Assembly (NCBI GenBank): GCA_963789055.1
Contig: CAWBJE010000001.1
Span: 77,215-141,214, forward strand
Length of the DNA stretch: 64,000 bases
Source of the DNA: an uncultured Verrucomicrobiae bacterium
Lineage (GTDB): Bacteria > Verrucomicrobiota > Verrucomicrobiia > Limisphaerales > UBA11358
Direction: 5' to 3'
The position numbers were made by a program, and so were the translations under genes. Within the stretch, counting starts at the first letter, position 1. Each line of letters starts with the position of its first letter. A model generated the notes under the pieces. It was given only the letters and a program-made list of their open reading frames with translations. It searched no databases and was not told the origin of the DNA. Shown here piece by piece: positions 1 to 64,000 of the stretch.

Positions 1-277
1 TGAGCGCGGGCGGCTGTTCCCGTCCGGCAATCTTTCCAACGTCAGATTCGGTACATTGTCGAAATCCCGGCGACACAAGGGGGACTCTTTCGCGTCAGTT
101 GATTTCTTGAATCCAACGGAATTTGTCTGGCGTCTCGCGTCGGAATAAAAGCGTGAATCCACTTTTTTATCCCGGTAACTGAGTAGCAAAAATGGCCCAA
201 GCATAACCTCTTCCGGCCGTTTAGGTTGGTAAAATAATTATCTTGTCCCCTCGCTCGGGAGGACCTTACCGTGCCTC

Positions 278-3021
278 ATGCGACTGCGAAACTACAGCGG
301 GTTGATCCTGGCTCTCTTCTTTTGCTCCGGCGCGACGGCGTTGGTATATGAGGTCGTCTGGTCCAAGTTTCTCTCCCAAATGTTTGGCAGCACGATTTAT
401 GCGCAAACCGTCGTGCTGGCCGCATTCATGGGCGGGCTGGCGCTGGGGAACAAATTGTTTGGCCGCTGGGCAGACCAGTTGCAACAGCCGGTGCGCGCCT
501 ACGGTTACCTGGAAATCTCCATCGGTGTTTATGCCTTCTTCTTCCCGATCCTGGATGGTTTGGCCGACCATGTTTTTGTCCGTATCGGCAGCGGCATCGC
601 CCAACGCACCGTTTTGCTTCTGGCCTTAAAGGGGGTATTGAGTGCCCTGCTGCTGCTGGGGCCGACGATTCTGATGGGCGGCACCCTGCCGTTGCTGGCG
701 GCGTGGCTGCAACATTTCTCTGCGGATGCCGGGCGCCGCTCGGCCCGGTTCTATTCGGTGAACAGCCTGGGCGCGGTGGCCGGCTCAGGCCTGGCCGGAT
801 TCTGGCTGGTGCAAAACCTGGGGATGGTTTCGTCGCTGCAAATGACGGCGTTGGTCAATGTGCTGGTCGGCTCGGTCGCCATATTGCTCAGCCGCCACTT
901 CCAGCGGCAACCCCCCGACGCCGAGTCCCGACCGGCAATGGATACCGGAAATCGCGCTGCCAGACACGTTGCGATGGGCGGGCGCCGTCGTTGCCCTGAC
1001 CGGTGCGGTTTCGATGGGAATGGAAGTGCTGGCCTCGCGCTCGCTGGCCATGATCTTCGGCTCTTCGCTCCAATCGTTTGCCGTGGTGTTGATGGCTTTC
1101 ATTCTGGGCATTGGTCTGGGCAGTGCCTGGATTGCCTCGCCCCGGCGACGGGAATATTCGAGCGAGAAAATGATCGTGCTGCTGTTGTGCTTGGCATCGG
1201 CCTGGGTGACGTTGCTGGTTTTCAACATCGAGCGATGGGTGGACGTTTATCGCATTGCCCGCACCGGGTCTGGGCCGGACCAGCGTGGGTTACGTGTATC
1301 ATGAATTGCTGTCCGCGGGAATTTCCCTGGTGATCTTCGGCCTGCCGGCCGCGTGCATCGGCGCGGTTCTGCCGCTGATGATGCGGGCGGTTTCGCGCCG
1401 GAGCCCGGCGCTGGGTTTGCAGGTGGGCGCCTTGCTGACCTGGAACACGCTCGGCGCTGTGGTCGGCACATTGCTGACCGGCTTTGTGCTGATGCCGTTG
1501 GTGGGATTGCGCAACGCCTTTGGCGTGCTGGCGCTGGTGCTCACGCTGGCGGCAATGGTTTTTGCCTGGCGTTGCCGGTGGCGTCACCGGCGTCGGCGCC
1601 GCGGTTGGCTTGAGCCTGTTTGCCGTCGGCCTGTTTGTTTTCGGCAACGAAGACTGGCGGTATGTCATCAGTTCCGGCGCTTTCCGCGCGCGGGAGCTGG
1701 AGTTCAACCCTCACGCGATGGCCTGCACGAAAGCAGCATTTTAAAATCATTTTTTATGAGGATGGGCCGGATGCCACGGTTTCAGTGGAAGAAGACCGGA
1801 ATCCGAAATTCAGACCCGGACCTTTGTCTGCGTATCAACGGCAAACCGGATGCCTCATCCCATGACGATCTGAGCACCCAGCTGTTGCTGGCGCATTTGC
1901 CGATGCTGGCCCGGCCTGGGGCAAAGGACGTTTTATTTTTGGCCTTGGCTCGGGCATATCCGCCGGAGCGTTGCTTGCCTACCCGCTCAACCGGATTACC
2001 ATGGCCGAAAATTGCGAGCCGGTGATCAGAGCTTCCCATTGTTTTACGAACTGGAATCGCAACGTGCTGGAAGACAAACGCGTGAATCTCTGGCGGGAGG
2101 ATGCGCGCACCGTGCTCAAGTTGGACCCGCAACTTTATGACGTGATTGTCGCGGAGCCTTCCAATCCATGGACGGCGGGCATCGGCAGCGTGTTCAGCCG
2201 GGAATTTTATCAAATCTGCCGCCAGCCGCCTCAAACCCGGCGGCATCATGGCGCAGTGGTTTCACGTTTACGAAATGCATGATGGCATCGTGGAACTGGT
2301 GCTGCGCACGTTTCAGTCCGATTTTCCCTATGTTGAAATCTGGGACCCCGGCCACGGCGACATCGTAATGCTGGGTTCGTTGCAACCCTGGCCAGACCAG
2401 TCCGGATGTTTTCCGGCAAAGCTTCGGCTATGCCGGGGTGAGGGCGGACCTCGCTGCCATCGGCATCCAGTCCCCCGAAGCGCTTTGGCGCGGCAACTGG
2501 CCTCACAACACACCGCCTTCGCCATCGCCGGAGACGGGCCGATTCAAAGCGATCTGTTTCCCGATTCTCGAATACGCCGCGCCCCGCGCGTTTTATATTG
2601 GCATCAATGCCAAACTGTTCGAGCGCTTTGACGAACGGACACGCCAGCAGGTGCTCGCGCCAACCGGATAAACTCGCTGTCCTTCACGCCTTGACCGTGG
2701 CGGATGTCCGCTCCGTTTTCTTTCCTTACACCACGGTCAATGGAGAATTGTTGGACAGCCTGCTGGGACGGGGGGGAGAAGGTGCCGTGCGTATTCGGGA
2801 CGAATGCGCCGCCCGCAACGCTGGAAGGCCCGGGTGAAGATACCGCCATCTTGAACCAGGCCATCACCGCCCTTCACGCGGGAGATATAAAACAAGCCGG
2901 GCAACTGGCCACACTCGCCGGGCGACAGAATCCCACCAACGCACAAGCCGCCTACGTGGCACGGATAATTGATCGAGAACAAAATTTACCGGCAGCGCCC
3001 GACAGCCGGGCGGCGCATTAA
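278..3021 (+). pseudogene. Fused spermidine-synthase-like protein (multi-pass membrane N-terminus + SpeE-type core + C-terminal tail); frame broken at least 6 times as assembled
   Basis: ORF pieces 278-1333, 858-1304, 1255-2025, 1620-1865, 1971-2282, 2146-2631, 2438-2671 and 2704-3021 in alternating + frames read as one protein. The N-terminal half is hydrophobic (LILALFFCSGATALVYEVVWSK, GMEVLASRSLAMIFGSS). SpeE-like blocks follow: KIIFYEDGPDATVSV, YDVIVAEPSNPWTAGIGSVFSREFY, LKPGGIMAQWFHVYEM. Confidence 0.6.
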
Positions 3022-3082
3022 GCGCGCGCGCCGGGTGCCGGCGGAATTCGACAAAATCCCCCGTCCGCGATACCATCTCATC

Positions 3083-5353
<2,271 letters not shown>

Positions 5354-5365
5354 CTCAAGGCGCGG

Positions 5366-6352
5366 TCAGTGGGTGGGAAGTTTTGCCGGTTGCCCGTTGA
5401 TTTCCAGATCCACCCAACTCGCGGCCAAATTTTTGAAGCTCACCGGGATGGGTCCGTCGGGCGTCTGGGTCAACGCCGTTTCACCGAGAAAAATGGTATA
5501 GATCTTCGTTCCGCATTGGATGGTCACCGATGAATTGGCGCCGTTTTCGGTGACACCGCGTACGGAAAAATATTTGATCAGCACTTCAATCGGTTTTGCC
5601 GGCGGGGGCGGCGCGACATTGGCGGGGGCGGCGGGAGCCGGTGGATTGGTTTTAACCACTGCTTCCGATGATTGGGCTGCACTGGCCGCATTTGTGGTCG
5701 CGACGGCTGCCGGCGGGTTGGTCGCGGGCACCAGGGCTGCAGTCGGTTTAGGTACATTGGCGGGAGTGGTGGAAGCTGGCGGATTCGTCTTGGGGGCAGC
5801 CGCTACCTTCAGTGCGGCCGCATTGGTCTTGGGAGTCTCTTTTTTGGCTGGTTTTATCGAACTGGCCGGCGGAACCGCCTTCGGCGCGGGCAAATTGGTT
5901 TTTATGACTGCCGGGGCCCCCGCTTTCGCTTCCGGCTGCTGCGCGGCGAATTCCATGTCCTCGGCGGTTTTGGCCGACGGCCGCAAGTCGCCCAGCAGTG
6001 GACTCAGGATGAAAAGGTTCACCCCGAACAAGAGCGCGTAAGAAATGGCGGCGGTAAAAAGGACATCAATGTAAGGCGCCTGCGTGACCCTCTTAAGGCA
6101 CAGCAACAGCACGATGCTGACAATCGGAGTGGAAATGTAAGAGGCAAAATAAATCCCGAGGAAATGGCCAAGAACCGCTTGCAGGATTTGGTCCAATCCG
6201 GTTGTGAGCGCCGCTGCTCCCGCCAACCACAGAAAATTGTAGGCAAATCTTTGATCGAGTTTTTGAATCTTGATCATGCCCCAGAGCAGTCCGAGCAGGA
6301 TCACCGTTTGCACGGCGAACTCGATGAGCAGATAAAGAACGGCGCCAGACAT
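5366..6352 (-). CDS. Membrane protein with 4 predicted TM helices, a long Pro/Ala/Thr-rich linker and a small C-terminal domain
   Basis: Track ORF is 5366-6661. The likely start is the internal ATG at 6352 (MSGAVLYLLIEFAVQTVILLGLLW). The linker has recurring KTNPPA-like units. No family recognised. Confidence 0.5.
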   Translation of the reverse strand: MSGAVLYLLIEFAVQTVILLGLLWGMIKIQKLDQRFAYNFLWLAGAAALTTGLDQILQAVLGHFLGIYFASYISTPIVSIVLLLCLKRVTQAPYIDVLFTAAISYALLFGVNLFILSPLLGDLRPSAKTAEDMEFAAQQPEAKAGAPAVIKTNLPAPKAVPPASSIKPAKKETPKTNAAALKVAAAPKTNPPASTTPANVPKPTAALVPATNPPAAVATTNAASAAQSSEAVVKTNPPAPAAPANVAPPPPAKPIEVLIKYFSVRGVTENGANSSVTIQCGTKIYTIFLGETALTQTPDGPIPVSFKNLAASWVDLEINGQPAKLPTH

Positions 6353-6481
6353 TGAGTTATTCTTCTTCAGGGTTGTCCCCAAAGACAATGTTTTTTTGCC
6401 GCAATTCTTGTGCCTGCTTCGGCGCCGGACCGGAAATAATTGCCGGTCCAGGCCGGATTGGGCGAGAATTCCCCGCGATTG

Positions 6482-6985
6482 ATGAGTCATTACTGGGCAA
6501 CATTCGCCGAGTTGATTGCGGCGCCATTCGAACACGCGCCGTTGATCTGGGGCATTGTGCCGCTGTATTTCGCGCTGCTGCTGAGCGAAATGACGGCGGC
6601 CAAGGCGAATTTTCGGACAGCCATCCAGACCGGGTTCAGCTTTCTTTGGGCTGGCGCGCAATGGCTATGGCCGTATTTCGTGCCGCATGCCACCCACGGC
6701 CGGTATCTGGAATTGAACGCCATGCTGCCGGTAAATCTGCTGGTCACGTTTCTCGTGCTGGCGCTGGGGCTGGTGGCGCTGGCGAGCGGCCTGCGCAAAC
6801 AGTTTCCGCGCCACGCCCGCTTTCTCGGCCATACCCGGTTTGCGAATTATTTCATGATTACCATCTTCCCGATTCAGGCACATTGCCTGCCCTGGACGTG
6901 GGACCGGCTGCTGGCCATCGTGATTTTTGCCGTGCCCGTCTGGCTGGTGTTGCACTTCGGCCTGATGCCGATTCGCAACCGGTGA
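6482..6985 (+). CDS. Hypothetical multi-pass membrane protein
   Basis: ORF 6440-6985. The hydrophobic segments begin after MSHYWATFAELIAAPFEH (ATG 6482). No recognisable domain. Confidence 0.45.
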   Translation: MSHYWATFAELIAAPFEHAPLIWGIVPLYFALLLSEMTAAKANFRTAIQTGFSFLWAGAQWLWPYFVPHATHGRYLELNAMLPVNLLVTFLVLALGLVALASGLRKQFPRHARFLGHTRFANYFMITIFPIQAHCLPWTWDRLLAIVIFAVPVWLVLHFGLMPIRNR

Positions 6986-6989
6986 AGTG

Positions 6990-9900
6990 TTATTCCTCGC
7001 CGCCGTTGTTGCCGTTTTTGCGTTCCCAGCGGCGCGGCGCGCGTTCGGGCAGGCTGGTGTCCACCTTCGCGTAATAGGTTTCCTCGCCGAACCGCGCGTC
7101 GGCCTCCTGCTGCAATTCCAGCGACGGCGTGACGCTGAACCGTTCGTTGGTGTCCATGAAAACAACCTCGCCGCCGGGCCGCATGAAACACAGCAACAAC
7201 GGGCATTTGCCCGGATGCGCGGCGACCAGTTCGCGCACGGATTCCAGTTGCTCCGGTTTCAGATGCGCCGTGTGCAGGCGCAGATGGACCTGTTTGGTGA
7301 ATTTTTTCGGCGCGTCCTCCAGCGGCATGATTTCCTGCGGAAAAATCTTCGGGCTTGTCGTCGCCGGTGTTGACTTCGCCGATGACGAGAATGGCCTTGT
7401 TCGGCGTCGAGCAGCTCGCGGTATTTGTCGTAGTTCTCGTTCATGCACGAGCACCTGCACCGAGCCTTCCAGGTCTTCGAGCGTGACCATCGAATACGGC
7501 TTGCCGCTCTTCTTCGACACGCCGTTCTGCACCGCCGCAATCAAGCCGCCGATGCGCGTCAGGCTGCGGTTCGGCAATTCGGCCAGCTTCGCGGTGTTGG
7601 CCAGCGCGTATTTTTCCAGGATCGGCGCGAACGGCGTCAGCGGATGGCCGGTGACATAAAATCCGAGCAACTCCTTTTCGTGCGCGAGCAATTCGTGCTG
7701 CGGCCATTCGGGCAGGTTGCTGATGGCTTCCGGCATCGGCGGCGCTTTTTCCTCCAGCGCGCCGAACAGCGAGCTTTGCCCCTTCTGCCGGTCGGAGAGG
7801 ATGCTGGCCGCGCGCGCCAGCGTGCGCTCAATTTGCGCGAACAGCGTCGCGCGCGTCTGGCCGAAGGCAATCGCACGCGCCGGATTTGATGAGCGCTTCC
7901 AGAATTTTCCGGTTCACCGTGCGGCCGTCCACGCGCTCGCACAGATCCGACAAGCGACTTGAATTTCCCGCCTTCGTTCGCGCGCCTTCAGAATGGTTTC
8001 CACCGCGACTTCGCCCACGCCTTTGATGGCCGCCAGGCCGAAGCGGATGCGCCTTCTGCCGATGCGCGGGCCTGCCCGCTTGCGCCGGCGCAAAATACAC
8101 CTGGCTTTCGTTCACGTCCGGCGGCAGCACTTCGATGCCGAATTCGCGCGCCTCGTCGATGTATTGGCTCAGCTTGGCGGTGTCCGCCATGTCGTTGGTC
8201 ATCATGGCGCAGAAAAATTCGACCGGATAATTCGCCTTCAGATACGCGGTCTGATACGCGACGATGGCGTAGGCGGCGGCGTGCGATTTGTTGAAGCCGT
8301 AGCCGGCGAATTTTTCCAGCAAATCGAAAATCTGGTTCGCCTTGGCGGCGGGGATCTTGTTCTTCTCGGCGCAGCCCTTGACGAAGATCTCGCGCTGCTT
8401 GGCCATTTCCTCGACTTTTTTCTTGCCCATCGCGCGCCGCAGCAAATCCGCGCGCGCCGAGCGTGAAGCCGGCCAGCACCTGCGCCGCCTGCATCACCTG
8501 CTCCTGGTAAATCAGGATGCCGTAGGTCTCGCGCGCAATCGGCTCCAGCAGCGGATGCTCGTATTCGATCTTCACTTCGCCGTGGCGGCGCTTGATGAAT
8601 TCCGGAATCAGCTCCATCGGCCCGGGCCGGTACAGCGCCACCAGCGCCGTGATGTGCTCGACGGAACTGATCTGAAACTTCCGGCACAAATCGCGCATCC
8701 CGCCGGATTCCAACTGGAACACGCCCAGCGTTTCCGCCTTGTTCAGCAGGTCGTAGGTCTTCTGGTCGTCGAGCGGCAGATGGTCAATCGGCACTTCGAT
8801 GCCGTGGGTGCGCTTGACCATCTCGCAGGTGTTGCGGATGACGGTCAGCGTCTTCAGCCCGAGAAAATCCATCTTCAGCAGGCCGAGGTCGCCGACCGGA
8901 TTCATCGCGTATTGCGTGACCAGCGTGCCGCTGTCGTCCTGCTTGAGCGGCAGCAGATTCACCAGCGGCTGGTCGCCGATGACCACGCCGGCGGCGTGCA
9001 CGGAGGCGTTGCGCGTGATGTCTTCGAGGATGAGCGCGGTGTCAATCAACTCGCGCGTGACTTCCTCGGTCTCGTAAGCCTCCTTGAATTCCGGCGATTG
9101 CTTGAGCGCCTTCTTCAAGCGTCATCTTCAGATCGAACGGAATCATCTTGGCCAGCCGGTCGCACTCGCCGTAGCTCAAGCCCATCACCCGGCCCACGTC
9201 GCGCACCACCGATTTCGCGCCCATCGTGCCGAACGTGATGATTTGCGCCACGGAATCGCGTCCGTATTTTTCGCGGACGTATTCGATGACGTCCGCGCGC
9301 CGGTCGTCGGCGAAATCAATGTCAATGTCCGGCGGATTGACGCGTTCGGGATTGAGGAACCGCTCGAACAGCAGGCCGTAGCGGATGGGATCCACGTTGG
9401 CGATCTCCAGCAGATAGGTGACGAGCGAACCGGCGGCGGAGCCGCGCGCCACGCACGCAATGCCGTGCTCGTGGCCGTAGCGGATGAAATCGCCGACGAT
9501 GAGGAAGTAGCTGATGAATCCGGTCTTCTCGATGACCGTGAGCTCCAGCTTCAGCCGGTCGAGCAAGACTTTGACGGCCGCGGCAACGGCAGGGTCTTTC
9601 AGTGTAGGACAGGCATCTTGCCTGTCTCTGGCTTCTTTTTGAGATGGAGACAGGCTGGAAGCCTGTCCTACGGCATACGTCGGCAAGCCGCGTCGGGTCG
9701 TCGATGCCTTCGACGACGAATTCCTTGCCTTCGGCTTTGGCGTGAATCGTGTAGCGCCGGAGCAATCCTTCCGCGAGCAGTTTGCGCAGATAACCTTCGC
9801 GCGTGAAATGTTCCGGCGGAGGGAAGACCGGGTAATGCAGCTTGCCGAATTCAATCTCCAGATTGCATTTCTCGGCCACTTCCAGCGTGTTTTTCACCGC

Positions 9901-10694
9901 CTCGGGCGTGTCGGCAAAGCGCGCCTTCATTTCCTCCGCCGTGCGCAGATAAAACTGCTCCGGCTCGTAGCGCATCCGTTTGGTGTCGGCCAGTTGCGTC
10001 TGCGTGCCGATGCAAATCAGGCAATCGTGCGCGTGGGAGTGGTTTTTCTCGATGTAATGGACGTCGTTCGTCGCGACGAGTTTCAGGCCGAAATCCTTTG
10101 CCCAGGCGATCAAGTTGCTGGTTGACCTTCGCCTGTTCGGCGATGCCGTGGTTTTGCAGTTCGAGATAAAAATTCTCCGCGCCGAGCGTCTGTTTGAACC
10201 AGTCAATCGCCTCGCGCGCCTTGTCGCAACTGGTCCTTCGTAATCACTTCGGGAATTTCGCTGGCCAGACAGCCGGACAGGGCGATCAGGCCGTCCTTGT
10301 GCGTGGCCAGCAGTTCCTTGTCGATGCGCGGCTTGTAGTAATAGCCCTCGAGGTGCGCGGCGGTGGCGAGTTGGATGAGATTTTTGTAGCCGGTCGCGTC
10401 TTTGGCCAGCAGACCGAGGTGATGGTAAACGTCGCGGCCGCCGCTGCTGGTTTTCTTCTCCAGCCGGCTGCCGGGCGCGACATAAACCTCGCAGCCGATG
10501 ATGGGTTTGATGCCCTTTTCGCGCGCCGCCTGGTAAAAATCAATCGCGCCGTGCATGGCGCCGTGGTCGGTGATGGCCAGCGCGGGGAATTTCAGTTCAT
10601 GCGCCTTGTCCACCAGCCGGTCCAGCCGGCAGGCGCCATCGAGCAGCGAATACTCGGTGTGCAAATGGAGATGAACAAAGTCCGCGTGCGACAT
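6990..10694 (-). pseudogene. dnaE: DNA polymerase III alpha subunit; frame broken about 10 times as assembled and carrying a palindromic insert
   Basis: PHP N-terminus [21 protein letters not shown] (10694 downward). Later blocks: [101 protein letters not shown]. These are spread over minus ORFs 10203-10694, 9322-10206, 9042-9854, 7988-9118, 7828-8445 and 6990-7736 plus short third-frame stretches. Confidence 0.9.
9605..9672. repeat. 68-nt compound palindromic element inside dnaE
   Basis: GTAGGACAGGCATCTTGCCTGTCTC ... GAGACAGGCTGGAAGCCTGTCCTAC. The 25-nt arms are inverted copies except for their 5-nt loops. Each arm is itself a GACAGGC-N5-GCCTGTC hairpin. Confidence 0.75.
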
Positions 10695-10746
10695 GGGGAC
10701 AGTTTAACTTCCAACCACCAAGACACCAAGACACAAAGTTTTGGAA
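10564..10746 (-). repeat. Native copy of the triplicated dnaE 5' segment (first 133 nt of CDS plus 50 nt of upstream leader/promoter)
   Basis: 10564-10696 matches 11347-11479. 10607-10746 matches 12109-12248. See findings. Confidence 0.85.
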
Positions 10747-10792
10747 AAATTAACGAGGCTTGCGACGCAACCGCTTTCGGGCGGCATGGATT

Positions 10793-11056
10793 TTATAAAT
10801 CGCGAAGCAGCCGTTCGTATTTATCATGCGGCCCGATCCAGAACCAAAGGTAGCGGTCATCTGCGAATGTTGCCAGGGCGCGATAGCCGGAACCGGCGCG
10901 CACCGACCAAAGGTCGGATTTGATTTTCTTGAAGCCGAGGGATTTCAGCGAAGGATTTGTCTGCCAGAGCTTGAAGTTCTTGCGCGCAATTTTTTGAACC
11001 GGCGTCGGCAGGGCTTCGAGGCAGTCCCAAAATTCCGGCAGCGCGGAAGATTTCAC
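10793..11056 (-). CDS. RelE/ParE-superfamily toxin-like protein (TA pair 1)
   Basis: 87 aa. The C-terminal pattern LWSVRAGSGYRALATFADDRYLWFWIGPHDKYERLL is typical of RelE/ParE-fold toxins. A 4-nt ATGA overlap couples it to the upstream small gene. Confidence 0.55.
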   Translation of the reverse strand: MKSSALPEFWDCLEALPTPVQKIARKNFKLWQTNPSLKSLGFKKIKSDLWSVRAGSGYRALATFADDRYLWFWIGPHDKYERLLRDL

Positions 11057-11256
11057 GGAAAAGGCGTGGCCTTGCCCGCGCGATAACCCGCCCTGGCTTT
11101 GGCAATCACTTTATCCAGCCGGCCGGCCTTGGCGTCGGCATCAATCTGCTGGTCCCAAACCCCCTCGCGCAGTTCCTGCAGCCAGTCGGCGACTTCATGG
11201 ATTTCCTGCGGCTTCAGCTTTTGGATGGCCATTTCGATTTCTTGCACCGTGCTCAT
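11053..11256 (-). CDS. Putative antitoxin of TA pair 1
   Basis: 67 aa, helical and acidic. It sits immediately upstream of the toxin-like gene and overlaps it. Confidence 0.5.
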   Translation of the reverse strand: MSTVQEIEMAIQKLKPQEIHEVADWLQELREGVWDQQIDADAKAGRLDKVIAKARAGYRAGKATPFP

Positions 11257-11346
11257 GGCACAAATTTAATCCAGTCCCCGCCGCCGTGCAACGGGCTTTT
11301 CGCCGCGCACGGTTCCATGGCTGGTCAGGTGTTGCGGATGTTAATC

Positions 11347-11479
11347 TGGTCGGTGATGGCGAGCGCGAGGAATTTCAGTTCATGCGCCTTGTCCACCAGC
11401 CGGTCCAGACGGCAGGCGCCATCGAGCAGTGAATACTCGGTGTGCAAATGAAGATGAACAAAGTCCGCATGTGGCATGG
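11347..11479 (-). repeat. Second copy of the dnaE 5' coding end (codons 1-44), without the dnaE upstream leader
   Basis: 125/133 nt identical to 10564-10696 (hand count). Encodes [43 protein letters not shown], then diverges (track ORF 11325-11534). Confidence 0.85.
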
Positions 11480-11537
11480 CCCCACGTTCCCCACCGACAC
11501 CGACTCCACGCAAGAAAGGGATGTGCATAAGCAAATA

Positions 11538-11840
11538 TCAATCCAACGACAGCAAATCCGGTTCACGTTGCGCACCGTGCCAATAGCGTAGAATGTCAAC
11601 AAAGTTATCCTGCTCCCGAAATCGGTAGAAAACGATGTAAGGCGGTGAAACCAGCTTGCGCACGCCGGGGCGTTTGGGATACGGCACACCAAGCAGGGGA
11701 AATTTTTCGAGGATGGCCACCCGGCCAATCAAGGCATTGCCGACACGCAAGGCGGCATCGGGGTTTTCCCTGGCAATGAAACGAACCGCAGCCTCCAAAT
11801 CTGCCAGGGCCTGGGGTGAAAAGATTATTTTGCAGCCCAT
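11538..11840 (-). CDS. parE: ParE-family toxin (TA pair 2)
   Basis: 100 aa. FSPQALADLEAAVRFIARENPDAALRVGNALIGRVAILEKFPLLG ... IVFYRFREQDNFVDILRYWHGAQ is the classic plasmid-stabilisation ParE layout. Confidence 0.8.
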   Translation of the reverse strand: MGCKIIFSPQALADLEAAVRFIARENPDAALRVGNALIGRVAILEKFPLLGVPYPKRPGVRKLVSPPYIVFYRFREQDNFVDILRYWHGAQREPDLLSLD

Positions 11841-12049
11841 GAAGCCACCCGTTTGCGAACATCATTTATCGGCACGCCCTTGCCGGCATCAATGTCTCCG
11901 ACGGCTTCATCCAGCGAGCGCAGCAGGCGGCGTTCTTCCTGGGCAGTCAATTCCGGCTCGATTTGGGAATTGAGCCAAAGCTGCAGGGCTTTCCGCTCGC
12001 TGCCCGGCAACCGGGCAACGGCGTCTTGAATCTCAACCAGTGTGCTCAT
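11825..12049 (-). CDS. Addiction-module antitoxin component (TIGR02574-like), TA pair 2
   Basis: 74 aa. LVEIQDAVARLPGSERKALQLWL ... EAVGDIDAGKGVPINDVRKRV. Overlaps the parE start by 16 nt. Confidence 0.65.
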   Translation of the reverse strand: MSTLVEIQDAVARLPGSERKALQLWLNSQIEPELTAQEERRLLRSLDEAVGDIDAGKGVPINDVRKRVASWAAK

Positions 12050-12108
12050 GGCAGAGGAAAATTAACGCGCCATTCCTGTTTTGGCAAACGGCAATTCCCG
12101 GAGGGGCC

Positions 12109-12248
12109 TGTCCACCAGCCGGTCCAGCCGGCAGGCGCCATCGAGCAATGAATACTCGGTGTGCAAATGCAGATGAACAAAGCCCGCGTGTGGCATGGAG
12201 ACAGTTTAACTTTGAACCACCAGGACACCAAGACACAAAGTTTTGGAA
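12109..12248 (-). repeat. Third copy of the dnaE 5' region (50-nt upstream leader plus codons 1-30)
   Basis: 130/140 nt identical to 10607-10746 (hand count). It opens a 44-codon chimeric ORF (12062-12196: [29 protein letters not shown] plus 14 unrelated codons) that stops 12 nt before the antitoxin-2 ATG. Confidence 0.85.
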
Positions 12249-12373
12249 TGGATCACCACAAATTTTGACGGTAAAACCAGTGGAGGGAGAAAAAGGAAGC
12301 CGACATGACTCGGCGCCGACCGTGGCCAAACTTCAATGGCCATTTTTCACCGCAGAGGCGCAAAGGCGCGGAG

Positions 12374-13006
12374 TTATGGATGTAGCCGGATGTAGGCGTT
12401 GACCTGTTTCTCGATCTCGTATTTCTGCATGTCGTAATCATTCGGCCATTCACTGGCGGCCTTCGCCTTGATCTGATAAAATGTTTCCGTCGGGACGCCT
12501 TCGGCGCCGACTGCCTTGATGAGCCAGTTGTACGCTTCGGTCTGTTTATTGATCTCGTAAACCTGCATGTCGTAATCACCAGGCCATTCTTTTTGAGCCT
12601 TGGCTCGAATGGTTTCTGCAACATTGTCAACTTCATGCTTTGCGGCTGTTTGATGCGCCAGTATTTCTTGCGCTGCCTCCGCAACGTCTCGCGCGATGGC
12701 CATTTGTTTCTCCCGTTCGGCAATCTTCTTATCGTTCTCCATCTGGTCGGCCTTATTCGCCTCGTCGGGATCGTAATTAAACTTCGCCTGCAAATCTGGC
12801 GGCAATTTCTCCAGCCGGATTGTTCCCGCCACCAAACCACCATTCGCGCGGTAAATGAGTTTGTTCGGTGCAACACTGACCACCTCGGCGTTGGTGACGT
12901 AAAAACCAACTGAGTTCGTGAAACTGACGATAATGGGGGCAGAATTAGTGTTTGTCTGAGCCGAGGTGAGACAAACCGAAGCCAGAAGGCAGAAGATGGC
13001 TTTCAT
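12374..13006 (-). CDS. Secreted hypothetical protein with an internal repeat
   Basis: Signal-peptide-like MKAIFCLLASVCLTSAQT. Duplicated unit I(R/K)AKA..EWP(G/N)DYDMQ.YEI.KQ..AY. Visibly lower GC than its surroundings. Confidence 0.55.
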   Translation of the reverse strand: MKAIFCLLASVCLTSAQTNTNSAPIIVSFTNSVGFYVTNAEVVSVAPNKLIYRANGGLVAGTIRLEKLPPDLQAKFNYDPDEANKADQMENDKKIAEREKQMAIARDVAEAAQEILAHQTAAKHEVDNVAETIRAKAQKEWPGDYDMQVYEINKQTEAYNWLIKAVGAEGVPTETFYQIKAKAASEWPNDYDMQKYEIEKQVNAYIRLHP

Positions 13007-13016
13007 GATTAACCTT

Positions 13017-13223
13017 TCATATCGCTGATGACTCTATGGAATCGTTTGGTTTGTGTTTGCAGGTCATCCGCTGTGCACTCCAATTTACCAACTGTTTTTT
13101 TACCGTTTCCCAATCCATGAATGTTTCGGTACCCGATCTGATTTTCGCCTCACGGTCGCGCAACACGTCTTCATGCCATGCCGGCGATTCCAATTGCGCG
13201 TCGTTGCGGCTTTCCGATTTCAT
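13017..13223 (-). CDS. Orphan addiction-module-component-like small protein
   Basis: 68 aa. SPAWHEDVLRDREAKIRSGTETFMDWETVKKQL resembles TIGR02574-type antitoxins. No toxin gene follows it. Its start overlaps the degT-like stop as ATGA. Confidence 0.45.
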   Translation of the reverse strand: MKSESRNDAQLESPAWHEDVLRDREAKIRSGTETFMDWETVKKQLVNWSAQRMTCKHKPNDSIESSAI

Positions 13224-14329
13224 TTCTTAAAGAAATCCTTGATGACGGCGACGACGCGCTGGATTTGCGGGTTGGTCAATTCCGGGAAAATCGGCAGGCT
13301 GAGACATTCGCGCGCGGCTTTTTCGGCAACGGGAAAATCGCCGGCCTTGTGGCCGAGACTGGTGTAGCACTTCTGCAGGTGCAACGGCAGCGGGTAATGC
13401 AGCGCGCAGCCGACGCCGTTGGCTTCGAGGTGCTTCTTCAAATCATCGCGCCGCGGATGGCGCACCACATAGAGATGATACACGCTTTCGGCCCAGGCGG
13501 CTTCGCGCGGCAGTTGCAGCGGCGTGTCCGCCAGCAGTTCATGGTAACGATGCGCCACGCGGCGGCGTTCCGCCGACCATTTGGCCAGGTGTTTCAGTTT
13601 CACGCCCAGCACGGCCCCCTGAATGCCTTCCATCCGGTAATTGTAGCCGACTTCGTCGTGATAATAACGCACGGTGGAGCCGTGCTCGCGCAGGGCGCGG
13701 GCGCGTTTGTCAAAAGCCGGGTTGTTGGTCAATAACGCGCCACCTTCGCCACAGGCACCGAGGTTTTTGCCGGGATAAAAGCTGAAGCAGGAAATCTCGC
13801 CGAACGTCCCAACCGTTTTGCCCTTGTATTTCGCGCCGTGCGATTGGGCGGTATCTTCGACGAGCGGCAATTTGTGTTTTTGGCAGATGGCCAGGATCGG
13901 GTCGAGGTCGAACGGATGGCCGTAGAGATGCACCGGCATTACGGCCCTGGTGCGCGGTGTGATGGCGCGTTCCAGCAGCTTCGGGTCGAGATTGAACGTG
14001 GCATCGTCCACGTCCACAAAAACCGGTTTGGCGCCGACGTAAGAAATCGCCCAGCTCGTGGCGACGAACGTGAAGGGCGTGGTGACGACCTCATCGCCGG
14101 GGCCGACGCCGAGCAGCAGCATGGCAATATGCAGCGCCGAGGTGCCGCTGTTGAAGCCGACACAATGCTGCGTTCCGATAAATCTGGCGAAGTCCTTTTC
14201 AAACTGCGCTACGTCCGGCCCGAGGCAGAACGAGCAGTTGTCAATTGTCCGCGCAATGGCGGCATCCAGTTCCTTCCGGAGTGGACGCAGTTGCGCCGGT
14301 AAATCGAGATAGGGAACTTTGTCGTCCAT
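13220..14329 (-). CDS. DegT/DnrJ/EryC1/StrS-family sugar aminotransferase
   Basis: 369 aa, intact. FEKDFARFIGTQHCVGFNSGTSALHIAMLLLGVGPGDEVVTTPFTFVAT ... SFYPGKNLGACGEGGAL. Confidence 0.85.
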   Translation of the reverse strand: MDDKVPYLDLPAQLRPLRKELDAAIARTIDNCSFCLGPDVAQFEKDFARFIGTQHCVGFNSGTSALHIAMLLLGVGPGDEVVTTPFTFVATSWAISYVGAKPVFVDVDDATFNLDPKLLERAITPRTRAVMPVHLYGHPFDLDPILAICQKHKLPLVEDTAQSHGAKYKGKTVGTFGEISCFSFYPGKNLGACGEGGALLTNNPAFDKRARALREHGSTVRYYHDEVGYNYRMEGIQGAVLGVKLKHLAKWSAERRRVAHRYHELLADTPLQLPREAAWAESVYHLYVVRHPRRDDLKKHLEANGVGCALHYPLPLHLQKCYTSLGHKAGDFPVAEKAARECLSLPIFPELTNPQIQRVVAVIKDFFKK

Positions 14330-14406
14330 GAGTTTTGTAATTTTTATCCACCTGTCCGGAACAGGCTAGCCGGAACGCGGCGGATTTACAATTCAAAATG
14401 CTCGTG

Positions 14407-15935
14407 TGTCAAAACTCTTTAGAAATGTCCCCTGGTTAACTCACGAGAGAATGTCCCCTTTGTTGGTTGTTGTTCCTTGCACTCTTTCCCCGGCTGGGGT
14501 TGCGGGACGCAGGGAGGCCGGAGCGTAGCGGAGGCCGACCGGAGGCCCGCAACCCCAGCCGCTCCGCCCGCCTGCTCGCCTTGACCCCACGCCAATACTT
14601 CCGCCCCACACCCATCCCAAACTGCCGCCACAGATGATTCGCCGCCGGCGGCAGTGCCTCGCGCCGGACCTTCACCAGCTTGGCTTTCACTCGCCGGGGC
14701 CGCCCGGGCAGAGGGCGCCACTTCAGTTTCCCGCCCCGATACACCAACTGCACCCGCCCATCCCGCAGCGTCCGCACGATCACCTTGCGCCGCACCAGAC
14801 TCAACGCCTCATGTTGCCGGTCCAGTTGATACCACTGCCCCGCACAAGCCACCGTCCAGTCGCCTTGCACCACCCGCTCCTCCTCCCAGCTCAACACTTC
14901 GTCCAACTCCCGGGGCACCGCCCGATGCACGTCGGTGGAACTGGCCGCCTCCACGTTGAACTTCCGGTTGAACGCCGACAGATATGTCTCCGCCAGAAAG
15001 CCGTTGGCGCTTTCCAGATCGCTGATCCCCGCCAGGCGCATTGCTTTGACCAGCCGGTCCTGGAGCACGCCGTTCATCCGTTCCACCCGCCCTTTGGCTT
15101 GCGGGCTGTTGGCCAGAATCAGTTCCACCGCCAGTGTTTCCATCGCCCGCCCAAACTGCGTTTGCGGTTCCTGGCCCGCCAGTTGTTCGGCCACGCTGCC
15201 CAACCCTTCGCACCGGTAAATGCTGTCCCGATCCACATACAGACTGGCGGGCAATCCGTGGCGGCGCACCCAACCCGCGAACACGTCATAGCTGGCACGC
15301 GTCGTCTCTTCCTCGAAAAACTGCGCCCACAACCGCCCCGTCGCATCGTCCACCATCACCATCAGCACGCACTTGGCCCGCCGCCCTTCGAACCAGTCGT
15401 GGTGCGAACCATCCAGTTGCACCATCGCTCCCAGGCACGGCTTGCGCTCCCGCCACTGCCGATGCTTTTGCCGCCGCCGGCGCACCGGGTGCTTGCCCTC
15501 CGCCAGCCGCCAGCGCCGCAACGTCTCGTGATCCACCACCAGTCCTTCCTTCGCCAGTTGCTCGGCCATCAGCGTCGGGCCGAAGTCGGCGTAACGTTCC
15601 TCGGCATAGCGCGCCAGCGCCACCGCTCGCAGTTGGGGCGGCTTGCGCCGCGCGCTGGGTTGACCGCGCAGCCGATGCACCAAGCCCGCGTCGCCCTCGT
15701 CCTGATAGCGTCGCCAGACCCGCTTGCTCTGGCGGTAACACACTCCCATCAGTTCGCCCGCCTGCACCAGCGTCAGTTCCTGCCGCTTTACGCCCGTCAT
15801 GATCGTCAGCCGATCCCGTTCCTTCCGACTCATTGTTAATGTCTCCATGTTGTGGCCGGGGTTGCTACCGCAACCCCGGCCAAAAGGGGACATTCTTATC
15901 GAGTTATCATGGGGACATTCTCATGGAGTTCCGAC
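14407..15935 (-). mobile_element. Complete IS element, ISNCY/IS1202-group-like, flanked by a 16-bp direct repeat
   Basis: An identical ATTCAAAATGCTCGTG sits at 14391-14406 and 15936-15951. Imperfect terminal inverted repeats (about 40 nt) each carry two AATGTCCCC boxes. One rve-type transposase ORF lies inside. Confidence 0.85.
14436..15848 (-). CDS. DDE (rve) transposase with an N-terminal HTH
   Basis: METLTMSRKERDRLTIMTGVKRQELTLVQAGELMGVCYRQSKRVWRRYQDEGDAGLVHRLRGQPS ... MVQLDGSHHDWF ... VDRDSIY ... SPQAKGRVERMNG. Intact. Track ORF is 14436-15893. Confidence 0.85.
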   Translation of the reverse strand: METLTMSRKERDRLTIMTGVKRQELTLVQAGELMGVCYRQSKRVWRRYQDEGDAGLVHRLRGQPSARRKPPQLRAVALARYAEERYADFGPTLMAEQLAKEGLVVDHETLRRWRLAEGKHPVRRRRQKHRQWRERKPCLGAMVQLDGSHHDWFEGRRAKCVLMVMVDDATGRLWAQFFEEETTRASYDVFAGWVRRHGLPASLYVDRDSIYRCEGLGSVAEQLAGQEPQTQFGRAMETLAVELILANSPQAKGRVERMNGVLQDRLVKAMRLAGISDLESANGFLAETYLSAFNRKFNVEAASSTDVHRAVPRELDEVLSWEEERVVQGDWTVACAGQWYQLDRQHEALSLVRRKVIVRTLRDGRVQLVYRGGKLKWRPLPGRPRRVKAKLVKVRREALPPAANHLWRQFGMGVGRKYWRGVKASRRAERLGLRASGRPPLRSGLPASRNPSRGKSARNNNQQRGHSLVS

Positions 15936-15967
15936 ATTCAAAATGCTCGTGGTTCGGATGGCTTATT

Positions 15968-16032
15968 GTAGCCGCCGAGGTAACGAGGCGGATGCTTCAC
16001 TCCACCTTCCGCCTCCTCACGTCGGCGGCTAC
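15968..16032. repeat. 65-nt nested palindromic element (GTAG...CTAC type)
   Basis: Outer inverted repeat GTAGCCGCCGA/TCGGCGGCTAC, inner GAGGCGG/CCGCCTC. It shares the GAGGTAACGAG box and the CCTTCCGCCT box with the element inside ogt (34705-34806). Confidence 0.65.
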
Positions 16033-16045
16033 GACCGCAGAATGT

Positions 16046-17877
16046 TCAACCTTGGAACTGGAGTTCGTAGAGTTTCTGGTAAACGCCCCCGCGCCGGACC
16101 AAGTCCGCATGTTTGCCCGTTTCAACAATCCGGCCCTGGTCCAGCACCACAATCATGTCCGCGTGCAGAATGGTTGAGAGCCGGTGCGCGATGCAAATCG
16201 TCGTGCGGCCCTTCATCAATTCGTCGAGCGCGAATTGCACGGCGCGTTCGGATTCGGTGTCGAGCGCGCTGGTGGCCTCGTCCAGAATCAGAATCGGCGC
16301 ATTCTTCAAAACCGCGCGGGCGATGGCGAGGCGCTGGCGCTGGCCGCCGGAAAGCGAAACGCCTTTTTCGCCGATGACGGCGTCGAAGCCTTCCGGTTTT
16401 TGCATGATGAAATTCGTGGGCGTAGGCGTGTTTGGCGGCGGCGACGATTTCCTCGTTCGTCGCGCCGAGGCGGCCCAGCTCGATGTTCCGGCGGACGGTG
16501 TCGTTGAACAGGATGTTTTCCTGCGCGACGACGGCGATTTGATTCCGCAGGTCGCGCGTGGAAACATCGCGCAAATCCACGCCGCCGATTTTGATCGTGC
16601 CACGCACGGGGTCGTAAAAACGCAGGAGCAAATTGGCCAGCGTGGTTTTGCCGGAGCCACTGGCGCCAACGAGTGCGACGAGTTGGCCGGCTTTGACGGT
16701 GAGGTTGATATTGTGCAGGACCGGTTTTTCGCCGTAATTGAAATCGAGGTCTTCAAACACGATGTCAGCTTGGTCCGCATGAAGCATTTTGGGCGCGACC
16801 GGTTCGGGCACGGAATTTTTCAGGGCGAGCAGCTCAAAGACGCGTTCGCTGGCGGCGCGGGCCTGGTGCAAGCTGGTTATGCAGCCGCGTGAACGCCTTG
16901 ACGGGCGGATAAATCATCACAACGGCGAGGATAAACATGAAAAAATCCGACGCCTTGGGCCGCTGGTCGGCCGGCAGGTTCTGCACATAAAAGAAAACCA
17001 GCGCGATCCCCGCAGCCCCGAATAATTCCATGAGCTGGCTGGGAATTTCGTTGGCGCGGATGACGCGCATGAGCTGGCTGACGTATTTTTTGGTCGTGGC
17101 CTTGAATTGTTCTACGACGGTTGCTTCCAGGTTGTAGGCTTTGATGACGCGGCTGCCGGTAAAGGATTCGTGCATGAGATTGGTCAGCTCGGCGTTGTAC
17201 TCCTGAACCGCGCGGGCGGATTTGCGAACCTTGCGTCCATAAATGATGATCGGCACGATGCACACGGGGAAAACCACGATGGACACCAGCGTTAACGTGG
17301 GCTGGAGGATCAGCAGGACGACGAGCGTGCAAAGGATGGTAACCGGGTCTTTGACAGCGGAGGCAAATGAACCGCCGATGATGTTGTAAAGCACCTGGGT
17401 GTCATTGGTGATGCGCGCAATCAAATCGCCGGTGCTGGCGCGGTTGAAAAATCCGAGCGAAAGATTTTGCAGGTGACCGAACAGTTTTGTGCGAATATCG
17501 GCGATGGCGTGCATGGCCGACCAGTTCGTCAGATAAACACTCAAGTAGGACAACGTGTTGCGGAGCAGCACGATGGCGGGAATGGCGCCCGCCACCAGCG
17601 CCCAGCCCAGTTGCGAGGTGGGGGCGGGCAATTCCGGCGTCGCCGAGACCAGCCGGTCCGTGAAGGGATGAATCCAGTGCGGTGTCTTCGCCAGATGTTT
17701 GGCGAGCTGTTCGTGGATATTGGTCGAGCCGGTGAAAATCAGGTCCATAACCACCTTGGCGGCACCCAGCAGCGCGCCATTGGTCAGGGCGTACAGAATG
17801 CCACAGACCAGTCCCAGAAAAAACCGCAGCCGATAAGGCCGGACAAACGTCCAAAGTTTGCGGAGGAACGCAATCAT
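16046..17877 (-). pseudogene. msbA: ABC transporter, fused permease/ATPase, MsbA-like; 2 frame breaks as assembled
   Basis: Transmembrane domain in 16834-17877. Walker [10 protein letters not shown] in 16122-16871. Signature [14 protein letters not shown] and Walker [13 protein letters not shown] in 16046-16780. Confidence 0.8.
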
Positions 17878-18021
17878 TGAGGCGGAAATTGTGTCGGTTT
17901 GCCGCGCCCGACGCGAGAACTATTCCCGCGCCTCTGGCGGAAAAATCCTTTTGACAAAAGCTTGTCAGACCCGCGACCAACCGGGAAAATTTGCGCCAAA
18001 ACCGACCAACGCCCGAAAAGC

Positions 18022-18948
18022 ATGCCATCAGTTGATCATAAACTTCTCGTTGTCAGCCTGCGAACCGGACGGCTGGCCAACCGGCTGGTGCTGTTCGCGA
18101 ATGTTATTGGCTTCGCCGCCGAACACGGCCATCGGGTTGCCAATGTGGCGTTTCATTCATTTGCCCATCTTTTTGAGAACACCAGCCGGGACATTTATTG
18201 CCGTTATCCCGTCCCCCGGCACCGGAGCGTGCTTGACGTGATTCCCGGTGCGGCACCCGCCATCCGCAAGGCGCGAATTTTCTACCACGTTATCCGGCGC
18301 ATCAGTGAATTGAACGGTCATTGTCCCATTCTGGGCAGGAGCGCAATCACCATCCGGGAAGTTCCCCGGCAGATTATCTTGCTGGATTCGCCGGAGGCGC
18401 AAACCCGGATAGCCGATGCCCGGGTTGTGTTTGTGCACGGCTGGTGGATCCGTGCCCCCGAATCCGTGCGGCGCCGGGCAAAAATGATCCGCGAATATTT
18501 CGAGCCAATACCGGAGGTTGAACATCCTGCCCGGGAAGCGGTAGCCCGCCTGCGGCAACAGGCGGACATCGTTGCCGGCGTGCACATCCGCCAGGGCGAC
18601 TATCGCCGCTGGAGAAATGGCCAGTATTTTTTCCCGGTTTCACGATATGCGGCGTGGATGCGTGAATTTACGGAGCAATTTCCGGGGAAAAAGACAGCGT
18701 TCCTGGTTTGCAGCGACGAACCGCGGGAACCGGGTGAATTTGCCGGATTGACGGTGGGCTTCGGCCCGGGATTCCCGGCGGGCGACCTCTTTGCCCTGGC
18801 CCGGTGTGACTATGTGTTTGGTCCCTACAGCACTTTTTCGCAATGGGCATCTTTCCACGGGGAAAAGCCGCTTTTCCAATTCTGTCACACCGGCGACCGG
18901 ATCGATCTGGGAAAATTTCACATCTCCGGCCTGGATGAATCTCCATGA
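18022..18948 (+). CDS. Putative glycosyltransferase with an HxRxGDY motif (GT11 fucosyltransferase-like)
   Basis: Track ORF is 17899-18948; likely start ATG 18022 (MPSVDHKLLVVSL). Contains VAGVHIRQGDYRRW, resembling motif I of alpha-1,2-fucosyltransferases. Assignment is tentative. Confidence 0.45.
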   Translation: MPSVDHKLLVVSLRTGRLANRLVLFANVIGFAAEHGHRVANVAFHSFAHLFENTSRDIYCRYPVPRHRSVLDVIPGAAPAIRKARIFYHVIRRISELNGHCPILGRSAITIREVPRQIILLDSPEAQTRIADARVVFVHGWWIRAPESVRRRAKMIREYFEPIPEVEHPAREAVARLRQQADIVAGVHIRQGDYRRWRNGQYFFPVSRYAAWMREFTEQFPGKKTAFLVCSDEPREPGEFAGLTVGFGPGFPAGDLFALARCDYVFGPYSTFSQWASFHGEKPLFQFCHTGDRIDLGKFHISGLDESP

Positions 18949-19083
18949 ACGCGAAGGAGAGAACCGGCGACGCGATGACCGATTCATCATTCGATTATGG
19001 GTTGCCGGGAGGTCTGCCGTCCACCGTCCGGTTGGTTTCCGGATTGCGCGGCGCGGCTGTGCCGGTTAGGCTGGATACGCCGT

Positions 19084-19893
19084 ATGCGCCTCAATGAATT
19101 CTTCTACCTGATGGGCTTTCGGCCCCGTACCAGGATCTACGGCCATCGGATTCAAATAATCGACCTGCCGCGCGATGGCCGGGTGGAATACGCGCGGTGG
19201 CTCGCTCCGAAGGCCCGCGACCTTTCACTTCAGCAGGCCGAAGTAGATGAACTCCGCACATTTATTCGCGCCGGCGACGTGGCTGTTGACATCGGCGCGG
19301 CTGTCGGGGACAGCACAATTCCAATCGCCCTGGCCTGCGGCGGCAGCGGGGCCGTCATGGCCTTTGAGCCAAACCCCTTTACTTTCGCCATCCTGGGCGC
19401 CAATGCGACACTCAATCCCGGTCGCATGAATATCATCCCCATCCCTTATGCGGCAACCGATTCCGATGGCACCTTTACCTTCGACTACGGTGATCCGTGG
19501 TTCGCCAACGGAGGGGACCACACCGGCGTGTCCATCTGGCGCCACGCCAGCGCTTTCAGCATTCCGGTCGAGGGGCGGCGGGTTGAACCGATCATCCGCG
19601 CGCGGTTCGGTGACCGGCTGGGACGGCTTCGTTACATCAAGGTTGATGTGGAGGGCCACGACCTGGCGGTTCTGCGCTCGCTGGAAGGACTGATTCGGGA
19701 GTCCCGACCGTTCATCAAATCAGAAGTGGGCAAATTCGCATCGGCCGATGATCGGGTGGCCATGTACCGGCTTCTGGCCGGCCACCGCTATACCGTCAGG
19801 CGGTCGGAGAAAGGCACCTTGTTCGGGCCGGTGTTGACGGAGGCAGATATGCTCCCGGACCGGGCCTTCAATATCTTCTCCGTCCCGAACTGA
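19084..19893 (+). CDS. FkbM-family methyltransferase
   Basis: VAVDIGAAVGDSTIPIAL ... MAFEPNPFTFAIL ... LRYIKVDVEGHDLAVLRSL. Track ORF is 18997-19893; start chosen at ATG 19084. Confidence 0.75.
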   Translation: MRLNEFFYLMGFRPRTRIYGHRIQIIDLPRDGRVEYARWLAPKARDLSLQQAEVDELRTFIRAGDVAVDIGAAVGDSTIPIALACGGSGAVMAFEPNPFTFAILGANATLNPGRMNIIPIPYAATDSDGTFTFDYGDPWFANGGDHTGVSIWRHASAFSIPVEGRRVEPIIRARFGDRLGRLRYIKVDVEGHDLAVLRSLEGLIRESRPFIKSEVGKFASADDRVAMYRLLAGHRYTVRRSEKGTLFGPVLTEADMLPDRAFNIFSVPN

Positions 19894-19946
19894 GCGGGAC
19901 AAGACCCGCTATCGGCGTAGAGCTGGGGATCTGTTTTTGATCGCCT

Positions 19947-20843
19947 ATGGCCGGCGTCGAGATTTCTTTTGCGGGTTGCCGGAAGGGTGCGTTAACCTGC
20001 GCGTGGTTTCGCCGCCTTTCGGGGTGGCGAGCCCGATTAAATCCAGACACCGTGACGACCGACCGACGATTACCGATTTCCGTCTGCATGATTGCCGGCG
20101 CTGAAGCGTCCCGCATCGGCCGCGCCCTCGACAGTGTCGCCGGCTGGACCAGTGAAATCATCGTTGTCCTCAACGACGATGTGACTGACGGCACGGACAA
20201 AATCGCCGAATCGGCCGGCGCGAAGGTTTTCCGCGAACCGTGGAAAGGATACCGGCGGCAAAAGAATTCCGCGGCGCAAAAGGCAAGCCAGGAATGGATT
20301 CTGGGTTTGGATGCCGATGAAGCCATCTCGGCCGGGTTGCGTGAGGAGATTCAACGCTTATTCGCCGACGGGAAGAGAACCGGGCAGTTTGCGGCGTTCA
20401 GCTTCCCGCGATTAAGCTGGTACTGTGGACGCTGGATCCGGCACGGCGATTGGTATCCGGATCGCAGCACCCGCCTTTGGCGCGCCGGGCAGGCCGAGTG
20501 GGGAGGTGGCGACATCCACGAAAAGCTATTGGCCCACGGACCGGTGGGCAAACTCCACGCCGACCTGTTTCATTACACCCGGACATCCATCAACCACCAT
20601 TTGCAGAAAATCATTCCTTTCAGCGACGAGTTTATCCGCCAACACGCGGCCGACGGGCGCCGGGCCGGCATGGGCGACCTGGTTGTTCGACCGGTTTGGC
20701 GCTTTTTGCGGGCTTATTTTTTCCGCCTTGGATTCCTGGATGGCTGGCAGGGTTATTACATCGCCTGTCATAACGCGTTCTCGACCGTGGTGCGTTACGC
20801 CAAAATCCGCGAGGCGGGCCAGCGGCCAAAAAATCCGCCGTGA
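19947..20843 (+). CDS. Family 2 glycosyltransferase (LPS-core type)
   Basis: ISVCMIAGAEASRIGRALDSVAGWTSEIIVVLNDDVTDGT ... WILGLDADEAIS. The true start may be internal. Confidence 0.75.
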   Translation: MAGVEISFAGCRKGALTCAWFRRLSGWRARLNPDTVTTDRRLPISVCMIAGAEASRIGRALDSVAGWTSEIIVVLNDDVTDGTDKIAESAGAKVFREPWKGYRRQKNSAAQKASQEWILGLDADEAISAGLREEIQRLFADGKRTGQFAAFSFPRLSWYCGRWIRHGDWYPDRSTRLWRAGQAEWGGGDIHEKLLAHGPVGKLHADLFHYTRTSINHHLQKIIPFSDEFIRQHAADGRRAGMGDLVVRPVWRFLRAYFFRLGFLDGWQGYYIACHNAFSTVVRYAKIREAGQRPKNPP

Positions 20844-21622
20844 AACTCACCCTCATTATCAGTACTTTCGAGCAACCAACGTCGCTGGGCAAGGCGTTGC
20901 GCGGAGTGGCGCGGCAGCAGCGCCCGCCCGATGAAGTTTTCATTTGTGACGATGGTTCGCGTGATGAAACGCGAAGCCTCATAGACCGGTGGCGGAGCGA
21001 GGTTGGATTTCCGGTTTACCACCTTTGGCACCCGCATGACGGCTTTCGTAAAACCATTCTGTTGAACCGGGCAGTCGCCGCGGCCAAAGGCGATTACCTG
21101 GTATTTATGGATGGTGATTGCGTTCCCCATGGGAAACATCTTGCCGATCATGAACGGCTTGCCGAACACGGTTTTTGGGTGCAAGGCCGCCGTTGTTATG
21201 TGAAAGAGCCATTCGTCCCGCAATTCGAGTTGGGAACGACTCCGGTCTGGCGTTGGATGCTCGCGGGACGAATCGGCGGCGCAAACAAAGGCGTGCGACT
21301 CCCGCGGCCGATTGTCTTTCGTAATCAAAAACAGCGCGGTATCATCGGCTGCAACATGGCCTTTTGGCGCGACGACGTCGTGGCGGTGAACGGCTTTGAC
21401 GAAAGCCTGCGGGGACGTGGTATCGGGCCGGATTCCGACCTGGGCACCCGCGTTTATAATCTGGGCCGGCGGCGCAAATTTGTGTACGCCCAGGCGGTCG
21501 TTTTTCATCTGAATCATCCGGTGATGCCGCGCGACAATCTGGCCGCCAAGAAGGCGCAACTGGAGGACACCATCCGTACCGGCAAAACCCGATGCGAACA
21601 CGGCTTGCAACAATACCTTTGA
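20840..21622 (+). CDS. Family 2 glycosyltransferase
   Basis: MKLTLIISTFEQPTSLGKAL ... DEVFICDDGSRDET ... YLVFMDGDCVP. 4-nt overlap with the upstream gene. Confidence 0.8.
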   Translation: MKLTLIISTFEQPTSLGKALRGVARQQRPPDEVFICDDGSRDETRSLIDRWRSEVGFPVYHLWHPHDGFRKTILLNRAVAAAKGDYLVFMDGDCVPHGKHLADHERLAEHGFWVQGRRCYVKEPFVPQFELGTTPVWRWMLAGRIGGANKGVRLPRPIVFRNQKQRGIIGCNMAFWRDDVVAVNGFDESLRGRGIGPDSDLGTRVYNLGRRRKFVYAQAVVFHLNHPVMPRDNLAAKKAQLEDTIRTGKTRCEHGLQQYL

Positions 21623-21650
21623 CGCAACCTGATAAAGCCCGCGGTACCCG

Positions 21651-22667
21651 TTGAAAAGGGAAGCGATGAACCCGAACAACATTCTGTTAATCCGGCTCAA
21701 ATCCATCGGCGACGTCGTGCTGACACTCCCTGCCGTTCATGTGGTGCGCGAAAATTTTCCGGCCGCCAAAATCACTTATCTCACCTCGAAAGAAAACGCC
21801 CCGCTGCTGCGCGGTTTCCGCGAAGTGAACGACGTTATAACGATTGATCGCCGCGCCTTGCGCAGCGGCAATCCGCTGGAGATGGCCGGCAAATTTTTCG
21901 GCCTGTTGCGGCAGCTGCGTGCCGGAAAATTCTCGCTGGTGGTCGATTTTCAAGGATATGGCGAGACGGCCTGGCTCACGCGCTGGACCGGCGCGCCGCA
22001 ACGCTGGGGCAGCGTCTATGGCCCCGGACGCGCGTGGGCTTACACGCGTGGGGTGGCGCGCGACGACGCGATGCAGATTGCGGACTGGAACCGTTCACTG
22101 CTGGCGCAGTGCGGGCTAAAGACCGGTGCCATCCGCAATGAATTCGTCCTGCCGGAAACCGCGCTGGCGGCGGCGCACGAGTATTTCGCGGCCCAAAATC
22201 TGGATCCGGCCCGGCCGACACTTTTTCTTCTGCCTTTCACGAGCACGTCCAAAAAAAACTGGCCATTGGAAAGTTATCTCACCCTGGCCGAGCATTGGCG
22301 GGCCGAGGGGATGCAGATCATTTTCGGTGGCGGCCCCAACGATCAAACCGCTTTGGAGCCTGCTGCACGAAAGGGTTTTGCCCTCTCGACAGGTGTCCCG
22401 CTTTTGACCAGCGCGGGTCTGGCGAAATTGTCCACGCTGGTGGTGGGCGGGGTGACGGGTATGTTGCATCTGGCGGTGGCCATGCAGCGGCGCGTCGTAA
22501 TGGTGGTGGGCTATCCCGCGCATGAACCCGGCTTTCCGTATCAACATCGGGGTTGGGCGGTCACGCCGCCCGATGGCGGCCGCATTGACGGAATTGAGAC
22601 CGGTGCGGTGATTCAGGCTTGCGATCGGGCTGTCGCCGAACAGTTGGCCAACGGGGCGCAGCGCTAA
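21651..22667 (+). CDS. Family 9 glycosyltransferase (heptosyltransferase-like)
   Basis: ILLIRLKSIGDVVLTLPAVHVVRENFPAAKITYLT ... SLVVDFQG ... VGGVTGMLHLAVAM. Confidence 0.8.
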   Translation: MKREAMNPNNILLIRLKSIGDVVLTLPAVHVVRENFPAAKITYLTSKENAPLLRGFREVNDVITIDRRALRSGNPLEMAGKFFGLLRQLRAGKFSLVVDFQGYGETAWLTRWTGAPQRWGSVYGPGRAWAYTRGVARDDAMQIADWNRSLLAQCGLKTGAIRNEFVLPETALAAAHEYFAAQNLDPARPTLFLLPFTSTSKKNWPLESYLTLAEHWRAEGMQIIFGGGPNDQTALEPAARKGFALSTGVPLLTSAGLAKLSTLVVGGVTGMLHLAVAMQRRVVMVVGYPAHEPGFPYQHRGWAVTPPDGGRIDGIETGAVIQACDRAVAEQLANGAQR

Positions 22668-22720
22668 AATATTCATGAAAAAATCTGTACCCCCAATACC
22701 CAATCCCATATCAAGGAAGC

Positions 22721-23476
22721 GTGAAGGTCCCGGGGCCGGTTGATTTTATGAATTCCCGCAACGCTGCTGAAATCCAGGAAAGCGAGTTGGTGTTTAAATA
22801 CTTCCAATGCCGCGCCCGGGGATTTTTTGTCGATATCGGCGCCAATCATCCGACCGAAAGAAGCCAGACCTGGTTTCTCGAACAGCAGGGCTGGACCGGC
22901 ATTCTGGTGGAACCCAATCCCCGGCTCTGCCGGTTATTGCGGGAGCAACGGCCGCGGAGCCAGGTCTGTGAAATGGCCCTGTGCGCGCCGGAGAATGTGG
23001 GCGAAGCGAATCTTCACTTGGGGGTTTCCGACCGGCATTCGGCGCTCAAGCCGGAACCCGGCATGTCGCTCACCACAGAAACAATCCGGGTGAAAATGGC
23101 GACGCTCGATTCCGTGTTGGAGTCGGCAAGGGTGACCGGGATTGATTTTGTTTCCCTGGACGTGGAACGGATGGAATTGGACGTTTTGCGCGGTTTCGAT
23201 CTGGCGCGGTGGCAACCGAAGCTGATTTTGATAGAGGAAATGTTTCTGAGTTATGCCAAACACCGCTATTTAAAACAGCATGGTTACAAGCTGGTGCGGC
23301 GCACCGGCTATAACAACTGGTACGTTCCCCGGGCCACCCCGGTCTCGGTTTTTTCCCTGTCCACACCACGAGAATTGTTTCGCCTCGGCCGGAAATTCTG
23401 GTTGAGCACGCCTTACAACAATCTGAGGTGGCGTTGGCAAAGACGCCGTTACCGCCCGGAGCCGGGAACGGGCTGA
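22721..23476 (+). CDS. FkbM-family methyltransferase (second copy)
   Basis: FFVDIGANHPTERSQTWFLEQQGWTGILVEPNP ... IDFVSLDVERMELDVLRG. Confidence 0.75.
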   Translation: MKVPGPVDFMNSRNAAEIQESELVFKYFQCRARGFFVDIGANHPTERSQTWFLEQQGWTGILVEPNPRLCRLLREQRPRSQVCEMALCAPENVGEANLHLGVSDRHSALKPEPGMSLTTETIRVKMATLDSVLESARVTGIDFVSLDVERMELDVLRGFDLARWQPKLILIEEMFLSYAKHRYLKQHGYKLVRRTGYNNWYVPRATPVSVFSLSTPRELFRLGRKFWLSTPYNNLRWRWQRRRYRPEPGTG

Positions 23477-23505
23477 TCCGTCGAAGTCCGGCGTCCGGTC
23501 GGCGC

Positions 23506-24381
23506 CTACGCCACGCGCTTGTAATGCTTGTGGCTGAATTCCGCGCCGGTCCAGTCCTCCACCTTGAGCATGACGCGATGGCGAAACTCGTCCCACGTCA
23601 GCTTGTGATTGGGATTGGCGCGAAAAATTCCGTCGGCCGGCGCCAGCCAGTTTTCCATGACCCTGGGATGGGTGCCGGTGAACAGCTTCAGCGTGTAGGG
23701 GTCGATGTCCGAATAGTCATTGGGCGGCGGCGGCTGGTTTTTCCAATATTTGTAAACGGTCGCGTTCTTCAAATCCATCTGCTCGTTGCTGCGCAGGAAG
23801 CCGTAGTGGAAGATGCGCGCATTGGCCGGGGCGGCCTGGGGATAACGCGCCTTTTTAACAGTGTCGAGCACCACGAAAAACAGGCCCTTGGGCCCCCAGG
23901 CGGGAATGTTGTTGCGCAAAACGCGCGGCGCGGTGCGGTAGGTCCCCGGATCCCAGACATACGTGTTCCGGTTTCCCTGGAAATGGATGTAATTGAAAAA
24001 CAAAGCCTCGACCTCCGGATTATCCAGGTGCCGGTGCATGGATTCCTGGATTTTCGGCAGGTCATCTTCGTGCACCACCTCGTCGCCTTCGAGGTAAAAC
24101 GCCCAGTCGCCCGTGCAATTGAACAGGGCAATGGATTTTTGCTGGCCATAAACGAACCCCTTCACCTTGAGGTCGTTCCGGACGCGCTCGTTCCATTGCG
24201 TGTGGATAATGCGGATCTTGGGGTCGCCGATTTTGAGGATTTCCTCCGCGGTTCCATCGTCGCTGGGGCCGAGGGCGATGTTGAATTCATCCACGATGGG
24301 CAGGATGGAGCGGATGGATTCCACGAACGGGTAACCCAGTTTCCGGCCGTTACGCAGGAAGGTGAAACCGCTGACTTTCAT
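23506..24381 (-). CDS. Family 2 glycosyltransferase
   Basis: MKVSGFTFLRNGRKLGYPFVESIRSILPIVDEFNIALGPSDDGT ... AFYLEGDEVVHEDD. Track ORF is 23506-24417. Confidence 0.7.
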   Translation of the reverse strand: MKVSGFTFLRNGRKLGYPFVESIRSILPIVDEFNIALGPSDDGTAEEILKIGDPKIRIIHTQWNERVRNDLKVKGFVYGQQKSIALFNCTGDWAFYLEGDEVVHEDDLPKIQESMHRHLDNPEVEALFFNYIHFQGNRNTYVWDPGTYRTAPRVLRNNIPAWGPKGLFFVVLDTVKKARYPQAAPANARIFHYGFLRSNEQMDLKNATVYKYWKNQPPPPNDYSDIDPYTLKLFTGTHPRVMENWLAPADGIFRANPNHKLTWDEFRHRVMLKVEDWTGAEFSHKHYKRVA

Positions 24382-24537
24382 CCGGGCAAGGCTATGAACC
24401 AGCCGGATCGAAAGCAAGACGGAGCAAAAACTTTTTGCCGTTCACCCGCCGCCCGTCTAAGATAAAACCCGTGTTCTGCCTGCAAAAACGCCGGACTGCA
24501 ATTGAATGTCAGACTTGACGCCCCCAAAGCCCGCTTC

Positions 24538-25671
24538 ATGAAAATTCCTTTCCACCGTCCGGTGTACGACGCGCGCGACGAACTGGCGCTGATTGACTCC
24601 CTGCGCAGCGGGAAAATTGTCGGCGACGGCGATCAGACCCGGCGCGCCTCCGAAAAGCTGGCGGCCCTGCTGGGAGTACCGCATGTCCTGCTCACGCCTT
24701 CCTGCACGCACGCGCTGGAACTGGCCATGTTGGCGTTGCGGCTTCAACCGGGCGACGAGGTCATCGTGCCCAGTTTCACGTTCGTTTCCTCCGCCAATTG
24801 CGTGTTGCGGGCGGGCGGGCGCGTGGTTTTCGCGGACGTCCGCCCGGACACGCTCACGCTCGACCCCGCATCGGTCGCCCCAAAGCTCGGCCCGCGCACG
24901 CGCGCCATCATGCCGGTCGTCTATGCCGGCGTGTCGGCGGACCTGGACGCGTTGGGCGCCTTGATAAAGGGGCGCAGTATTGAAATTCTCGAAGACGCAG
25001 CACAGGGCATCGGCGCTTTTTACGGCGGCCGCGCCGCCGGCACGACCGGCGTCATCGGCTGCTACAGTTTCCACGAAACCAAAAATTATTCCACGGGCGA
25101 AGGCGGCGCCTTCGTCACCACCAGCGCGGAATACATGGCCCGGGCCGAAATCATCCGGGAAAAAGGCACAAACCGGAAACAGTTTCTTCAGGGGCTGGTG
25201 GACAAATACACCTGGGTGGACGCGGGCAGCAGTTATCTCCCGCCGGATTTTGTCGGCGCGCTGCTGCTCAGCCAGTTGGAAAAACGGGAATGGATTCAAC
25301 AAAGCCGCGAAGCGATTTACCGGCGGTACCTGGCGGAACTGTTGCCTCTCCAACAAAAAGGCTGCCTGACGCTGCCGGTGATCCCGCTCGGGGTGAAGTC
25401 GAATCATCACCTCTTCCATGTTCTGTTGACGGACGAGGCGACGCGCAACCGGGCGGTGGCATTCTATCGCGAACGCGGCATCGGCACGGCATTCCATTAT
25501 CTGCCGCTCCACTTGTCGCCCGTCGGTCAATCCCTGGGAGGCCGGCCGGGCGATTTCCCGGTTACCGAATCCGTCAGCGCGCGCATGCTGCGCCTGCCGA
25601 TTTATCCGTCGTTGACCGCTGCCGAGCAGGCCGAGGTGATCGCCGCCACGTTCGATTTTTTCAAGGTATGA
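24538..25671 (+). CDS. WecE/DegT-type dTDP-4-amino-4,6-dideoxy-sugar transaminase
   Basis: MKIPFHRPVYDARDELALIDSLRSGKIVGDG ... LLTPSCTHALELAML ... VIVPSFTFVSSAN ... YSFHETKNYSTGEGGA. Track ORF is 24502-25671. Confidence 0.85.
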   Translation: MKIPFHRPVYDARDELALIDSLRSGKIVGDGDQTRRASEKLAALLGVPHVLLTPSCTHALELAMLALRLQPGDEVIVPSFTFVSSANCVLRAGGRVVFADVRPDTLTLDPASVAPKLGPRTRAIMPVVYAGVSADLDALGALIKGRSIEILEDAAQGIGAFYGGRAAGTTGVIGCYSFHETKNYSTGEGGAFVTTSAEYMARAEIIREKGTNRKQFLQGLVDKYTWVDAGSSYLPPDFVGALLLSQLEKREWIQQSREAIYRRYLAELLPLQQKGCLTLPVIPLGVKSNHHLFHVLLTDEATRNRAVAFYRERGIGTAFHYLPLHLSPVGQSLGGRPGDFPVTESVSARMLRLPIYPSLTAAEQAEVIAATFDFFKV

Positions 25672-26822
25672 AGCGGATAAAGATCGCCATGCTGATCCGG
25701 CGCTACATCACCACCGGGGGCGCCGAACGCTACGCGGTTGAGGTTTCGCGCCGGATCGCCCGGGTTCACGATCTTCACGTGTTTGCCCAAAGCTGGGACC
25801 ATGAACCGTCGGGCCTGACGCTGCACCGCGTTCCCCGGCTGAGCGATAAGCCGCGCGTCTTCAACCAATGGTGGTTTTCCTGGCAAACGGCAAGAATGAC
25901 CCGCGGTTTCGAGCTGGTTTACACGCACGAGCGCGCGACGCGCTTCGATGTAATGAACATTCATTGCGGCACCTACATTGGCGGACTGCGCGATGCGGGG
26001 CCGGGGGAACGTAAAAATCCGTTTCGCAAGTGGCTGAAGATTTTGACGTCGCCAACCGTGTGGGCTTATTGCCTGCTGGAGAAAATCCATTTCACCCCCC
26101 GACCCGGCCGGTTTTGGGTGGCGGATTCCGAAATGGTCAAACAGGAAGTCCAGAAATATTACCCGCTGCCTGACAAACGTTTCCTCATCGCCCATTCGGG
26201 CGTTGACGAGCCGGCGGCGAACGCGGCACAGATGCGCAGCGAGTGGCGGCGCAAACTGGGATTCGATGACAGCGATGTTGTGGCACTCTTCGTCGGTTCA
26301 GAATTCAGACGCAAAGGCCTCGACACATTGCTGGAAGCGATGAGCCGGTTGAAGGAGCCGGTTCCCAAACTGGTCATCGTGGGCGGACAGGAGCAGGAAC
26401 GGGCAACTTACCAGACGCAGGCCCGCAAACTGGGAATCGCCGGGCACATCACCTGGGCGGGCCGGGTGAGCAATGTGAAGGATTACTACGCTCTGGCGGA
26501 CATTTTTGTGTTGCCGACACTTTCCGATCCGTCGCCGCTGTCGCCGCTGGAAGCCATGGCCCATGGTTGCGCCGCCATTGTGAGCAACGCACGTTGCACC
26601 GGCGCGGCCGAACTGGTGCGCCATGACGAGGCGCTGGTGCTGGAAAATCCGCGCGACCCCGCCGAACTAGCCGGAGCCATCAGACGCCTTTTGGACCCGG
26701 CCACCCGCAACGGGTTCGCCGACCGGGGGCGCAAACTCACCCGGGAAGTTTCCTGGGACCGGACCGCCGCCGTGGTGTTGGAAGCAATCGAAAAATCCCG
26801 CCGGGAACTTGCCGGCGGCTGA
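25668..26822 (+). CDS. Family 4 (GT-B) glycosyltransferase
   Basis: MKRIKIAMLIRRYITTGGAERYA ... FVGSEFRRKGLD ... FVLPTLSDPSPLSPLEAMAHGCA. Its ATG overlaps the upstream stop (ATGA). Track ORF is 25290-26822. Confidence 0.8.
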   Translation: MKRIKIAMLIRRYITTGGAERYAVEVSRRIARVHDLHVFAQSWDHEPSGLTLHRVPRLSDKPRVFNQWWFSWQTARMTRGFELVYTHERATRFDVMNIHCGTYIGGLRDAGPGERKNPFRKWLKILTSPTVWAYCLLEKIHFTPRPGRFWVADSEMVKQEVQKYYPLPDKRFLIAHSGVDEPAANAAQMRSEWRRKLGFDDSDVVALFVGSEFRRKGLDTLLEAMSRLKEPVPKLVIVGGQEQERATYQTQARKLGIAGHITWAGRVSNVKDYYALADIFVLPTLSDPSPLSPLEAMAHGCAAIVSNARCTGAAELVRHDEALVLENPRDPAELAGAIRRLLDPATRNGFADRGRKLTREVSWDRTAAVVLEAIEKSRRELAGG

Positions 26823-26834
26823 AGGTCCCGGCGG

Positions 26835-27137
26835 TCAATCTCCAAACAGCTTTTTGAACTGCTGGCGGGCGGCCGTTTCGCGCGAATTGCCGCCGCCTTT
26901 CGGCGTCCAGTCCCGCAAGGCAAAATCGAAATATTCGCAGAAATTGCCGACGTGCTTCTCCATCACCGGCTCAGCCCGGCGTTCGCGGCACTGGTGGGCT
27001 ACCCGCGGGTCGTAGTGCGCGCAATTGAGGCACACCCGCAGGTCGGCGCGGCATTTCATGCAGGTTTCCCCGCGTCCCGGCTGGCCGGTCAGGGTCCAGG
27101 GCGCGCCGCAATTGTGGCAATGTCGGGTCAAAGACAT
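26835..27137 (-). CDS. Small Cys-rich zinc-ribbon-like protein
   Basis: 100 aa with CHNC, CMKC and CLNC pairs plus further Cys residues. No function recognised. Confidence 0.5.
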   Translation of the reverse strand: MSLTRHCHNCGAPWTLTGQPGRGETCMKCRADLRVCLNCAHYDPRVAHQCRERRAEPVMEKHVGNFCEYFDFALRDWTPKGGGNSRETAARQQFKKLFGD

Positions 27138-27141
27138 TTGC

Positions 27142-27210
27142 GATTTATGAATTTCGATTGACGATTTGCATCAGCGTTATTGACTGCGAGCCAATCATAA
27201 ATCATATATT
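27142..27210. repeat. Hairpin of the ATGATTT-type family
   Basis: GATTTATGAATTTCGATTG ... CAATCATAAATCAT. Same word family as 38898-38971. Lies in a divergent intergenic region. Confidence 0.5.
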
Positions 27211-27235
27211 GTCACGCGTAAATCACCGGATTCAG

Positions 27236-29422
<2,187 letters not shown>

Positions 29423-29426
<4 letters not shown>

Positions 29427-29629
29427 AAGAATCCGGGCCGAATCTGCGCACGGTTGCCGGCACGGCGGCCATCGCGTTCGGGCTGGTCAAGGAATGGTCC
29501 GGGGAATCGCACCTCGAACGCGCGCAACAACACGCGCAGACCCTTTGTGCCGGTCATCGCGCCGATGCGCAGCAGGTTTATGTCGCCGCCACCGAACAAC
29601 GATTCAACGGCGTGCGAAGATGTTGTTAA
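29423..29629 (+). CDS. YbdD/YjiX-like CstA-associated small protein
   Basis: 68 aa ending ...EQRFNGVRRCC, as in E. coli YbdD (...ARYGGKGGARCC, from memory). The ATG sits in an ATGA overlap with a TGA in the adjoining frame, at the expected end of cstA. Confidence 0.6.
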
Positions 29630-29745
29630 ACCACGAAACACACGAACTACACGAAAAGTTTTTTTGATACGAACCAAGCGACTTGGCACAAATTCGCCAA
29701 ATTTTTATCTCATCTTACGCGTCTTTCGTGTATTTCGTGGTTAAA
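29626..29745. repeat. Inverted repeat whose arms are three tandem CACGAANNA-like units
   Basis: Left arm TTAAACCACGAAACACACGAACTACACGAAAAG. Right arm CGCGTCTTTCGTGTATTTCGTGGTTAAA. The spacer is about 55 nt. It starts on the ybdD-like stop codon and ends 6 nt before the nadD ATG. Confidence 0.7.
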
Positions 29746-29751
29746 TAGAAA

Positions 29752-30325
29752 ATGAAACTCGGATTATTTGGCGGTTCGTTTGACCCCGTCCATCTCGGCC
29801 ACCTGCTCGTGGCGCAGGCGGCGGTGGAGGAACTGGGGTTGGACCGGCTGTTTTTCATCCCGGCGGCGCAATCGCCGTTCAAGCCGGAACACCGAGCCCG
29901 CGCCCGCGGCCGCCCGGCTGCAATGGCTGCGGCTGGCGCTCGCGGGCAGGACAAATTATGAAGTGGACGACCAGGAAATCCGCCGGGGTGGGATTTCCTA
30001 CACCATCGATACCCTGCGCGATTTCGTGAGACGATTCCCAAAGACGCAGTTGTTTTATCTCATCGGCGCCGACAACGCGGCGAAACTCAACGAATGGCGC
30101 GAAGCCGGCGAACTGGCGAAGCTGTCGGAATTTGTCGCGATCCCACGGCCGGGCGGAGCAACGGCGCATTTCCCGTCACCGTTTCGCGGACGCATGCTCA
30201 AAGGTTTTCCGCTGGGCGTGTCCTCGTCGGAGATTCGCGCCCGGGTGAAGGCGGGCTTGCCGATTGACCATCTGGTGCCACCGCCCGTGGCGGAAGCCAT
30301 TCGCAACAGCAGGCTTTACGTCTGA
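29752..30325 (+). pseudogene. nadD: Nicotinate-nucleotide adenylyltransferase; 1 frame break near 29.89 kb
   Basis: MKLGLFGGSFDPVHLGHLLVAQAAVEELGLDRLFFIPAAQSPFKP (29752-) continues in ORF 29768-30325 (RLQWLRLALAG ... ISYTIDTLRDF ... LFYLIGADNAAKLNEWRE). Confidence 0.8.
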
Positions 30326-30330
30326 CTTTT

Positions 30331-30433
30331 AACCACGGATACACACAGATGCACACGGATTTAAAACGGACACATGAAAATCCGCGCCGGTTGGGAGTAA
30401 TTTTATCCGTGCCAATCCGTGTTCATCCGTGGT
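30331..30433. repeat. Inverted repeat whose arms are three tandem CACGGAT-like decamers
   Basis: Left arm AACCACGGATACACACAGATGCACACGGAT. Right arm ATCCGTGCCAATCCGTGTTCATCCGTGGT. It fills the nadD-rsfS spacer. Confidence 0.7.
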
Positions 30434-30452
30434 AAGAATTTCCCCAGCAACA

Positions 30453-30821
30453 ATGGATTCAAGAAAACTTGCCTGGCTCTGCCGCGATTACGCGGACAAC
30501 AAAAAGGCGGAAAACATCGTCATCCTCGACGTGCGTGAGCTGTCGTCGGTGACGGATTACTTCGTGATTGCGTCCGGCACGAGCGAGCCGCATCTGCGCG
30601 CCATCGTGGATGAGGTCACCGACCGACTGCGCGAGGAGCACGGCATGCGGCCCCGGGCCGTGGACGGCACGGTGCATGGCGCGTGGGTGGTGCTGGATTT
30701 CTTTGACGTGATCATGCACATCATGCGGCAGGACGTGCGCGAGCGTTACGACCTGGAAAGTCTCTGGGGCGACGCGGCGCGGGTGAAGTTGCGGAAGAAA
30801 TCCACCCGGAAAAGTTCGTGA
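30453..30821 (+). CDS. rsfS: Ribosome silencing factor
   Basis: KKAENIVILDVRELSSVTDYFVIASGTSEPHLRAIVDEV ... WVVLDFFDVIMHIM. Canonical position after nadD. Start chosen at ATG 30453. Confidence 0.85.
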   Translation: MDSRKLAWLCRDYADNKKAENIVILDVRELSSVTDYFVIASGTSEPHLRAIVDEVTDRLREEHGMRPRAVDGTVHGAWVVLDFFDVIMHIMRQDVRERYDLESLWGDAARVKLRKKSTRKSS

Positions 30822-31168
30822 GCGCCGGCGTCAGCCGCCAATTCTTTCCCCTCGTTCAACCAGAAACCGGCTACGGGTTCTCCGGCGGCGTCTTCGAGCG
30901 GAATTTCGTTCGACGCTTTCACCATTTCCTCAAGGAGTTTTTTGAATTCCTCCAGTCCGGTGGAGGGAATGATGATGGTGTCGCGACGTCCGCCGACGTC
31001 TTCGGTGATGCGGAGGAACCGGCCGCGCGGATTTTCCTTGAGCGTGAGCACGAAGCTCTTGCGCTCAATTTGAATCCGCTCGGTTTTCAACGTGTCTTCG
31101 TTGACCGGCGGTCTGGGCTGCCCATAGGGGGCCCGGCCATAAGGTGATGGTCGTTCGTTCGAGATCAT
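30746..31168 (-). CDS. PUR-alpha-like (DUF3276-type) nucleic-acid-binding protein
   Basis: LKTERIQIERKSFVLTLKENPRGRFLRITEDVGGRRDTIIIPSTGLEEFKKLLEEM. The 3' 76 nt overlap the rsfS 3' end on the other strand, so the real C-terminus may be shorter. Confidence 0.6.
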   Translation of the reverse strand: MISNERPSPYGRAPYGQPRPPVNEDTLKTERIQIERKSFVLTLKENPRGRFLRITEDVGGRRDTIIIPSTGLEEFKKLLEEMVKASNEIPLEDAAGEPVAGFWLNEGKELAADAGAHELFRVDFFRNFTRAASPQRLSRS

Positions 31169-31262
31169 ATACTACCCGCTGAAGACGCCCGTAGCGCCCA
31201 ATCCAGCTTTAGACAGAATTTCGGTTATTATATCCATTTGTCAACTGGCAAATTTTTCTGAT

Positions 31263-32573
31263 TTACAAAATATTCGCCGCCAATTCGGCCAGTTCGGAGC
31301 GCTCGCCCTTCTGCAGTTCGATGTGCGCGGCGATGGCTTCGGCGCGGAAACGGCTGACGACGTAGTTGAATCCGTTCGATGACGAGTCCACGTACGGATT
31401 GTCAATCTGGTAAGGATCGCCGGTGAAAATGATTTTCGTGCCGTTGCCGACACGGGTGATGATGGTCTTGGCCTCGAGGGGCGTGAGGTTTTGCGCCTCG
31501 TCAATAATCATGAACTGGTTGGCGATGCTGCGGCCGCGGATGTAGCTCAGCGCTTCCACGACGATGCTGCCGGAGCGCATGAGGTCGCCGCTGCGGCGGT
31601 GGTCGTGGCCCATGTTCAGGTCGCTCAACATTTCCAGCGCGTCGTGAATCGGTTGCATCCAGGGCGCCAGCTTTTCCTCGAGCGACCCGGGCAGAAAGCC
31701 GAGTTCCTTGCCCATGGAAATGGTCGGGCGCGCGACCACCAGCCGGCGGAATTCGCGGTCGTTGACGACGCGTTTGAGTCCGGCGGCCATGGCCAGCAGC
31801 GTCTTGCCGGTGCCGGCTTTGCCCATGAGCGTGACGAGTTTGACGCGGTCGTCCAGCAGCGCGTCAAAGGCAAAATGCTGTTCGCGATTGCGCGGTTTGA
31901 TGCCCCAGACGCCTTCGCGGCAGTCAATGATGGGAATCAGCTTTGTGCCGGTGGCGTCCACCTTGGTCAGCGCGGCTTTCTTGGCATTCGACTCGTCGGT
32001 GAGTGTGCAGTACTCGTTTGGGAAGTATTGTTTGCCGGGCTCCAGTTCCAGTTCGCCTTTGGCGCGGAACGCGGCCATTTTGTTCGTCGTCACGGACATC
32101 TCCGTCATACCGGTGTAAAGATCGGTGATGAACACGCGGTCGGTCTCGTAATCCTCGGCCTGCAAACCGAGAGCGTCGGCTTTGATGCGCAGGTTGATGT
32201 CTTTGCTGACCAGAATGGTCGGATTTTTCGGCTGCGCTTTTTGAATGTTGGCTGCGAGCGACAAAATCCGGTTGTCCACCGTGTCGCCATGGACGTGTGT
32301 CTCGCCGTTGATGTGGCCGTTTTTCTGGAAGGCGATCTGTAGTTTGCCGCCGTTCGGCAGCTTCACGCCTTCGCTCAGGCTGCCTTCGCCGCGGAAGCCG
32401 TCGAGCATCCGCGAAACCGTGCGGGCGTTCTGGCCCAGCTCGCTGGACTCGCGTTTGAAACGGTCAATCTCCTCGATGACTTCAATGGGAATCAGGACGT
32501 GGTTGTCCGCGAAACTAAGCAGGGAATTGGGATCGTGAAGGAGGACGTTGGTGTCAATAATGTAATTTTTCAC
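31263..32573 (-). CDS. PIN-domain/PhoH-like ATPase (YlaK-type)
   Basis: 436 aa, intact. N-terminal PIN (YIIDTNVLLHDP). Walker A GKAGTGKTLLAMAAG; IIDEAQNLTP; C-terminal PhoH block. Confidence 0.85.
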   Translation of the reverse strand: MKNYIIDTNVLLHDPNSLLSFADNHVLIPIEVIEEIDRFKRESSELGQNARTVSRMLDGFRGEGSLSEGVKLPNGGKLQIAFQKNGHINGETHVHGDTVDNRILSLAANIQKAQPKNPTILVSKDINLRIKADALGLQAEDYETDRVFITDLYTGMTEMSVTTNKMAAFRAKGELELEPGKQYFPNEYCTLTDESNAKKAALTKVDATGTKLIPIIDCREGVWGIKPRNREQHFAFDALLDDRVKLVTLMGKAGTGKTLLAMAAGLKRVVNDREFRRLVVARPTISMGKELGFLPGSLEEKLAPWMQPIHDALEMLSDLNMGHDHRRSGDLMRSGSIVVEALSYIRGRSIANQFMIIDEAQNLTPLEAKTIITRVGNGTKIIFTGDPYQIDNPYVDSSSNGFNYVVSRFRAEAIAAHIELQKGERSELAELAANIL

Positions 32574-33238
32574 GTCTTGAAATCGCTGTGTTTGACCTTC
32601 TTCATCCGGCGATGCCAGGCCTGGATGCGCTGGTGCCGTTCGGGCAGTTCGTAATGGCCGGAGTAGAGGAAATTTTCGATCATGCCGAACAAATCGAAGT
32701 CCACGAACCGGGGACGGTCTTCGAGGATGAATGGCAGGTGCGTGAGCATCATTTCAAACGGCAACAGGCGTTCTTCGAGCTGCTGAAGCCAGTATTTCTG
32801 GTCGTGGCTCCACTGATTCAGGCAGCCGCGGCCAAACTTGCGCTCCTTGAACCGCAGGAACTGCAATTGATCGGCCGCCGGCACGAATTCCTTCCAGTAA
32901 ATGTCGTTGAGCCGGAACGTTGCACCCTCGATTTCATTTTCAATGCACCGCCAGAGGATGGACTGGACGTCGCACCATTTGTTCGGAAACAGGCCGAGGT
33001 CGAGCTCCTCGTCGAGATATTTGGCGATCACCTGGGAATCGTCGCTGACTTCAAAAACCACGGTCTTGCCGTCCCGGATGATGGGCACGCCGTAGTAGCG
33101 CTGTTTGGTCAATTTCCAGACCAGGGAACGGTCCTGATTGGGGATGTTAATGATTTTAAAGCGGACACCGGCAAATTCCAAGATGCGCCGTTGAACAATG
33201 CAGAACGGGCTCCACGGGAACTGAATCAGTTCAATCAT
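32570..33238 (-). CDS. Glutathione-S-transferase N-domain/glutaredoxin-2-like protein
   Basis: MIELIQFPWSPFCIVQRRILEFAGVRFKIINIP ... YYGVPIIRDGKTVVFE. 4-nt overlap with the phoH-like start. Confidence 0.5.
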   Translation of the reverse strand: MIELIQFPWSPFCIVQRRILEFAGVRFKIINIPNQDRSLVWKLTKQRYYGVPIIRDGKTVVFEVSDDSQVIAKYLDEELDLGLFPNKWCDVQSILWRCIENEIEGATFRLNDIYWKEFVPAADQLQFLRFKERKFGRGCLNQWSHDQKYWLQQLEERLLPFEMMLTHLPFILEDRPRFVDFDLFGMIENFLYSGHYELPERHQRIQAWHRRMKKVKHSDFKT

Positions 33239-33348
33239 GTCAAAAAGTCAAATTGCCCCACCGACACGCGTAATTTAGCTCCTCCGCTCCGCAGTGGCAA
33301 GCATAATCACCACTTTACACTTGCGCGCCGCGGGACTAAAGTCGCCGT

Positions 33349-34017
33349 ATGGCTTCTGATTATGATGCAACGGAGTTTGTGGACACCGACTTTCAAGCGC
33401 AAAAATCGCCTTTCGGCTCGGCCGCGTCCAGCGACCCGCTCCGCGCGCCCACCCGCGACGAGGTGGACCGCAAGGTGGTCGAGGCGCAGCAAAAACTCGC
33501 CGAGTTGAAACGCGCGCAGGAGGACTTGGAGCGCGAACGCGCCGCGCTCGAGGAATTGCGCCGGCGCCAGACGGAATTTCAGACCGGCCGCCAGGAAATG
33601 ATCCACAGTCTTACCCGCGGCCTCGGCCTGCTCGAAGAAGCCGAGTTCAACGCCCGCCGCGACGCCGAGCAAATGGTCAAGACCGTCGCCGATTTCCGCG
33701 ACGCGCTCGACAAAATCCAGGCTATCCACGACGAAACGTGGACGAAGGACAATTTCAGCATCGAACTTACCCGCGCCCTCACCACCATCGAAAACGCGCG
33801 CATGGAATGGAATTCAGCTCGGCTCAAGTTCCCCGTCCTGGAAGGCGAGGCAAAGAAGGAAGCCGGGGCGGAAGAGGCTCCCGCCGCCGCGGCTTCGCCG
33901 TTCGCCGGCATGAGTTTTGGCCAATTGTGCCGGTTCGGTCTGGCGATGACCTGGCCATTGGTGCTGGTCGCCTTTGTCGCGATGGGCGTGCTGATCGCCG
34001 TTTTGATGCGGCGTTGA
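33349..34017 (+). CDS. Coiled-coil protein with a C-terminal TM anchor
   Basis: KVVEAQQKLAELKRAQEDLERERAALEELRRRQ ... C-terminal LAMTWPLVLVAFVAMGVLIAVLM. Confidence 0.45.
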   Translation: MASDYDATEFVDTDFQAQKSPFGSAASSDPLRAPTRDEVDRKVVEAQQKLAELKRAQEDLERERAALEELRRRQTEFQTGRQEMIHSLTRGLGLLEEAEFNARRDAEQMVKTVADFRDALDKIQAIHDETWTKDNFSIELTRALTTIENARMEWNSARLKFPVLEGEAKKEAGAEEAPAAAASPFAGMSFGQLCRFGLAMTWPLVLVAFVAMGVLIAVLMRR

Positions 34018-34026
34018 AATTGTCGT

Positions 34027-34542
34027 ATGGGGCACGCGAAGAAAAAAAACGACCCGATCTCCGACCGTTCGCGCGCCCTCACTGACCAGATTGCCGCGCT
34101 CGAATCCGAAATTAAAAAACTCGACGCGCAACTTCAGCGTGCTCCTGCTCCGGCGCCGCGTCTGCGTTCCACCGCCATTCCGCACGGCGCGACCATCGCC
34201 CGCGCGCCCGAGCCACCACCGCCGCCGTCGCCGCCGGTGCATGAACCGGTTTTTGAGGAAGTAAAACCGCTGTCGGACACCCAAGAAACCGCCGCACCCG
34301 ACCAGTTCAACGAATTGGGTGTGCGCAAATATGATTTGCCCGCGCTGTTCGGCCGCATCCGGAACCATTTCCGCCGTCCGACCACCAGTAATCCACGATT
34401 GGTTACTTACCTGGCTGCCGGCGGCGTGCAGGGGCTGCGACCATTGCGCTATGAAAAACGGGTTGCCCGCAACCGCCTCATCGTGCTCGCCGTCGTGCTA
34501 CTCATCGTGCTGCTGGGCATCCTGGCCGTTTTTCATCGTTAA
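34027..34542 (+). CDS. Hypothetical protein: short coiled coil, Pro-rich region and C-terminal TM anchor
   Basis: IAALESEIKKLDAQL ... PEPPPPPSPP ... LIVLAVVLLIVLLGILAVF. Confidence 0.4.
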   Translation: MGHAKKKNDPISDRSRALTDQIAALESEIKKLDAQLQRAPAPAPRLRSTAIPHGATIARAPEPPPPPSPPVHEPVFEEVKPLSDTQETAAPDQFNELGVRKYDLPALFGRIRNHFRRPTTSNPRLVTYLAAGGVQGLRPLRYEKRVARNRLIVLAVVLLIVLLGILAVFHR

Positions 34543-35164
34543 TGAAAATGGCCTTTGTCGAACTGCCGATTCCCACGCGCGACGGCCAATTTATCGCCCC
34601 CTATTCGGCAAAAGGCCTGGCTGAACTCAATTTCCCGGTGGGGCGCCCGTCCTCCGCAGTAGCACCGCTACGGAGGGTGGAAGCGTACTCGCGAGCCGTC
34701 AGTCGTAGGAGACGAGGTAACGAGTCTCAATCTTTCAAAACCGAAATAGTCAGAGACTCCTTCCGCCTTCGCTTGGCTACGGCGAGACAAGCGCGTCGTC
34801 TCCTACAGGTTAAAATCACCCTCTGGCATCGCGCCACCGCTGCCGCATTGGGAAACGTTCTCGCCGGTCGTTCACCGGGCAAACTGCCGCCGCTGGATTT
34901 GGCCGACGGAACAGAATTTCAACAGAAGGTCTGGAACGCGTTGCGAAAAATTGCTTGGGGCCGGACGAAAAGTTACGGCGAAGTCGCCCGGGCCATCGGC
35001 CAGCCGAAGGCCGTCCGGGCCGTAGGCGGCGCCTGCGGTGCAAACCCGATTCCGGTGTTGGTTCCCTGCCATCGCGTGCTCGCCGCAACGGAAAAATCGG
35101 CGGCTTTGGCGGCGGATTGGATTGGAAACAAAAATTGCTGGCGCGGGAAGGGGTCAAATTTTGA
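34542..35164 (+). pseudogene. ogt: Methylated-DNA--protein-cysteine methyltransferase with an in-frame repeat-derived insert and 1 frame break near 35.09 kb
   Basis: GTEFQQKVWNALRKIAWGRTKSYGEVARAIGQPKAVRAVGGACGANPIPVLVPCHRVLAA (active-site PCHR), then a frame change to NGKIGGFGGGLDWKQKLLAREGVKF (ORF 34955-35164). Confidence 0.8.
34705..34806. repeat. 102-nt nested palindromic element (GTAG...CTAC type) inside ogt
   Basis: Outer inverted repeat GTAGGAGACGA/TCGTCTCCTAC, inner GAGTCTC/GAGACTC. GAGGTAACGAG and CCTTCCGCCT boxes are shared with 15968-16032. The extra non-MGMT-like peptide spans about 34652-34812. Confidence 0.65.
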
Positions 35165-35184
35165 CTCTCCCCGGCGTTGAAACG

Positions 35185-36706
35185 CTTGTCATTACCCACA
35201 TTTTTTCAAACTTGATTTCGCAATTCTGATTAGCAATCTAGTGTGGGCGTAGGCGTTGCTGCGGCGCGCCGGGTTGGTTCCTCACCGGTGGGTTTATGAG
35301 CACAACGCTAATACCGCCGGTTCAGTGGGCACAGAACGAGTTCGCATTTGCTAAACTGGGAGACTCACGTCGTAATAAACGGTTGGTGAAAATTGCTGCT
35401 AATCTGGCCGCCCATCCGGGCGGAACACTGCCGCAAGCCTTTCCGCACTGGGCCGAATTAAAAGCGGCGTATCGTTTCTTTGGGCAAAGCGGAGTCAGCT
35501 TCGAGCGGGTGTTGGCCCCCCACCTGGAACGGACTCGCCAGGCGTGTCGGCAGCCCGGAGAGTATTTGCTCATCGAGGACACGACCCTGCTGGATTATAC
35601 CAACCATCCCGCCACCGAGGATCTGGGAATGATTGGCGATGGCGCCGGACGAGGCTTTGAATTGCATAGTGCATTGGCGGTGCGGATCGAGTCCTGGACA
35701 CTGGAGCAACGACCCGAGGGGATGGTGGTGGGATTATTTGGCCAACAGTGTCGCAGCCCCCGACCCGCGCCGCCCGGTGAGACGCGTGGGCAGCGGTTGA
35801 GTCGCCCCCGCAAATCACAGAGCTGGGCAGCGGCCATCAAATCTGCCGGTCGTCCTGCCGAGGGAAGCCGGTGGATTTACGTGGCGGATCGTGAATCGGA
35901 TTTTTACGAGCCGTTGCAGATTTGCCAGCAGCACGGAGTGGACTTTGTAATCCGGGCTTGCCAGGCCCGACGTTTAGCCGATGGGGCCGGGCATTTATGG
36001 GAGGCGTTGGTCCACGCGCCGGTGCTGGGGCAGAGTACGGTGGAAATGCGGGCTCGGGCTGGCCAGCCTGCGCGCACCGCCAGAGTGGAACTGCGAAGTG
36101 TGTGTGTGGATTTGGATGGGCCATGGCGTCCGGGCGGGTGGCAAGGGCCGCTCAAAGGCGTCGGCGTTGTGGAGCTCACAGAGGTGCAGGCACCCGAAGG
36201 AGTGAAGGAACCGCTGCATTGGATTTTGCTCACCTCGTTGCCATGTGCGACCAAGGCCCAGGCGCAGCAGGCGGTCGGGAGGTATACGGCGCGCTGGTGG
36301 ATTGAAGAGTATCACAAAGCTCTCAAGAGCGGAGCGGCGGTGGAGGAGAGCCAATTAGAGCGAGGGTATCGTTTGGAATCCCTGATTGCGGTGTTGGCCG
36401 TGGTGGCGGTGCGTTTGCTCAGCACCAAATTGCTGGCGCGCAGCCGACCAGAGTCGTTTGAAGCCGCGGCGAGCTTCGGTTCGGAAATGCTGGCGATATT
36501 GGAGAAGAAGTTCGGCCCTCCCGAAGGCGGTTGGACCAATCGAAATGTGATCATTGCTACGGCGCGGCTGGGGGGCTTTCTGGCACGCAAGCATGACGGC
36601 ATGCCGGGCTGGCAAACCATCTGGCGCGGCTGGCAGCGGCTGATGTGGATGTGCGAAGGATTAGAAACTTTCCAACTCAAATGAAAAAAATGTGGGTAAT
36701 GACAAG
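35185..36706 (+). mobile_element. Complete IS4-family (Tn5/IS50-like) insertion sequence
   Basis: Perfect 22-nt terminal inverted repeats CTTGTCATTACCCACATTTTTT. Flanking direct repeat CGTTGAAACG at 35175-35184 and 36707-36716. Confidence 0.9.
35296..36684 (+). CDS. IS4-family DDE transposase
   Basis: 462 aa, intact. YTARWWIEEYHKALKSGAAVEESQL (the Y-R-E-K signature region). A Tn5-type N-terminus with WAQNEFAFAKLGDSRRNKRLVKIA. Confidence 0.9.
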   Translation: MSTTLIPPVQWAQNEFAFAKLGDSRRNKRLVKIAANLAAHPGGTLPQAFPHWAELKAAYRFFGQSGVSFERVLAPHLERTRQACRQPGEYLLIEDTTLLDYTNHPATEDLGMIGDGAGRGFELHSALAVRIESWTLEQRPEGMVVGLFGQQCRSPRPAPPGETRGQRLSRPRKSQSWAAAIKSAGRPAEGSRWIYVADRESDFYEPLQICQQHGVDFVIRACQARRLADGAGHLWEALVHAPVLGQSTVEMRARAGQPARTARVELRSVCVDLDGPWRPGGWQGPLKGVGVVELTEVQAPEGVKEPLHWILLTSLPCATKAQAQQAVGRYTARWWIEEYHKALKSGAAVEESQLERGYRLESLIAVLAVVAVRLLSTKLLARSRPESFEAAASFGSEMLAILEKKFGPPEGGWTNRNVIIATARLGGFLARKHDGMPGWQTIWRGWQRLMWMCEGLETFQLK

Positions 36707-36753
36707 CGTTGAAACGCCGGGCTATTGTCGGTCGTCGCTCTGCGACTGCAATT

Positions 36754-37747
36754 TCAACCCGCCGTCAGCCGGATGATGTCGCGCAACGGCGTGCGCGGAC
36801 GGAACTTCACGAAGCGTTCGAGCTTTTTCACCTGCGGTTTGCGCCGGCGCATGTCGTCAAATTCCGGCGCGCCGCTGGCGCCGAAACTTTTGGGGACCGG
36901 CCCATAAGCCCCGGCATACGGCACGAGCTGAATCTTCGATTTCGAACCCAGCGTTTTCACTACCAGCCGCGCCAGTTCCAGAATGCTGACTTCTTCCGTG
37001 CCGCCGACGTTGAAGATTTCGCCGCGCGCCTTTTGGCAACGCTGCAGCCGTACCAGCGCCTCCACCGCGTCGCACACGTGGCAGAAACAGCGCGTCTGTT
37101 TGCCATCGCCGAAAACTTTCAGCGGTTCTCCTTTTTTCGCCGCGGCAATGAACCGGGGCAGCACCATGCCGTAGCGGCCGGTCTGGCGCGGACCGACGGT
37201 GTTGAACAGCCGGGCAATGATGACCGGCAGCGATTTTTCCCGCGCATAAGCCAGCGCCAGGAATTCGTCGGTGAGCTTCGAGCAGGCGTAACTCCAGCGC
37301 GATTGCCCGGGCGGGCCGATGAGCAAATCGTCGTCCTCGCTGAACTCCGGTTTCGGCGTTCTTGCCATAAACTTCCGAGGTGGAGGTCAGCAACAGCGGC
37401 GTGCGCCGGACCGCGGCGGCCCGCAACAGAATCTGCGTCTCAAGGAAACTTGATTCCAGCACACTCAACGCGGATTTTACCACCAGTTCCACGCCCACCG
37501 TCGCCGCCAGGTGAAAAATGAATTCCGCGTTCGCCGCCAGCTTCGGCAATTCGCGGCAGGCGGAGATTTTCGATTGGATCACCCGCAGCCGCGGATGCGA
37601 CCTGACGGCGCGCAAATTTTTCAGATTGCCCGTGGAAAGATCGTCAATCACGACAACCGTTTTATTATCGTTGAGGAGACGTTCAACCAAATGCGATCCA
37701 ATGAACCCCGCACCCCCGGTCACCAAAATTGGCTTTGCCCTTTTCAT
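36754..37747 (-). pseudogene. NAD-dependent sugar-nucleotide epimerase/decarboxylase (UDP-glucuronate decarboxylase-like); 1 frame break near 37.36 kb
   Basis: ILVTGGAGFIGSHLVERLL ... FHLAATVGV ... STSEVYGK (36857-37747) continues as SRWSYACSKLTDEFLALAYA ... FNTVGPRQ (36754-37368). Confidence 0.8.
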
Positions 37748-38847
37748 TTCAGAGCATCAGCAACAGCTTGCGCAAGTTTCTGCCGGAATTCGGGATTGGC
37801 AATTTGTCTGGCTTCATGCGGGTTGGAGAGATAGCCGCCTTCGATGAGCACGGCTGGACACTGCTGCCGGTGCAGCACGCCGATGTACCGGACGCGGCGC
37901 ACGCCGCGGTCGTCCTCGCCGCTCGCCCGCAGCAGAGCAGTGTGCAATCGCACGGCCAGTTGCAGATTCTGCGCGTCAAAATAATTGTTGGGGAAATATT
38001 GTGTCCAGATGTCGGCGTAGTTGCGCGTCACGCTGGACGGCATTCCCGCCGGGGTGGAACAATAGGTTTCGAGGCCGGCGATGTTCCGGTCGCGGTCGGG
38101 CGTGGAGTTGAAATGCAGGCTGATGAAAATGCCGGCATGATGCGCCACGGCAAAATCCACGCGATTGGACAGGGCAATGTCCACGTCGTTGGTCCGGGTC
38201 AGAAAAACCTGCCAGCCGTTCGCTTCCAGCAACGGGGCGAGCCGCAATGCCCAGTCCAGCGTGAATTCCTTTTCAAACCGGCCATCCGCGACGCTGTGTG
38301 TGCCCACGTTCGCCCCGCCATGGCCGGGATCAATCACAATGACCCGGTTGCCAAACGTCAACGGCGGCCCGAACAGCAGCGGTTCAAGGTTTTTCTGCAA
38401 ATCCAGGCCATGAACGAAAACCTGGTCGTCAATGAATTGCGGGGCGAAACCGAGCTGGACTTCAACGCCGTTCCAGGCGGCCTCGCGGCTGCCGATGTCC
38501 AGAACCATCGTGCCGTTCGCCGTTCCGACAGTGTAAGCCGCCGTGGGCGCGCGGGACACCAATCGCGGCCCGCCGATTTTATTCTCGGCGGCCCACCGGT
38601 CGAGCGAAGTCCACGTCGTCACCGGCGCAACCGGCATCGGACGCGGCCGGGCCACTGGCAGGTACGAACGGGGCGTGGGGAAAGGCTGGACCTTATTCGG
38701 GGCAGTCCAGTTCAACGCCGCCGCTTCAGGACCGGTCATGGCCGGCTGCGACGTAATAACTTCTTCCGGTGCATTGGCTTTGGGATTGGACGCGCACCCC
38801 GCCAGCAGGATCGCCGCAACAAATACGATGGCCGATGACTTGAACAC
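37744..38847 (-). CDS. N-acetylmuramoyl-L-alanine amidase (Amidase_3), lipoprotein-like
   Basis: MFKSSAIVFVAAILLAGC lipobox. VIVIDPGHGGANVG ... IFISLHFNS ... AVLIEGGYLSNPHEA. Confidence 0.8.
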   Translation of the reverse strand: MFKSSAIVFVAAILLAGCASNPKANAPEEVITSQPAMTGPEAAALNWTAPNKVQPFPTPRSYLPVARPRPMPVAPVTTWTSLDRWAAENKIGGPRLVSRAPTAAYTVGTANGTMVLDIGSREAAWNGVEVQLGFAPQFIDDQVFVHGLDLQKNLEPLLFGPPLTFGNRVIVIDPGHGGANVGTHSVADGRFEKEFTLDWALRLAPLLEANGWQVFLTRTNDVDIALSNRVDFAVAHHAGIFISLHFNSTPDRDRNIAGLETYCSTPAGMPSSVTRNYADIWTQYFPNNYFDAQNLQLAVRLHTALLRASGEDDRGVRRVRYIGVLHRQQCPAVLIEGGYLSNPHEARQIANPEFRQKLAQAVADALK

Positions 38848-38897
38848 ACCGCCATTGTGCGGATGAGCGCACCGGACTCAAGCTGTTTCATTCATTT

Positions 38898-38971
38898 ATG
38901 ATTTATGATTTACGATTGATGATTTTCTCCCGGCGATTGATTGGCCAAATCGTAAATCATCAATCATCAAT
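38898..38971. repeat. Hairpin whose arms are tandem ATGATTT-like heptamers
   Basis: ATGATTTATGATTTACGATT ... AATCGTAAATCATCAATCAT. About 20 of 21 positions pair, with a loop of about 30 nt. It lies in the divergent amidase/ubiX spacer. Confidence 0.55.
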
Positions 38972-39029
38972 CCGCCGGTGAATCTTGTTGGCTTGCCGCG
39001 AGTGAACCGTGCCGCCATGATTTGGGACA

Positions 39030-39587
39030 ATGAAAATACTGGTCGCCATCACCGGAGCCAGCGGCGCGCTTTACGCGCAGCGGCTGCTCGACAATCTCGA
39101 CCCGCGTGCTCATGAAATCCACGTCGTGCTGAGCAATTACGCGCCACAGGTCATCGCCGAAGAATTGCCTGGCGGTCTGCGCCTGCCCGACGACGCGAAA
39201 ATGCACAACGTCAAAAGCATGAACGCGCCGTTTGCCAGCGGCTCGAACCCGCCGGACGCCATGGTCATCATTCCCTGCACCATGGGCTCGCTGGGCCGCA
39301 TCGCGCACGGGTACAGCGAAGACGTGTTGCTGCGCGCGGCGGACGTTGTGTTGAAAGAACGGAAAAAACTGATTCTCGTCCCGCGCGAGACGCCGTTGAG
39401 CCTGGTGCACGTCAAAAACATGGAACTGCTGCTACAGGCCGGCGCGGTGATTCTGCCGGCCAATCCCAGTTTTTATTCCGGCGCGAAAACGATTGAGCAA
39501 CTGGCTGATACCGTCGTTGCGCGGGTGCTGGACCATTTGGGGATTGAAAATCGACTGGCGCCGCGATGGAGCGAAGAAAAAGAGTAA
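39030..39587 (+). CDS. ubiX: Flavin prenyltransferase
   Basis: MKILVAITGASGALYAQRLL ... MVIIPCTMGSLGRIAHGYSEDVLLRAADVVLKERKKLILVPRETPL. Confidence 0.9.
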   Translation: MKILVAITGASGALYAQRLLDNLDPRAHEIHVVLSNYAPQVIAEELPGGLRLPDDAKMHNVKSMNAPFASGSNPPDAMVIIPCTMGSLGRIAHGYSEDVLLRAADVVLKERKKLILVPRETPLSLVHVKNMELLLQAGAVILPANPSFYSGAKTIEQLADTVVARVLDHLGIENRLAPRWSEEKE

Positions 39588-40120
39588 CCACGGATGAACA
39601 CGGATGGACACGGATGAAAAATCATTACGACGGCGGAGGGACACCAATGCGCCAGCGGCAGATGGCCAGCAAGACGAGGAACTCGCAAAGCACAGGCAGA
39701 AACGCCCAGAAGAACAGGCTAAATGTGAATTGCCCTTCCTCGCTGTTCCAACCGCTGGAAATGACGATGTAAGTGAACCAAACACCTGTGATCACCAGGA
39801 AGAGGCCGGTGAATCGAGTGGTGATCGTGCAGAGACGACGCGCCCGCGGACCGGCGAGAAGACAGGCGATGGCGGCCAATCCACTGAAAGCAAACACTGC
39901 AAAGTAGCTGATTATCACCAGATCTCCAATGCACGACGATATGTCCATGAACCAAGCATAAGCATGCCAAGACAAATCACAAAATTGAAAAAAATGAGGG
40001 CCGCGTTGAGTAAAACGATGCAACCCACACCAGTGCGACCCAGACGGTGCGCACGAAGTGACGCGTCCTACCGATTGATAATTTTCCCCTATCCGTGTCC
40101 ATCTGCGTACATCCGTGGTT
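39586..40120. repeat. 535-bp unit bounded by 30-nt CACGGATG-type inverted repeats, inserted between ubiX and ubiA
   Basis: Left AACCACGGATGAACACGGATGGACACGGAT (39586-). Right ATCCGTGTCCATCTGCGTACATCCGTGGTT (-40120). 27 of 30 positions are complementary. The interior is lower in GC by eye. Confidence 0.6.
39625..40023 (-). CDS. Small hypothetical 4-TM membrane protein carried inside the IR-bounded unit
   Basis: 132-aa ORF with hydrophobic runs LVIISYFAVFAFSGLAAIACLL, GLFLVITGVWFTYIVI and FSLFFWAFLPVLCEFLVLLAI. The start is uncertain (possibly MDISS at 39946). Confidence 0.4.
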   Translation of the reverse strand: MHRFTQRGPHFFQFCDLSWHAYAWFMDISSCIGDLVIISYFAVFAFSGLAAIACLLAGPRARRLCTITTRFTGLFLVITGVWFTYIVISSGWNSEEGQFTFSLFFWAFLPVLCEFLVLLAICRWRIGVPPPS

Positions 40121-40124
40121 AAAA

Positions 40125-41081
40125 ATGTTTTTCTTGATTAAAAAATGGGGTTCGTTCGTGCGTTTCTCGCACACGGCCTTCGCCCTGCCGTTCGCCCTGG
40201 CGGCCATGGCCGTGGCCGCGCGGGACAACCGCGGCTGGCCGGGCTGGCGGACATTCGGGCTGATTCTCACCGCCATGGTCTGCGCCCGTACCTGCGCCAT
40301 GAGCTTCAATCGCATCGTGGACCGCAAATTCGACGCGCTGAATCCGCGCACGGCCAATCGCCATCTGCCTGCCGGCCGGATTTCGCTGTTCAGCGCCTGG
40401 ACGCTCTGTCTGTTGAGCGCCACGGGTTTGGTGACGGTGAGCTATCTTCTTAATCCGCTGTGTTTTTATTTATCGCCGGTCGCGCTGGCGGTGATTTGTT
40501 TTTATTCGCTGACAAAGCGATTCACGAATTACACGCACATTTTCCTCGGGCTAAGTCTCGCGCTCGCGCCCGTCGGCGCATGGCTGGCCGTGAAAGGGGA
40601 ATTCGGATTTCAACCGCCGCCGGCAGATATTTTTTCTTCTTCTGAAGCCGCTTGGGCTTGGTTTGATTCGATGCGAGTCGGATTACAACCGATTGTTCTC
40701 GCCCTCGCAGTCGTGTTGTGGCTGGTAGGCTTTGACATCATTTACTCGCTACAGGACTACGAATTCGACAAGGCGCACGGGTTGCACTCGCTCGTGGTGG
40801 CGTGGGGACAAAAAAACGCCCTGCAAGCCGCGTTTCTCGCCCACATGGTCATGTGCGGCTTGCTCCTCGCGTTCGGCCTGCTCTGTCGGTTTCGCATCGC
40901 GTATCTTGTCGGGTGGCTGATTATCGTCGGTTGTCTGGTGTTGGAACATTGGATTGCGCGCCGACGCAGTCTGAACTGGATCAATCTCGCGTTCTTCCGG
41001 CTCAATACCGTCGTAAGCGCCGTGTTTCTGGCGGTGACGGTGGCGGAAGTGGTGTTTCAGGGCGGGTTTCGGCTGCGTTGA
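40125..41081 (+). CDS. ubiA: 4-hydroxybenzoate polyprenyltransferase-family (UbiA) prenyltransferase
   Basis: VRFSHTAFALPFALAAMAVA ... ARTCAMSFNRIVDRKFDALNPRTANR ... GFDIIYSLQDYEFDKAHGLHSL. Track ORF is 40095-41081; start chosen at ATG 40125. Confidence 0.85.
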   Translation: MFFLIKKWGSFVRFSHTAFALPFALAAMAVAARDNRGWPGWRTFGLILTAMVCARTCAMSFNRIVDRKFDALNPRTANRHLPAGRISLFSAWTLCLLSATGLVTVSYLLNPLCFYLSPVALAVICFYSLTKRFTNYTHIFLGLSLALAPVGAWLAVKGEFGFQPPPADIFSSSEAAWAWFDSMRVGLQPIVLALAVVLWLVGFDIIYSLQDYEFDKAHGLHSLVVAWGQKNALQAAFLAHMVMCGLLLAFGLLCRFRIAYLVGWLIIVGCLVLEHWIARRRSLNWINLAFFRLNTVVSAVFLAVTVAEVVFQGGFRLR

Positions 41082-41090
41082 ATCAACAGT

Positions 41091-41435
41091 TCAACCACCC
41101 ATCCGGGTCAGGTTCTGCTGCTCGTCGTGGTTTGGGGTAATTTGCGCGGAAGGCGGACCCGCGGGCAAGTCCAGCGGAAGCTTGGATTGGCCGTCTCCGA
41201 TTTTAATCGTCAGGTATTTCTTGCCGTCGGCGGTCTGCGCAACATCCACTTGCAAGGGGTGGGCATCCTTTTCCACGTAATAGGCAAACAAGCCTTGCTC
41301 AATGGACTCAATGGCCTGCTCCTGTGTGTGCATCCATTGCATTCTCCTTGATTCGCCACCGATATGCCGGATGCGTTCGTGCACTTCCCCCCGGTCAGAC
41401 TTATCAACCCATTTCACTTGTAGTAAAATGGCCAT
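41091..41435 (-). CDS. DUF3892-like small protein
   Basis: VHERIRHIGGESRRMQWMHTQEQAIESIEQGLFAYYVEKDAHPLQVDVAQTADGKKYLTIKIGD. This fits my recollection of the DUF3892 pattern. Confidence 0.5.
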   Translation of the reverse strand: MAILLQVKWVDKSDRGEVHERIRHIGGESRRMQWMHTQEQAIESIEQGLFAYYVEKDAHPLQVDVAQTADGKKYLTIKIGDGQSKLPLDLPAGPPSAQITPNHDEQQNLTRMGG

Positions 41436-41517
41436 AAAAAATTCCTCTGTACAAAATTTACGAATTCGACTTTACACCTTTTGTTAGACCGGGAAATGTA
41501 TCGCAACGTTCAAGATT

Positions 41518-41754
41518 TCAAATTTTTCCAAACCACGGAATTCGAGGCTTCCCGGACCAGCCAGGCGCGACCTGTGCCATCAGCCCGGCGGCCACGCCGC
41601 CGCTGGCGGCGGAATTGACCATCCCGGAGCGGCCCGGCAACCCTGGTACCAGGGCCGCGGCTTCGGCGCGCAGTTCCTGCACCGCGCGCGTTAGGTGGGC
41701 GTATGAGGCGTAGTCGTCGAGCGAAACGGTTTTGCGAAGCGGGACCAGTTCCAT
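41518..41754 (-). pseudogene. N-terminal remnant of a TreT-like GT4 glycosyltransferase
   Basis: MELVPLRKTVSLDDYASYAHLTRAVQELRAEAAALVPGLPGRSGMVNSAASGGVA parallels the trehalose-synthase N-terminus (...HVNSTSFGGGVAEIL, from memory). The rest of the gene is absent. Confidence 0.5.
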
Positions 41755-41890
41755 AAGGCGGCGCCAGTTTAACGCAATACATCCCGCTGGGTGAAGCCCA
41801 AATGCCGCGCCGGGCGCTCCGCCGAACTTCTGGGTCGGCCACGCCCCAAAGTCACGGCTCATTTATCTCCGGCTGCGCCATTCCAGCGGT

Positions 41891-42886
41891 TCACAATTTT
41901 CGCGCGAGAAAAATGATTCCGGCCAGAGCGGCCAGCAGCAGGGTCCACAAACCGATAGCGATTCGCGTGGCTTTTTTTGCACGTTCCTCTTCCCACCATT
42001 TTGCCGGGCGAATGCCGCGGACAACGAACGTCGCCACGCCAGCGAGGTTCACACAGATCAGGTTGACCAGAAACAAGGCCAGTGCGCCCCAGGCCGGGCC
42101 GGGATATCCTCCTCCCAGCAGCAGGCCAAACGTCACCAACGGCGGCAGCAGTGCCACTGCCACCATAACGCCAATCAACGTCGCCGACGCGCCCGTGGTA
42201 AAGGCCAGTGTGCCGGCGCAACCCGACGCCAGCGCCAGCATCGCATCACCGGGGGTCACTTGGGTGCGGGCCGCAACTTCCGGCAGCGCGGGATTCACAT
42301 GCACCAATATTCCCGTGAGCGCCGAAAGCGCCGCTGCCACCCCGATACCAGCCACCCCCGTCAGCACCGCGCGCCGCGCCAACGAAAGATCACCCAGGGC
42401 GGTCGCCAGGGCCAGGGCTACATTCGGTCCCAGCAACGGCGCGATTACCATCGCGCCAATGATGATGGCGACATTGTTATGGTGCAGCCCGATCGTCGCC
42501 ACGACCGAGGAGAGCACCACCATGGCCAGATACACACCGGAGCATCGCGCCGCGTTGCTGATGTCTTCGTACAATTCCTGCCGGCTGATGCGTTCCGGCG
42601 ACTCGGGCTGTTTGCCGGCGGGCGGTGGCGGTGGCGGCTCGGGCGCGGGCAGGGTTGCCTCGACGGGAAGGACCACTATGCGGAAACCCTTCCGGCTGCC
42701 ATAGCGTTGCTGCAACAAGTCCAGAACCGGCTCGCTTTGCCCGGCTTCCATTAACAAGCGAATGCTCACTTCGCCGCCAGCCACAGGCATCTCATGCGAC
42801 TCGATGATGGGCTTGTCGCGCAAAAGCGTTTTGATGTCGCCGACCGCGGTTTGCGGCAGGACCATTTCGATTAAACGCAGTGCCAT
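41891..42886 (-). CDS. DUF389/TIGR00341-family membrane protein
   Basis: 331 aa. A soluble N-terminal domain (MALRLIEMVLPQ...) is followed by six or more TM segments rich in Gly/Ala. Confidence 0.65.
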   Translation of the reverse strand: MALRLIEMVLPQTAVGDIKTLLRDKPIIESHEMPVAGGEVSIRLLMEAGQSEPVLDLLQQRYGSRKGFRIVVLPVEATLPAPEPPPPPPAGKQPESPERISRQELYEDISNAARCSGVYLAMVVLSSVVATIGLHHNNVAIIIGAMVIAPLLGPNVALALATALGDLSLARRAVLTGVAGIGVAAALSALTGILVHVNPALPEVAARTQVTPGDAMLALASGCAGTLAFTTGASATLIGVMVAVALLPPLVTFGLLLGGGYPGPAWGALALFLVNLICVNLAGVATFVVRGIRPAKWWEEERAKKATRIAIGLWTLLLAALAGIIFLARKL

Positions 42887-43145
42887 AAGGCAATCCTAAT
42901 GATCAGTCTCGAATCCGGTCAACCGTTGGTTTTCCTGGAGTTGCGGTCCCGGCTTCCAATTTTTCCACCCGGGGCAGGATCACGGTAAAGAAACTGCCCT
43001 GATGGTTACAACACAAAGAATTCCGGGCTGGCCAGCGAGGCCAGCGATCCAGGCATTATTTTCACAATTCGGACCGGGCGCGCAAACGGCTTCGGGCGTA
43101 AATGCGCGGCGGCGAACGTAGTGTTTTTTGCGGCCAGTTAAAGTT

Positions 43146-43682
43146 TTATATTCGCGGCAAGATGTTATTCAATGCGAGCCTGGCGATGTTGCGGGCGTCG
43201 TCCAGCGCGCGGTGAAGTTTTCCTTCGACCGGCAGTTGGCTCAAGGCGAGGGCACGCTTCATCCCGCACGGCGGAACGCCGGCCAGCCGGGCAAATTCCC
43301 GCTTCAGGTTGAGGTGATTGGAAAACTGCGCCGGGAACGGCAGCCTGTGCCGCGCGCAATCGGTTTTGAACTGGTTGAGATCGTACGTGCTCCAGGAACA
43401 AAGATGGTATGGCTCCGATCCGATCCAGCTCAGGAATTTCGGAAATACTTTGAAAAAATTGTCCGCTTCATTAATTTCCTGCTGCCGGATTCCGGTCAGG
43501 CCCATGCAAAAGGCGCTGAGGGTGGGTTCATGGAGCGGTCGAACGAAGGAGGCAAACTCCTTCTGGACCGGCCCCGTGTTGGAAGCGAGCAGCACGGCGC
43601 CAATTTCGATGATTTCCATGCGTTGCGAAACGATGCGCCCCATCCAGCAGGTCGCCTCCAGGTCCACAATCACGTAGCGCAT
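43146..43682 (-). CDS. DEDDh 3'-5' exonuclease (KapD/ERI-1-like)
   Basis: MRYVIVDLEATC ... EIIEIGAV ... SWSTYDLNQF ... HRALDDARNIARL. Track ORF is 43146-43775. Confidence 0.75.
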   Translation of the reverse strand: MRYVIVDLEATCWMGRIVSQRMEIIEIGAVLLASNTGPVQKEFASFVRPLHEPTLSAFCMGLTGIRQQEINEADNFFKVFPKFLSWIGSEPYHLCSWSTYDLNQFKTDCARHRLPFPAQFSNHLNLKREFARLAGVPPCGMKRALALSQLPVEGKLHRALDDARNIARLALNNILPRI

Positions 43683-43809
43683 GGCGCCAAGGTAGCCGGC
43701 GTTTTGGAATCCGCAATTCCCTGGTACTTTCGGGTTCCTTGGTTGACTATCGCCAGCCGCGATCGGGCCGCCCATTTCGGTTGGATTTTGCTCGTATCGC
43801 TTTCATGTT

Positions 43810-45075
43810 TCAGCTCATCAGCGTCACCCACGCCAGCAGGCCGGCAATGGCCGCCAGCGTCACCGGCACGCCCAGCCGGGCAAAATCGCGGAACGAAATA
43901 TTGATGCCCAGCTCGCGTGCCTGTTGCACGACGATGATATTGGAGACGCTGCCGATGATGATCAGGCTGCCGCCAAAACTGTTGGCCAGCGCCAGAATGT
44001 AGGCGGGGGCCGGATGGGAAAGGTCGATGACCTTCAGCAACAGCATCACCGCCGCCGAGTTGTTGATCAGGTTGGACAACACTGCCGTTGTCAGCGCCAG
44101 GCAGTGCGGCTGCGTTGAGGTTGAATCCGCTGTGCGCCAGCCATTGCACGGCCTGGTCGCCATAGCCGGTGGATTGAAACGCGCCGGTGACGACAAACAA
44201 GCCCATGAACAAGACGAGGATCGGCCAGTCCACCAGTTTCAGCAAATCGTCGGTGCGAAACTTGGTGCTGGCCAGGTGAATGCCGGCGGCGGCCAGCGCG
44301 ATGACTTCCTTGGGCAGCGGCGATGAAAAACAAACCGATGACCACGGCGAGAATGACCAGTCCTTTGATCGTGTGCGGCCGGTTGAACGGATAGGTTTGT
44401 TGGTTTGACTCCGATTTGCGCGGGCATGACGGATTCGAGTTTTTTCCGCGACAGCAGCCAGATGATGCCGTAGGCGGCGGCCATGGCGAAAATGACCGGA
44501 GCAGCGCACCACAGCAGGTAATGGCCAAAGTTCAAGTGCGCGACCTGGCCGATCATCATGTCCTGCGGATTGCCGATGAGCGTCGCCGCCGCGCCGATGT
44601 TGCTCGCAATGGCCAGCGCGATCAGAAACGGAATGGGATTGAGCCGTTTGCGCAGCAGCGCGGTGCCGACAATGGGCGCAAAAACGTAGCAGACGATGTC
44701 GTGGTTCAGAAACGCGGAGAGGCCGCCGGTGACCAGCATCAGGACGAGCAGAAACCGCGCGGGATTTCCCAGCCGCGCCGAAATGCCGCCGGCCACCCGG
44801 TCGTAGAATCCGGACAGGCGCAGTTGCGCCGAGAGACAAAGAATCCAAACAGCAGAAAAATCGTCGGCCAGTTGATGTAGGAAATGACCTCGCCGGTGCC
44901 GACGTCGCCGAAAATCATCATGGCGATGGCGCCGAGCAGGGCGATGCCCACGCGATTGAGTTTCAAGCCCGGCACGTGCCCCATGGCAATGCCCAGGTAA
45001 GTGATGGCGAAGATGGCCAGGATGACCGGCTTTTCGTGGAAACCCGGCGGGGACGGTGGCAAGCAGGCCGGTCAT
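43810..45075 (-). pseudogene. ArsB/NhaD-superfamily (citrate-transporter-like) anion permease; at least 3 frame breaks
   Basis: Pieces 44739-45062, 44239-45075 and 43810-44196: VILAIFAITYLGIAMG, LNHDIVCYVFAPIV ... ASNIGAAATLIGNPQ, LSNLINNSAAVMLLL ... GGSLIIIGSVSNIIV. Confidence 0.7.
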
Positions 45076-45085
45076 GGCGGATGTT

Positions 45086-45961
45086 TTATTTGGCGAGCGA
45101 TTTGCGGATGGCCTGCAATTCCTTGCGGCGCGCCTTGCTGGTTTTGGGATAACTCATCTTCAACGATTTCAAGCGTGTCGAGGATGATCTGCGAAATGAT
45201 GAGCCGGGCGTTTTCCTTGTCGTCGGCGGGAACCACAAACCACGGCGCGTGCCCGGTGCTGGTCGCGCTTAGACAGTCTTCATAAGCCTGCATGTAATCC
45301 TTCCAGAACTTCCGCTCCGCGATGTCGGCCTGGCTGAACTTCCAGTTTTTCTCCGGGTCGTCAATGCGCTCCAGAAACCGCCGGCGCTGTTCCTCCTTGG
45401 ACAGATGCAGGAAAAATTTCACGACGCGCGTGCCGTTGCGATACAGATGTTTTTCCAGGTCGCTGAATGGAGCGATACCGGTTTTCCCAGAATTTTTTGT
45501 CCGTCGAGCAATTCCTCCGGCAATTCCTGCGCGCGCAAGAATTTCCGGATGCACGCGCACGATGAGCACTTCCTCGTAATAGGAACGGTTGAAAATGCCG
45601 ATGCGTCCGCGTTCCGGCAGGCAGCGCGTCGTGCGCCAGAGAAAATCGTGTTCCAGGTCCTCGCGCGCTCGGATGTTTGAAGCTGAAAACCTCGCAGCCC
45701 TGCGGATTGACGCCGGACATGACGTGCTTGATGGCGCCGTCCTTGCCGGCGGCGTCCATCGCCTGAAAAATCAGCAGCAGCGAACGGTGGTTGTGGGCGT
45801 AGAGCAGACTTTGCTGCGCGCTCAATTCCCGGATGTGCGTTCCAAGGATGTGCTGGTAATGCTTCCTTCGATTGGTAAAACGGTCTTGTCCTGGTCGGCC
45901 ATTTTTTGAGTTTGACCGGTCTGCCTTCGCGAACACGGAATTGTTTTATATCAATTTTCAT
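45086..45961 (-). pseudogene. ppk2: Polyphosphate kinase 2; at least 3 frame breaks
   Basis: [29 protein letters not shown] (P-loop region), [54 protein letters not shown]. The C-terminus [25 protein letters not shown] was found in a third frame. The ATG overlaps the upstream stop as ATGA. Confidence 0.8.
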
Positions 45962-46740
45962 GAGATGATTTTGTCCGGACCGGCGGAGAATGGCTGGTTC
46001 CCGCCCGCGAAACTTCTTGTCGCTCCGTCGGCGATCATTTGTGCCGCATCCGGGCACGGAATGCGGTCGGTATTGATGACCAGATGATAGAGCAGGTCGT
46101 CGTCAACGCTCTCGTGGAAGTGAGATTTCAGGTAGCGCCCCCGGGCGCGGTCCTCCTGCTTGACGAGTTTGGCGGCTGCCGCCGGTGTCAGTTGGTTCAG
46201 TTTCTGCACCCGAGCGATCCGCTTCGGCAGCGAGGCCATCAGCCGGACGTGAAACACGTTGGGCATGCGCGCGGTGATGAAGTTGGCGCCTCGTCCCACC
46301 AGGATCACGTGCCCGGCGTCGGCCAGATGCAGGACGGTTTCGGCGATTTGCGGCACCACCACCCACGACGGCGGGCGCACCCCCAACAACTCCTCAATTA
46401 TATCTTGAATGACGGAGCGGCGGTCTTCCGGCATGAATTTGGCCAGCGCTTTCGGCAAATCATGTTCCTCAAGCACTTTTTCCACCAGACGGCGGTCAAA
46501 GACCGTCCATGAGACAGACCTTTTTGGTTCCGCGGCCTGTAAAAGTATGGCCAACCGTCCGGCAATTTCGTGGGCGCCCGACCCGGCCTGATGGGAAATC
46601 GTGATGGCGGGCCCTGGCGGCGGCAGGCCATGAACGATAGAGGACTTTTTCCTGGCCTGAAGTTTTCTGAGAATATAGGAATGACACTGTTCCAGTTGGG
46701 TTTCATGGGCGAAACTTTCGGTCGCATGTTCGGGTTGCAT
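45958..46740 (-). CDS. Cytidylate-kinase-like family protein
   Basis: ITISHQAGSGAHEIAGRLA ... ILVGRGANFITA ... VRLMASLPKRIARV ... YHLVINTD. Confidence 0.6.
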   Translation of the reverse strand: MQPEHATESFAHETQLEQCHSYILRKLQARKKSSIVHGLPPPGPAITISHQAGSGAHEIAGRLAILLQAAEPKRSVSWTVFDRRLVEKVLEEHDLPKALAKFMPEDRRSVIQDIIEELLGVRPPSWVVVPQIAETVLHLADAGHVILVGRGANFITARMPNVFHVRLMASLPKRIARVQKLNQLTPAAAAKLVKQEDRARGRYLKSHFHESVDDDLLYHLVINTDRIPCPDAAQMIADGATRSFAGGNQPFSAGPDKIIS

Positions 46741-46750
46741 AATCGTTTTC

Positions 46751-49225
46751 TTATTTCCGGGTTGACAGCACCGGCTGCGCGGGGTCCAGGATTCGATACG
46801 TGCCCAGCTTCACGCGGTCGTTGACGAAGAACCAGGCCAGCGCGTAACCCCAGATCACCAGCGCCCAATCCCAGCCAATCGGAGCCATGAACCAGCCGTA
46901 AACAGCGGCCAATGTGGCGATCACTTGCGTGCCAATCGCCGCCCAGAACAGCGACGGCCGCCGGGCGGATGGACCAGAACGGCCCGCGGGTGCGGGTGAC
47001 GAAAATCGTCAGGTGCCCGGCCACGGAGAGTTTCAGGTACATCAACGTTTGAATGACTTCGCGGCTCAAGCTCGAACGCCCGCTCGCCCAGGTAAAACAG
47101 ACCGAACGAGGCAAAAACGCCGGCGATGCCCAGCACCGTGGCGATGCCCAGCACCATCCGCATGTTCCAGGCCTCCGGGCTGGTTGGAGTACCGCACGCG
47201 GTCATAGGCAATGGAGAGGATTGCGCCGTCGTTCAGCAGCGCCAGCAGGACAATCATCACCGCCGTCACCGGATAGAAGTTGAAGACCAGAATCGAAAGC
47301 GTCATGAACAGCAGCACGCGGATGGTTTCGGCGATGCGGTAGATCGCGTAGCTGTTCATCCGCTGGAAAATCTTGCGGCTTTCCTGGATGGCGTCGATGA
47401 TGACCGACAGGCCGGGACTCAGCAGCACGATGTCCGCGGCCGCGCGAGCGGCGTCGGTCGCGCCGGAAACCGCGATGCCGGCATCCGCCTTCTTCAAGGC
47501 CGGCGCATCGTTCACGCCGTCGCCGGTCATGCCGACGACGTGGCCCCGCTTCTGCAGCACCTCGACGATATGATACTTGTGCTCGGGGAAGACCTGCGCG
47601 AAGCCATCCGCCGTTTCGATGGCGTCATCCAAGTTGGCCGCCTTGGTGCATGGTTCGTCTCAGCGAACAGGCTGGCGTCGAGAATGTTCGTTCCCAGCCC
47701 GACCTGCTTGGCGATTTCCTTGCCGATGGCGACCTGATCGCCCGTGACCATCTTCACGCGGACGCCCATTTCCTTGGCGGTATCGATGGTGGCCTTCGAG
47801 TCTTCTCGCGGCGGGTCGGAAAGCGGGAGCACGCCGAGGAATTGCCAGCGGTCCTGCTCGTCGGTGCGCGCGACGCCCAGCGAGCGAAAGCCGCGCGCGG
47901 CAAACTCGTTGACCGCTTTTTCGACCTCGGCCCGAACCTGGTCGGCGTTGGCCGCCAGCGCCAGGATGACCTGGGGCGCGCCCTTGGTGACCTTGAACTG
48001 CCTGCCATCCGGCAGCTTTGACCTTGGCTTCGGTGCGCTTGTGAACGGGATCGAACGGCTGGAAGTGGAGCACCTCGCAGGCCTTCGAGAGCTCCTTGTT
48101 CTTCAGCCCGCCGAGCACCGCCTGATCAATGGGATCCGCAGCTTCGGCCCGCGAGGCGAGCGCGGCGGCGAGGATCACCTCATCCGGCTTGACGCCATCC
48201 GACGCAGAACGGTTCGCCAAGCGTCAAGTTTGTTTTGCGTCAGCGTGCCGGTCTTATCCGAGCAGAGCACGTCCATGCCCGCCAATTCTTCGATCGCGGC
48301 CAAGCGGCTGACGATGGCCTGTTTCCGGGCCAGGATGCGCGCGCCCACCGCCATGGTGACCGACAGCACCGTGGGCATCGCGACCGGCATGGCCGCCACG
48401 GTCAGACACCAGCGCGAACTGGAGCGTGGTGTCCAACTTGGTCGCCGCGGAACAGCGCCACGGCGATGATCAGGACCACCAACGCCACGGCGATGACGAT
48501 GAGGAAATCGCCGATCTTCAGGACCGCCTTCTGGAAATGGCTGACCGTATGGGCCGATTCGACCAGTTGCGCGGTCTTGCCGAAGTAGGTGTTCTTGCCC
48601 GTGGCAGAAACCAGCGCGTCGATCTCGCCTTGCCTCAGGATGGAACCGGAATAAACGATGTCGTCTGGATTTCTTGTCGACCGGCAGCGATTCTCCGGTC
48701 AGCGCGGATTGGTCCACTTCGACCGGGTCGCCGTCCAGCAATTTCGCGTCCGCCGGCACGATGTCGCCGAGGCGGAGCCGGACCAGGTCGCCCGGCACCA
48801 GTTCGCGGGCCGGGATTTCGCCCCAGGCGCCGATCCCGTTTGACGCGCGCTTTGAGGGCCAGGTTGGCCTTGAGTGCGGCGATGGCGTTGCCCGCCTGAA
48901 ATTCCTCCCAAAAGCCCACGACGGCGTTGGCCAGCAGCAGGACAAGGATGATGATGAAGTCGGCCCAATGCTGGACCAGCGCGGAAAGAATGGCCGCCGC
49001 TTCGATCATCCACGGAATCGGCCCCCAGAAGTGCGAACAGAATTCAAGGAAGGGATTGCGCTTCTTCTCCGGCAGTTCGTTGTAGCCATATTGCGCCACG
49101 CGGCGCCTGGCCTCGTTCTGGCTCAGACCGTCAGGGGAAGTTTTCAATTGCGCCTGCAATTCGGCCAGGCTGGGTTCGGTCGTCTTGCCCGCGGCCCTGG
49201 CCGTGGCAGGCGTTGAATCGTTCAT
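46751..49225 (-). pseudogene. Type IIIA (plasma-membrane H+-pump-like) P-type ATPase; at least 7 frame breaks
   Basis: [50 protein letters not shown]; [13 protein letters not shown]; MVTGDQVAIGKEIA; [21 protein letters not shown]. The C-terminal ...WALVIWGYALAWFFVNDRVKL was read by hand down to the stop at 46751. Confidence 0.85.
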
Positions 49226-49251
49226 GTCATTCCTTTCCATTCGCGCCGCCG

Positions 49252-50497
49252 CTACATATAGGGGCAATGAATGCTGATGGCTTCATACAATGAATGCGGC
49301 ACCGGCACGATGATGAGCAGCAGCAACAAGAGCGTGAAATAGCCCAGCATCCGCCGCGGAAAGCCGACCGGCGTCACGTCATTGGCGGCGGGCGCGTCGC
49401 GCGTGCCGGCGATGAAGAAGACGATGAACGCCCAGAACATCAGCCCCGGCCACACAAACAGCGCCAGCAACAACAGGCAGGCCAACGCCACCATGCTGAG
49501 GCCATGCGCGTTGCGCGAGCCGAACAGCGCGTGCGAAATATGGCCGCCATCGAGCTGCCCAATGGGCAACAGGTTCAGCGCCGTGACGATCAATCCCAGC
49601 CAGCCGGCAAAGGCCAGCGGATGCAGCAACAGCCGATTGCCTTCGAGCACCGAGGCCCCCAACGACATCTTCGCCAGGCACGCCAGCAGTACCGAGGAAC
49701 CGATATTGACCCCGGGGTGGCCCAGAGCCATCGACGAGTCGCCCGGAATGACCTCCGAAAATCGCAGCCCGATCAGCAAAGCGGGAATGGCAAACACCAG
49801 TCCGGCCAGCGGTCCCGCCACCGCCACGTCAAACAGCGCGCGGCGATCGGGCGTGAGCGACTTGATTTTGATGAAGGCGCCAAAGGTTCCCAGCGCAAAT
49901 GGCACCGGGATGAAATACGGCGGGGTCACCCGGATGCCGTGCGCCTTGGCGGTGAAATAATGTCCCAACTCGTGCGCGCCGAGGATGAGCAGAAGACCCA
50001 GACTGTAGGGCAGACCGACGGCGAAACGCGCCGGCTGCTGGAGCAGATTCACTCCCGCGTGGAGCGCGCCGGCCCAGGTGGTGGTCGCGACCGTGGCGAG
50101 CGAACAACAGCCAGTGCAATCCCCAGTTCGGCCGCTCGGCGGCCGGCTCGACCATCTTTCCCGGCAGAATCAACACGCGCACGTCATCCGCTTCGCCTTC
50201 CAGCAGCAATGGCGTGACGGGTTCGCCAGCAAAGGCCTCGCGGATTTTTCGGAACATTTCTTCCGCCTTGCCCCGCAGCCTGCCTTCAAACTGAAACATA
50301 TCGCCGACGACCTTGCGGCCCGTGATCATCAGCAGGGGCGCCAATCGCGACTCGATTGCCGCCAGCTTTTCCGCCGGGATTATGGGCGGCACCTCCCGGC
50401 CGGCCGCCAGCCGCACCGCGGCGCTTCGCGCACCCAGGGTGTAAGCCAGATAAAATACCGCCAGCAGAATCAGCCAGAAAAGCAGTCCGTTGATCAT
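49252..50497 (-). pseudogene. Site-2 (M50) metalloprotease; 1 frame break near 50.08 kb
   Basis: HELGHYFTAKAHGIRVTPPYFIP ... NLLPIGQLDGGH in 49252-50052. The N-terminal part is in 49829-50497. Confidence 0.75.
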
Positions 50498-50919
50498 GAT
50501 GCCTCCGATTTCCCTGAAGTGCCCGGTCCGCCGGAACCCGGGCTTTCGGCTCCTTCGGCGCCGGCCTTGAGCCAGGCGCGGGCATTTTCCGTTTCGGCCT
50601 GGTCAAAATAACGGACCTCCGCCCGGGTGAACGGTTTGCAGAACCCGGCCATCCACTGGTGCCATTTCTTTTCACCCACCACCGCCAGACGCTCGATGTC
50701 GCTGAAGTGGCGCGTGGCAAACTTGGTGTCCTCCCACATCGCGCCCGCCGTCCAGCCGTGGAAATCGCGCATCCCGACCAGCATGCGGATTTTGCCGTGC
50801 TGTTTGACCAGCCGCTCCACCACGGGAACGAACTGTTCGTATTCCGCCTTGACGAGTTTCCCCGTGAGCTGGATTTCCAGCTCCCGGCCATCTTGGATTT
50901 CATTGAGTTCAATCGGCAT
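50494..50919 (-). CDS. SpoIIAA/STAS-like (DUF3478-type) protein
   Basis: 141 aa. LEIQLTGKLVKAEYEQFVPVVERLVKQHGKIRMLVGMRDFHGWTAGAMWEDTKF ... IERLAVVG. Confidence 0.5.
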   Translation of the reverse strand: MPIELNEIQDGRELEIQLTGKLVKAEYEQFVPVVERLVKQHGKIRMLVGMRDFHGWTAGAMWEDTKFATRHFSDIERLAVVGEKKWHQWMAGFCKPFTRAEVRYFDQAETENARAWLKAGAEGAESPGSGGPGTSGKSEAS

Positions 50920-50946
50920 ATGGGTTTTGGGTTGGGTTGATTTGAA

Positions 50947-52095
50947 TCAATTTGAATTCAGGTGTTGCCAGGCTTCGTCCAGATCGCGATGGCAGCGGGA
51001 CAACCAGGCTTCGCCCCAGAAAAAATTACAACTGGTTTCCGCCCGCAACAAGCGCCAGTGCGCCTCCTCCAACGGCGTCCCGGCGTCCCGGGCGCGCTGA
51101 CGCAAGCGGTGAAGCGCCTGGCTGGTCGCGGCAACCCGCCCGAGCGCGTCCTTTTGGGCCGGCGATCCGGTCCACTGCATAAAGCCCCGGCCATGATGCC
51201 AGCCGGTGTTCCAGGCGCCGGCGCGCACCTCCACCCGGCCGTGCGCGCCGTGGCGGGCCAGGTAATCCTCGATGAACACCGGGCGGACTTCGGTCTCGCC
51301 GCTCCGCACCCGTTCCAGCAGCGGCTGGTAGAACACGCCCCAGAAATTGCCCTTGGCGGATACATTGCGGAACCAGCCGCCGTTGTCGCCGTCGCTGACG
51401 GTGGTCACCAGCGGCGGAAAATCGCAGCCTTTGGTCCGCTCATGCACCTCCTGCATGAACCAGCCACAGTCCATGCCGGCTTCCTGCGCGTTGGACAACT
51501 CGCGGTCGCGCACGATCACCACGATTTCTTCGCCGCCATAACTGGCGATGTGAGGGCGGTAGCGAATCTCCTCCCAGCGCATCGGTTCCAGCGGCTGCAC
51601 ATGTTCGCTGTCCACGAGCACATAGCGGTAGCCCAGCCGCCGGAGCAGTGGAATCAGCTCCATGCAAAAACCCATTTCCGGCGGCCAGAAGCCGGAAAAT
51701 TGTTCGCGCCAGAAGAGGTGCCGGCCGATTCCCCGCCACCGCGCCAGTTGCTCCTCCCAATCGGCCGCCGGGATGAGCGGCAGCACCGGATGATAATAAG
51801 CCGTGCCGAGGATCTGGAAAATATTCCGGTTCTGCAGGTGCCAGAGCAGGTCGCCGCATTTGACGATGCCATAAACCCGCTGCTGGAATTCCGGGTTGGC
51901 GAGGATTTCCAGCAGCGTGCCGGACAGGGAAAGATGGACGCGCGCCACGTCTTCAAACGGCCAGAGCGCGCGCGGCATACGGTCAAGGGCATAAAGAATT
52001 TCCCGCGCCTCCCACTCGTGATCCCGCAGCAGGGCGTCGAGATTGCCCGCCGGCTGGTGTAGATTCAAAACGAGGGCATGAAAGATTTCGCTCAT
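50947..52095 (-). CDS. Glycoside hydrolase family 57 protein
   Basis: 382 aa, intact. ALVLNLHQPAGN ... LSLSGTLLEIL ... GTAYYHPVLPLIP ... FWPPEMGF. Confidence 0.75.
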   Translation of the reverse strand: MSEIFHALVLNLHQPAGNLDALLRDHEWEAREILYALDRMPRALWPFEDVARVHLSLSGTLLEILANPEFQQRVYGIVKCGDLLWHLQNRNIFQILGTAYYHPVLPLIPAADWEEQLARWRGIGRHLFWREQFSGFWPPEMGFCMELIPLLRRLGYRYVLVDSEHVQPLEPMRWEEIRYRPHIASYGGEEIVVIVRDRELSNAQEAGMDCGWFMQEVHERTKGCDFPPLVTTVSDGDNGGWFRNVSAKGNFWGVFYQPLLERVRSGETEVRPVFIEDYLARHGAHGRVEVRAGAWNTGWHHGRGFMQWTGSPAQKDALGRVAATSQALHRLRQRARDAGTPLEEAHWRLLRAETSCNFFWGEAWLSRCHRDLDEAWQHLNSN

Positions 52096-53006
52096 AACAA
52101 GGGAGGCAAGGCGGCGCCCGGACCGGCCGCCACCATGGGCAGCTGGCGCGGTGTCTGGTGCGAACCCGGCGTGGCGGGCGCCGCCGGGAGCGATTCATTC
52201 CACATCTGCAACAACGCGTCGCGCGCCTGATTCAGGAGTGACGGCGGCTGCGGCCATTGTTCGAGAATCATCGAGCCGGAAAAGCGGCGCTGTTTCAGCC
52301 GCTGGATCACCCCGCGCACACCCGCATCGTCGCGCGCCGCCGGGCCGGTGAACAGCGGCAGGTGGCTGTCGGCGTCGCCCCAATTTTCATGGAGGTGCAG
52401 ATGAATGATCGGGACGTGCGGCGAGAGCCGGTCGAAATAGCCGAGATAATCATTGCGGGTGGCGGGGCAGAGATTGGCGTGGCCGAGGTCGAAGCACATG
52501 CCCACGCCGCCGGTTCGGGTCAAATCCAGGTCCCGCAGGTGCGCAAACAGTTCGTTGAATTGTTCCGGCGGATAGAGCGGGGTGTTTTCAATGGCCAGTT
52601 GCAACCCGGTGCCGGCCAGGAGCTGGATCAGCCAGGTGATGGATTCGACGTACGCTTTCAGGCCGTTCTCGGCCTGCAGATGAATATTCAGCAGCGCCGC
52701 GCCCAGGTCGCGGACCAGTTCGACATCCTTAAGCAACCCGGGCCGCCATCCCGGCTCCAGCGGATTGGCTTCCAAGCGCGCATGCACCGAAAGCCGCACG
52801 CCTTGCGCTTCCGCGGTCTTCCGAATGATGCGGCGTTGCACCCGGCTCAAATCGTCCTCCGCCCAACCGGCGCCCGACGGCTTCTTGTCGGGGAACCATT
52901 CGAAGGCGTCGAAGCCGGCCGCCAGCGCGTACTCGAACGGCTGCATCAGCGCGCCGGCCGCGCAGGCAGTCTGGTTGCCAATGCAAATGGAGCGCGATTT
53001 ACGCAT
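52092..53006 (-). CDS. Xylose-isomerase-like TIM-barrel protein (sugar-phosphate isomerase/epimerase family)
   Basis: FDAFEWFPDKK ... LSVHARLEANP ... LAIENTP ... CFDLGHANL ... IHLHLHENWG. Track ORF is 52092-53264; start chosen at ATG 53006. ATGA overlap with the GH57 start. Confidence 0.65.
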   Translation of the reverse strand: MRKSRSICIGNQTACAAGALMQPFEYALAAGFDAFEWFPDKKPSGAGWAEDDLSRVQRRIIRKTAEAQGVRLSVHARLEANPLEPGWRPGLLKDVELVRDLGAALLNIHLQAENGLKAYVESITWLIQLLAGTGLQLAIENTPLYPPEQFNELFAHLRDLDLTRTGGVGMCFDLGHANLCPATRNDYLGYFDRLSPHVPIIHLHLHENWGDADSHLPLFTGPAARDDAGVRGVIQRLKQRRFSGSMILEQWPQPPSLLNQARDALLQMWNESLPAAPATPGSHQTPRQLPMVAAGPGAALPPLL

Positions 53007-56000
53007 GGCCCGCTCCCGCCTGCAGACGCGTTTGCAACAGAAAATATTTACCTCCGGCAAAAGCGCCTTCGATGTCCTGTGCCGACTCCAGCGCCGACTC
53101 GACGGCCAGGCCGAGCCGCGCGACGGCCTCGAAAAGGCCGTTTCGGAAGTTTTCATCCCACACCAATGGTTCCTCGGCATAATCCAGTCGCGTCCAGCGC
53201 GGCGGCGGCAGCAACACGCTGTTGTACAGGCCCGCCCCCGCGTAACCCGCCAAATCCTCGCCATTGGAGTCGGACCGGAAAATCAGGCCGCCGCCATACC
53301 ATCCGGCGCTTTTGCTGGGGAACGAAACCAGTGTCGGGAGTGTGGTGTTTTTGTTCCAGATAAAGCCCAATGCCCGGCCTGGATGATTGCCGACCAGCGT
53401 TTCGCCCAGGCCGGGGACGACCTCGGCATAGAGCTCGTCGTGGTTCCCGGTGGACGGATTGGTGGTGTGGATGACAAAGGCATATTCGGCCTCAATCACC
53501 GGTTGAATGAGCACGGCCATGAACAGGTGCCGGTGCGGGATGCCCATTTTATTCCGGCTGAGCACGGCGCGTTCGTTCCATTTTGAGGCCCAGACCTGTT
53601 TGATGCACCGCCACGCTTCGGCCTCATCTTTCGGCCAGGCCAGCCCGGCGCGCGGCGAAGGTTTCGCGCAATTCGGTCAACAATTCCGTCGGCGCCGCCA
53701 ACACCTGGATTATTTCACGCAATTGCGTGAGTGTTTTTGCGTCGGAGGAATCGTCCTCCAGATTCCGGGTCAGTTCCTCATATTGCCGCGCCGCCGGGCG
53801 GTTGGCCGCCAGCGACAGCACGTGCTCAAACACGCCAAAAGGCAAGGCCACCGAAGGCGGAAGACAAATCCACTCCGGCAACCGGCCGCGGAGCTGCGCC
53901 AGATGGCATGATTTTCCACCGACAATCTTTTCGTTGAATTCGTTCCATGGTCACCGCGTAGCGGGTGAATTTGGGTGGTTTGACGACAGCCAAGGTGCGG
54001 CGGGGGCGGGCCGGCGCGGTGGTTGCAGGCGCAATGGCTTTCTCATACCACACGTCGCCGGCCGGTGTCACTTCAAGGCGTAATTGTTGTCCGCGCAAAG
54101 ATTTCAAGTGGTCCAGTGTGGGCGGGTCGGAGCAGGAAGCAAAGAGGACCTGCGCGTTGCGCGCGCGAACGGCCACATGCGACACCAGATCGGTCACGTC
54201 GGGAGCAATCACGGCGACAACCTTTTCGGGAATTTCCTCGTCGCCCATCACCCGGTCCGTGACCACCACCGTTGGCTGGTCAAGGGTGCGGCCCTGGACG
54301 GTTTGCAACGCGGGGGTGACTTCAACCCGCCCCGTCCCGCTGCCGCGGCTGACAATCTGCCACGCGCCGAGCCGCGCCGTCTGGCGCAACTGGCGGTCAA
54401 GCTGATGGAGGAGCATTGAGAGCGCGAACCCGAGACTGCTGCCGCGAACGACTTCCTCGCTGAACAGCGTAATCGTCCAGTTGTTCCGCGTTGAAACCGC
54501 GGCCGAGGATATTCGGCCTTCGGCTGGAGCAACTGATAGAACCGGTCCGTCCAGTCGCTCAAGGCGCGGCCGATGCGGTCGGTGACCGATTTGGCGTGAA
54601 GCGACCACGTAGCGGTGAAGCGCGGCACGGTTTGCAGCCGTTCCCAATGACGCAGGCACGCGGCCAGTTCGACGTCTTCGTGCGATAAGATCACATTTTC
54701 CAGAACGCAGCCGGTCAGATCCGCCAGCGGTTCACCGCCCAGACGCAGGTGGATGTTGCGTTCCACCACGACCCGCACCAGTTGTTCGAGGGCAAGGTCC
54801 AGATAGAGCAACGGGCGCAGACCCTCGCCGCTGTTCAACAAATGTGACACCCGGCGGCGAACTTCGGTAATTTGTTTCACCAGCGGGACCAGCGCCTCGG
54901 CCGGGTCGTTGCGATGATCCCACACGTGGGCCAGCAATCTTTGAGTGTCCCCGTCCAGACGGTCGCGCGCGGAATTAATGGCGGTTTCCAGGTCGGTGCC
55001 GGAGTGGATTGCTTTGAGCACGCGGAGGAAGTTATCGAAATCCCGGATCAAGGCGTCCTTCAAATAGGGCACAAAGCCCGGTTCGGTGCGGATGGGCCGC
55101 TCGAAACTCTCCAGGCGTTCGCGGGTCACGCCGCCGTCCTGCAAGGCCTGATAAAACCGGTCCAGTCGGCCGTTGCTGCGGAGAAATTCGAGATAGGCCT
55201 CGCAGATGACGATGTCGTCGGGGGTCGTATTGTTGTGGAGTTTCTGGTGCCATTCCTCCATAAAATGACCGCTGGCCTCCTTGATGTGATGCCGGTGCAT
55301 GATCCGCAGTATCTCGTCGCGAATGCGCTGGCCGTCGCCGCCGCGGCCCACCGTCGCCAGCATCAGGCGGATGAACGAGCGGGCGTGGGGTTCGCTGCGA
55401 TAAAGTTCCGCGAGTTTGTTCGTCAGGCGATCCTGGGCGTGGCTCAGTTCGCGCGGTTTGGTGTTGTAATTGCGCTGCCAGGTCAACTGCCGGATGGCGG
55501 AAAAGCGCAACCAGATGTAGAGCAGCGCGAACCCGCCGGTTTTGCCGCGCACCTGGTCAAGCAAATCGTAACAGAGATTGAAGCGATGCATCAGCGTCCA
55601 TGAACTGGGACTGACTTCGGCCCGGATGATCCGGTCGCCCAGGGCGGCGAGGTCCGCCGCATCCAGCAGCGGTGCCGAGCGCAGTGTCGTGTGGACGGGC
55701 ACATAAAAATTGCCGCCGCGATGGTTGAGCCAGCGTCCATCGCCGCCCTGCTTCAGCACGAATTGAATGCCCAGCGGCGCGTCCGCCTCGGAAAATTCCC
55801 AGATCAGTTGTTGGAAGCCATCGCTCGCCACAAACGGCGTTTCCGCCGTGTGTCCGTCCGGAAAAATCGTGCCGGGCGGTCGCAGCGATTCGGGCGGTTG
55901 CAGCCATTCATAAGGCGAACGGCGGGCGATGCCCCAATGCAACACCAGCGGACCGGGAACATCCGACAGCAACAATACGCGGTAGCGGTCCCCGGCTTTG

Positions 56001-56528
56001 GTCAGCCCGGCGGCCAGACGGCCGGAGTTGCCAACCTCGAACACGCGTTCCAACAGTACTTCGGCTTCACCGCACTGCGTCTTGAGCGCCGCGAGCGGCG
56101 ATGACACCGGTTCCCGCGTCGGCGCGGACACGACGATCCGGTAATTCAAGCGGTCGTTGTTGTCCCAACGCTTTTCGTCAGGGAAATAGAGGACGAATTC
56201 GATGAACCCGTACGGCGTCGTCCGGACTGAGGGCTATGGCCACGCGGCTTTCACCGTTCTGTTTTTTGAACGGCGTCTGCATGGCACTGAAACCGGCGGG
56301 TGTGGTGGTACCTTCCGGCCAGAATGAGGGAGGCAGGACCTGCCAGTTGGGCTGGTCTTTCTGCCGCAGACCCCAGTGCAGCACGCAAGGCCGGCCGGTC
56401 TGCGCCCGCAACGACACTTCAATTTGCCGTTTTTCCACATGCTTTTCCACCAGTAGCTTCACGCCACTGCGCGTGGCGATGATTTCGGTCTCGCCGGCCG
56501 TTTCGGGTGCTGAAAGTAGTGAATTCAT
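52999..56528 (-). pseudogene. Alpha-glucan, water dikinase (plant GWD/R1-type) homologue; at least 4 frame breaks
   Basis: Pieces 56178-56528, 54248-56149, 53826-54659, 53624-53881 and 52999-53565. Two LHWG modules, MEEWHQKLHNNTTPDDIVICEAYLEF, the His loop DLVSHVAVRARNAQVLFASC, and AFVIHTTNPSTGNHDELYAEVVPGLGETLVGNHPGRALGF ... RSDSNGEDLAGYAGAGLYNSV ... QDIEGAF. Confidence 0.8.
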
Positions 56529-56549
56529 GTTCGTAAATTCATGTTCGTA
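56522..56549. repeat. Perfect tandem duplication of a 14-nt unit spanning the GWD start codon
   Basis: aattcatgttcgta occurs at 56522-56535 and again at 56536-56549. Confidence 0.85.
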
Positions 56550-56563
56550 TCATCCATCTGGAG

Positions 56564-57025
56564 TCAGTAATGACTCAATCGGTAAAAGGTTTGCCGACCG
56601 ACGACCGCCACGGGCTGTTTGCCTTTGGCCCAGTAAGGCCGTTCGGTTCCCCGGGTGTAATGGTTGGCGGACCCGACCAGGTCGGGCAATTGGTCCGGGG
56701 CCTGACACATTATCTGCGCCAAGCGCAGCGCCACTTGAAAACCCGGTTCTGAATGAAATTTTTGGATGAGCTGGTTCACGGACGCGCCGTTCAGGCAGGA
56801 AAACGCGTGAACGCGGCCCCGATGGAACTCCACCACCTGCAGCGGTGTTCGGTCCTTTTCCATCGCCCGCTGGCGAATGACGTCGGCGACGGCGGTCATG
56901 CCTTGCGCCCCGTCTGACCAAGCCTCGCCCATGAGCACGGCGGCGACGGCCTGCTCCTGATAGGTCTGGGCCGTCGCCGCCAGCGGCAGGCTGCACAAAC
57001 AGAGGAATGTGGGAAACCAGTTCAT
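56564..57025 (-). CDS. SleB-type cell-wall hydrolase (Hydrolase_2) with a signal peptide
   Basis: [20 protein letters not shown] ... [27 protein letters not shown] ... FSCLNG ... ANHYT. Its ATG overlaps the glgB stop as ATGA. Confidence 0.6.
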
Positions 57026-59028
57026 TTGTTCCGATTGACAAAAACGATAGTCGCCAGCGGCGGGAGCGTCAGGTTGACGGAGTGGGGGCGGTAGTGGCAT
57101 TTGATGGGTTCGGCGGTGACGCCGCCGCAATTTCCCTGGCCGCTGCCGCCGTATTCCCGGGCGTCGCTGTTCAGGATTTCCTGCCAGAAACCGCCGCGGG
57201 GAACGCCCACCCGATAGTTGCGGCGGACCGACCGGGGTGAAGTTGAACACGGCCAGGACCAGATCGCCGCCGGCGCTCGCCTTGCGGATGAAACTCAGCG
57301 TGGTGTTTTTGGCGTCCTGATAATCAATCCACTCGAAGCCGTCGGGGCTGAAATCCAGTTCGTGCAGGGCTGGCTCGGCCCGGTAGACGCGGTTGAGGTC
57401 GGCAACCCATTTCTGCACGCCGGCATGGAACGGCTGATTCTCCACGTGCCATTCGACGCTCGATTCGTGGTTCCATTCCGGCCATTGCGCCAGTTCATCG
57501 CCCATGAACAACAGCTTCTTGCCGGGCTGGGCGAACATGTAGCCGTAAGAGGAGGCGCAGGTTGGCGTATTTCTGCCATTCGTCGCCGGTCATCATGCCG
57601 AACAGCGAACCTTTCCCATGCACCACCTCGTCGTGGGAGAGCGGCAGGACGTAATTTTCGCTGAAGGCATACACCATCCGGAAGGGAAGTTCGCCGTGAT
57701 GATATTTCCGGTAAATCGGCGGCCGCTTGAGGTAGCGCAGCGTGTCGTGCATCCAGCCCATGTCCCACTTCATGTCGAAACCCAGCCCGCCGGCGTAAAC
57801 GGGCCGCGAAACTTTCGGCCAGGCGGTGGATTCCTCGGCGATGGTCAGCACGTCCGGATGCTTCGGCGATGGATTTCCGTGTTGAGTTCGTGCAGAAACT
57901 CGATGGCTTCCAGGTTTTCGCGTCCGCCATGCCGGTTGGGAATCCATCCGCCCGGTTTGCGGGAGTAATCCAGATAAAGCATGGAGGCCACGCCATCAAG
58001 CCGCAAGCCGTCCACGTGATACTGGTCGAGCCAGAACAGCGCGCTGCTGATCAGAAAGCTGCGGACCTCGTTGCGGCCATAGTTGAAAATGGCGCTCTTC
58101 CAATCGGGATGAAATCCTTTGCGCGGGTCGGCGTGCTCGAAGAGATGCGTGCCGTCGAAATAGGCCAGGCCGTGGCCGTCGGCCGGGGAAATGCGACGGC
58201 ACCCAGTCCAGAATGACGCCGATGCCCTGCTGGTGCAGATGATCCACGAGAAACATGAAATCCTGCGGCGTTCCGTAGCGGCTGGTGGGCGCGAAATAAC
58301 CGGTGGTTTGATAACCCCAGGAACCATAGAACGGATGTTCGGTGACCGGCAGGAATTCCACGTGCGTGAAACCCATGCCGCTGTGACGTAATCGGCCAGT
58401 TGCGGCGCCAGTTCGCGCTAGGTCAACGAGCGGTTGCCTTGCTCCGGCACGCGCCGCCAGGAGCCGGGATGCACTTCATAGATGGCGATGGGGGCATCCG
58501 GCTGCGTTGCGCCTGCCTGCGTTCCGCCATCCAGTCACCATCGCCCCAATCGTATTTCAAATCCCATACCACCGATGCCGTCCGGGGCGGCGTCTCGCTC
58601 AGAAATGCAAAAGGATCCGCCTTGTCCATGGCGTGGTTCTGGCAGTTGGAAATGACGTGATATTTGTAACGCGCATCCTCTTTCACGCCGGGCACGAAAC
58701 CGTGCCAGACGCCCGACTGCGGTGTCAGATTGATCGCCTGGCCGTTTTTGTCCCAGTGGTTGAAATCACCGATGACCTGCACCAGCTTCGCGTTGGGCGC
58801 CCAGACGGCGAAATAAGCGCCAGATTCTCCATTCACCGAGCACAAATGCGCCCCCAGCTTTCGGTAAGCCCGGCATTCCCGTCCCTGCAAAAAGGCGTCA
58901 ATGTCACCACCGGAGAACAGCGGTTTGTCCTGGCCGAAGCTGGGCGGCTCAGATGGAGCGAACGGTGAACCGGCGGTTCGTTCGGGCAAGGACTCGATGG
59001 TCGTCGTTGGATAGGTCAACAGCTTCAT
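57022..59028 (-). pseudogene. glgB: 1,4-alpha-glucan branching enzyme; at least 5 frame breaks
   Basis: YFAVWAPNAKLVQVIGDFNHWD; [64 protein letters not shown]; [16 protein letters not shown]; IAEESTAWP; [15 protein letters not shown]; PPLATIVF. These are spread across at least 6 minus ORFs. Confidence 0.9.
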
Positions 59029-60187
59029 GACTGATAGCAATGCTCGGTTTTTTCCGCGATGACGTCCCAGTTGAACACGGTCTCGGCGGCCCGCCGGCCG
59101 TTGCTTCCCATCCAGCGCGCCCACTCGAAATTCGTGAACAACGTTCCCAAGCCCCAGCCCACCGATTCCGGCGTGGCATAAACCTTCAGTCCGGTGACGT
59201 TGTGCCAGATGAACTCGCTCGGGCCGCCGTTTTGCGACGCGACCACCGGTTTGCCCGCCGCCCAGCCTTCCAGGGCGCTGATGCCGAACGGTTCGTTGCG
59301 GCTGGGCATGCAGACCACGTCGCAAGCCTTGTAAAGGTCAACCAGCGCCCAGCCGTTGTGATAACCCAGGAACCGCGTGGCGTGGGCGACCCCCAGTTGT
59401 TGCGCGCGCCGTTCCAGATCGCCGCGCAGGTGGCCGTCGCCGGCAAATACAAACTTGGCGTTGGGATAATATCGCAGCAATCCCGGCACGGCTTCCAGCA
59501 GCAGGTCCGGTCCCTTCTGCACGCACAATCGGCCGCTGAAAAGCACGGTCGGGTCCACCGGACCGATGCCGTAGCGGCGTTTGACGCCGCCGGGATCAAG
59601 GTAACCGTCGAATTTGTGAACCGGCACGCCGTTGTGGATCGCCCAGCATTTCCAGTCCGGAAGGTTATACATCCACATCAACTCGTTCTTGAGCGCGCCG
59701 CTCACGGCGATCACGCGGTCGGCGCAATAGGTGCCATGCCGTTCATGGTCCCGAATGCGTGCCGACGTGCCGCCCCAAAAGTTGTTTCCGCATCGCCCAT
59801 ATTCCGTCGAGTGCATCGTGAGCACCGCGCGATGATCCCGGCGCGTCTGCTTGATCCAAACCATCGGCGTTGGACGCCAGCCAGTCGTGCGCATGAACCA
59901 CGTCGAAATGGCCGATGTAATCCTCCGTCTGGAAAAAGTGCCAGACAAACGACCGGCACATTTCCTGAATTTCGTCCACGAAATTACGATTCAAATTATG
60001 GGGGCAATAGTGGTACCACACCCCATCAATCCGGTACACGCCTCCGCTGCCGTAGCCCGGCCGGGTGAAGACATGCACCTCGTGACCGCGCCGTTGCAGC
60101 GCTGCTGCCAGTTCCGTCACGTGCGCGGCGATTCCGCCTACTGCTTGGGAGTGCAAGCGTTTCCCATGAAAACATCGCTATTTTCAT
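59025..60187 (-). pseudogene. GT4 glycosyltransferase, glycogen-synthase-like; 2 frame breaks
   Basis: Hand-read start MKIAMFSWETL (ATG 60187), then HSQAVGGIAAHVTELAAALQRRGHEVHVFT (59743-60156), then ...HSTEYGR ... CMPSRNEPFGISALEGWAAGKPVV (59025-59948). ATGA overlap with the glgB start. Confidence 0.8.
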
Positions 60188-60327
60188 CGTACTGTCCTCC
60201 TTTCATCTGCTGTCAACGGCCCGGCAACTCGTCGTCACCGGGCAACCTGCCCGCTCCACTCCCGTCCCTGCACCATTCAAAAACACCACAAACCCCACCG
60301 GCCCCCAAAAGCGCCGCCGCGCCCGGC

Positions 60328-60642
60328 TCAAGGCGTCGGCTTGCTGGCAACCGCGCCCACTTGACGAACGGCATTGAAGCCGCCGAAAGGGTTCGAAACG
60401 CGGACCGTGCATTCCGGGTCGTCCGCCCATTGGCCGTCCACGATGAACCGGTAATGATGGGTGCCAGGCATCAGGACGACGTTGGTCTTCCAGACCCCGC
60501 CGGTCTCCCGTTTCATGGCAATGGCCTCGTCCTTCCAATGGGTGAAATCGCCCGCCAACTGCACGCTCAACGCATCCGGCGCGGTGAAGGCGAATGACTG
60601 TTTTTGCCCGTTGCTGCTTTTAAAATTTGTTTTCTTTGGCAT
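60328..60642 (-). CDS. Stand-alone CBM48/AMPK-beta-type glycogen-binding-domain protein
   Basis: 104 aa. FAFTAPDALSVQLAGDFTHWKDEAIAMKRETGGVWKTNVVLMPGTHHYRFIVDGQWADDP. Confidence 0.7.
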   Translation of the reverse strand: MPKKTNFKSSNGQKQSFAFTAPDALSVQLAGDFTHWKDEAIAMKRETGGVWKTNVVLMPGTHHYRFIVDGQWADDPECTVRVSNPFGGFNAVRQVGAVASKPTP

Positions 60643-60890
60643 AATCTTTTCTTTCTAATGTTGTTGATTCGACGCCCTATTCAACGTTCTATGCGGGAAT
60701 AACCTGCACTTGGTTACAGGACCCGAACCCGATCCATCTCAAAATCCATGCTTGCGCGTGAAGGCCAAACTGGGGGGTTCATGCCGGGTCCGACAGCGTT
60801 AACCACCTCCACTCGGGGAACTTTGCTCCCCGCCGTGGAGCCTGGCAATAACGAGTTGTTCACCATATATTCACCGTTTGTTCGCCGCCC

Positions 60891-60967
60891 CCGATTCCAC
60901 CTGCGGCGGCTTCACTTGACGCCCCACCGCAGGTGTCGGTTTCCTCCACCTCCTCGGTTTTTCCCGA
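60891..60967 (-). ncRNA. Copy A of a two-copy conserved structured element (function unknown)
   Basis: About 75 nt alignable with 63291-63370. 12-bp stem 60898-60909/60924-60935. On the minus strand it is preceded by GAGGAGGUGGAGG. It lies at the 5' end of the 376-nt leader of the CBM48/glucan operon. Confidence 0.45.
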
Positions 60968-61018
60968 TGCAAGGAATGATGGTCTCGCTCAGGCCGCAAT
61001 TACTGTCCTACCTTGCTG

Positions 61019-61672
61019 TCAATGGTCAAACCGTTGAAACAGAGCACTGGCTCCCAGGCTCAACAGCCCAACCAGAATCAACGTCATGGGCACCATGCCG
61101 ATGATGGCAAGGATTCCCAGCACGATTGCCGCCAGTCCAACGAGCATGTGCCCGCCGGTTCCCACAGCCACCACGGCACCGGGCGCGTTTTGCGGCGGTA
61201 CCTGGACCTGCAATTGGACCGGCCAGATCAACCGCGAGACCGCCCCGCCTCCCAACAGGAGAGTCGCTCCAAAAACGAGCACGGCTGCTGCGAGCAGGGT
61301 GTCCGGCAGGGCCTGGAACAGACCCAGGATGCCCAGAACGATCCCGGCCAGCCCGCCGAAGAATTCGGCGGTAACACCACCACTCAATTCCTGGGCTTGT
61401 CTTTGGTTTGCGCCATGGGAAGGCAGCCGGCGCCAGGTCAGGCCGGCCAATCCACCCTCCATCAGAATAACGGCGCCGATCACAATCGTGGCTATGGCCG
61501 CCATGTCACTGGTCATAATCCCCGCCAACCCGATGACCGCCAGGACGATGGCCCCAATCGCGCCGATACCCTCCGCAACGGAACTGCCTGCCATCCCGCT
61601 CAAAACCGATTCCGATGGGGGATCGTGAACTGCTTGTACTTCAGTTGTATTCATTGTCTTTTCTCCTTTCAC
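61019..61672 (-). CDS. Gly/Ala-rich multi-pass membrane protein with an internal repeat
   Basis: Recurring G(A/L)(A/I)G(A)IVL(A/G)(V/I)(I/L)GL motifs: GAIGAIVLAVIGLAGI, GGLAGIVLGILGLF, VGLAAIVLGILAIIGM. Confidence 0.45.
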   Translation of the reverse strand: MKGEKTMNTTEVQAVHDPPSESVLSGMAGSSVAEGIGAIGAIVLAVIGLAGIMTSDMAAIATIVIGAVILMEGGLAGLTWRRLPSHGANQRQAQELSGGVTAEFFGGLAGIVLGILGLFQALPDTLLAAAVLVFGATLLLGGGAVSRLIWPVQLQVQVPPQNAPGAVVAVGTGGHMLVGLAAIVLGILAIIGMVPMTLILVGLLSLGASALFQRFDH

Positions 61673-61736
61673 TCATTGTTCTCTTGGTTCACAGCGGCAG
61701 TGACACTGTATCCGCCACCTGCCGCTTTAAATTTTC

Positions 61737-63254
61737 TCATCTCATCTGCAGGACAACGAACAGACTGCCGCCCGGTCGCGCGATCCGCAGCAGCACCTGG
61801 CTCTTGTCCTTCGCCCGGGCCAGCGCTTTTTCGAGCGCGTCCACGTCGGCCACCGGCTGGCGATTGGCCTCTATAATCACATCGCCTTTTTCCAGACCCG
61901 CCACCGAGGCCAGGCTGCTTTCATCCACATCGGTGATGACCACGCCCTGTTTTACGGCCACATCCAATTGCTTCGCCAGGTCCGGGGTGAGGGTTTGAAC
62001 GCTCAGTCCGAGCCGGGACAACACATTGGCACCCGTTTCCGAGGATGCCGCCGCGGTCTCCTCGCCCAGGGTGCCGACCGTCGCGTCGATGGTTTCCGGC
62101 TTGCCGTTGCGCAGGATTCCGACTTTAACTTTGGTTCCCGGCCGCGTGTTGGCCACGAGGTTGCGCATTTGCTGGACACTGGTAATATCGCTGCCGTTAT
62201 AACGGACAATAATATCGCCATTCTTGATGCCCGCCTTTTCGGCGGCCGAGTCCTTGTTCACCTGGCTGACCAGGACGCCCTGCGGCTCGGTCAAGCCAAA
62301 TTGTTTGGCCAGGTCCTGATTCATCTCCTGAATGATCACGCCCAATTGACCGCGGACGATTTTTTCGCCTTTGATCAGCTTGGGCAGCATGGTTTTGATC
62401 AGATTGCTGGGAATGGCGAAACCCACGCCCGCAAACTGGCCGACATCGGTGGCGATGGCGCTGTTCATGCCAATGACCTCACCCCGCATGTTGACCAGCG
62501 GACCGCCCGAATTGCCCGGGTTGATCGCGGCGTCGGTTTGCAGGAAATCTTCGTAATCGGTGATGCCCACGGCGGAACGGCCGGTGGCGCTGATGATGCC
62601 CTCTGTAACGGTTTGCAAAAACCCGAACGGCGCGCCGACGGCCAGAACCAGGTTCCCGACCCTCAGGGCATCCGAGTCGCCGAGAGTGATGGTGGGCAGA
62701 TTATCGGGCACGTGTCCCTTGATCCGTATCACGGCCACGTCGGTCTTCGGATCGGTCCCGACGATTTCGGCCTCGAAGGTCCGTTTATCGGCCAAACGGA
62801 CCTTGATATCATCCACATCGCGGACGACATGAAAGTTGGTGAGAATATGGCCTTCCTTGTCGAGAATCATGCCGGAACCCATCCCGTGCTGCTGGCCGTG
62901 GTATTCGCGCGGCTGGGGCATTTGCGGAACTTGTCCGCCGAAAAACTGGCGGAAGAAATCATTGCCGAAGGGGAAACCCGGGTCGGTCAAGGTTATGTTT
63001 TTCTCCGAGTAGACGCTGACGACCGCCGGCTTCACATGCTCGGCTACCATGTTGAACGCCCGGCCCAATTGCTCCGCCGGCGCCACCACCGCCGGATCTA
63101 TTGGGCCGGCTTTGAGTGCGTCGGTTCCGGGGTTTTGTTCAGCCGCGACCAGCACGATCAAGCCGGCGGCTACGAACGAGGCAATTCCTATTGCCACGCC
63201 GGCGGCCTTAACTTTGTCTGTCAATTTCATAATCATCAATATCCTTCCCGCCAT
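61737..63254 (-). CDS. htrA: Do/DegP/HtrA-family periplasmic serine protease with two PDZ domains
   Basis: 505 aa, intact. GSGMILDKEGHILTNFHVV ... TDAAINPGNSGGPLVN. Two PDZ-like blocks. The likelier start is ATG 63236 (MIMKL), which is preceded by GGAAGGA. Confidence 0.9.
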   Translation of the reverse strand: MAGRILMIMKLTDKVKAAGVAIGIASFVAAGLIVLVAAEQNPGTDALKAGPIDPAVVAPAEQLGRAFNMVAEHVKPAVVSVYSEKNITLTDPGFPFGNDFFRQFFGGQVPQMPQPREYHGQQHGMGSGMILDKEGHILTNFHVVRDVDDIKVRLADKRTFEAEIVGTDPKTDVAVIRIKGHVPDNLPTITLGDSDALRVGNLVLAVGAPFGFLQTVTEGIISATGRSAVGITDYEDFLQTDAAINPGNSGGPLVNMRGEVIGMNSAIATDVGQFAGVGFAIPSNLIKTMLPKLIKGEKIVRGQLGVIIQEMNQDLAKQFGLTEPQGVLVSQVNKDSAAEKAGIKNGDIIVRYNGSDITSVQQMRNLVANTRPGTKVKVGILRNGKPETIDATVGTLGEETAAASSETGANVLSRLGLSVQTLTPDLAKQLDVAVKQGVVITDVDESSLASVAGLEKGDVIIEANRQPVADVDALEKALARAKDKSQVLLRIARPGGSLFVVLQMR

Positions 63255-63290
63255 TTTACCGGTTCAGTTTAGCGCCGGTGGGTTGGCAAG

Positions 63291-63370
63291 CCGATTCACC
63301 CGCGGCGGCTTCCCTTAACGCCCGCCGCCGCAGGTGTCGGTTACCTCCACCTCCTCGAACGTTTTCCGTT
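63291..63370 (-). ncRNA. Copy B of the two-copy conserved structured element
   Basis: Stem 63297-63308/63325-63336. GAGGAGGUGGAGG at 63356-63344 (minus strand). It sits between the hsp20 stop and the htrA start. Confidence 0.45.
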
Positions 63371-63376
63371 CGGCCT

Positions 63377-63997
63377 TCACGCCTTGGGAATGGTGATGAG
63401 CAATTCATGGTCTTTGCGCTCGATCTTCAAATGATCCGCTTTCACCGGTGTGGGAAGCTGGATGGTTTGTTCATACTGGCCCCATTCGGTGACGCTGGTG
63501 GCCGCCGTGTTCTTGCCGGAAGTTTCGGTGTTTTTATTACTGACCTGTACTTTCAACGTCTGGTTGCCCTCCAGGCTGACATTGACATCCGAAGCCTTGG
63601 CGTCGGGCAGGAAGGCGCGCACTTCATATCGGTCCTTCAGATCCTGCACATTGAGCGAGTAAGAATAACCCGGATTTTCCTGCAGGTAGTTGAGCTGTGG
63701 TTCCATTCGGAACCGGTCGGACATCTGGTTGAGCATCTGGTCCATCTGCATTTGCAGGTTGCGGATTTCCTGGAAGGGATTCCATTCGGCCGGGCCGGTT
63801 GCATTCAAGCCGGGCGCCGAAGCGGACGCCATCTGGCTCGCCGGGGTTTTCGCCGTTTCCAGGCCGGTGGAGTTTCCCGCCCGGGATTTCGTTACGGCCA
63901 GTCCAATCAACACACCAATCGCCAGCGTGATTACACCCACGATGACGGTTGTGGTTTTTTTGGTGGTTCGGGTTGTTTTGCTGTCATCAGTGTTCAT
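63377..63997 (-). CDS. Hsp20/alpha-crystallin-domain protein with an N-terminal TM anchor
   Basis: N-terminus KKTTTVIVGVITLAIGVLIGLAV. Alpha-crystallin core YSLNVQDLKDRYEVRAFLPDAKASDVNVSLEGNQTLKVQV ... YEQTIQLPTPVKADHLKIERKDHELLITIPK. Confidence 0.75.
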   Translation of the reverse strand: MNTDDSKTTRTTKKTTTVIVGVITLAIGVLIGLAVTKSRAGNSTGLETAKTPASQMASASAPGLNATGPAEWNPFQEIRNLQMQMDQMLNQMSDRFRMEPQLNYLQENPGYSYSLNVQDLKDRYEVRAFLPDAKASDVNVSLEGNQTLKVQVSNKNTETSGKNTAATSVTEWGQYEQTIQLPTPVKADHLKIERKDHELLITIPKA

Positions 63998-64000
63998 AAT

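Follow-up and report, generated by a model that had tools for sequence, protein, structure and literature searches.

How does the start of an essential replication gene come to stand three times in a row, with a toxin-antitoxin (TA) pair in each of the two gaps? The question is raised by a 64,000-nt stretch of DNA from an uncultured Verrucomicrobiae bacterium (the window), in which the 5' end of dnaE occurs as three copies, designated c1, c2 and c3 outwards from the gene, all on the minus strand, with one co-oriented TA pair in each gap (Table 1). Based on comparison with relatives, we consider it probable that this is a tandem double "insertion with long target duplication", with a type II TA cassette as cargo and homologous combined with illegitimate recombination as the route.

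Comparison of the window with itself gave 125 of 133 identical positions between c1 (10564-10696) and c2, and 130 of 140 between c1 (10607-10746) and c3. Both counts had been made in a first-pass annotation of this DNA and were reproduced on recount, as was its placement of one TA pair in each gap, with ORFs where it had put them. The dnaE start codon, previously placed at 10696, is corrected here to 10694, which gives a 52-nt leader and repeats whose coding portions span 131 and 88 nt. The copies recur at periods of 719 and 783 nt, each gap contains just the two TA genes, and a search across the whole window found no comparable repeat family elsewhere. The 44-codon ORF that c3 had been said to create is present at 12062-12196, with its stop 12 nt ahead of the TA2 antitoxin ATG, and the upstream flank of c3 is colinear with the related locus L005 out to 12275. 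No terminator-like site was found between the cassettes and dnaE, a promoter scan of 10400-12500 returned zero sites at the scan's threshold, and Rfam and tRNA scans detected no relevant RNA feature and no tRNA gene.

The gene at the end of this array had been described as intact; the assembly contains about nine frameshifts in it. When the intact DnaE of L006 (1268 aa) was used in tblastn, residues 1-1268 were all matched, spread over three frames. A decaying pseudogene was considered and rejected, given that the in-frame segments are mostly 81-94% identical to the protein of relatives (two segments spanning frameshifts score below this range) and that another gene is frameshifted too.

Table 1. 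Features of the dnaE 5' region, in window coordinates (TA1, inner cassette; TA2, outer cassette; J2 and J3, inner and outer junctions).
Feature	Position	Strand	Evidence or remark
dnaE (DNA polymerase III alpha)	6993..10694	-	PHP domain, E 1.6e-50; single full-length copy
c1: P-type leader (10695-10746) and dnaE codons 1-44, running into the gene	10564..10746	-	
Spacer, TA1 toxin stop to P-type leader	10747..10792	-	colinear with L084 (41/46) and L188 (42/46)
TA1 toxin, 87 aa	10793..11056	-	PF24732 ParE_like, E 1.4e-4, below curated cut-off
TA1 antitoxin, 67 aa	11053..11256	-	ORF; 4-nt overlap with toxin gene
TA1 cassette left end, conserved upstream region with AAAAGCCCGTTGC	11257..11318	-	homology to relatives
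J2 filler, 28 nt	11319..11346	-	unique in window
c2: orphan dnaE codons 1-44, ATG at 11477, carries P37L	11347..11479	-	125/133 to c1
l2, second leader type	11480..11537	-	homologous to other dnaE leaders
TA2 toxin, 100 aa	11538..11840	-	PF05016 ParE_toxin, E 4.2e-16; TIGR02385, E 3e-8
TA2 antitoxin, 74 aa	11825..12049	-	ORF; 16-nt overlap with toxin gene
TA2 cassette left end (12050-12099) and J3 filler (12100-12108)	12050..12108	-	
c3: P-type leader and orphan dnaE codons 1-30, ATG at 12196	12109..12248	-	130/140 to c1
Terminator-like hairpin	12298..12321	-	after upstream 210-aa ORF, directly before c3 leader

The two cassettes belong to different TA families. The TA1 toxin scored 22.2 bits against PF24732, for which the curated cut-off is 24.4; its homologs (n = 137) are mostly 87 aa long, and PF24732 is on record for several of them. 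The 67-aa gene upstream of the TA1 toxin gene is conserved in L084-L087 and L188, where the two-gene layout is kept. The TA2 toxin scored 59.7 bits against PF05016 (cut-off 23), which places it in the type II ParE/RelE superfamily, and its antitoxin is 81% identical to an L006 protein and 88% identical to L168 at the nucleotide level. Neither antitoxin had a Pfam or NCBIfam match at E up to 0.01, and the TIGR02574-like assignment made earlier for that of TA2 is not confirmed. PF09720, the Pfam model considered with TIGR02574 for this antitoxin, matches a separate ORF at 13017-13223 instead. In a cluster look-up the window's own TA toxins were located on one 766,943-nt contig only.

Pfam scans of the ORFs from 278 to 22667 of the window detected no integrase within about 10 kb, in agreement with the first-pass annotation; the sole mobility-like ORF in the scanned range is IS-like (14436-15893). 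No integrase lies inside any of the cassettes, although an enzyme acting in trans could be encoded outside these 64 kb. Inverted repeats spanned the cassette at none of the 69 TA1-family loci compared; judged by this and by the missing nearby integrase, the cassettes are not of the integron type.

The stretch upstream of dnaE is variable across this Verrucomicrobiae clade and is, depending on the lineage, empty or occupied by TA1, TA2 or a DUF433/DUF5615 pair. Two native dnaE leader types exist in the clade, and one or the other stands behind the cassettes. In the empty sites L001, L005, L010 and L011, the P-type leader and dnaE occur once, with no cassette. A single dnaE start was counted in 83 of 83 loci (L001-L083, in stored flanks reaching 6 kb if the contig was long enough). 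The first-pass annotation had suggested surveying relatives for TA genes and orphan dnaE fragments 5' of dnaE, and both do occur there: in a Pfam survey covering 74 relatives, most of the 149 ORFs located upstream of dnaE were housekeeping genes, with TA genes recurrent but not the rule. The metagenome-assembled locus L052 carries repeats 35/36 identical and 670 nt apart around the unrelated DUF433/DUF5615 pair before dnaE, and its 36-nt orphan start retains the native leader; it is an independent second case at dnaE. Of about 85 dnaE loci surveyed at species level, two had an orphan (the window and L052), and with the L168 group described below the independent lineages number three, which makes events at dnaE rare.

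The outer unit (c3-TA2-c2) has counterparts in several relatives. Positions 12099..11347 match L006 5377..6131 with 83% identity over 755 nt, the homology starting at 12099, and l2 has homologs in the dnaE leaders of L003, L004, L008 and L009 (all without TA2) and of L006 and L168 (both with it). The entire stretch from orphan through junction, TA2 and l2 to dnaE is colinear with L168, J3 included, with the same 6-nt spacing. The orphan is present in L168-L176, with an orphan-like match in L177. These loci, drawn from 17 contigs reported for a single toxin sequence, are JGI and ENA k141 short-read assemblies from several metagenome samples, and the outer junction was reproduced in at least nine of the fetched independent contigs. 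The outer unit is thus not an assembly artefact. Nor did it arise in the window genome, since contigs from many other samples share the junction; its distribution indicates an old, inherited structure. One comparison speaks against our main explanation: c3 is 93% identical to c1, but its identity to the orthologous L168 orphan is just 79.5%, so that gene conversion or repeated exchange is needed, and either must be postulated.

The inner unit (TA1-c1) resembles a different set of relatives. Positions 11318..9048 match L084 with 89.7% identity over 2274 nt, L188 is 94-97% identical over both TA1 genes, and the first 131 coding nt of c1 share 95% identity with L084 and 92% with L188. Both relatives have the order TA1-leader-dnaE, with the orphan absent. 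The homology of the TA1 left end begins at 11318 for L084 and L188 and at 11307 for L087, and the AAAAGCCCGTTGC motif it contains also lies at the cassette edge at the PNP-site loci described below. The inner junction was seen on the window contig only, which is error-prone. Within its filler, positions 11326-11340 equal dnaE internal positions 8826-8840 (same strand, about +1.85 kb), and a 15-mer match of this kind was reached by none of 300 shuffles. This remnant indicates that the inner orphan formerly measured at least 1.87 kb and has since eroded to 44 codons; the incoming piece thus need not have been small.

The repeat copies differ in a way that points to their source. Between c1 and c2 there are five synonymous and two non-synonymous codon differences, and between c1 and c3 three and two, which bears out the mostly synonymous pattern noted earlier. 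The Met-Pro-His start of both extra copies was likewise confirmed and is a natural variant among relatives. Differences between repeat copies fell at first, second and third codon positions in 28, 18 and 63 of 109 cases, a bias that excludes pure in-place decay only under our own rough rate assumptions. Furthermore, c2 has a leader type different from that of c1 and c3, and each type is found alone in TA-less relatives. Based on the different native leaders and the third-position bias, the copies appear to derive from different functional alleles rather than from copying in place, in support of the earlier proposal that each orphan represents the 5' end of another functional dnaE allele. Sliding identity against 11 relatives, including L084 and L001, showed no break, and crossover points were not located.

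Similar repeats occur at other genes. Of 69 TA1-family loci, 17 are flanked by imperfect direct repeats with a length of 30 nt or more (30-222 nt), 12 of them by repeats of at least 70 nt, while reversed and inverted controls gave repeats at 0 of 69. The repeats are the start or stop region of a neighbouring gene, and the targets include starts or stops of PNP_UDP_1, Aminotran_1_2, BE_C and Hexapep genes. At the PNP-site loci the orphan ends vary and the cassette edge is constant. Relatives of TA2 at galK are flanked by 86-90-nt repeats with 89% identity. None of 80 JGI metagenome loci with TA1 relatives adjoins dnaE, so TA1 is not dnaE-specific. The idea of dnaE as a special target is accordingly not upheld, the same cassette families being repeat-flanked at the ends of PNP, aminotransferase, branching-enzyme, hexapeptide-transferase and galK genes.

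Given these observations, we propose that DNA carrying the arrangement of one lineage met a chromosome with another arrangement. Homologous recombination within the strongly conserved 5' part of dnaE, together with one illegitimate joint, would then place the incoming block (cassette, leader and dnaE start) before the gene and leave the resident leader and start orphaned upstream; the route could be homology-facilitated illegitimate recombination, or a Campbell-type integration in which the fragment had first been circularised. The TA1 unit, with the present leader and start, would have been added later, into the then-functional dnaE copy. Because dnaE is essential, only products restoring the whole gene should survive, and because the cassettes are presumably addictive, deletions cutting into them would be lost, so that orphans would erode only as far as the upstream control region of the cassette. 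By way of the flanking repeats, a cassette that lacks a recombinase could also be excised as a loop and inserted again wherever a genome has the target gene. Of the original proposal, the insertion-duplication layout holds, in that a leader and a dnaE 5' segment came in with each TA block, the previous start being left as an orphan; dedicated small TA elements with an att site do not, since the blocks are the ordinary chromosomal arrangement in relatives (TA2-leader-dnaE in L006 and L168, TA1-leader-dnaE in L084 and L188). Retrotransposition of a TA-dnaE transcript was also considered and rejected, because the upstream control region of the cassette moves with it and the copies stem from other lineages.

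An in-place origin of the kind envisaged for restriction-modification units, in which some other insertion mechanism makes widely staggered cuts that are filled in, and initially identical copies then diverge or undergo gene conversion, would account for the two near-identical repeat pairs (35/36 in L052 and 85/87 in L150), for cassette edges that are identical at different targets and for the L168 orphan, which by our own count lacks codon-position bias past its first 41 nt. We nevertheless regard it as unlikely, since in the window and in L168 the copies have different native leaders, each colinear with a different relative, the leader behind TA1 (P1) is a chromosomal dnaE leader rather than a copy of the target in c2, and the differences concentrate at third positions, with few at second positions. 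The contig itself invites a technical reading, namely that a long-read assembler or a chimeric read joined TA2 and TA1 strain variants serially: it is rich in indels (the dnaE frameshifts and two more in an ABC transporter gene), it is the only one to contain the inner junction, and both single-cassette arrangements are known elsewhere as separate haplotypes. Against this stand the short-read contigs that reproduce the outer junction, inner-junction partners that share no overlap by which an assembler might have joined them, a 28-nt filler whose templated dnaE 15-mer resembles real illegitimate joints and eroded duplications, and the same architecture in L052 and 17 other TA1 loci; an artefact is therefore highly improbable.

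Integration into the 5' end of a gene with supply of a new 5' end is known from SXT/R391 at prfC and from dusA-specific islands, where, as here, the original start is displaced and the incoming leader and first codons keep the gene functional. By analogy, circular TA cassettes with an attP could be miniature islands inserted by a tyrosine or serine recombinase encoded elsewhere, with a core in the first codons of dnaE and of the other targets, and codons 1-11 do lie in the duplicated segment of all three dnaE-site events. However, those islands carry an integrase gene and recombine at a short, fixed core, whereas here an integrase is missing within about 10 kb and in every cassette, the junctions vary (orphan ends at +34, about +93 and +133) and the blocks are allelic stretches of chromosome that relatives have as their normal arrangement. 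Inverted repeats flank the cassette at none of the 69 loci. The pattern is common to three TA families unrelated to each other and to at least six unrelated target genes. With variable junctions, and no conserved core visible at those inspected by eye, the site-specific route is unsupported, and we rate it very unlikely.

Recombination of dnaE alleles around TA cassettes, the reading that we prefer, has its closest parallel among restriction-modification units, for which "insertion with long target duplication" is documented (Nobusato et al. 2000, Gene 259:99; Furuta et al. 2010, PMC2853133; Mruk & Kobayashi 2013, PMC3874152). The criteria for it are a complete unit, an insert of <20 kb with no mobility gene, a repeat of >30 bp, an empty site and near-identical copies (PMC2853133). 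In the window both genes of TA1 and both of TA2 lie between repeat copies, the inserts correspond to the two sub-kilobase periods and have no mobility gene, the repeats span 133 and 140 nt (36 nt in L052 and 30-222 nt at the 17 TA1 loci), and empty sites exist in the four relatives named above. The copies, at 93-94% identity with different leaders and mainly third-position differences, are not near-identical, and the window case is therefore classed as a variant. The two systems share a compact addictive unit with no mobility gene, direct target repeats of >30 bp and variable length, repeats that often span the start or stop codon so that the target gene stays whole, and empty sites in relatives. 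They differ in that the cargo here is a type II TA pair, that two units are stacked and that the repeats are 84-98% identical and represent different alleles, in contrast to the near-identical known ones; the double-strand-break idea proposed for restriction enzymes is not obviously applicable to TA pairs. TA islets with no mobility genes also occupy small variable spots between core genes and spread by host homologous recombination (PMC13617665), but these involve a double crossover in both flanks and no duplication, whereas here one flank is duplicated.

With regard to the route, insertion-duplication and homology-facilitated illegitimate recombination have reportedly been obtained in naturally transformable bacteria (de Vries & Wackernagel 2002; Prudhomme et al. 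2002). Events of this type, such as the single crossover of a circular fragment, likewise combine one homologous exchange with one illegitimate joint and leave a partial gene duplication around foreign DNA; those are laboratory observations, while the present cases are natural, recurrent and TA-linked at conserved gene ends. In the literature searched, no description was found of TA cassettes with long target duplications, nor of a natural and recurrent outcome of this kind linked to TA pairs at conserved gene ends.

Long repeats of neighbouring gene ends thus flank about one in four of the loci sampled from one TA family, and they occur in two other families as well; their sequence pattern points to two different alleles, by which the vague idea of spread by recombination becomes testable. 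Long target duplication, a phenomenon described since 2000, is extended past restriction-modification systems, and the start of an essential replication gene can, it seems, be replaced repeatedly. How chromosomal TA modules spread with no mobility genes has long been asked. A tentative proposal, to which we give somewhat less than even weight, is that TA pairs act as recombinase-less mobile elements, using the end of a conserved host gene as homology arm for insertion by host RecA beside that gene in related genomes and the resulting repeats for looping out and re-entry, and protected by post-segregational killing and by the essentiality of targets such as dnaE. If true, the mobility of chromosomal TA modules would thereby be explained in general terms.

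Three copies of the dnaE start lie in the window, a repetition that is real and far beyond chance. The first-pass annotation had reported identities of 125/133 (10564-10696 against 11347-11479) and 130/140 (10607-10746 against 12109-12248), and both were reproduced; a search of the 64-kb window found nothing comparable to this dnaE-start family elsewhere. The same annotation had placed one co-oriented toxin-antitoxin (TA) pair between successive copies, and our ORFs agree, with a single two-gene unit per gap. Two details are revised: the dnaE ATG is at 10694 instead of 10696, and the outer antitoxin, described as TIGR02574-like, matches no Pfam or NCBIfam model, which also applies to the inner antitoxin. 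The TA2 toxin is a clear ParE_toxin (PF05016, E 4e-16), and TA1 encodes an 87-aa protein with a PF24732 ParE_like score just under the cut-off. No terminator-like sites were found between the cassettes and dnaE, no integrase genes within about 10 kb of the locus, and no tRNA genes in the 64-kb window.

Layout of the window dnaE locus in gene direction; c1 is the start of the full gene, and c2 and c3 are the inner and outer orphan (displaced partial) copies
Order	Feature	Position	Length	Strand	ATG
1	Upstream ORF and terminator-like hairpin	12298-12321 (hairpin)
2	c3: P-type leader and dnaE codons 1-30	12109-12248		minus	12196
3	Outer junction between c3 and TA2		9 nt
4	TA2 and its upstream sequence	11538-12049 (TA2)	50 nt (upstream sequence)
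5	c2: different leader (l2) and codons 1-44		58 nt (leader)	minus	11477
6	Inner junction between c2 and TA1		28 nt
7	TA1 and its upstream sequence	10793-11256 (TA1)	62 nt (upstream sequence)
8	Spacer between TA1 and the c1 leader		46 nt
9	c1: P-type leader continuous with dnaE	6993-10694 (dnaE)		minus	10694

Among the compared loci of relatives (MAGs and metagenome contigs, L001-L188), a single dnaE start was found in 83/83 dnaE loci (within the stored flanks, at most 6 kb and shorter where a contig ended), and sensitive self-comparison of 84 dnaE loci gave one exception with a repeated start, L052. DegT and dnaE lie between about 70 nt and 3.5 kb apart in syntenic relatives. TA-less relatives carry either the P-type leader (L001, L005, L010, L011) or the l2 type (L003, L004, L008, L009). 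TA genes 5' of dnaE and orphan dnaE fragments, for which a survey of related genomes had been suggested, were both present. In L006, TA2 immediately precedes an l2 leader and intact dnaE, and window 12099..11347 is colinear with this locus (83% over 755 nt). TA1, a P leader and dnaE follow one another in L084 and L188, neither of which has an orphan; colinearity with L084 (89.7%) extends over window 11318..9048, and both TA1 genes are 94-97% identical to those of L084/L188.

The complete outer structure, i.e., P leader, orphan codons 1 to about 33, junction, TA2 and l2 leader, recurs in L168-L176, followed by dnaE in L168-L175, while the L176 contig stops after the toxin gene. The outer junction is the same as in the window, including the 6-nt spacing before GGGAWTTGCCG, and L177 also has an orphan-like match. 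L168-L177 come from JGI and ENA short-read assemblies of several samples, with 17 contigs reported for that toxin sequence. This recurrence indicates that the outer unit (c3-TA2-c2) is inherited and widespread rather than artefactual, so that stacking of strain alleles by the assembler, an explanation raised beforehand, fails for this unit. L052, from a MEGAHIT MAG, is an independent case of a repeat-flanked TA pair at dnaE: repeats of 36 nt (35/36 identical, 670 nt apart, spanning dnaE -2 to +34) enclose a DUF433/DUF5615 pair co-oriented with dnaE, and its orphan keeps a native P-type leader with ATG changed to GTG.

Further elements were observed near dnaE. In L003 a DUF433/DUF5615 pair (7237-7892) lies immediately 5' of dnaE on the opposite strand, without an orphan. 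An antitoxin-like ORF without a toxin partner (window 13017-13223; PF09720, E 2.4e-8) is 80% identical to a fragment immediately 5' of dnaE in L010 (5754-5876); this is possibly one more leftover of cassettes coming and going at this position. A 210-aa ORF upstream (12374-13006), with an internal 83-nt repeat (12384-12466 and 12522-12604, 73% identical), had a homolog in no fetched relative. A 485-aa ORF with HTH_32/HTH_28 domains (14436-15893; G+C 0.64-0.69, strong negative GC skew) is probably an insertion sequence adjoining DegT.

The window is part of a single 766,943-nt contig (NCBI, ENA), and its relatives come from Verrucomicrobiae MAGs, of which many are long-read assemblies. Frameshifts interrupt dnaE (about nine) and an ABC transporter gene (16055-17880; two); DegT, the TA genes and the P-type ATPase are intact, and DnaE is unbroken (1268 aa) in relatives such as L006. 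These frameshifts look like unevenly spread indel errors of long-read assembly, not gene decay. A 68-nt palindrome (9604-9671; 25-nt arms, 88% complementary) sits in a dnaE linker where identity to all relatives is only 45-70%, with a frame switch just upstream, at about 9686. The inner junction, seen in this contig only, is probably real.

The architecture extends to other genes. Many relatives of the TA1 toxin occur in metagenome contigs of Verrucomicrobia type, where their gene contexts are diverse. Of the TA1-family loci, 69 have 100 nt or more of sequence on each side; among these, direct repeats across the cassette reach at least 30 nt in 17 and at least 70 nt in 12, and reversed and inverted controls gave 0/69. 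The upstream copy mostly stops 40-70 nt short of the antitoxin ATG, and the downstream copy usually begins no more than about 20 nt from the toxin stop. The repeated sequence is the end of a gene: the start of PNP_UDP_1 (L087, L120, L128, L132/L135, L157) or of an aminotransferase gene (L096), or the stop region of a branching-enzyme gene (L091) or a convergent hexapeptide transferase gene (L158). TA2 relatives at a further site, galK, are flanked by repeats of the 3' end of that gene (86-90 nt, 89% identical). With the DUF433/DUF5615 pair, three unrelated TA families thus share one architecture.

Simple in-place duplication followed by decay is an unlikely origin of the copies, as their differences mostly arose within working genes of separate lineages. 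The copies on either side of TA2 (window and L168) have different native leader types, and the leader following TA1 is an ordinary chromosomal dnaE leader. Differences sorted by codon position (1/2/3) were 1/1/6 for c1 against c2, 2/1/3 for c1 against c3, 12/4/25 for four PNP pairs summed, 1/3/6 for galK (L178), 4/3/9 for L091 and 8/6/14 for L159, in total 28/18/63 of 109. Judged from these patterns, the copies derive from different alleles, and most of the divergence appears to predate their joining, when both were parts of working genes; the proposal that the orphans are 5' ends of other functional dnaE alleles, not decayed in place, is supported.

The inner orphan was longer once. The inner junction holds a 15-mer identical to the dnaE interior about 1.85 kb in, on the same strand (no match as long in 300 shuffles), so the displaced copy once measured at least 1.87 kb. 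At the PNP-site loci the orphan end varies, and the cassette always starts with AAAAGCCCGTTGC; deletions would trim the orphan up to the sequence that the cassette needs. At the dnaE site the TA1 left end (window 11257-11318) has ATGGAACYGTGCGCGGCG before AAAAGCCCGTTGC and matches the PNP orphan end of L128 (about 3740-3770) at 13/18 positions; this left end is possibly left over from a time when the cassette sat at a PNP site. The L168 orphan (2144-2240) agrees with its own functional copy (2866-2962) at 40/41 positions at the 5' end, then at 40/56, which suggests gene conversion, repeated exchange or a crossover boundary inside the repeat.

Host recombination between variants of one locus is the best-supported reading, and we regard it as reasonably likely. 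Homologous exchange inside the conserved gene end would be combined with one illegitimate joint, through either Campbell-type integration of a circle or homology-facilitated illegitimate recombination of a linear fragment, and the products would be filtered by dnaE essentiality and TA addiction. Identity profiles against relatives revealed no detectable crossover point.

The locus agrees in most respects with 'insertion with long target duplication', in which an addictive unit that lacks mobility genes, with empty sites in relatives, lies between near-identical repeats of >30 bp, often across start or stop codons, by an unknown mechanism (PMC2853133, PMC3874152). That process was described for restriction-modification systems, whereas the cargo here is type II TA cassettes, for which our literature search, incomplete in coverage, found no description. 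For TA islets, a recent paper proposes spread through the flanking core genes by double crossover (PMC13617665), a route that leaves no duplication, in contrast to the window locus. The finding in the window is real and partly inherited, and the locus represents one instance of a broader process, little described so far, by which TA cassettes become established at gene ends.

Follow-up and report, generated by a model that had tools for sequence, protein, structure and literature searches.

The window analysed here is a stretch of 64,000 nucleotides from an uncultured Verrucomicrobiae bacterium of soil or peat, and between positions 50947 and 60642 it carries seven co-directional genes on the minus strand, whose families were assigned by Pfam and which are given below from the first gene of the cluster to the last.

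60328-60642, minus strand: CBM48/AMPK1_CBM protein, first gene of the cluster, 104 aa (AMPK1_CBM E=2.4e-14, CBM_48 E=3.8e-9)
59025-60187, minus strand: GT4 retaining glycosyltransferase, 386 aa once repaired (Glyco_transf_4 and Glycos_transf_1)
57022-59028, minus strand: GlgB, GH13 branching enzyme with CBM48 (CBM_48, Alpha-amylase and Alpha-amylase_C on successive frame pieces)
56564-57025, minus strand: SleB-like (Hydrolase_2) protein, small, secreted-type, 153 aa (PF07486 E=5.7e-6, 27.3 bits against a cut-off of 27)
52999-56528, minus strand: orthologue (very probable) of the alpha-glucan, water dikinase GWD, 1174 aa once five single-base insertions are removed (PF23166 twice, PF22973, PF01326)
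52092-53006, minus strand: xylose-isomerase-like TIM barrel (AP_endonuc_2, PF01261), 304 aa (E=1.4e-21)
50947-52095, minus strand: short GH57 enzyme, 382 aa (Glyco_hydro_57 E=5e-16)

Three junctions (GT4/glgB, glgB/sleB-like and TIM/GH57) are 4-nt ATGA overlaps, and at the GWD/TIM junction the start of the TIM gene lies over the GWD stop in an 8-nt overlap, ATGCGTAA. The GT4 gene is preceded by a 140-nt gap containing AGGAGG, and 35 nt separate the sleB-like gene from GWD. The gene order, the strand and the four overlapping junctions had been proposed in an original prediction made from the DNA alone, and all of them are borne out, as is the absence from the window of glgC, GT5-type glgA, glgP and glgX: GlgA, GlgP and MalQ representatives used as tblastn queries gave no glgA-GT5, glgP or malQ in the window, and Pfam assigned none of the approximately 60 window ORFs tested to a glgC-, glgP- or glgX-type family. 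The cluster is a real operon, and related Verrucomicrobia share it, with an intact GWD. One related locus (L082) has the order GT4-GlgB-GWD-TIM-GH57 with the same overlaps as the window, another (L084) has GT4-GWD-TIM-GH57, and GWD is intact in both; the original prediction had proposed to check for such conservation.

The reading frames of three of these genes are interrupted in the window. GWD contains five single inserted bases (at ~56213, ~54509, ~54485, ~53945 and ~53654), whose deletion gives a protein of 1174 aa, in agreement with the length of about 1170 aa predicted from the joined pieces. GT4 has two frameshifts, near 60160 and 59865, and GlgB has six, as well as a single in-frame TAG (58418-58420) in place of a Tyr present in relatives; tblastn with the GlgB of a related locus (L003) spans the full length of the window GlgB in alternating frames, and an intact GlgB orthologue of 669 aa occupies the equivalent position in L082. 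Thirteen frameshifts and one stop codon within ~6.7 kb, all present in the deposited assembly, where the protein P0001 is a 627-aa fragment of 100% identity, could mean that GT4, GlgB and GWD are pseudogenes of a decaying glucan operon and that the frameshifts and the GlgB stop are real. However, split genes occur throughout the window (DnaE, CstA, CitMHS, PPK2, P-type ATPase), including unrelated and essential ones such as DnaE, and the protein segments that the breaks separate show high conservation (77-79% identity to the locus L001). An independent Logan contig (L081), 99.7% identical to window positions 50589-54479, lacks the insertions at ~53941 and 53654, which are the two GWD frameshifts within its span, and encodes 492 aa of the GWD C-terminus without a break, then TIM and GH57. 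The GWD of a second long-read MAG is split in a like manner, and in related genomes GWD is a single ORF of 1161-1176 aa. These data point to single-base insertions from an error-prone assembly as the source of the five GWD frameshifts, two of which were compared independently, and make decay of the operon highly improbable. The degraded gene that the original prediction had named as its own alternative is refuted within the span of the independent contig, and intact single ORFs exist in relatives.

The domain layout of the repaired dikinase comprises two CBM45-type modules (residues ~26-112 and 161-278), a central helical region (~297-717), a phosphohistidine domain (721-829) and a nucleotide-binding domain (~870-1170). 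The N-terminal tandem modules, each with an LHWG motif, match twice the GWD1 Ig-like N-terminal domain PF23166 (E=1.6e-43 in all), which we take to be the equivalent of CAZy CBM45, and residues 297-717 match solved central-domain fragments of plant GWD (9ha9, E=3e-91; 9qvi, 2e-90). The phosphohistidine domain (PF22973, E=4e-33) carries the loop LVSHVAVRARN, aligned with LSHVSVRARN of plants, and its catalytic His783 is invariant across 15 homologues. In the repaired protein, the C-terminal domain matches PF01326 (PPDK_N, E=9e-22). The two LHWG modules, the block MEEWHQKLHNNTTPDD, the phosphohistidine loop and the C-terminal block AFVIHTTNPSTGNHDELYAEVVPGLGETLVGNHPGRALGF, which the original prediction had singled out as GWD-like, are all there and can be aligned with the GWDs of plants and algae; the EEWHQKLHNN block and the block AFVIHTTNP...GLGETLVGNHPGR align likewise with the plant enzymes. 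Identity to the GWDs of Gossypium, Nymphaea, Cyanidium, Gloeochaete and Picocystis reaches 42-47% over 870 columns, compared with 26-28% to bacterial PWD-like paralogues, and a neighbour-joining tree separates GWD from the PWD-like proteins at 100% bootstrap support. A PEP synthase or PPDK identity was considered and rejected in view of the GWD-specific Pfam domains and the plant central-domain match (E=3e-91); PEP synthases match residues 974-1046 only, with E=1e-8. The assignment to GWD rather than to PEP synthase/PPDK, which the original prediction had staked on phylogeny, is therefore upheld by the Pfam domains, the solved-structure match and the tree, and this is very probably a genuine, intact GWD orthologue.

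The strong similarity to archaeplastid GWDs could also be explained by a misassembly that placed DNA of a eukaryote (alga or plant) in a bacterial contig. Against this, the gene has no introns, the 4-nt and 8-nt overlaps tie the genes to bacterial-type neighbours, G+C is even over the window, the long N-terminal extension of eukaryotic GWDs is absent, and the operon is shared by many independent bacterial MAGs. Since bacterial synteny is conserved, such a misassembly is effectively refuted and its probability is negligible.

Full-length relatives of the bacterial GWD were found at 315 loci from several bacterial phyla in a one-genome-per-species collection, nearly always in the midst of alpha-glucan genes, the recurrent neighbours being GlgA, GH57, MalQ, GlgB, GT4, glucan phosphorylase, a GH13/hDGE-like protein and DUF4912. 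No second dikinase was found in the window, and a PWD-like one is present in many other phyla: in many Nitrospirota, Desulfobacterota, anammox and Acidobacteriota loci, and in some of Verrucomicrobia, a PWD-like paralogue lies one gene downstream of GWD. These proteins carry the block RIRDIAHRNDIP...KHTLQNKLHR, presumably the one known from plant PWD. Bacterial GWD homologues already bear the name alpha-glucan, water dikinase in JGI annotation. In the literature covered here, GWD is reported only in starch accumulators, with an origin linked to the primary plastid, and bacteria appear once, as possible recipients by lateral gene transfer (PMC6260743). Our literature search found no biochemical or functional work on the bacterial homologues. 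The gene itself is less unheard of than the original prediction implied, because its homologues are widespread, named by JGI and noted in that earlier report.

The other members of the operon are conserved to different degrees. The best NCBIfam match of the GT4 protein is TIGR02149 (glgA_Coryne), at 143 bits against a cut-off of 302. Its structural match is unspecific, since MshA (80 bits) outscores archaeal GlgA and GlgM (~57 bits each) among PDB entries. Its identity to the GT4 proteins encoded upstream of GWD is 82-88% in the loci L002 and L003 and 63-73% in Nitrospirota loci, and we consider it a putative alpha-glucan synthase or GlgM-like enzyme. The SleB-like protein has a signal-peptide-like N-terminus and no NCBIfam match; only the window and L001 have its gene at this position, between glgB and GWD, and L082 and L084 lack it. 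It is a lineage-specific insertion and probably a passenger. The GH57 gene follows TIM or GWD in Verrucomicrobia loci. The nearest solved structure to its product is the 4-alpha-glucanotransferase of T. litoralis (1k1w, E=1e-6), and the motif GVWLTERVW aligns with GFWPPEMGF of that enzyme, which we take to be the segment with the nucleophile Glu; the protein is predicted to act on alpha-glucan.

The original prediction had named both the small CBM48 protein and the TIM barrel as possible partners of GWD, and only the second proposal holds. The CBM48 protein occurs in one of 85 related loci, a relative beside a GWD-TIM pair being found only in L037, on the opposite strand; it is an accessory, non-conserved gene. 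The TIM gene lies directly downstream of GWD at 58 of the 71 informative loci, mostly overlapping or at most 10 nt away, and is not found within 10 kb of GWD at the other 13. Reverse sampling, starting from TIM, gave two homologues, each after an intact GWD. In several phyla TIM is fused to the second, PWD-like dikinase, and downstream of the PWD-like gene lies another TIM family, remotely related but with equal ligands. It is TIM, rather than the small CBM48 protein, that is conserved as the partner of GWD.

The residues conserved in the TIM barrel are H75, H109, E140, D173, H176, H202, H204, H206, D213, H215 and E249. All nine metal ligands of endonuclease IV map onto this set: H69, H109, E145, D179, H182, H216, D229, H231 and E261 of E. 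coli Nfo correspond to H75, H109, E140, D173, H176, H204, D213, H215 and E249, each of them invariant, or conserved at 90% or more, in 22 and 34 homologues; H109 is invariant in alignment A2 and conserved in at least 90% of alignment A3. The alignment and score obtained with the Nfo sequence used are equal to those of PDB 1qtw. The AF2 model (pLDDT 86) has eight beta/alpha units, and Foldseek returned MJ1311 as the best match, followed by AP endonucleases (E=2e-10 to 4e-8) with ketose 3-epimerases among them (E=2e-9 to 1e-7, 11-15% identity), a search that does not separate the latter from the endonuclease IV-type enzymes. In profile searches endonuclease IV and CbiR rank ahead of UlaE; these two phosphoesterases are the closest characterised relatives by profile (PMC7733943). 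No match was obtained with any Nfo model of NCBIfam, and for this reason we regard the protein only as sharing the metal site and not as an AP endonuclease; as judged from its residues, it is predicted to carry an endonuclease IV-type trinuclear site. The sole NCBIfam match was the CbiR phosphodiesterase NF041277 (E=2e-10), and a role as cobamide phosphodiesterase was rejected, with 40.5 bits against a cut-off of 105 and glucan genes as neighbours.

Since all nine endonuclease IV ligands are kept, we infer that the TIM barrel may act as a metal-dependent phosphoglucan phosphatase, a proposal to which we give slightly less than an even chance. GWD could also work as such beside a TIM barrel that is a sugar or sugar-phosphate isomerase/epimerase, or a phosphodiesterase for another substrate, dephosphorylation then falling to an enzyme encoded elsewhere or not occurring at all. 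This reading agrees with the name "sugar phosphate isomerase/epimerase" given to the family in databases, with the deposition of MJ1311 as "D-tagatose 3-epimerase-like", with the ketose 3-epimerases ranked between the AP endonucleases by Foldseek and with the 13 loci where the gene is not nearby; a point against a phosphatase is also that its fusion with a dikinase could look futile. However, ketose epimerases have a single-metal site with four ligands, and the E-D-H-E set is a subset of the nine conserved here: the five extra endonuclease IV-specific ligands H75, H109, H176, D213 and H215 are kept as well, including H109 at 90% or more in A3. The precedence of endonuclease IV and CbiR over UlaE in profile searches, the tight translational coupling with GWD and the fusions to PWD-like dikinases also speak against an isomerase or unrelated phosphodiesterase, which seems unlikely on balance.

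Taken together, these data agree with a Verrucomicrobiota operon for a storage glucan of the cytoplasm, centred on a plant/algal-type GWD, which we consider somewhat probable with the following mechanism. GT4 and GlgB would make a branched alpha-1,4/1,6-glucan, on which GWD would be held by its two CBM45-type modules. The enzyme would use the beta-phosphate of ATP to phosphorylate its own His783, with release of AMP and Pi, and would then pass the phosphate to a glucosyl hydroxyl, at C6 by analogy with plants. The phosphate could loosen chain packing and hydrate the glucan, giving access to GH57 and to other hydrolases or phosphorylases, and the TIM metalloenzyme could cleave the phosphate ester bound to the glucan so that degradation continues. 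We infer here the glucan phosphorylation, its position (C6 or C3) and the polymer concerned. PEP-synthase-like enzymes with other acceptors exist, such as rifampicin phosphotransferase, and the dikinase could phosphorylate another polysaccharide or a small molecule. The fold serves many acceptors, and the PWD-like paralogue matches PEP synthase and rifamycin phosphotransferase models. Nevertheless, the dikinase shares with the plant enzymes both its N-terminal CBM45-type modules and its GWD-specific central domain, and alpha-glucan enzymes neighbour GWD in many phyla; another acceptor thus appears very unlikely, and we think it likely that GWD works on an intracellular alpha-glucan.

Reversible glucan phosphorylation is regarded as eukaryotic, with GWD, PWD, SEX4 and LSF2 in plants and algae and laforin in animals, and is connected with starch granules and Lafora disease. 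The operon of the window points to an unstudied bacterial form of this process and makes it possible to ask whether bacteria phosphorylate their storage glucans and whether these are perhaps semi-crystalline. If the proposal for the TIM barrel is true, it would be a new kind of glucan phosphatase. The bacterial GWDs also bear on the origin of the starch dikinases. A wider view, quite doubtful at present, would be that a complete, unstudied reversible system exists in bacteria from five or more phyla, consisting of GWD, often a PWD-like dikinase, and the two TIM metalloenzyme families as glucan phosphatases of non-DSP type, and that the eukaryotic starch dikinases derive from it rather than being an invention of the plastid host. 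Compact bacterial GWDs without transit peptide, together with soluble partners, could be handy for structural work and starch modification.

Among known systems, the window GWD shares its domain order, including LSHVxVRARN, with plant and algal GWD1 (potato R1, Arabidopsis SEX1; EC 2.7.9.4), at the 42-47% identity over 870 columns given above. Unlike these enzymes, which have 1300-1700 aa, it has about 1170 aa, lacks a transit peptide or long N-terminal extension, and comes from an operon whose genes overlap. The CFATC pair of land plants, which we take to be the redox (disulfide) switch of GWD, reads LFASC in the window protein, and the algal GWDs aligned also lack the first Cys; this switch is no defining feature of the whole family. 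PWD/GWD3 (EC 2.7.9.5) belongs to the same dikinase superfamily, the bacterial PWD-like proteins forming a separate branch (26-28% identity to the window GWD, 100% support); they lack CBM20, and fusions to TIM are frequent among them.

SEX4 and LSF2 in plants and laforin in animals are Cys-dependent phosphatases that remove glucan phosphate. The TIM barrel may work like them, with an unrelated fold and chemistry: it is a predicted metal-dependent barrel without CBM20 or CBM48, whereas the former have the dual-specificity Cys-x5-Arg fold, usually with CBM20 or CBM48. The real ORFs of the window contain no Cx5R loop (HCxxGxxR) of such phosphatases, and a DSP family did not recur in the 80 neighbourhoods compared. 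With endonuclease IV (Nfo), MJ1311 (PDB 3wqo) and CbiR the protein shares the TIM-barrel fold at 17-22% identity, with scores under the family cut-offs. MJ1311, its best match in both sequence and structure, presumably keeps the nine ligands without the DNA groove. The context of TIM is glucan rather than DNA, and cobamide genes are absent nearby; CbiR illustrates that the AP endonuclease 2/xylose-isomerase-like superfamily acts on non-DNA phosphoesters (PMC7733943).

With the classical glgBXCAP operon the window has only GlgB in common, glgC, GT5 glgA, glgP and glgX being absent from it. With respect to the GlgE/GlgM pathway, the GT4 comes closest to the GlgA/GlgM type of actinobacteria, and there is no GlgE in the window. 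The dikinase and the metallo-TIM barrel, absent from classical glycogen operons, are accompanied by GH57 and GH13-like genes, as in glycogen-type operons.

Seven co-directional genes occupy positions 50947-60642 on the minus strand of the window and include a homologue of the alpha-glucan, water dikinase (GWD) and, downstream of it, a TIM-barrel gene (TIM hereafter).

Genes of the alpha-glucan operon, in order of transcription
60328-60642, minus strand, CBM48/AMPK-beta-type module protein of 104 aa
59025-60187, minus strand, GT4 glycosyltransferase
57022-59028, minus strand, GlgB
56564-57025, minus strand, Hydrolase_2/SleB-like protein of 153 aa with a signal-peptide-like N-terminus
52999-56528, minus strand, GWD homologue
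52092-53006, minus strand, AP_endonuc_2 TIM barrel
50947-52095, minus strand, GH57 enzyme of 382 aa

The tight junctions announced in the original prediction were recovered: the GT4/glgB, glgB/sleB-like and TIM/GH57 junctions are ATGA overlaps, and GWD and TIM overlap by 8 nt (ATGCGTAA). The sleB-like and GWD genes are spaced by 35 nt, and a spacer of 140 nt containing AGGAGG is found upstream of GT4. A 13-nt tandem duplication (two copies of ACGAACATGAATT, window 56528-56553, minus strand), located upstream of and including the GWD start, generates a very short ORF of five codons (MNLRT), which ends in a TGA overlapping the ATG of GWD; the duplication is absent from the related loci L001, L002, L005 and L082. 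In a scan of the 50.2-61.8 kb region for the ends of the operon, promoter and terminator sites were no more numerous than in shuffled controls. The stretch of about 1.1 kb that separates the CBM48 and HtrA genes (60643-61736) has, on both strands, only ORFs that lack Pfam matches, and the operon promoter or a broken gene may lie inside. Downstream of the operon and on its strand, an M50 peptidase gene is followed by genes for a polyphosphate kinase 2 (PPK2) fragment, a protein resembling cytidylate kinase and a P-type ATPase for cations (45072-49267, minus strand); a P-type ATPase also adjoins the operon in L082. A transposase of the Tn5 type (Tnp_DNA_bind and Dimer_Tnp_Tn5) is encoded at 35242-36681, and an HTH_32/HTH_28 protein of 494 aa, which may be another transposase, at 14439-15920. 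Neither tRNA nor Rfam scans of the window gave matches. Within the 64 kb, no glgC, GT5 glgA, glgP, glgX or DSP phosphatase gene was found, and the DSP motif scan was negative.

The GWD gene is split into six frame pieces in the window. When it is compared with homologues, five insertions of one base each are located near 56213, 54509, 54485, 53945 and 53654, and their deletion gives a single ORF of 1174 aa; in related genomes, GWD is one unbroken ORF of 1161-1176 aa. Two frameshifts are present in GT4 and six in GlgB, which also has a TAG (58418-58420) at a position occupied by Tyr in relatives. DnaE, CstA, the CitMHS transporter, PPK2 and the P-type ATPase (at least four pieces) are also broken elsewhere in the window, examples of split genes being found at 7991-9121, 27029-28081, 43670-45075 and 46398-49267; uninterrupted genes include those of HtrA (505 aa) and of a heavy-metal ATPase (794 aa). 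Such a distribution of breaks is consistent with a long-read assembly that was left unpolished, and GWD is split in the same manner in another long-read MAG, the source of the homologous protein P0095. Contig L081 (ERR11523672, 3888 bp), the product of an independent assembly of a public run, matches window 50589-54479 with 99.7% identity; at both GWD frameshift sites that it covers, exactly the extra bases are missing. It encodes a GWD C-terminus of 492 aa without any break and, after it, TIM and GH57 genes identical to those of the window. We conclude that the frame breaks of the window are most likely assembly errors, as observed directly at these two sites. The original prediction had considered that the gene might be truly degraded; this pseudogene status is refuted for the part covered by L081, which lacks the insertions, and by analogy the breaks in the N-terminal two thirds of GWD, in GT4 and in GlgB of this strain are probably errors as well.

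Judged from its sequence, the dikinase of the window is a GWD, as had been predicted. In the repaired protein, PF23166, the Ig-like domain of the GWD1 N-terminus, is matched twice (E=1.6e-43), along with PF22973, the phosphohistidine domain of GWD (E=4e-33), and PPDK_N. Residues 297-717 correspond to the central domain of plant GWD, of which structures have been solved (9ha9, 9qvi; E=3e-91). The motif blocks quoted in the original prediction, MEEWHQKLHNNTTPDD, LVSHVAVRARN and AFVIHTTNP...GLGETLVGNHPGR, align column for column with the GWDs of cotton, water-lily, red-algal, glaucophyte, green-algal and apicomplexan origin. The alternative of a PEP synthase or PPDK is ruled out by the position of the protein in the tree and by the match to PEP synthases, limited to about 70 residues of the nucleotide-binding domain (E=1e-8). 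Over 870 aligned columns, the window GWD shares 42-47% of its residues with archaeplastid GWDs, against 26-28% with bacterial paralogues resembling the phosphoglucan, water dikinase (PWD), and the GWD and PWD-like sequences are separated with 100/100 bootstrap support in the neighbour-joining tree. It clusters with Verrucomicrobiota sequences, the closest being that of L001, from a peat MAG (77-79% identity).

GWD relatives are encoded at 315 loci in a scan of one genome per species, belonging to Verrucomicrobiota, Acidobacteriota, Nitrospirota/Thermodesulfovibrionia, Desulfobacterota, anammox Planctomycetota, Nitrospinota and others; Gemmataceae and Myxococcota were added by protein search, and among 1.84 billion cluster representatives, 287 clusters matched at E<1e-30, those of eukaryotes counted in. 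No cultured isolate with the bacterial gene was identified, P0095 being also of MAG origin. When the ORFs of 80 GWD neighbourhoods were clustered, the recurrent neighbours were alpha-glucan genes: GT5 GlgA, long and short GH57, MalQ, GlgB, GT4 of the window type, glucan phosphorylase, DUF4912 and a cluster (c1) first considered GlgE-like, for which Pfam and NCBIfam support only a GH13/hDGE_amylase-like protein. The predicted conservation of the operon is seen with intact genes in other Verrucomicrobia, as GT4-GlgB-GWD-TIM-GH57 with identical overlaps of 4, 8 and 4 nt in L082 (GCA_016200005.1) and as GT4-GWD-TIM-GH57 in L084. Eukaryotic contamination was rejected on this synteny. The SleB-like gene was seen in the window and L001 only. 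The CBM48-only protein, proposed in the original prediction as a partner of GWD, did not hold as a conserved one, its sole counterpart beside a GWD-TIM pair being found in L037, on the opposite strand. In L001, the C-terminal part of GlgB alone is detectable (8788-9312) upstream of the SleB-like gene, and a search for GT4 over 10 kb was negative. Even close relatives therefore differ in the upstream half of the operon.

Since the bacterial GWD tree cuts across phyla, lateral transfer is suggested, repeatedly and with the locus moving among bacteria. Between bacteria and eukaryotes the tree favours neither side as donor, bacterial and eukaryotic monophyly being recovered in 34% and 9% of the replicates, respectively. 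In the same tree, the Acidoferrum GWD (L027) falls inside a Verrucomicrobia clade, and those of a Nitrospirota member (L036) and Anammoxibacter (L043) pair with 100% support. A GWD of bacterial length (P0250, 1177 aa), recorded in the MMETSP transcriptome of Gloeochaete wittrockiana as well as on short metagenome contigs of JGI, has the glaucophyte GWD as tree neighbour. It comes either from a contaminant of the culture or from the glaucophyte itself, as a second gene.

The predicted association of the TIM barrel with GWD is well supported, TIM lying directly downstream in 58 of the 71 loci with sufficient downstream sequence, mostly overlapping or within 10 nt, and both TIM homologues sampled in the reverse direction follow a GWD. 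The family is named 'sugar phosphate isomerase/epimerase' in databases; its conserved residues suggest another function. H75, E140, D173, H176, H202, H204, H206, E207, D213, H215 and E249 are invariant in two sets of 22 and 34 homologues; H109 shows no variation in the set of 22 and a conservation of at least 90% in the set of 34. Nine of these residues align one to one with those that bind the trinuclear metal site in E. coli endonuclease IV (H69, H109, E145, D179, H182, H216, D229, H231 and E261). The family profile matches MJ1311 best (3wqo, E=1.7e-13), then endonuclease IV proteins (7e-5 to 4e-3), above UlaE, and the sole NCBIfam match, below cut-off, is CbiR (E=2e-10), a phosphodiesterase of the same superfamily acting on cobamides and not on DNA (PMC7733943). 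The AlphaFold model is a TIM barrel (pLDDT 86) for which Foldseek scores MJ1311, AP endonucleases and ketose 3-epimerases alike, so that the fold alone cannot settle the function. Because the endonuclease IV ligands are kept and the profile matches are to MJ1311, endonuclease IV and CbiR, TIM could be a metal-dependent phosphoesterase acting on the GWD product, a reading that we place slightly below an even chance.

In many Nitrospirota, Desulfobacterota, anammox and Acidobacteriota loci, and in some of Verrucomicrobia, a second dikinase with GWD1_pHisD, PPDK_N and a PWD-like central block comes after TIM or forms a single protein with it; the window has one dikinase only. The fusion is often at the TIM C-terminus, and the PWD-like dikinase has no CBM.

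PWD-like dikinases downstream of GWD (locus, positions)
L025, 13380-16925
L027, 13032-16844
L029, 13585-17193
L033, 3031-6864
L007, 13802-17311
L079, 15019-17619

A family of about 360 aa without Pfam or NCBIfam match (c3) follows the PWD-like dikinase in L079 (17570-18655) and 21 other loci (alignment A4). It is a remote relative of TIM (hhalign probability 92.5%) with the same ligand pattern, His, His, Glu and Asp-x-x-His, within the aligned stretch. Such loci so appear to hold two dikinases, each paired with an Endo IV-like TIM protein.

We propose the following mechanism. GT4, either as polymerase or as a GlgM-like maltose-1-phosphate synthase, and GlgB would synthesize a branched alpha-glucan, to which GWD would attach by its CBM45-type modules; the beta-phosphate of ATP would pass to His783 of GWD and then to the glucan, where its charge could loosen packed chains for GH57 and other enzymes, and the TIM metalloenzyme would take the phosphate off. 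Among the operon proteins only the SleB-like one has a signal-peptide-like N-terminus, the substrate being therefore probably intracellular.

GWD, PWD and SEX4 have been treated as host-derived eukaryotic genes (PMC8703398). The name alpha-glucan, water dikinase is already in use at JGI for the bacterial proteins, and the gene in itself is therefore not new. We found in the literature no functional study of a bacterial GWD, nor a description of its breadth in bacteria, its fixed placing in glucan operons, its conserved Endo IV-like TIM partner or the bacterial PWD-like paralogue. Taken together, these data confirm the initial observation and support its interpretation, with the corrections made here. 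TIM is proposed as a functional analogue, of different fold, of SEX4, LSF2 and laforin, and the bacterial dikinase/TIM pairs echo plant GWD and PWD with SEX4 and LSF2.
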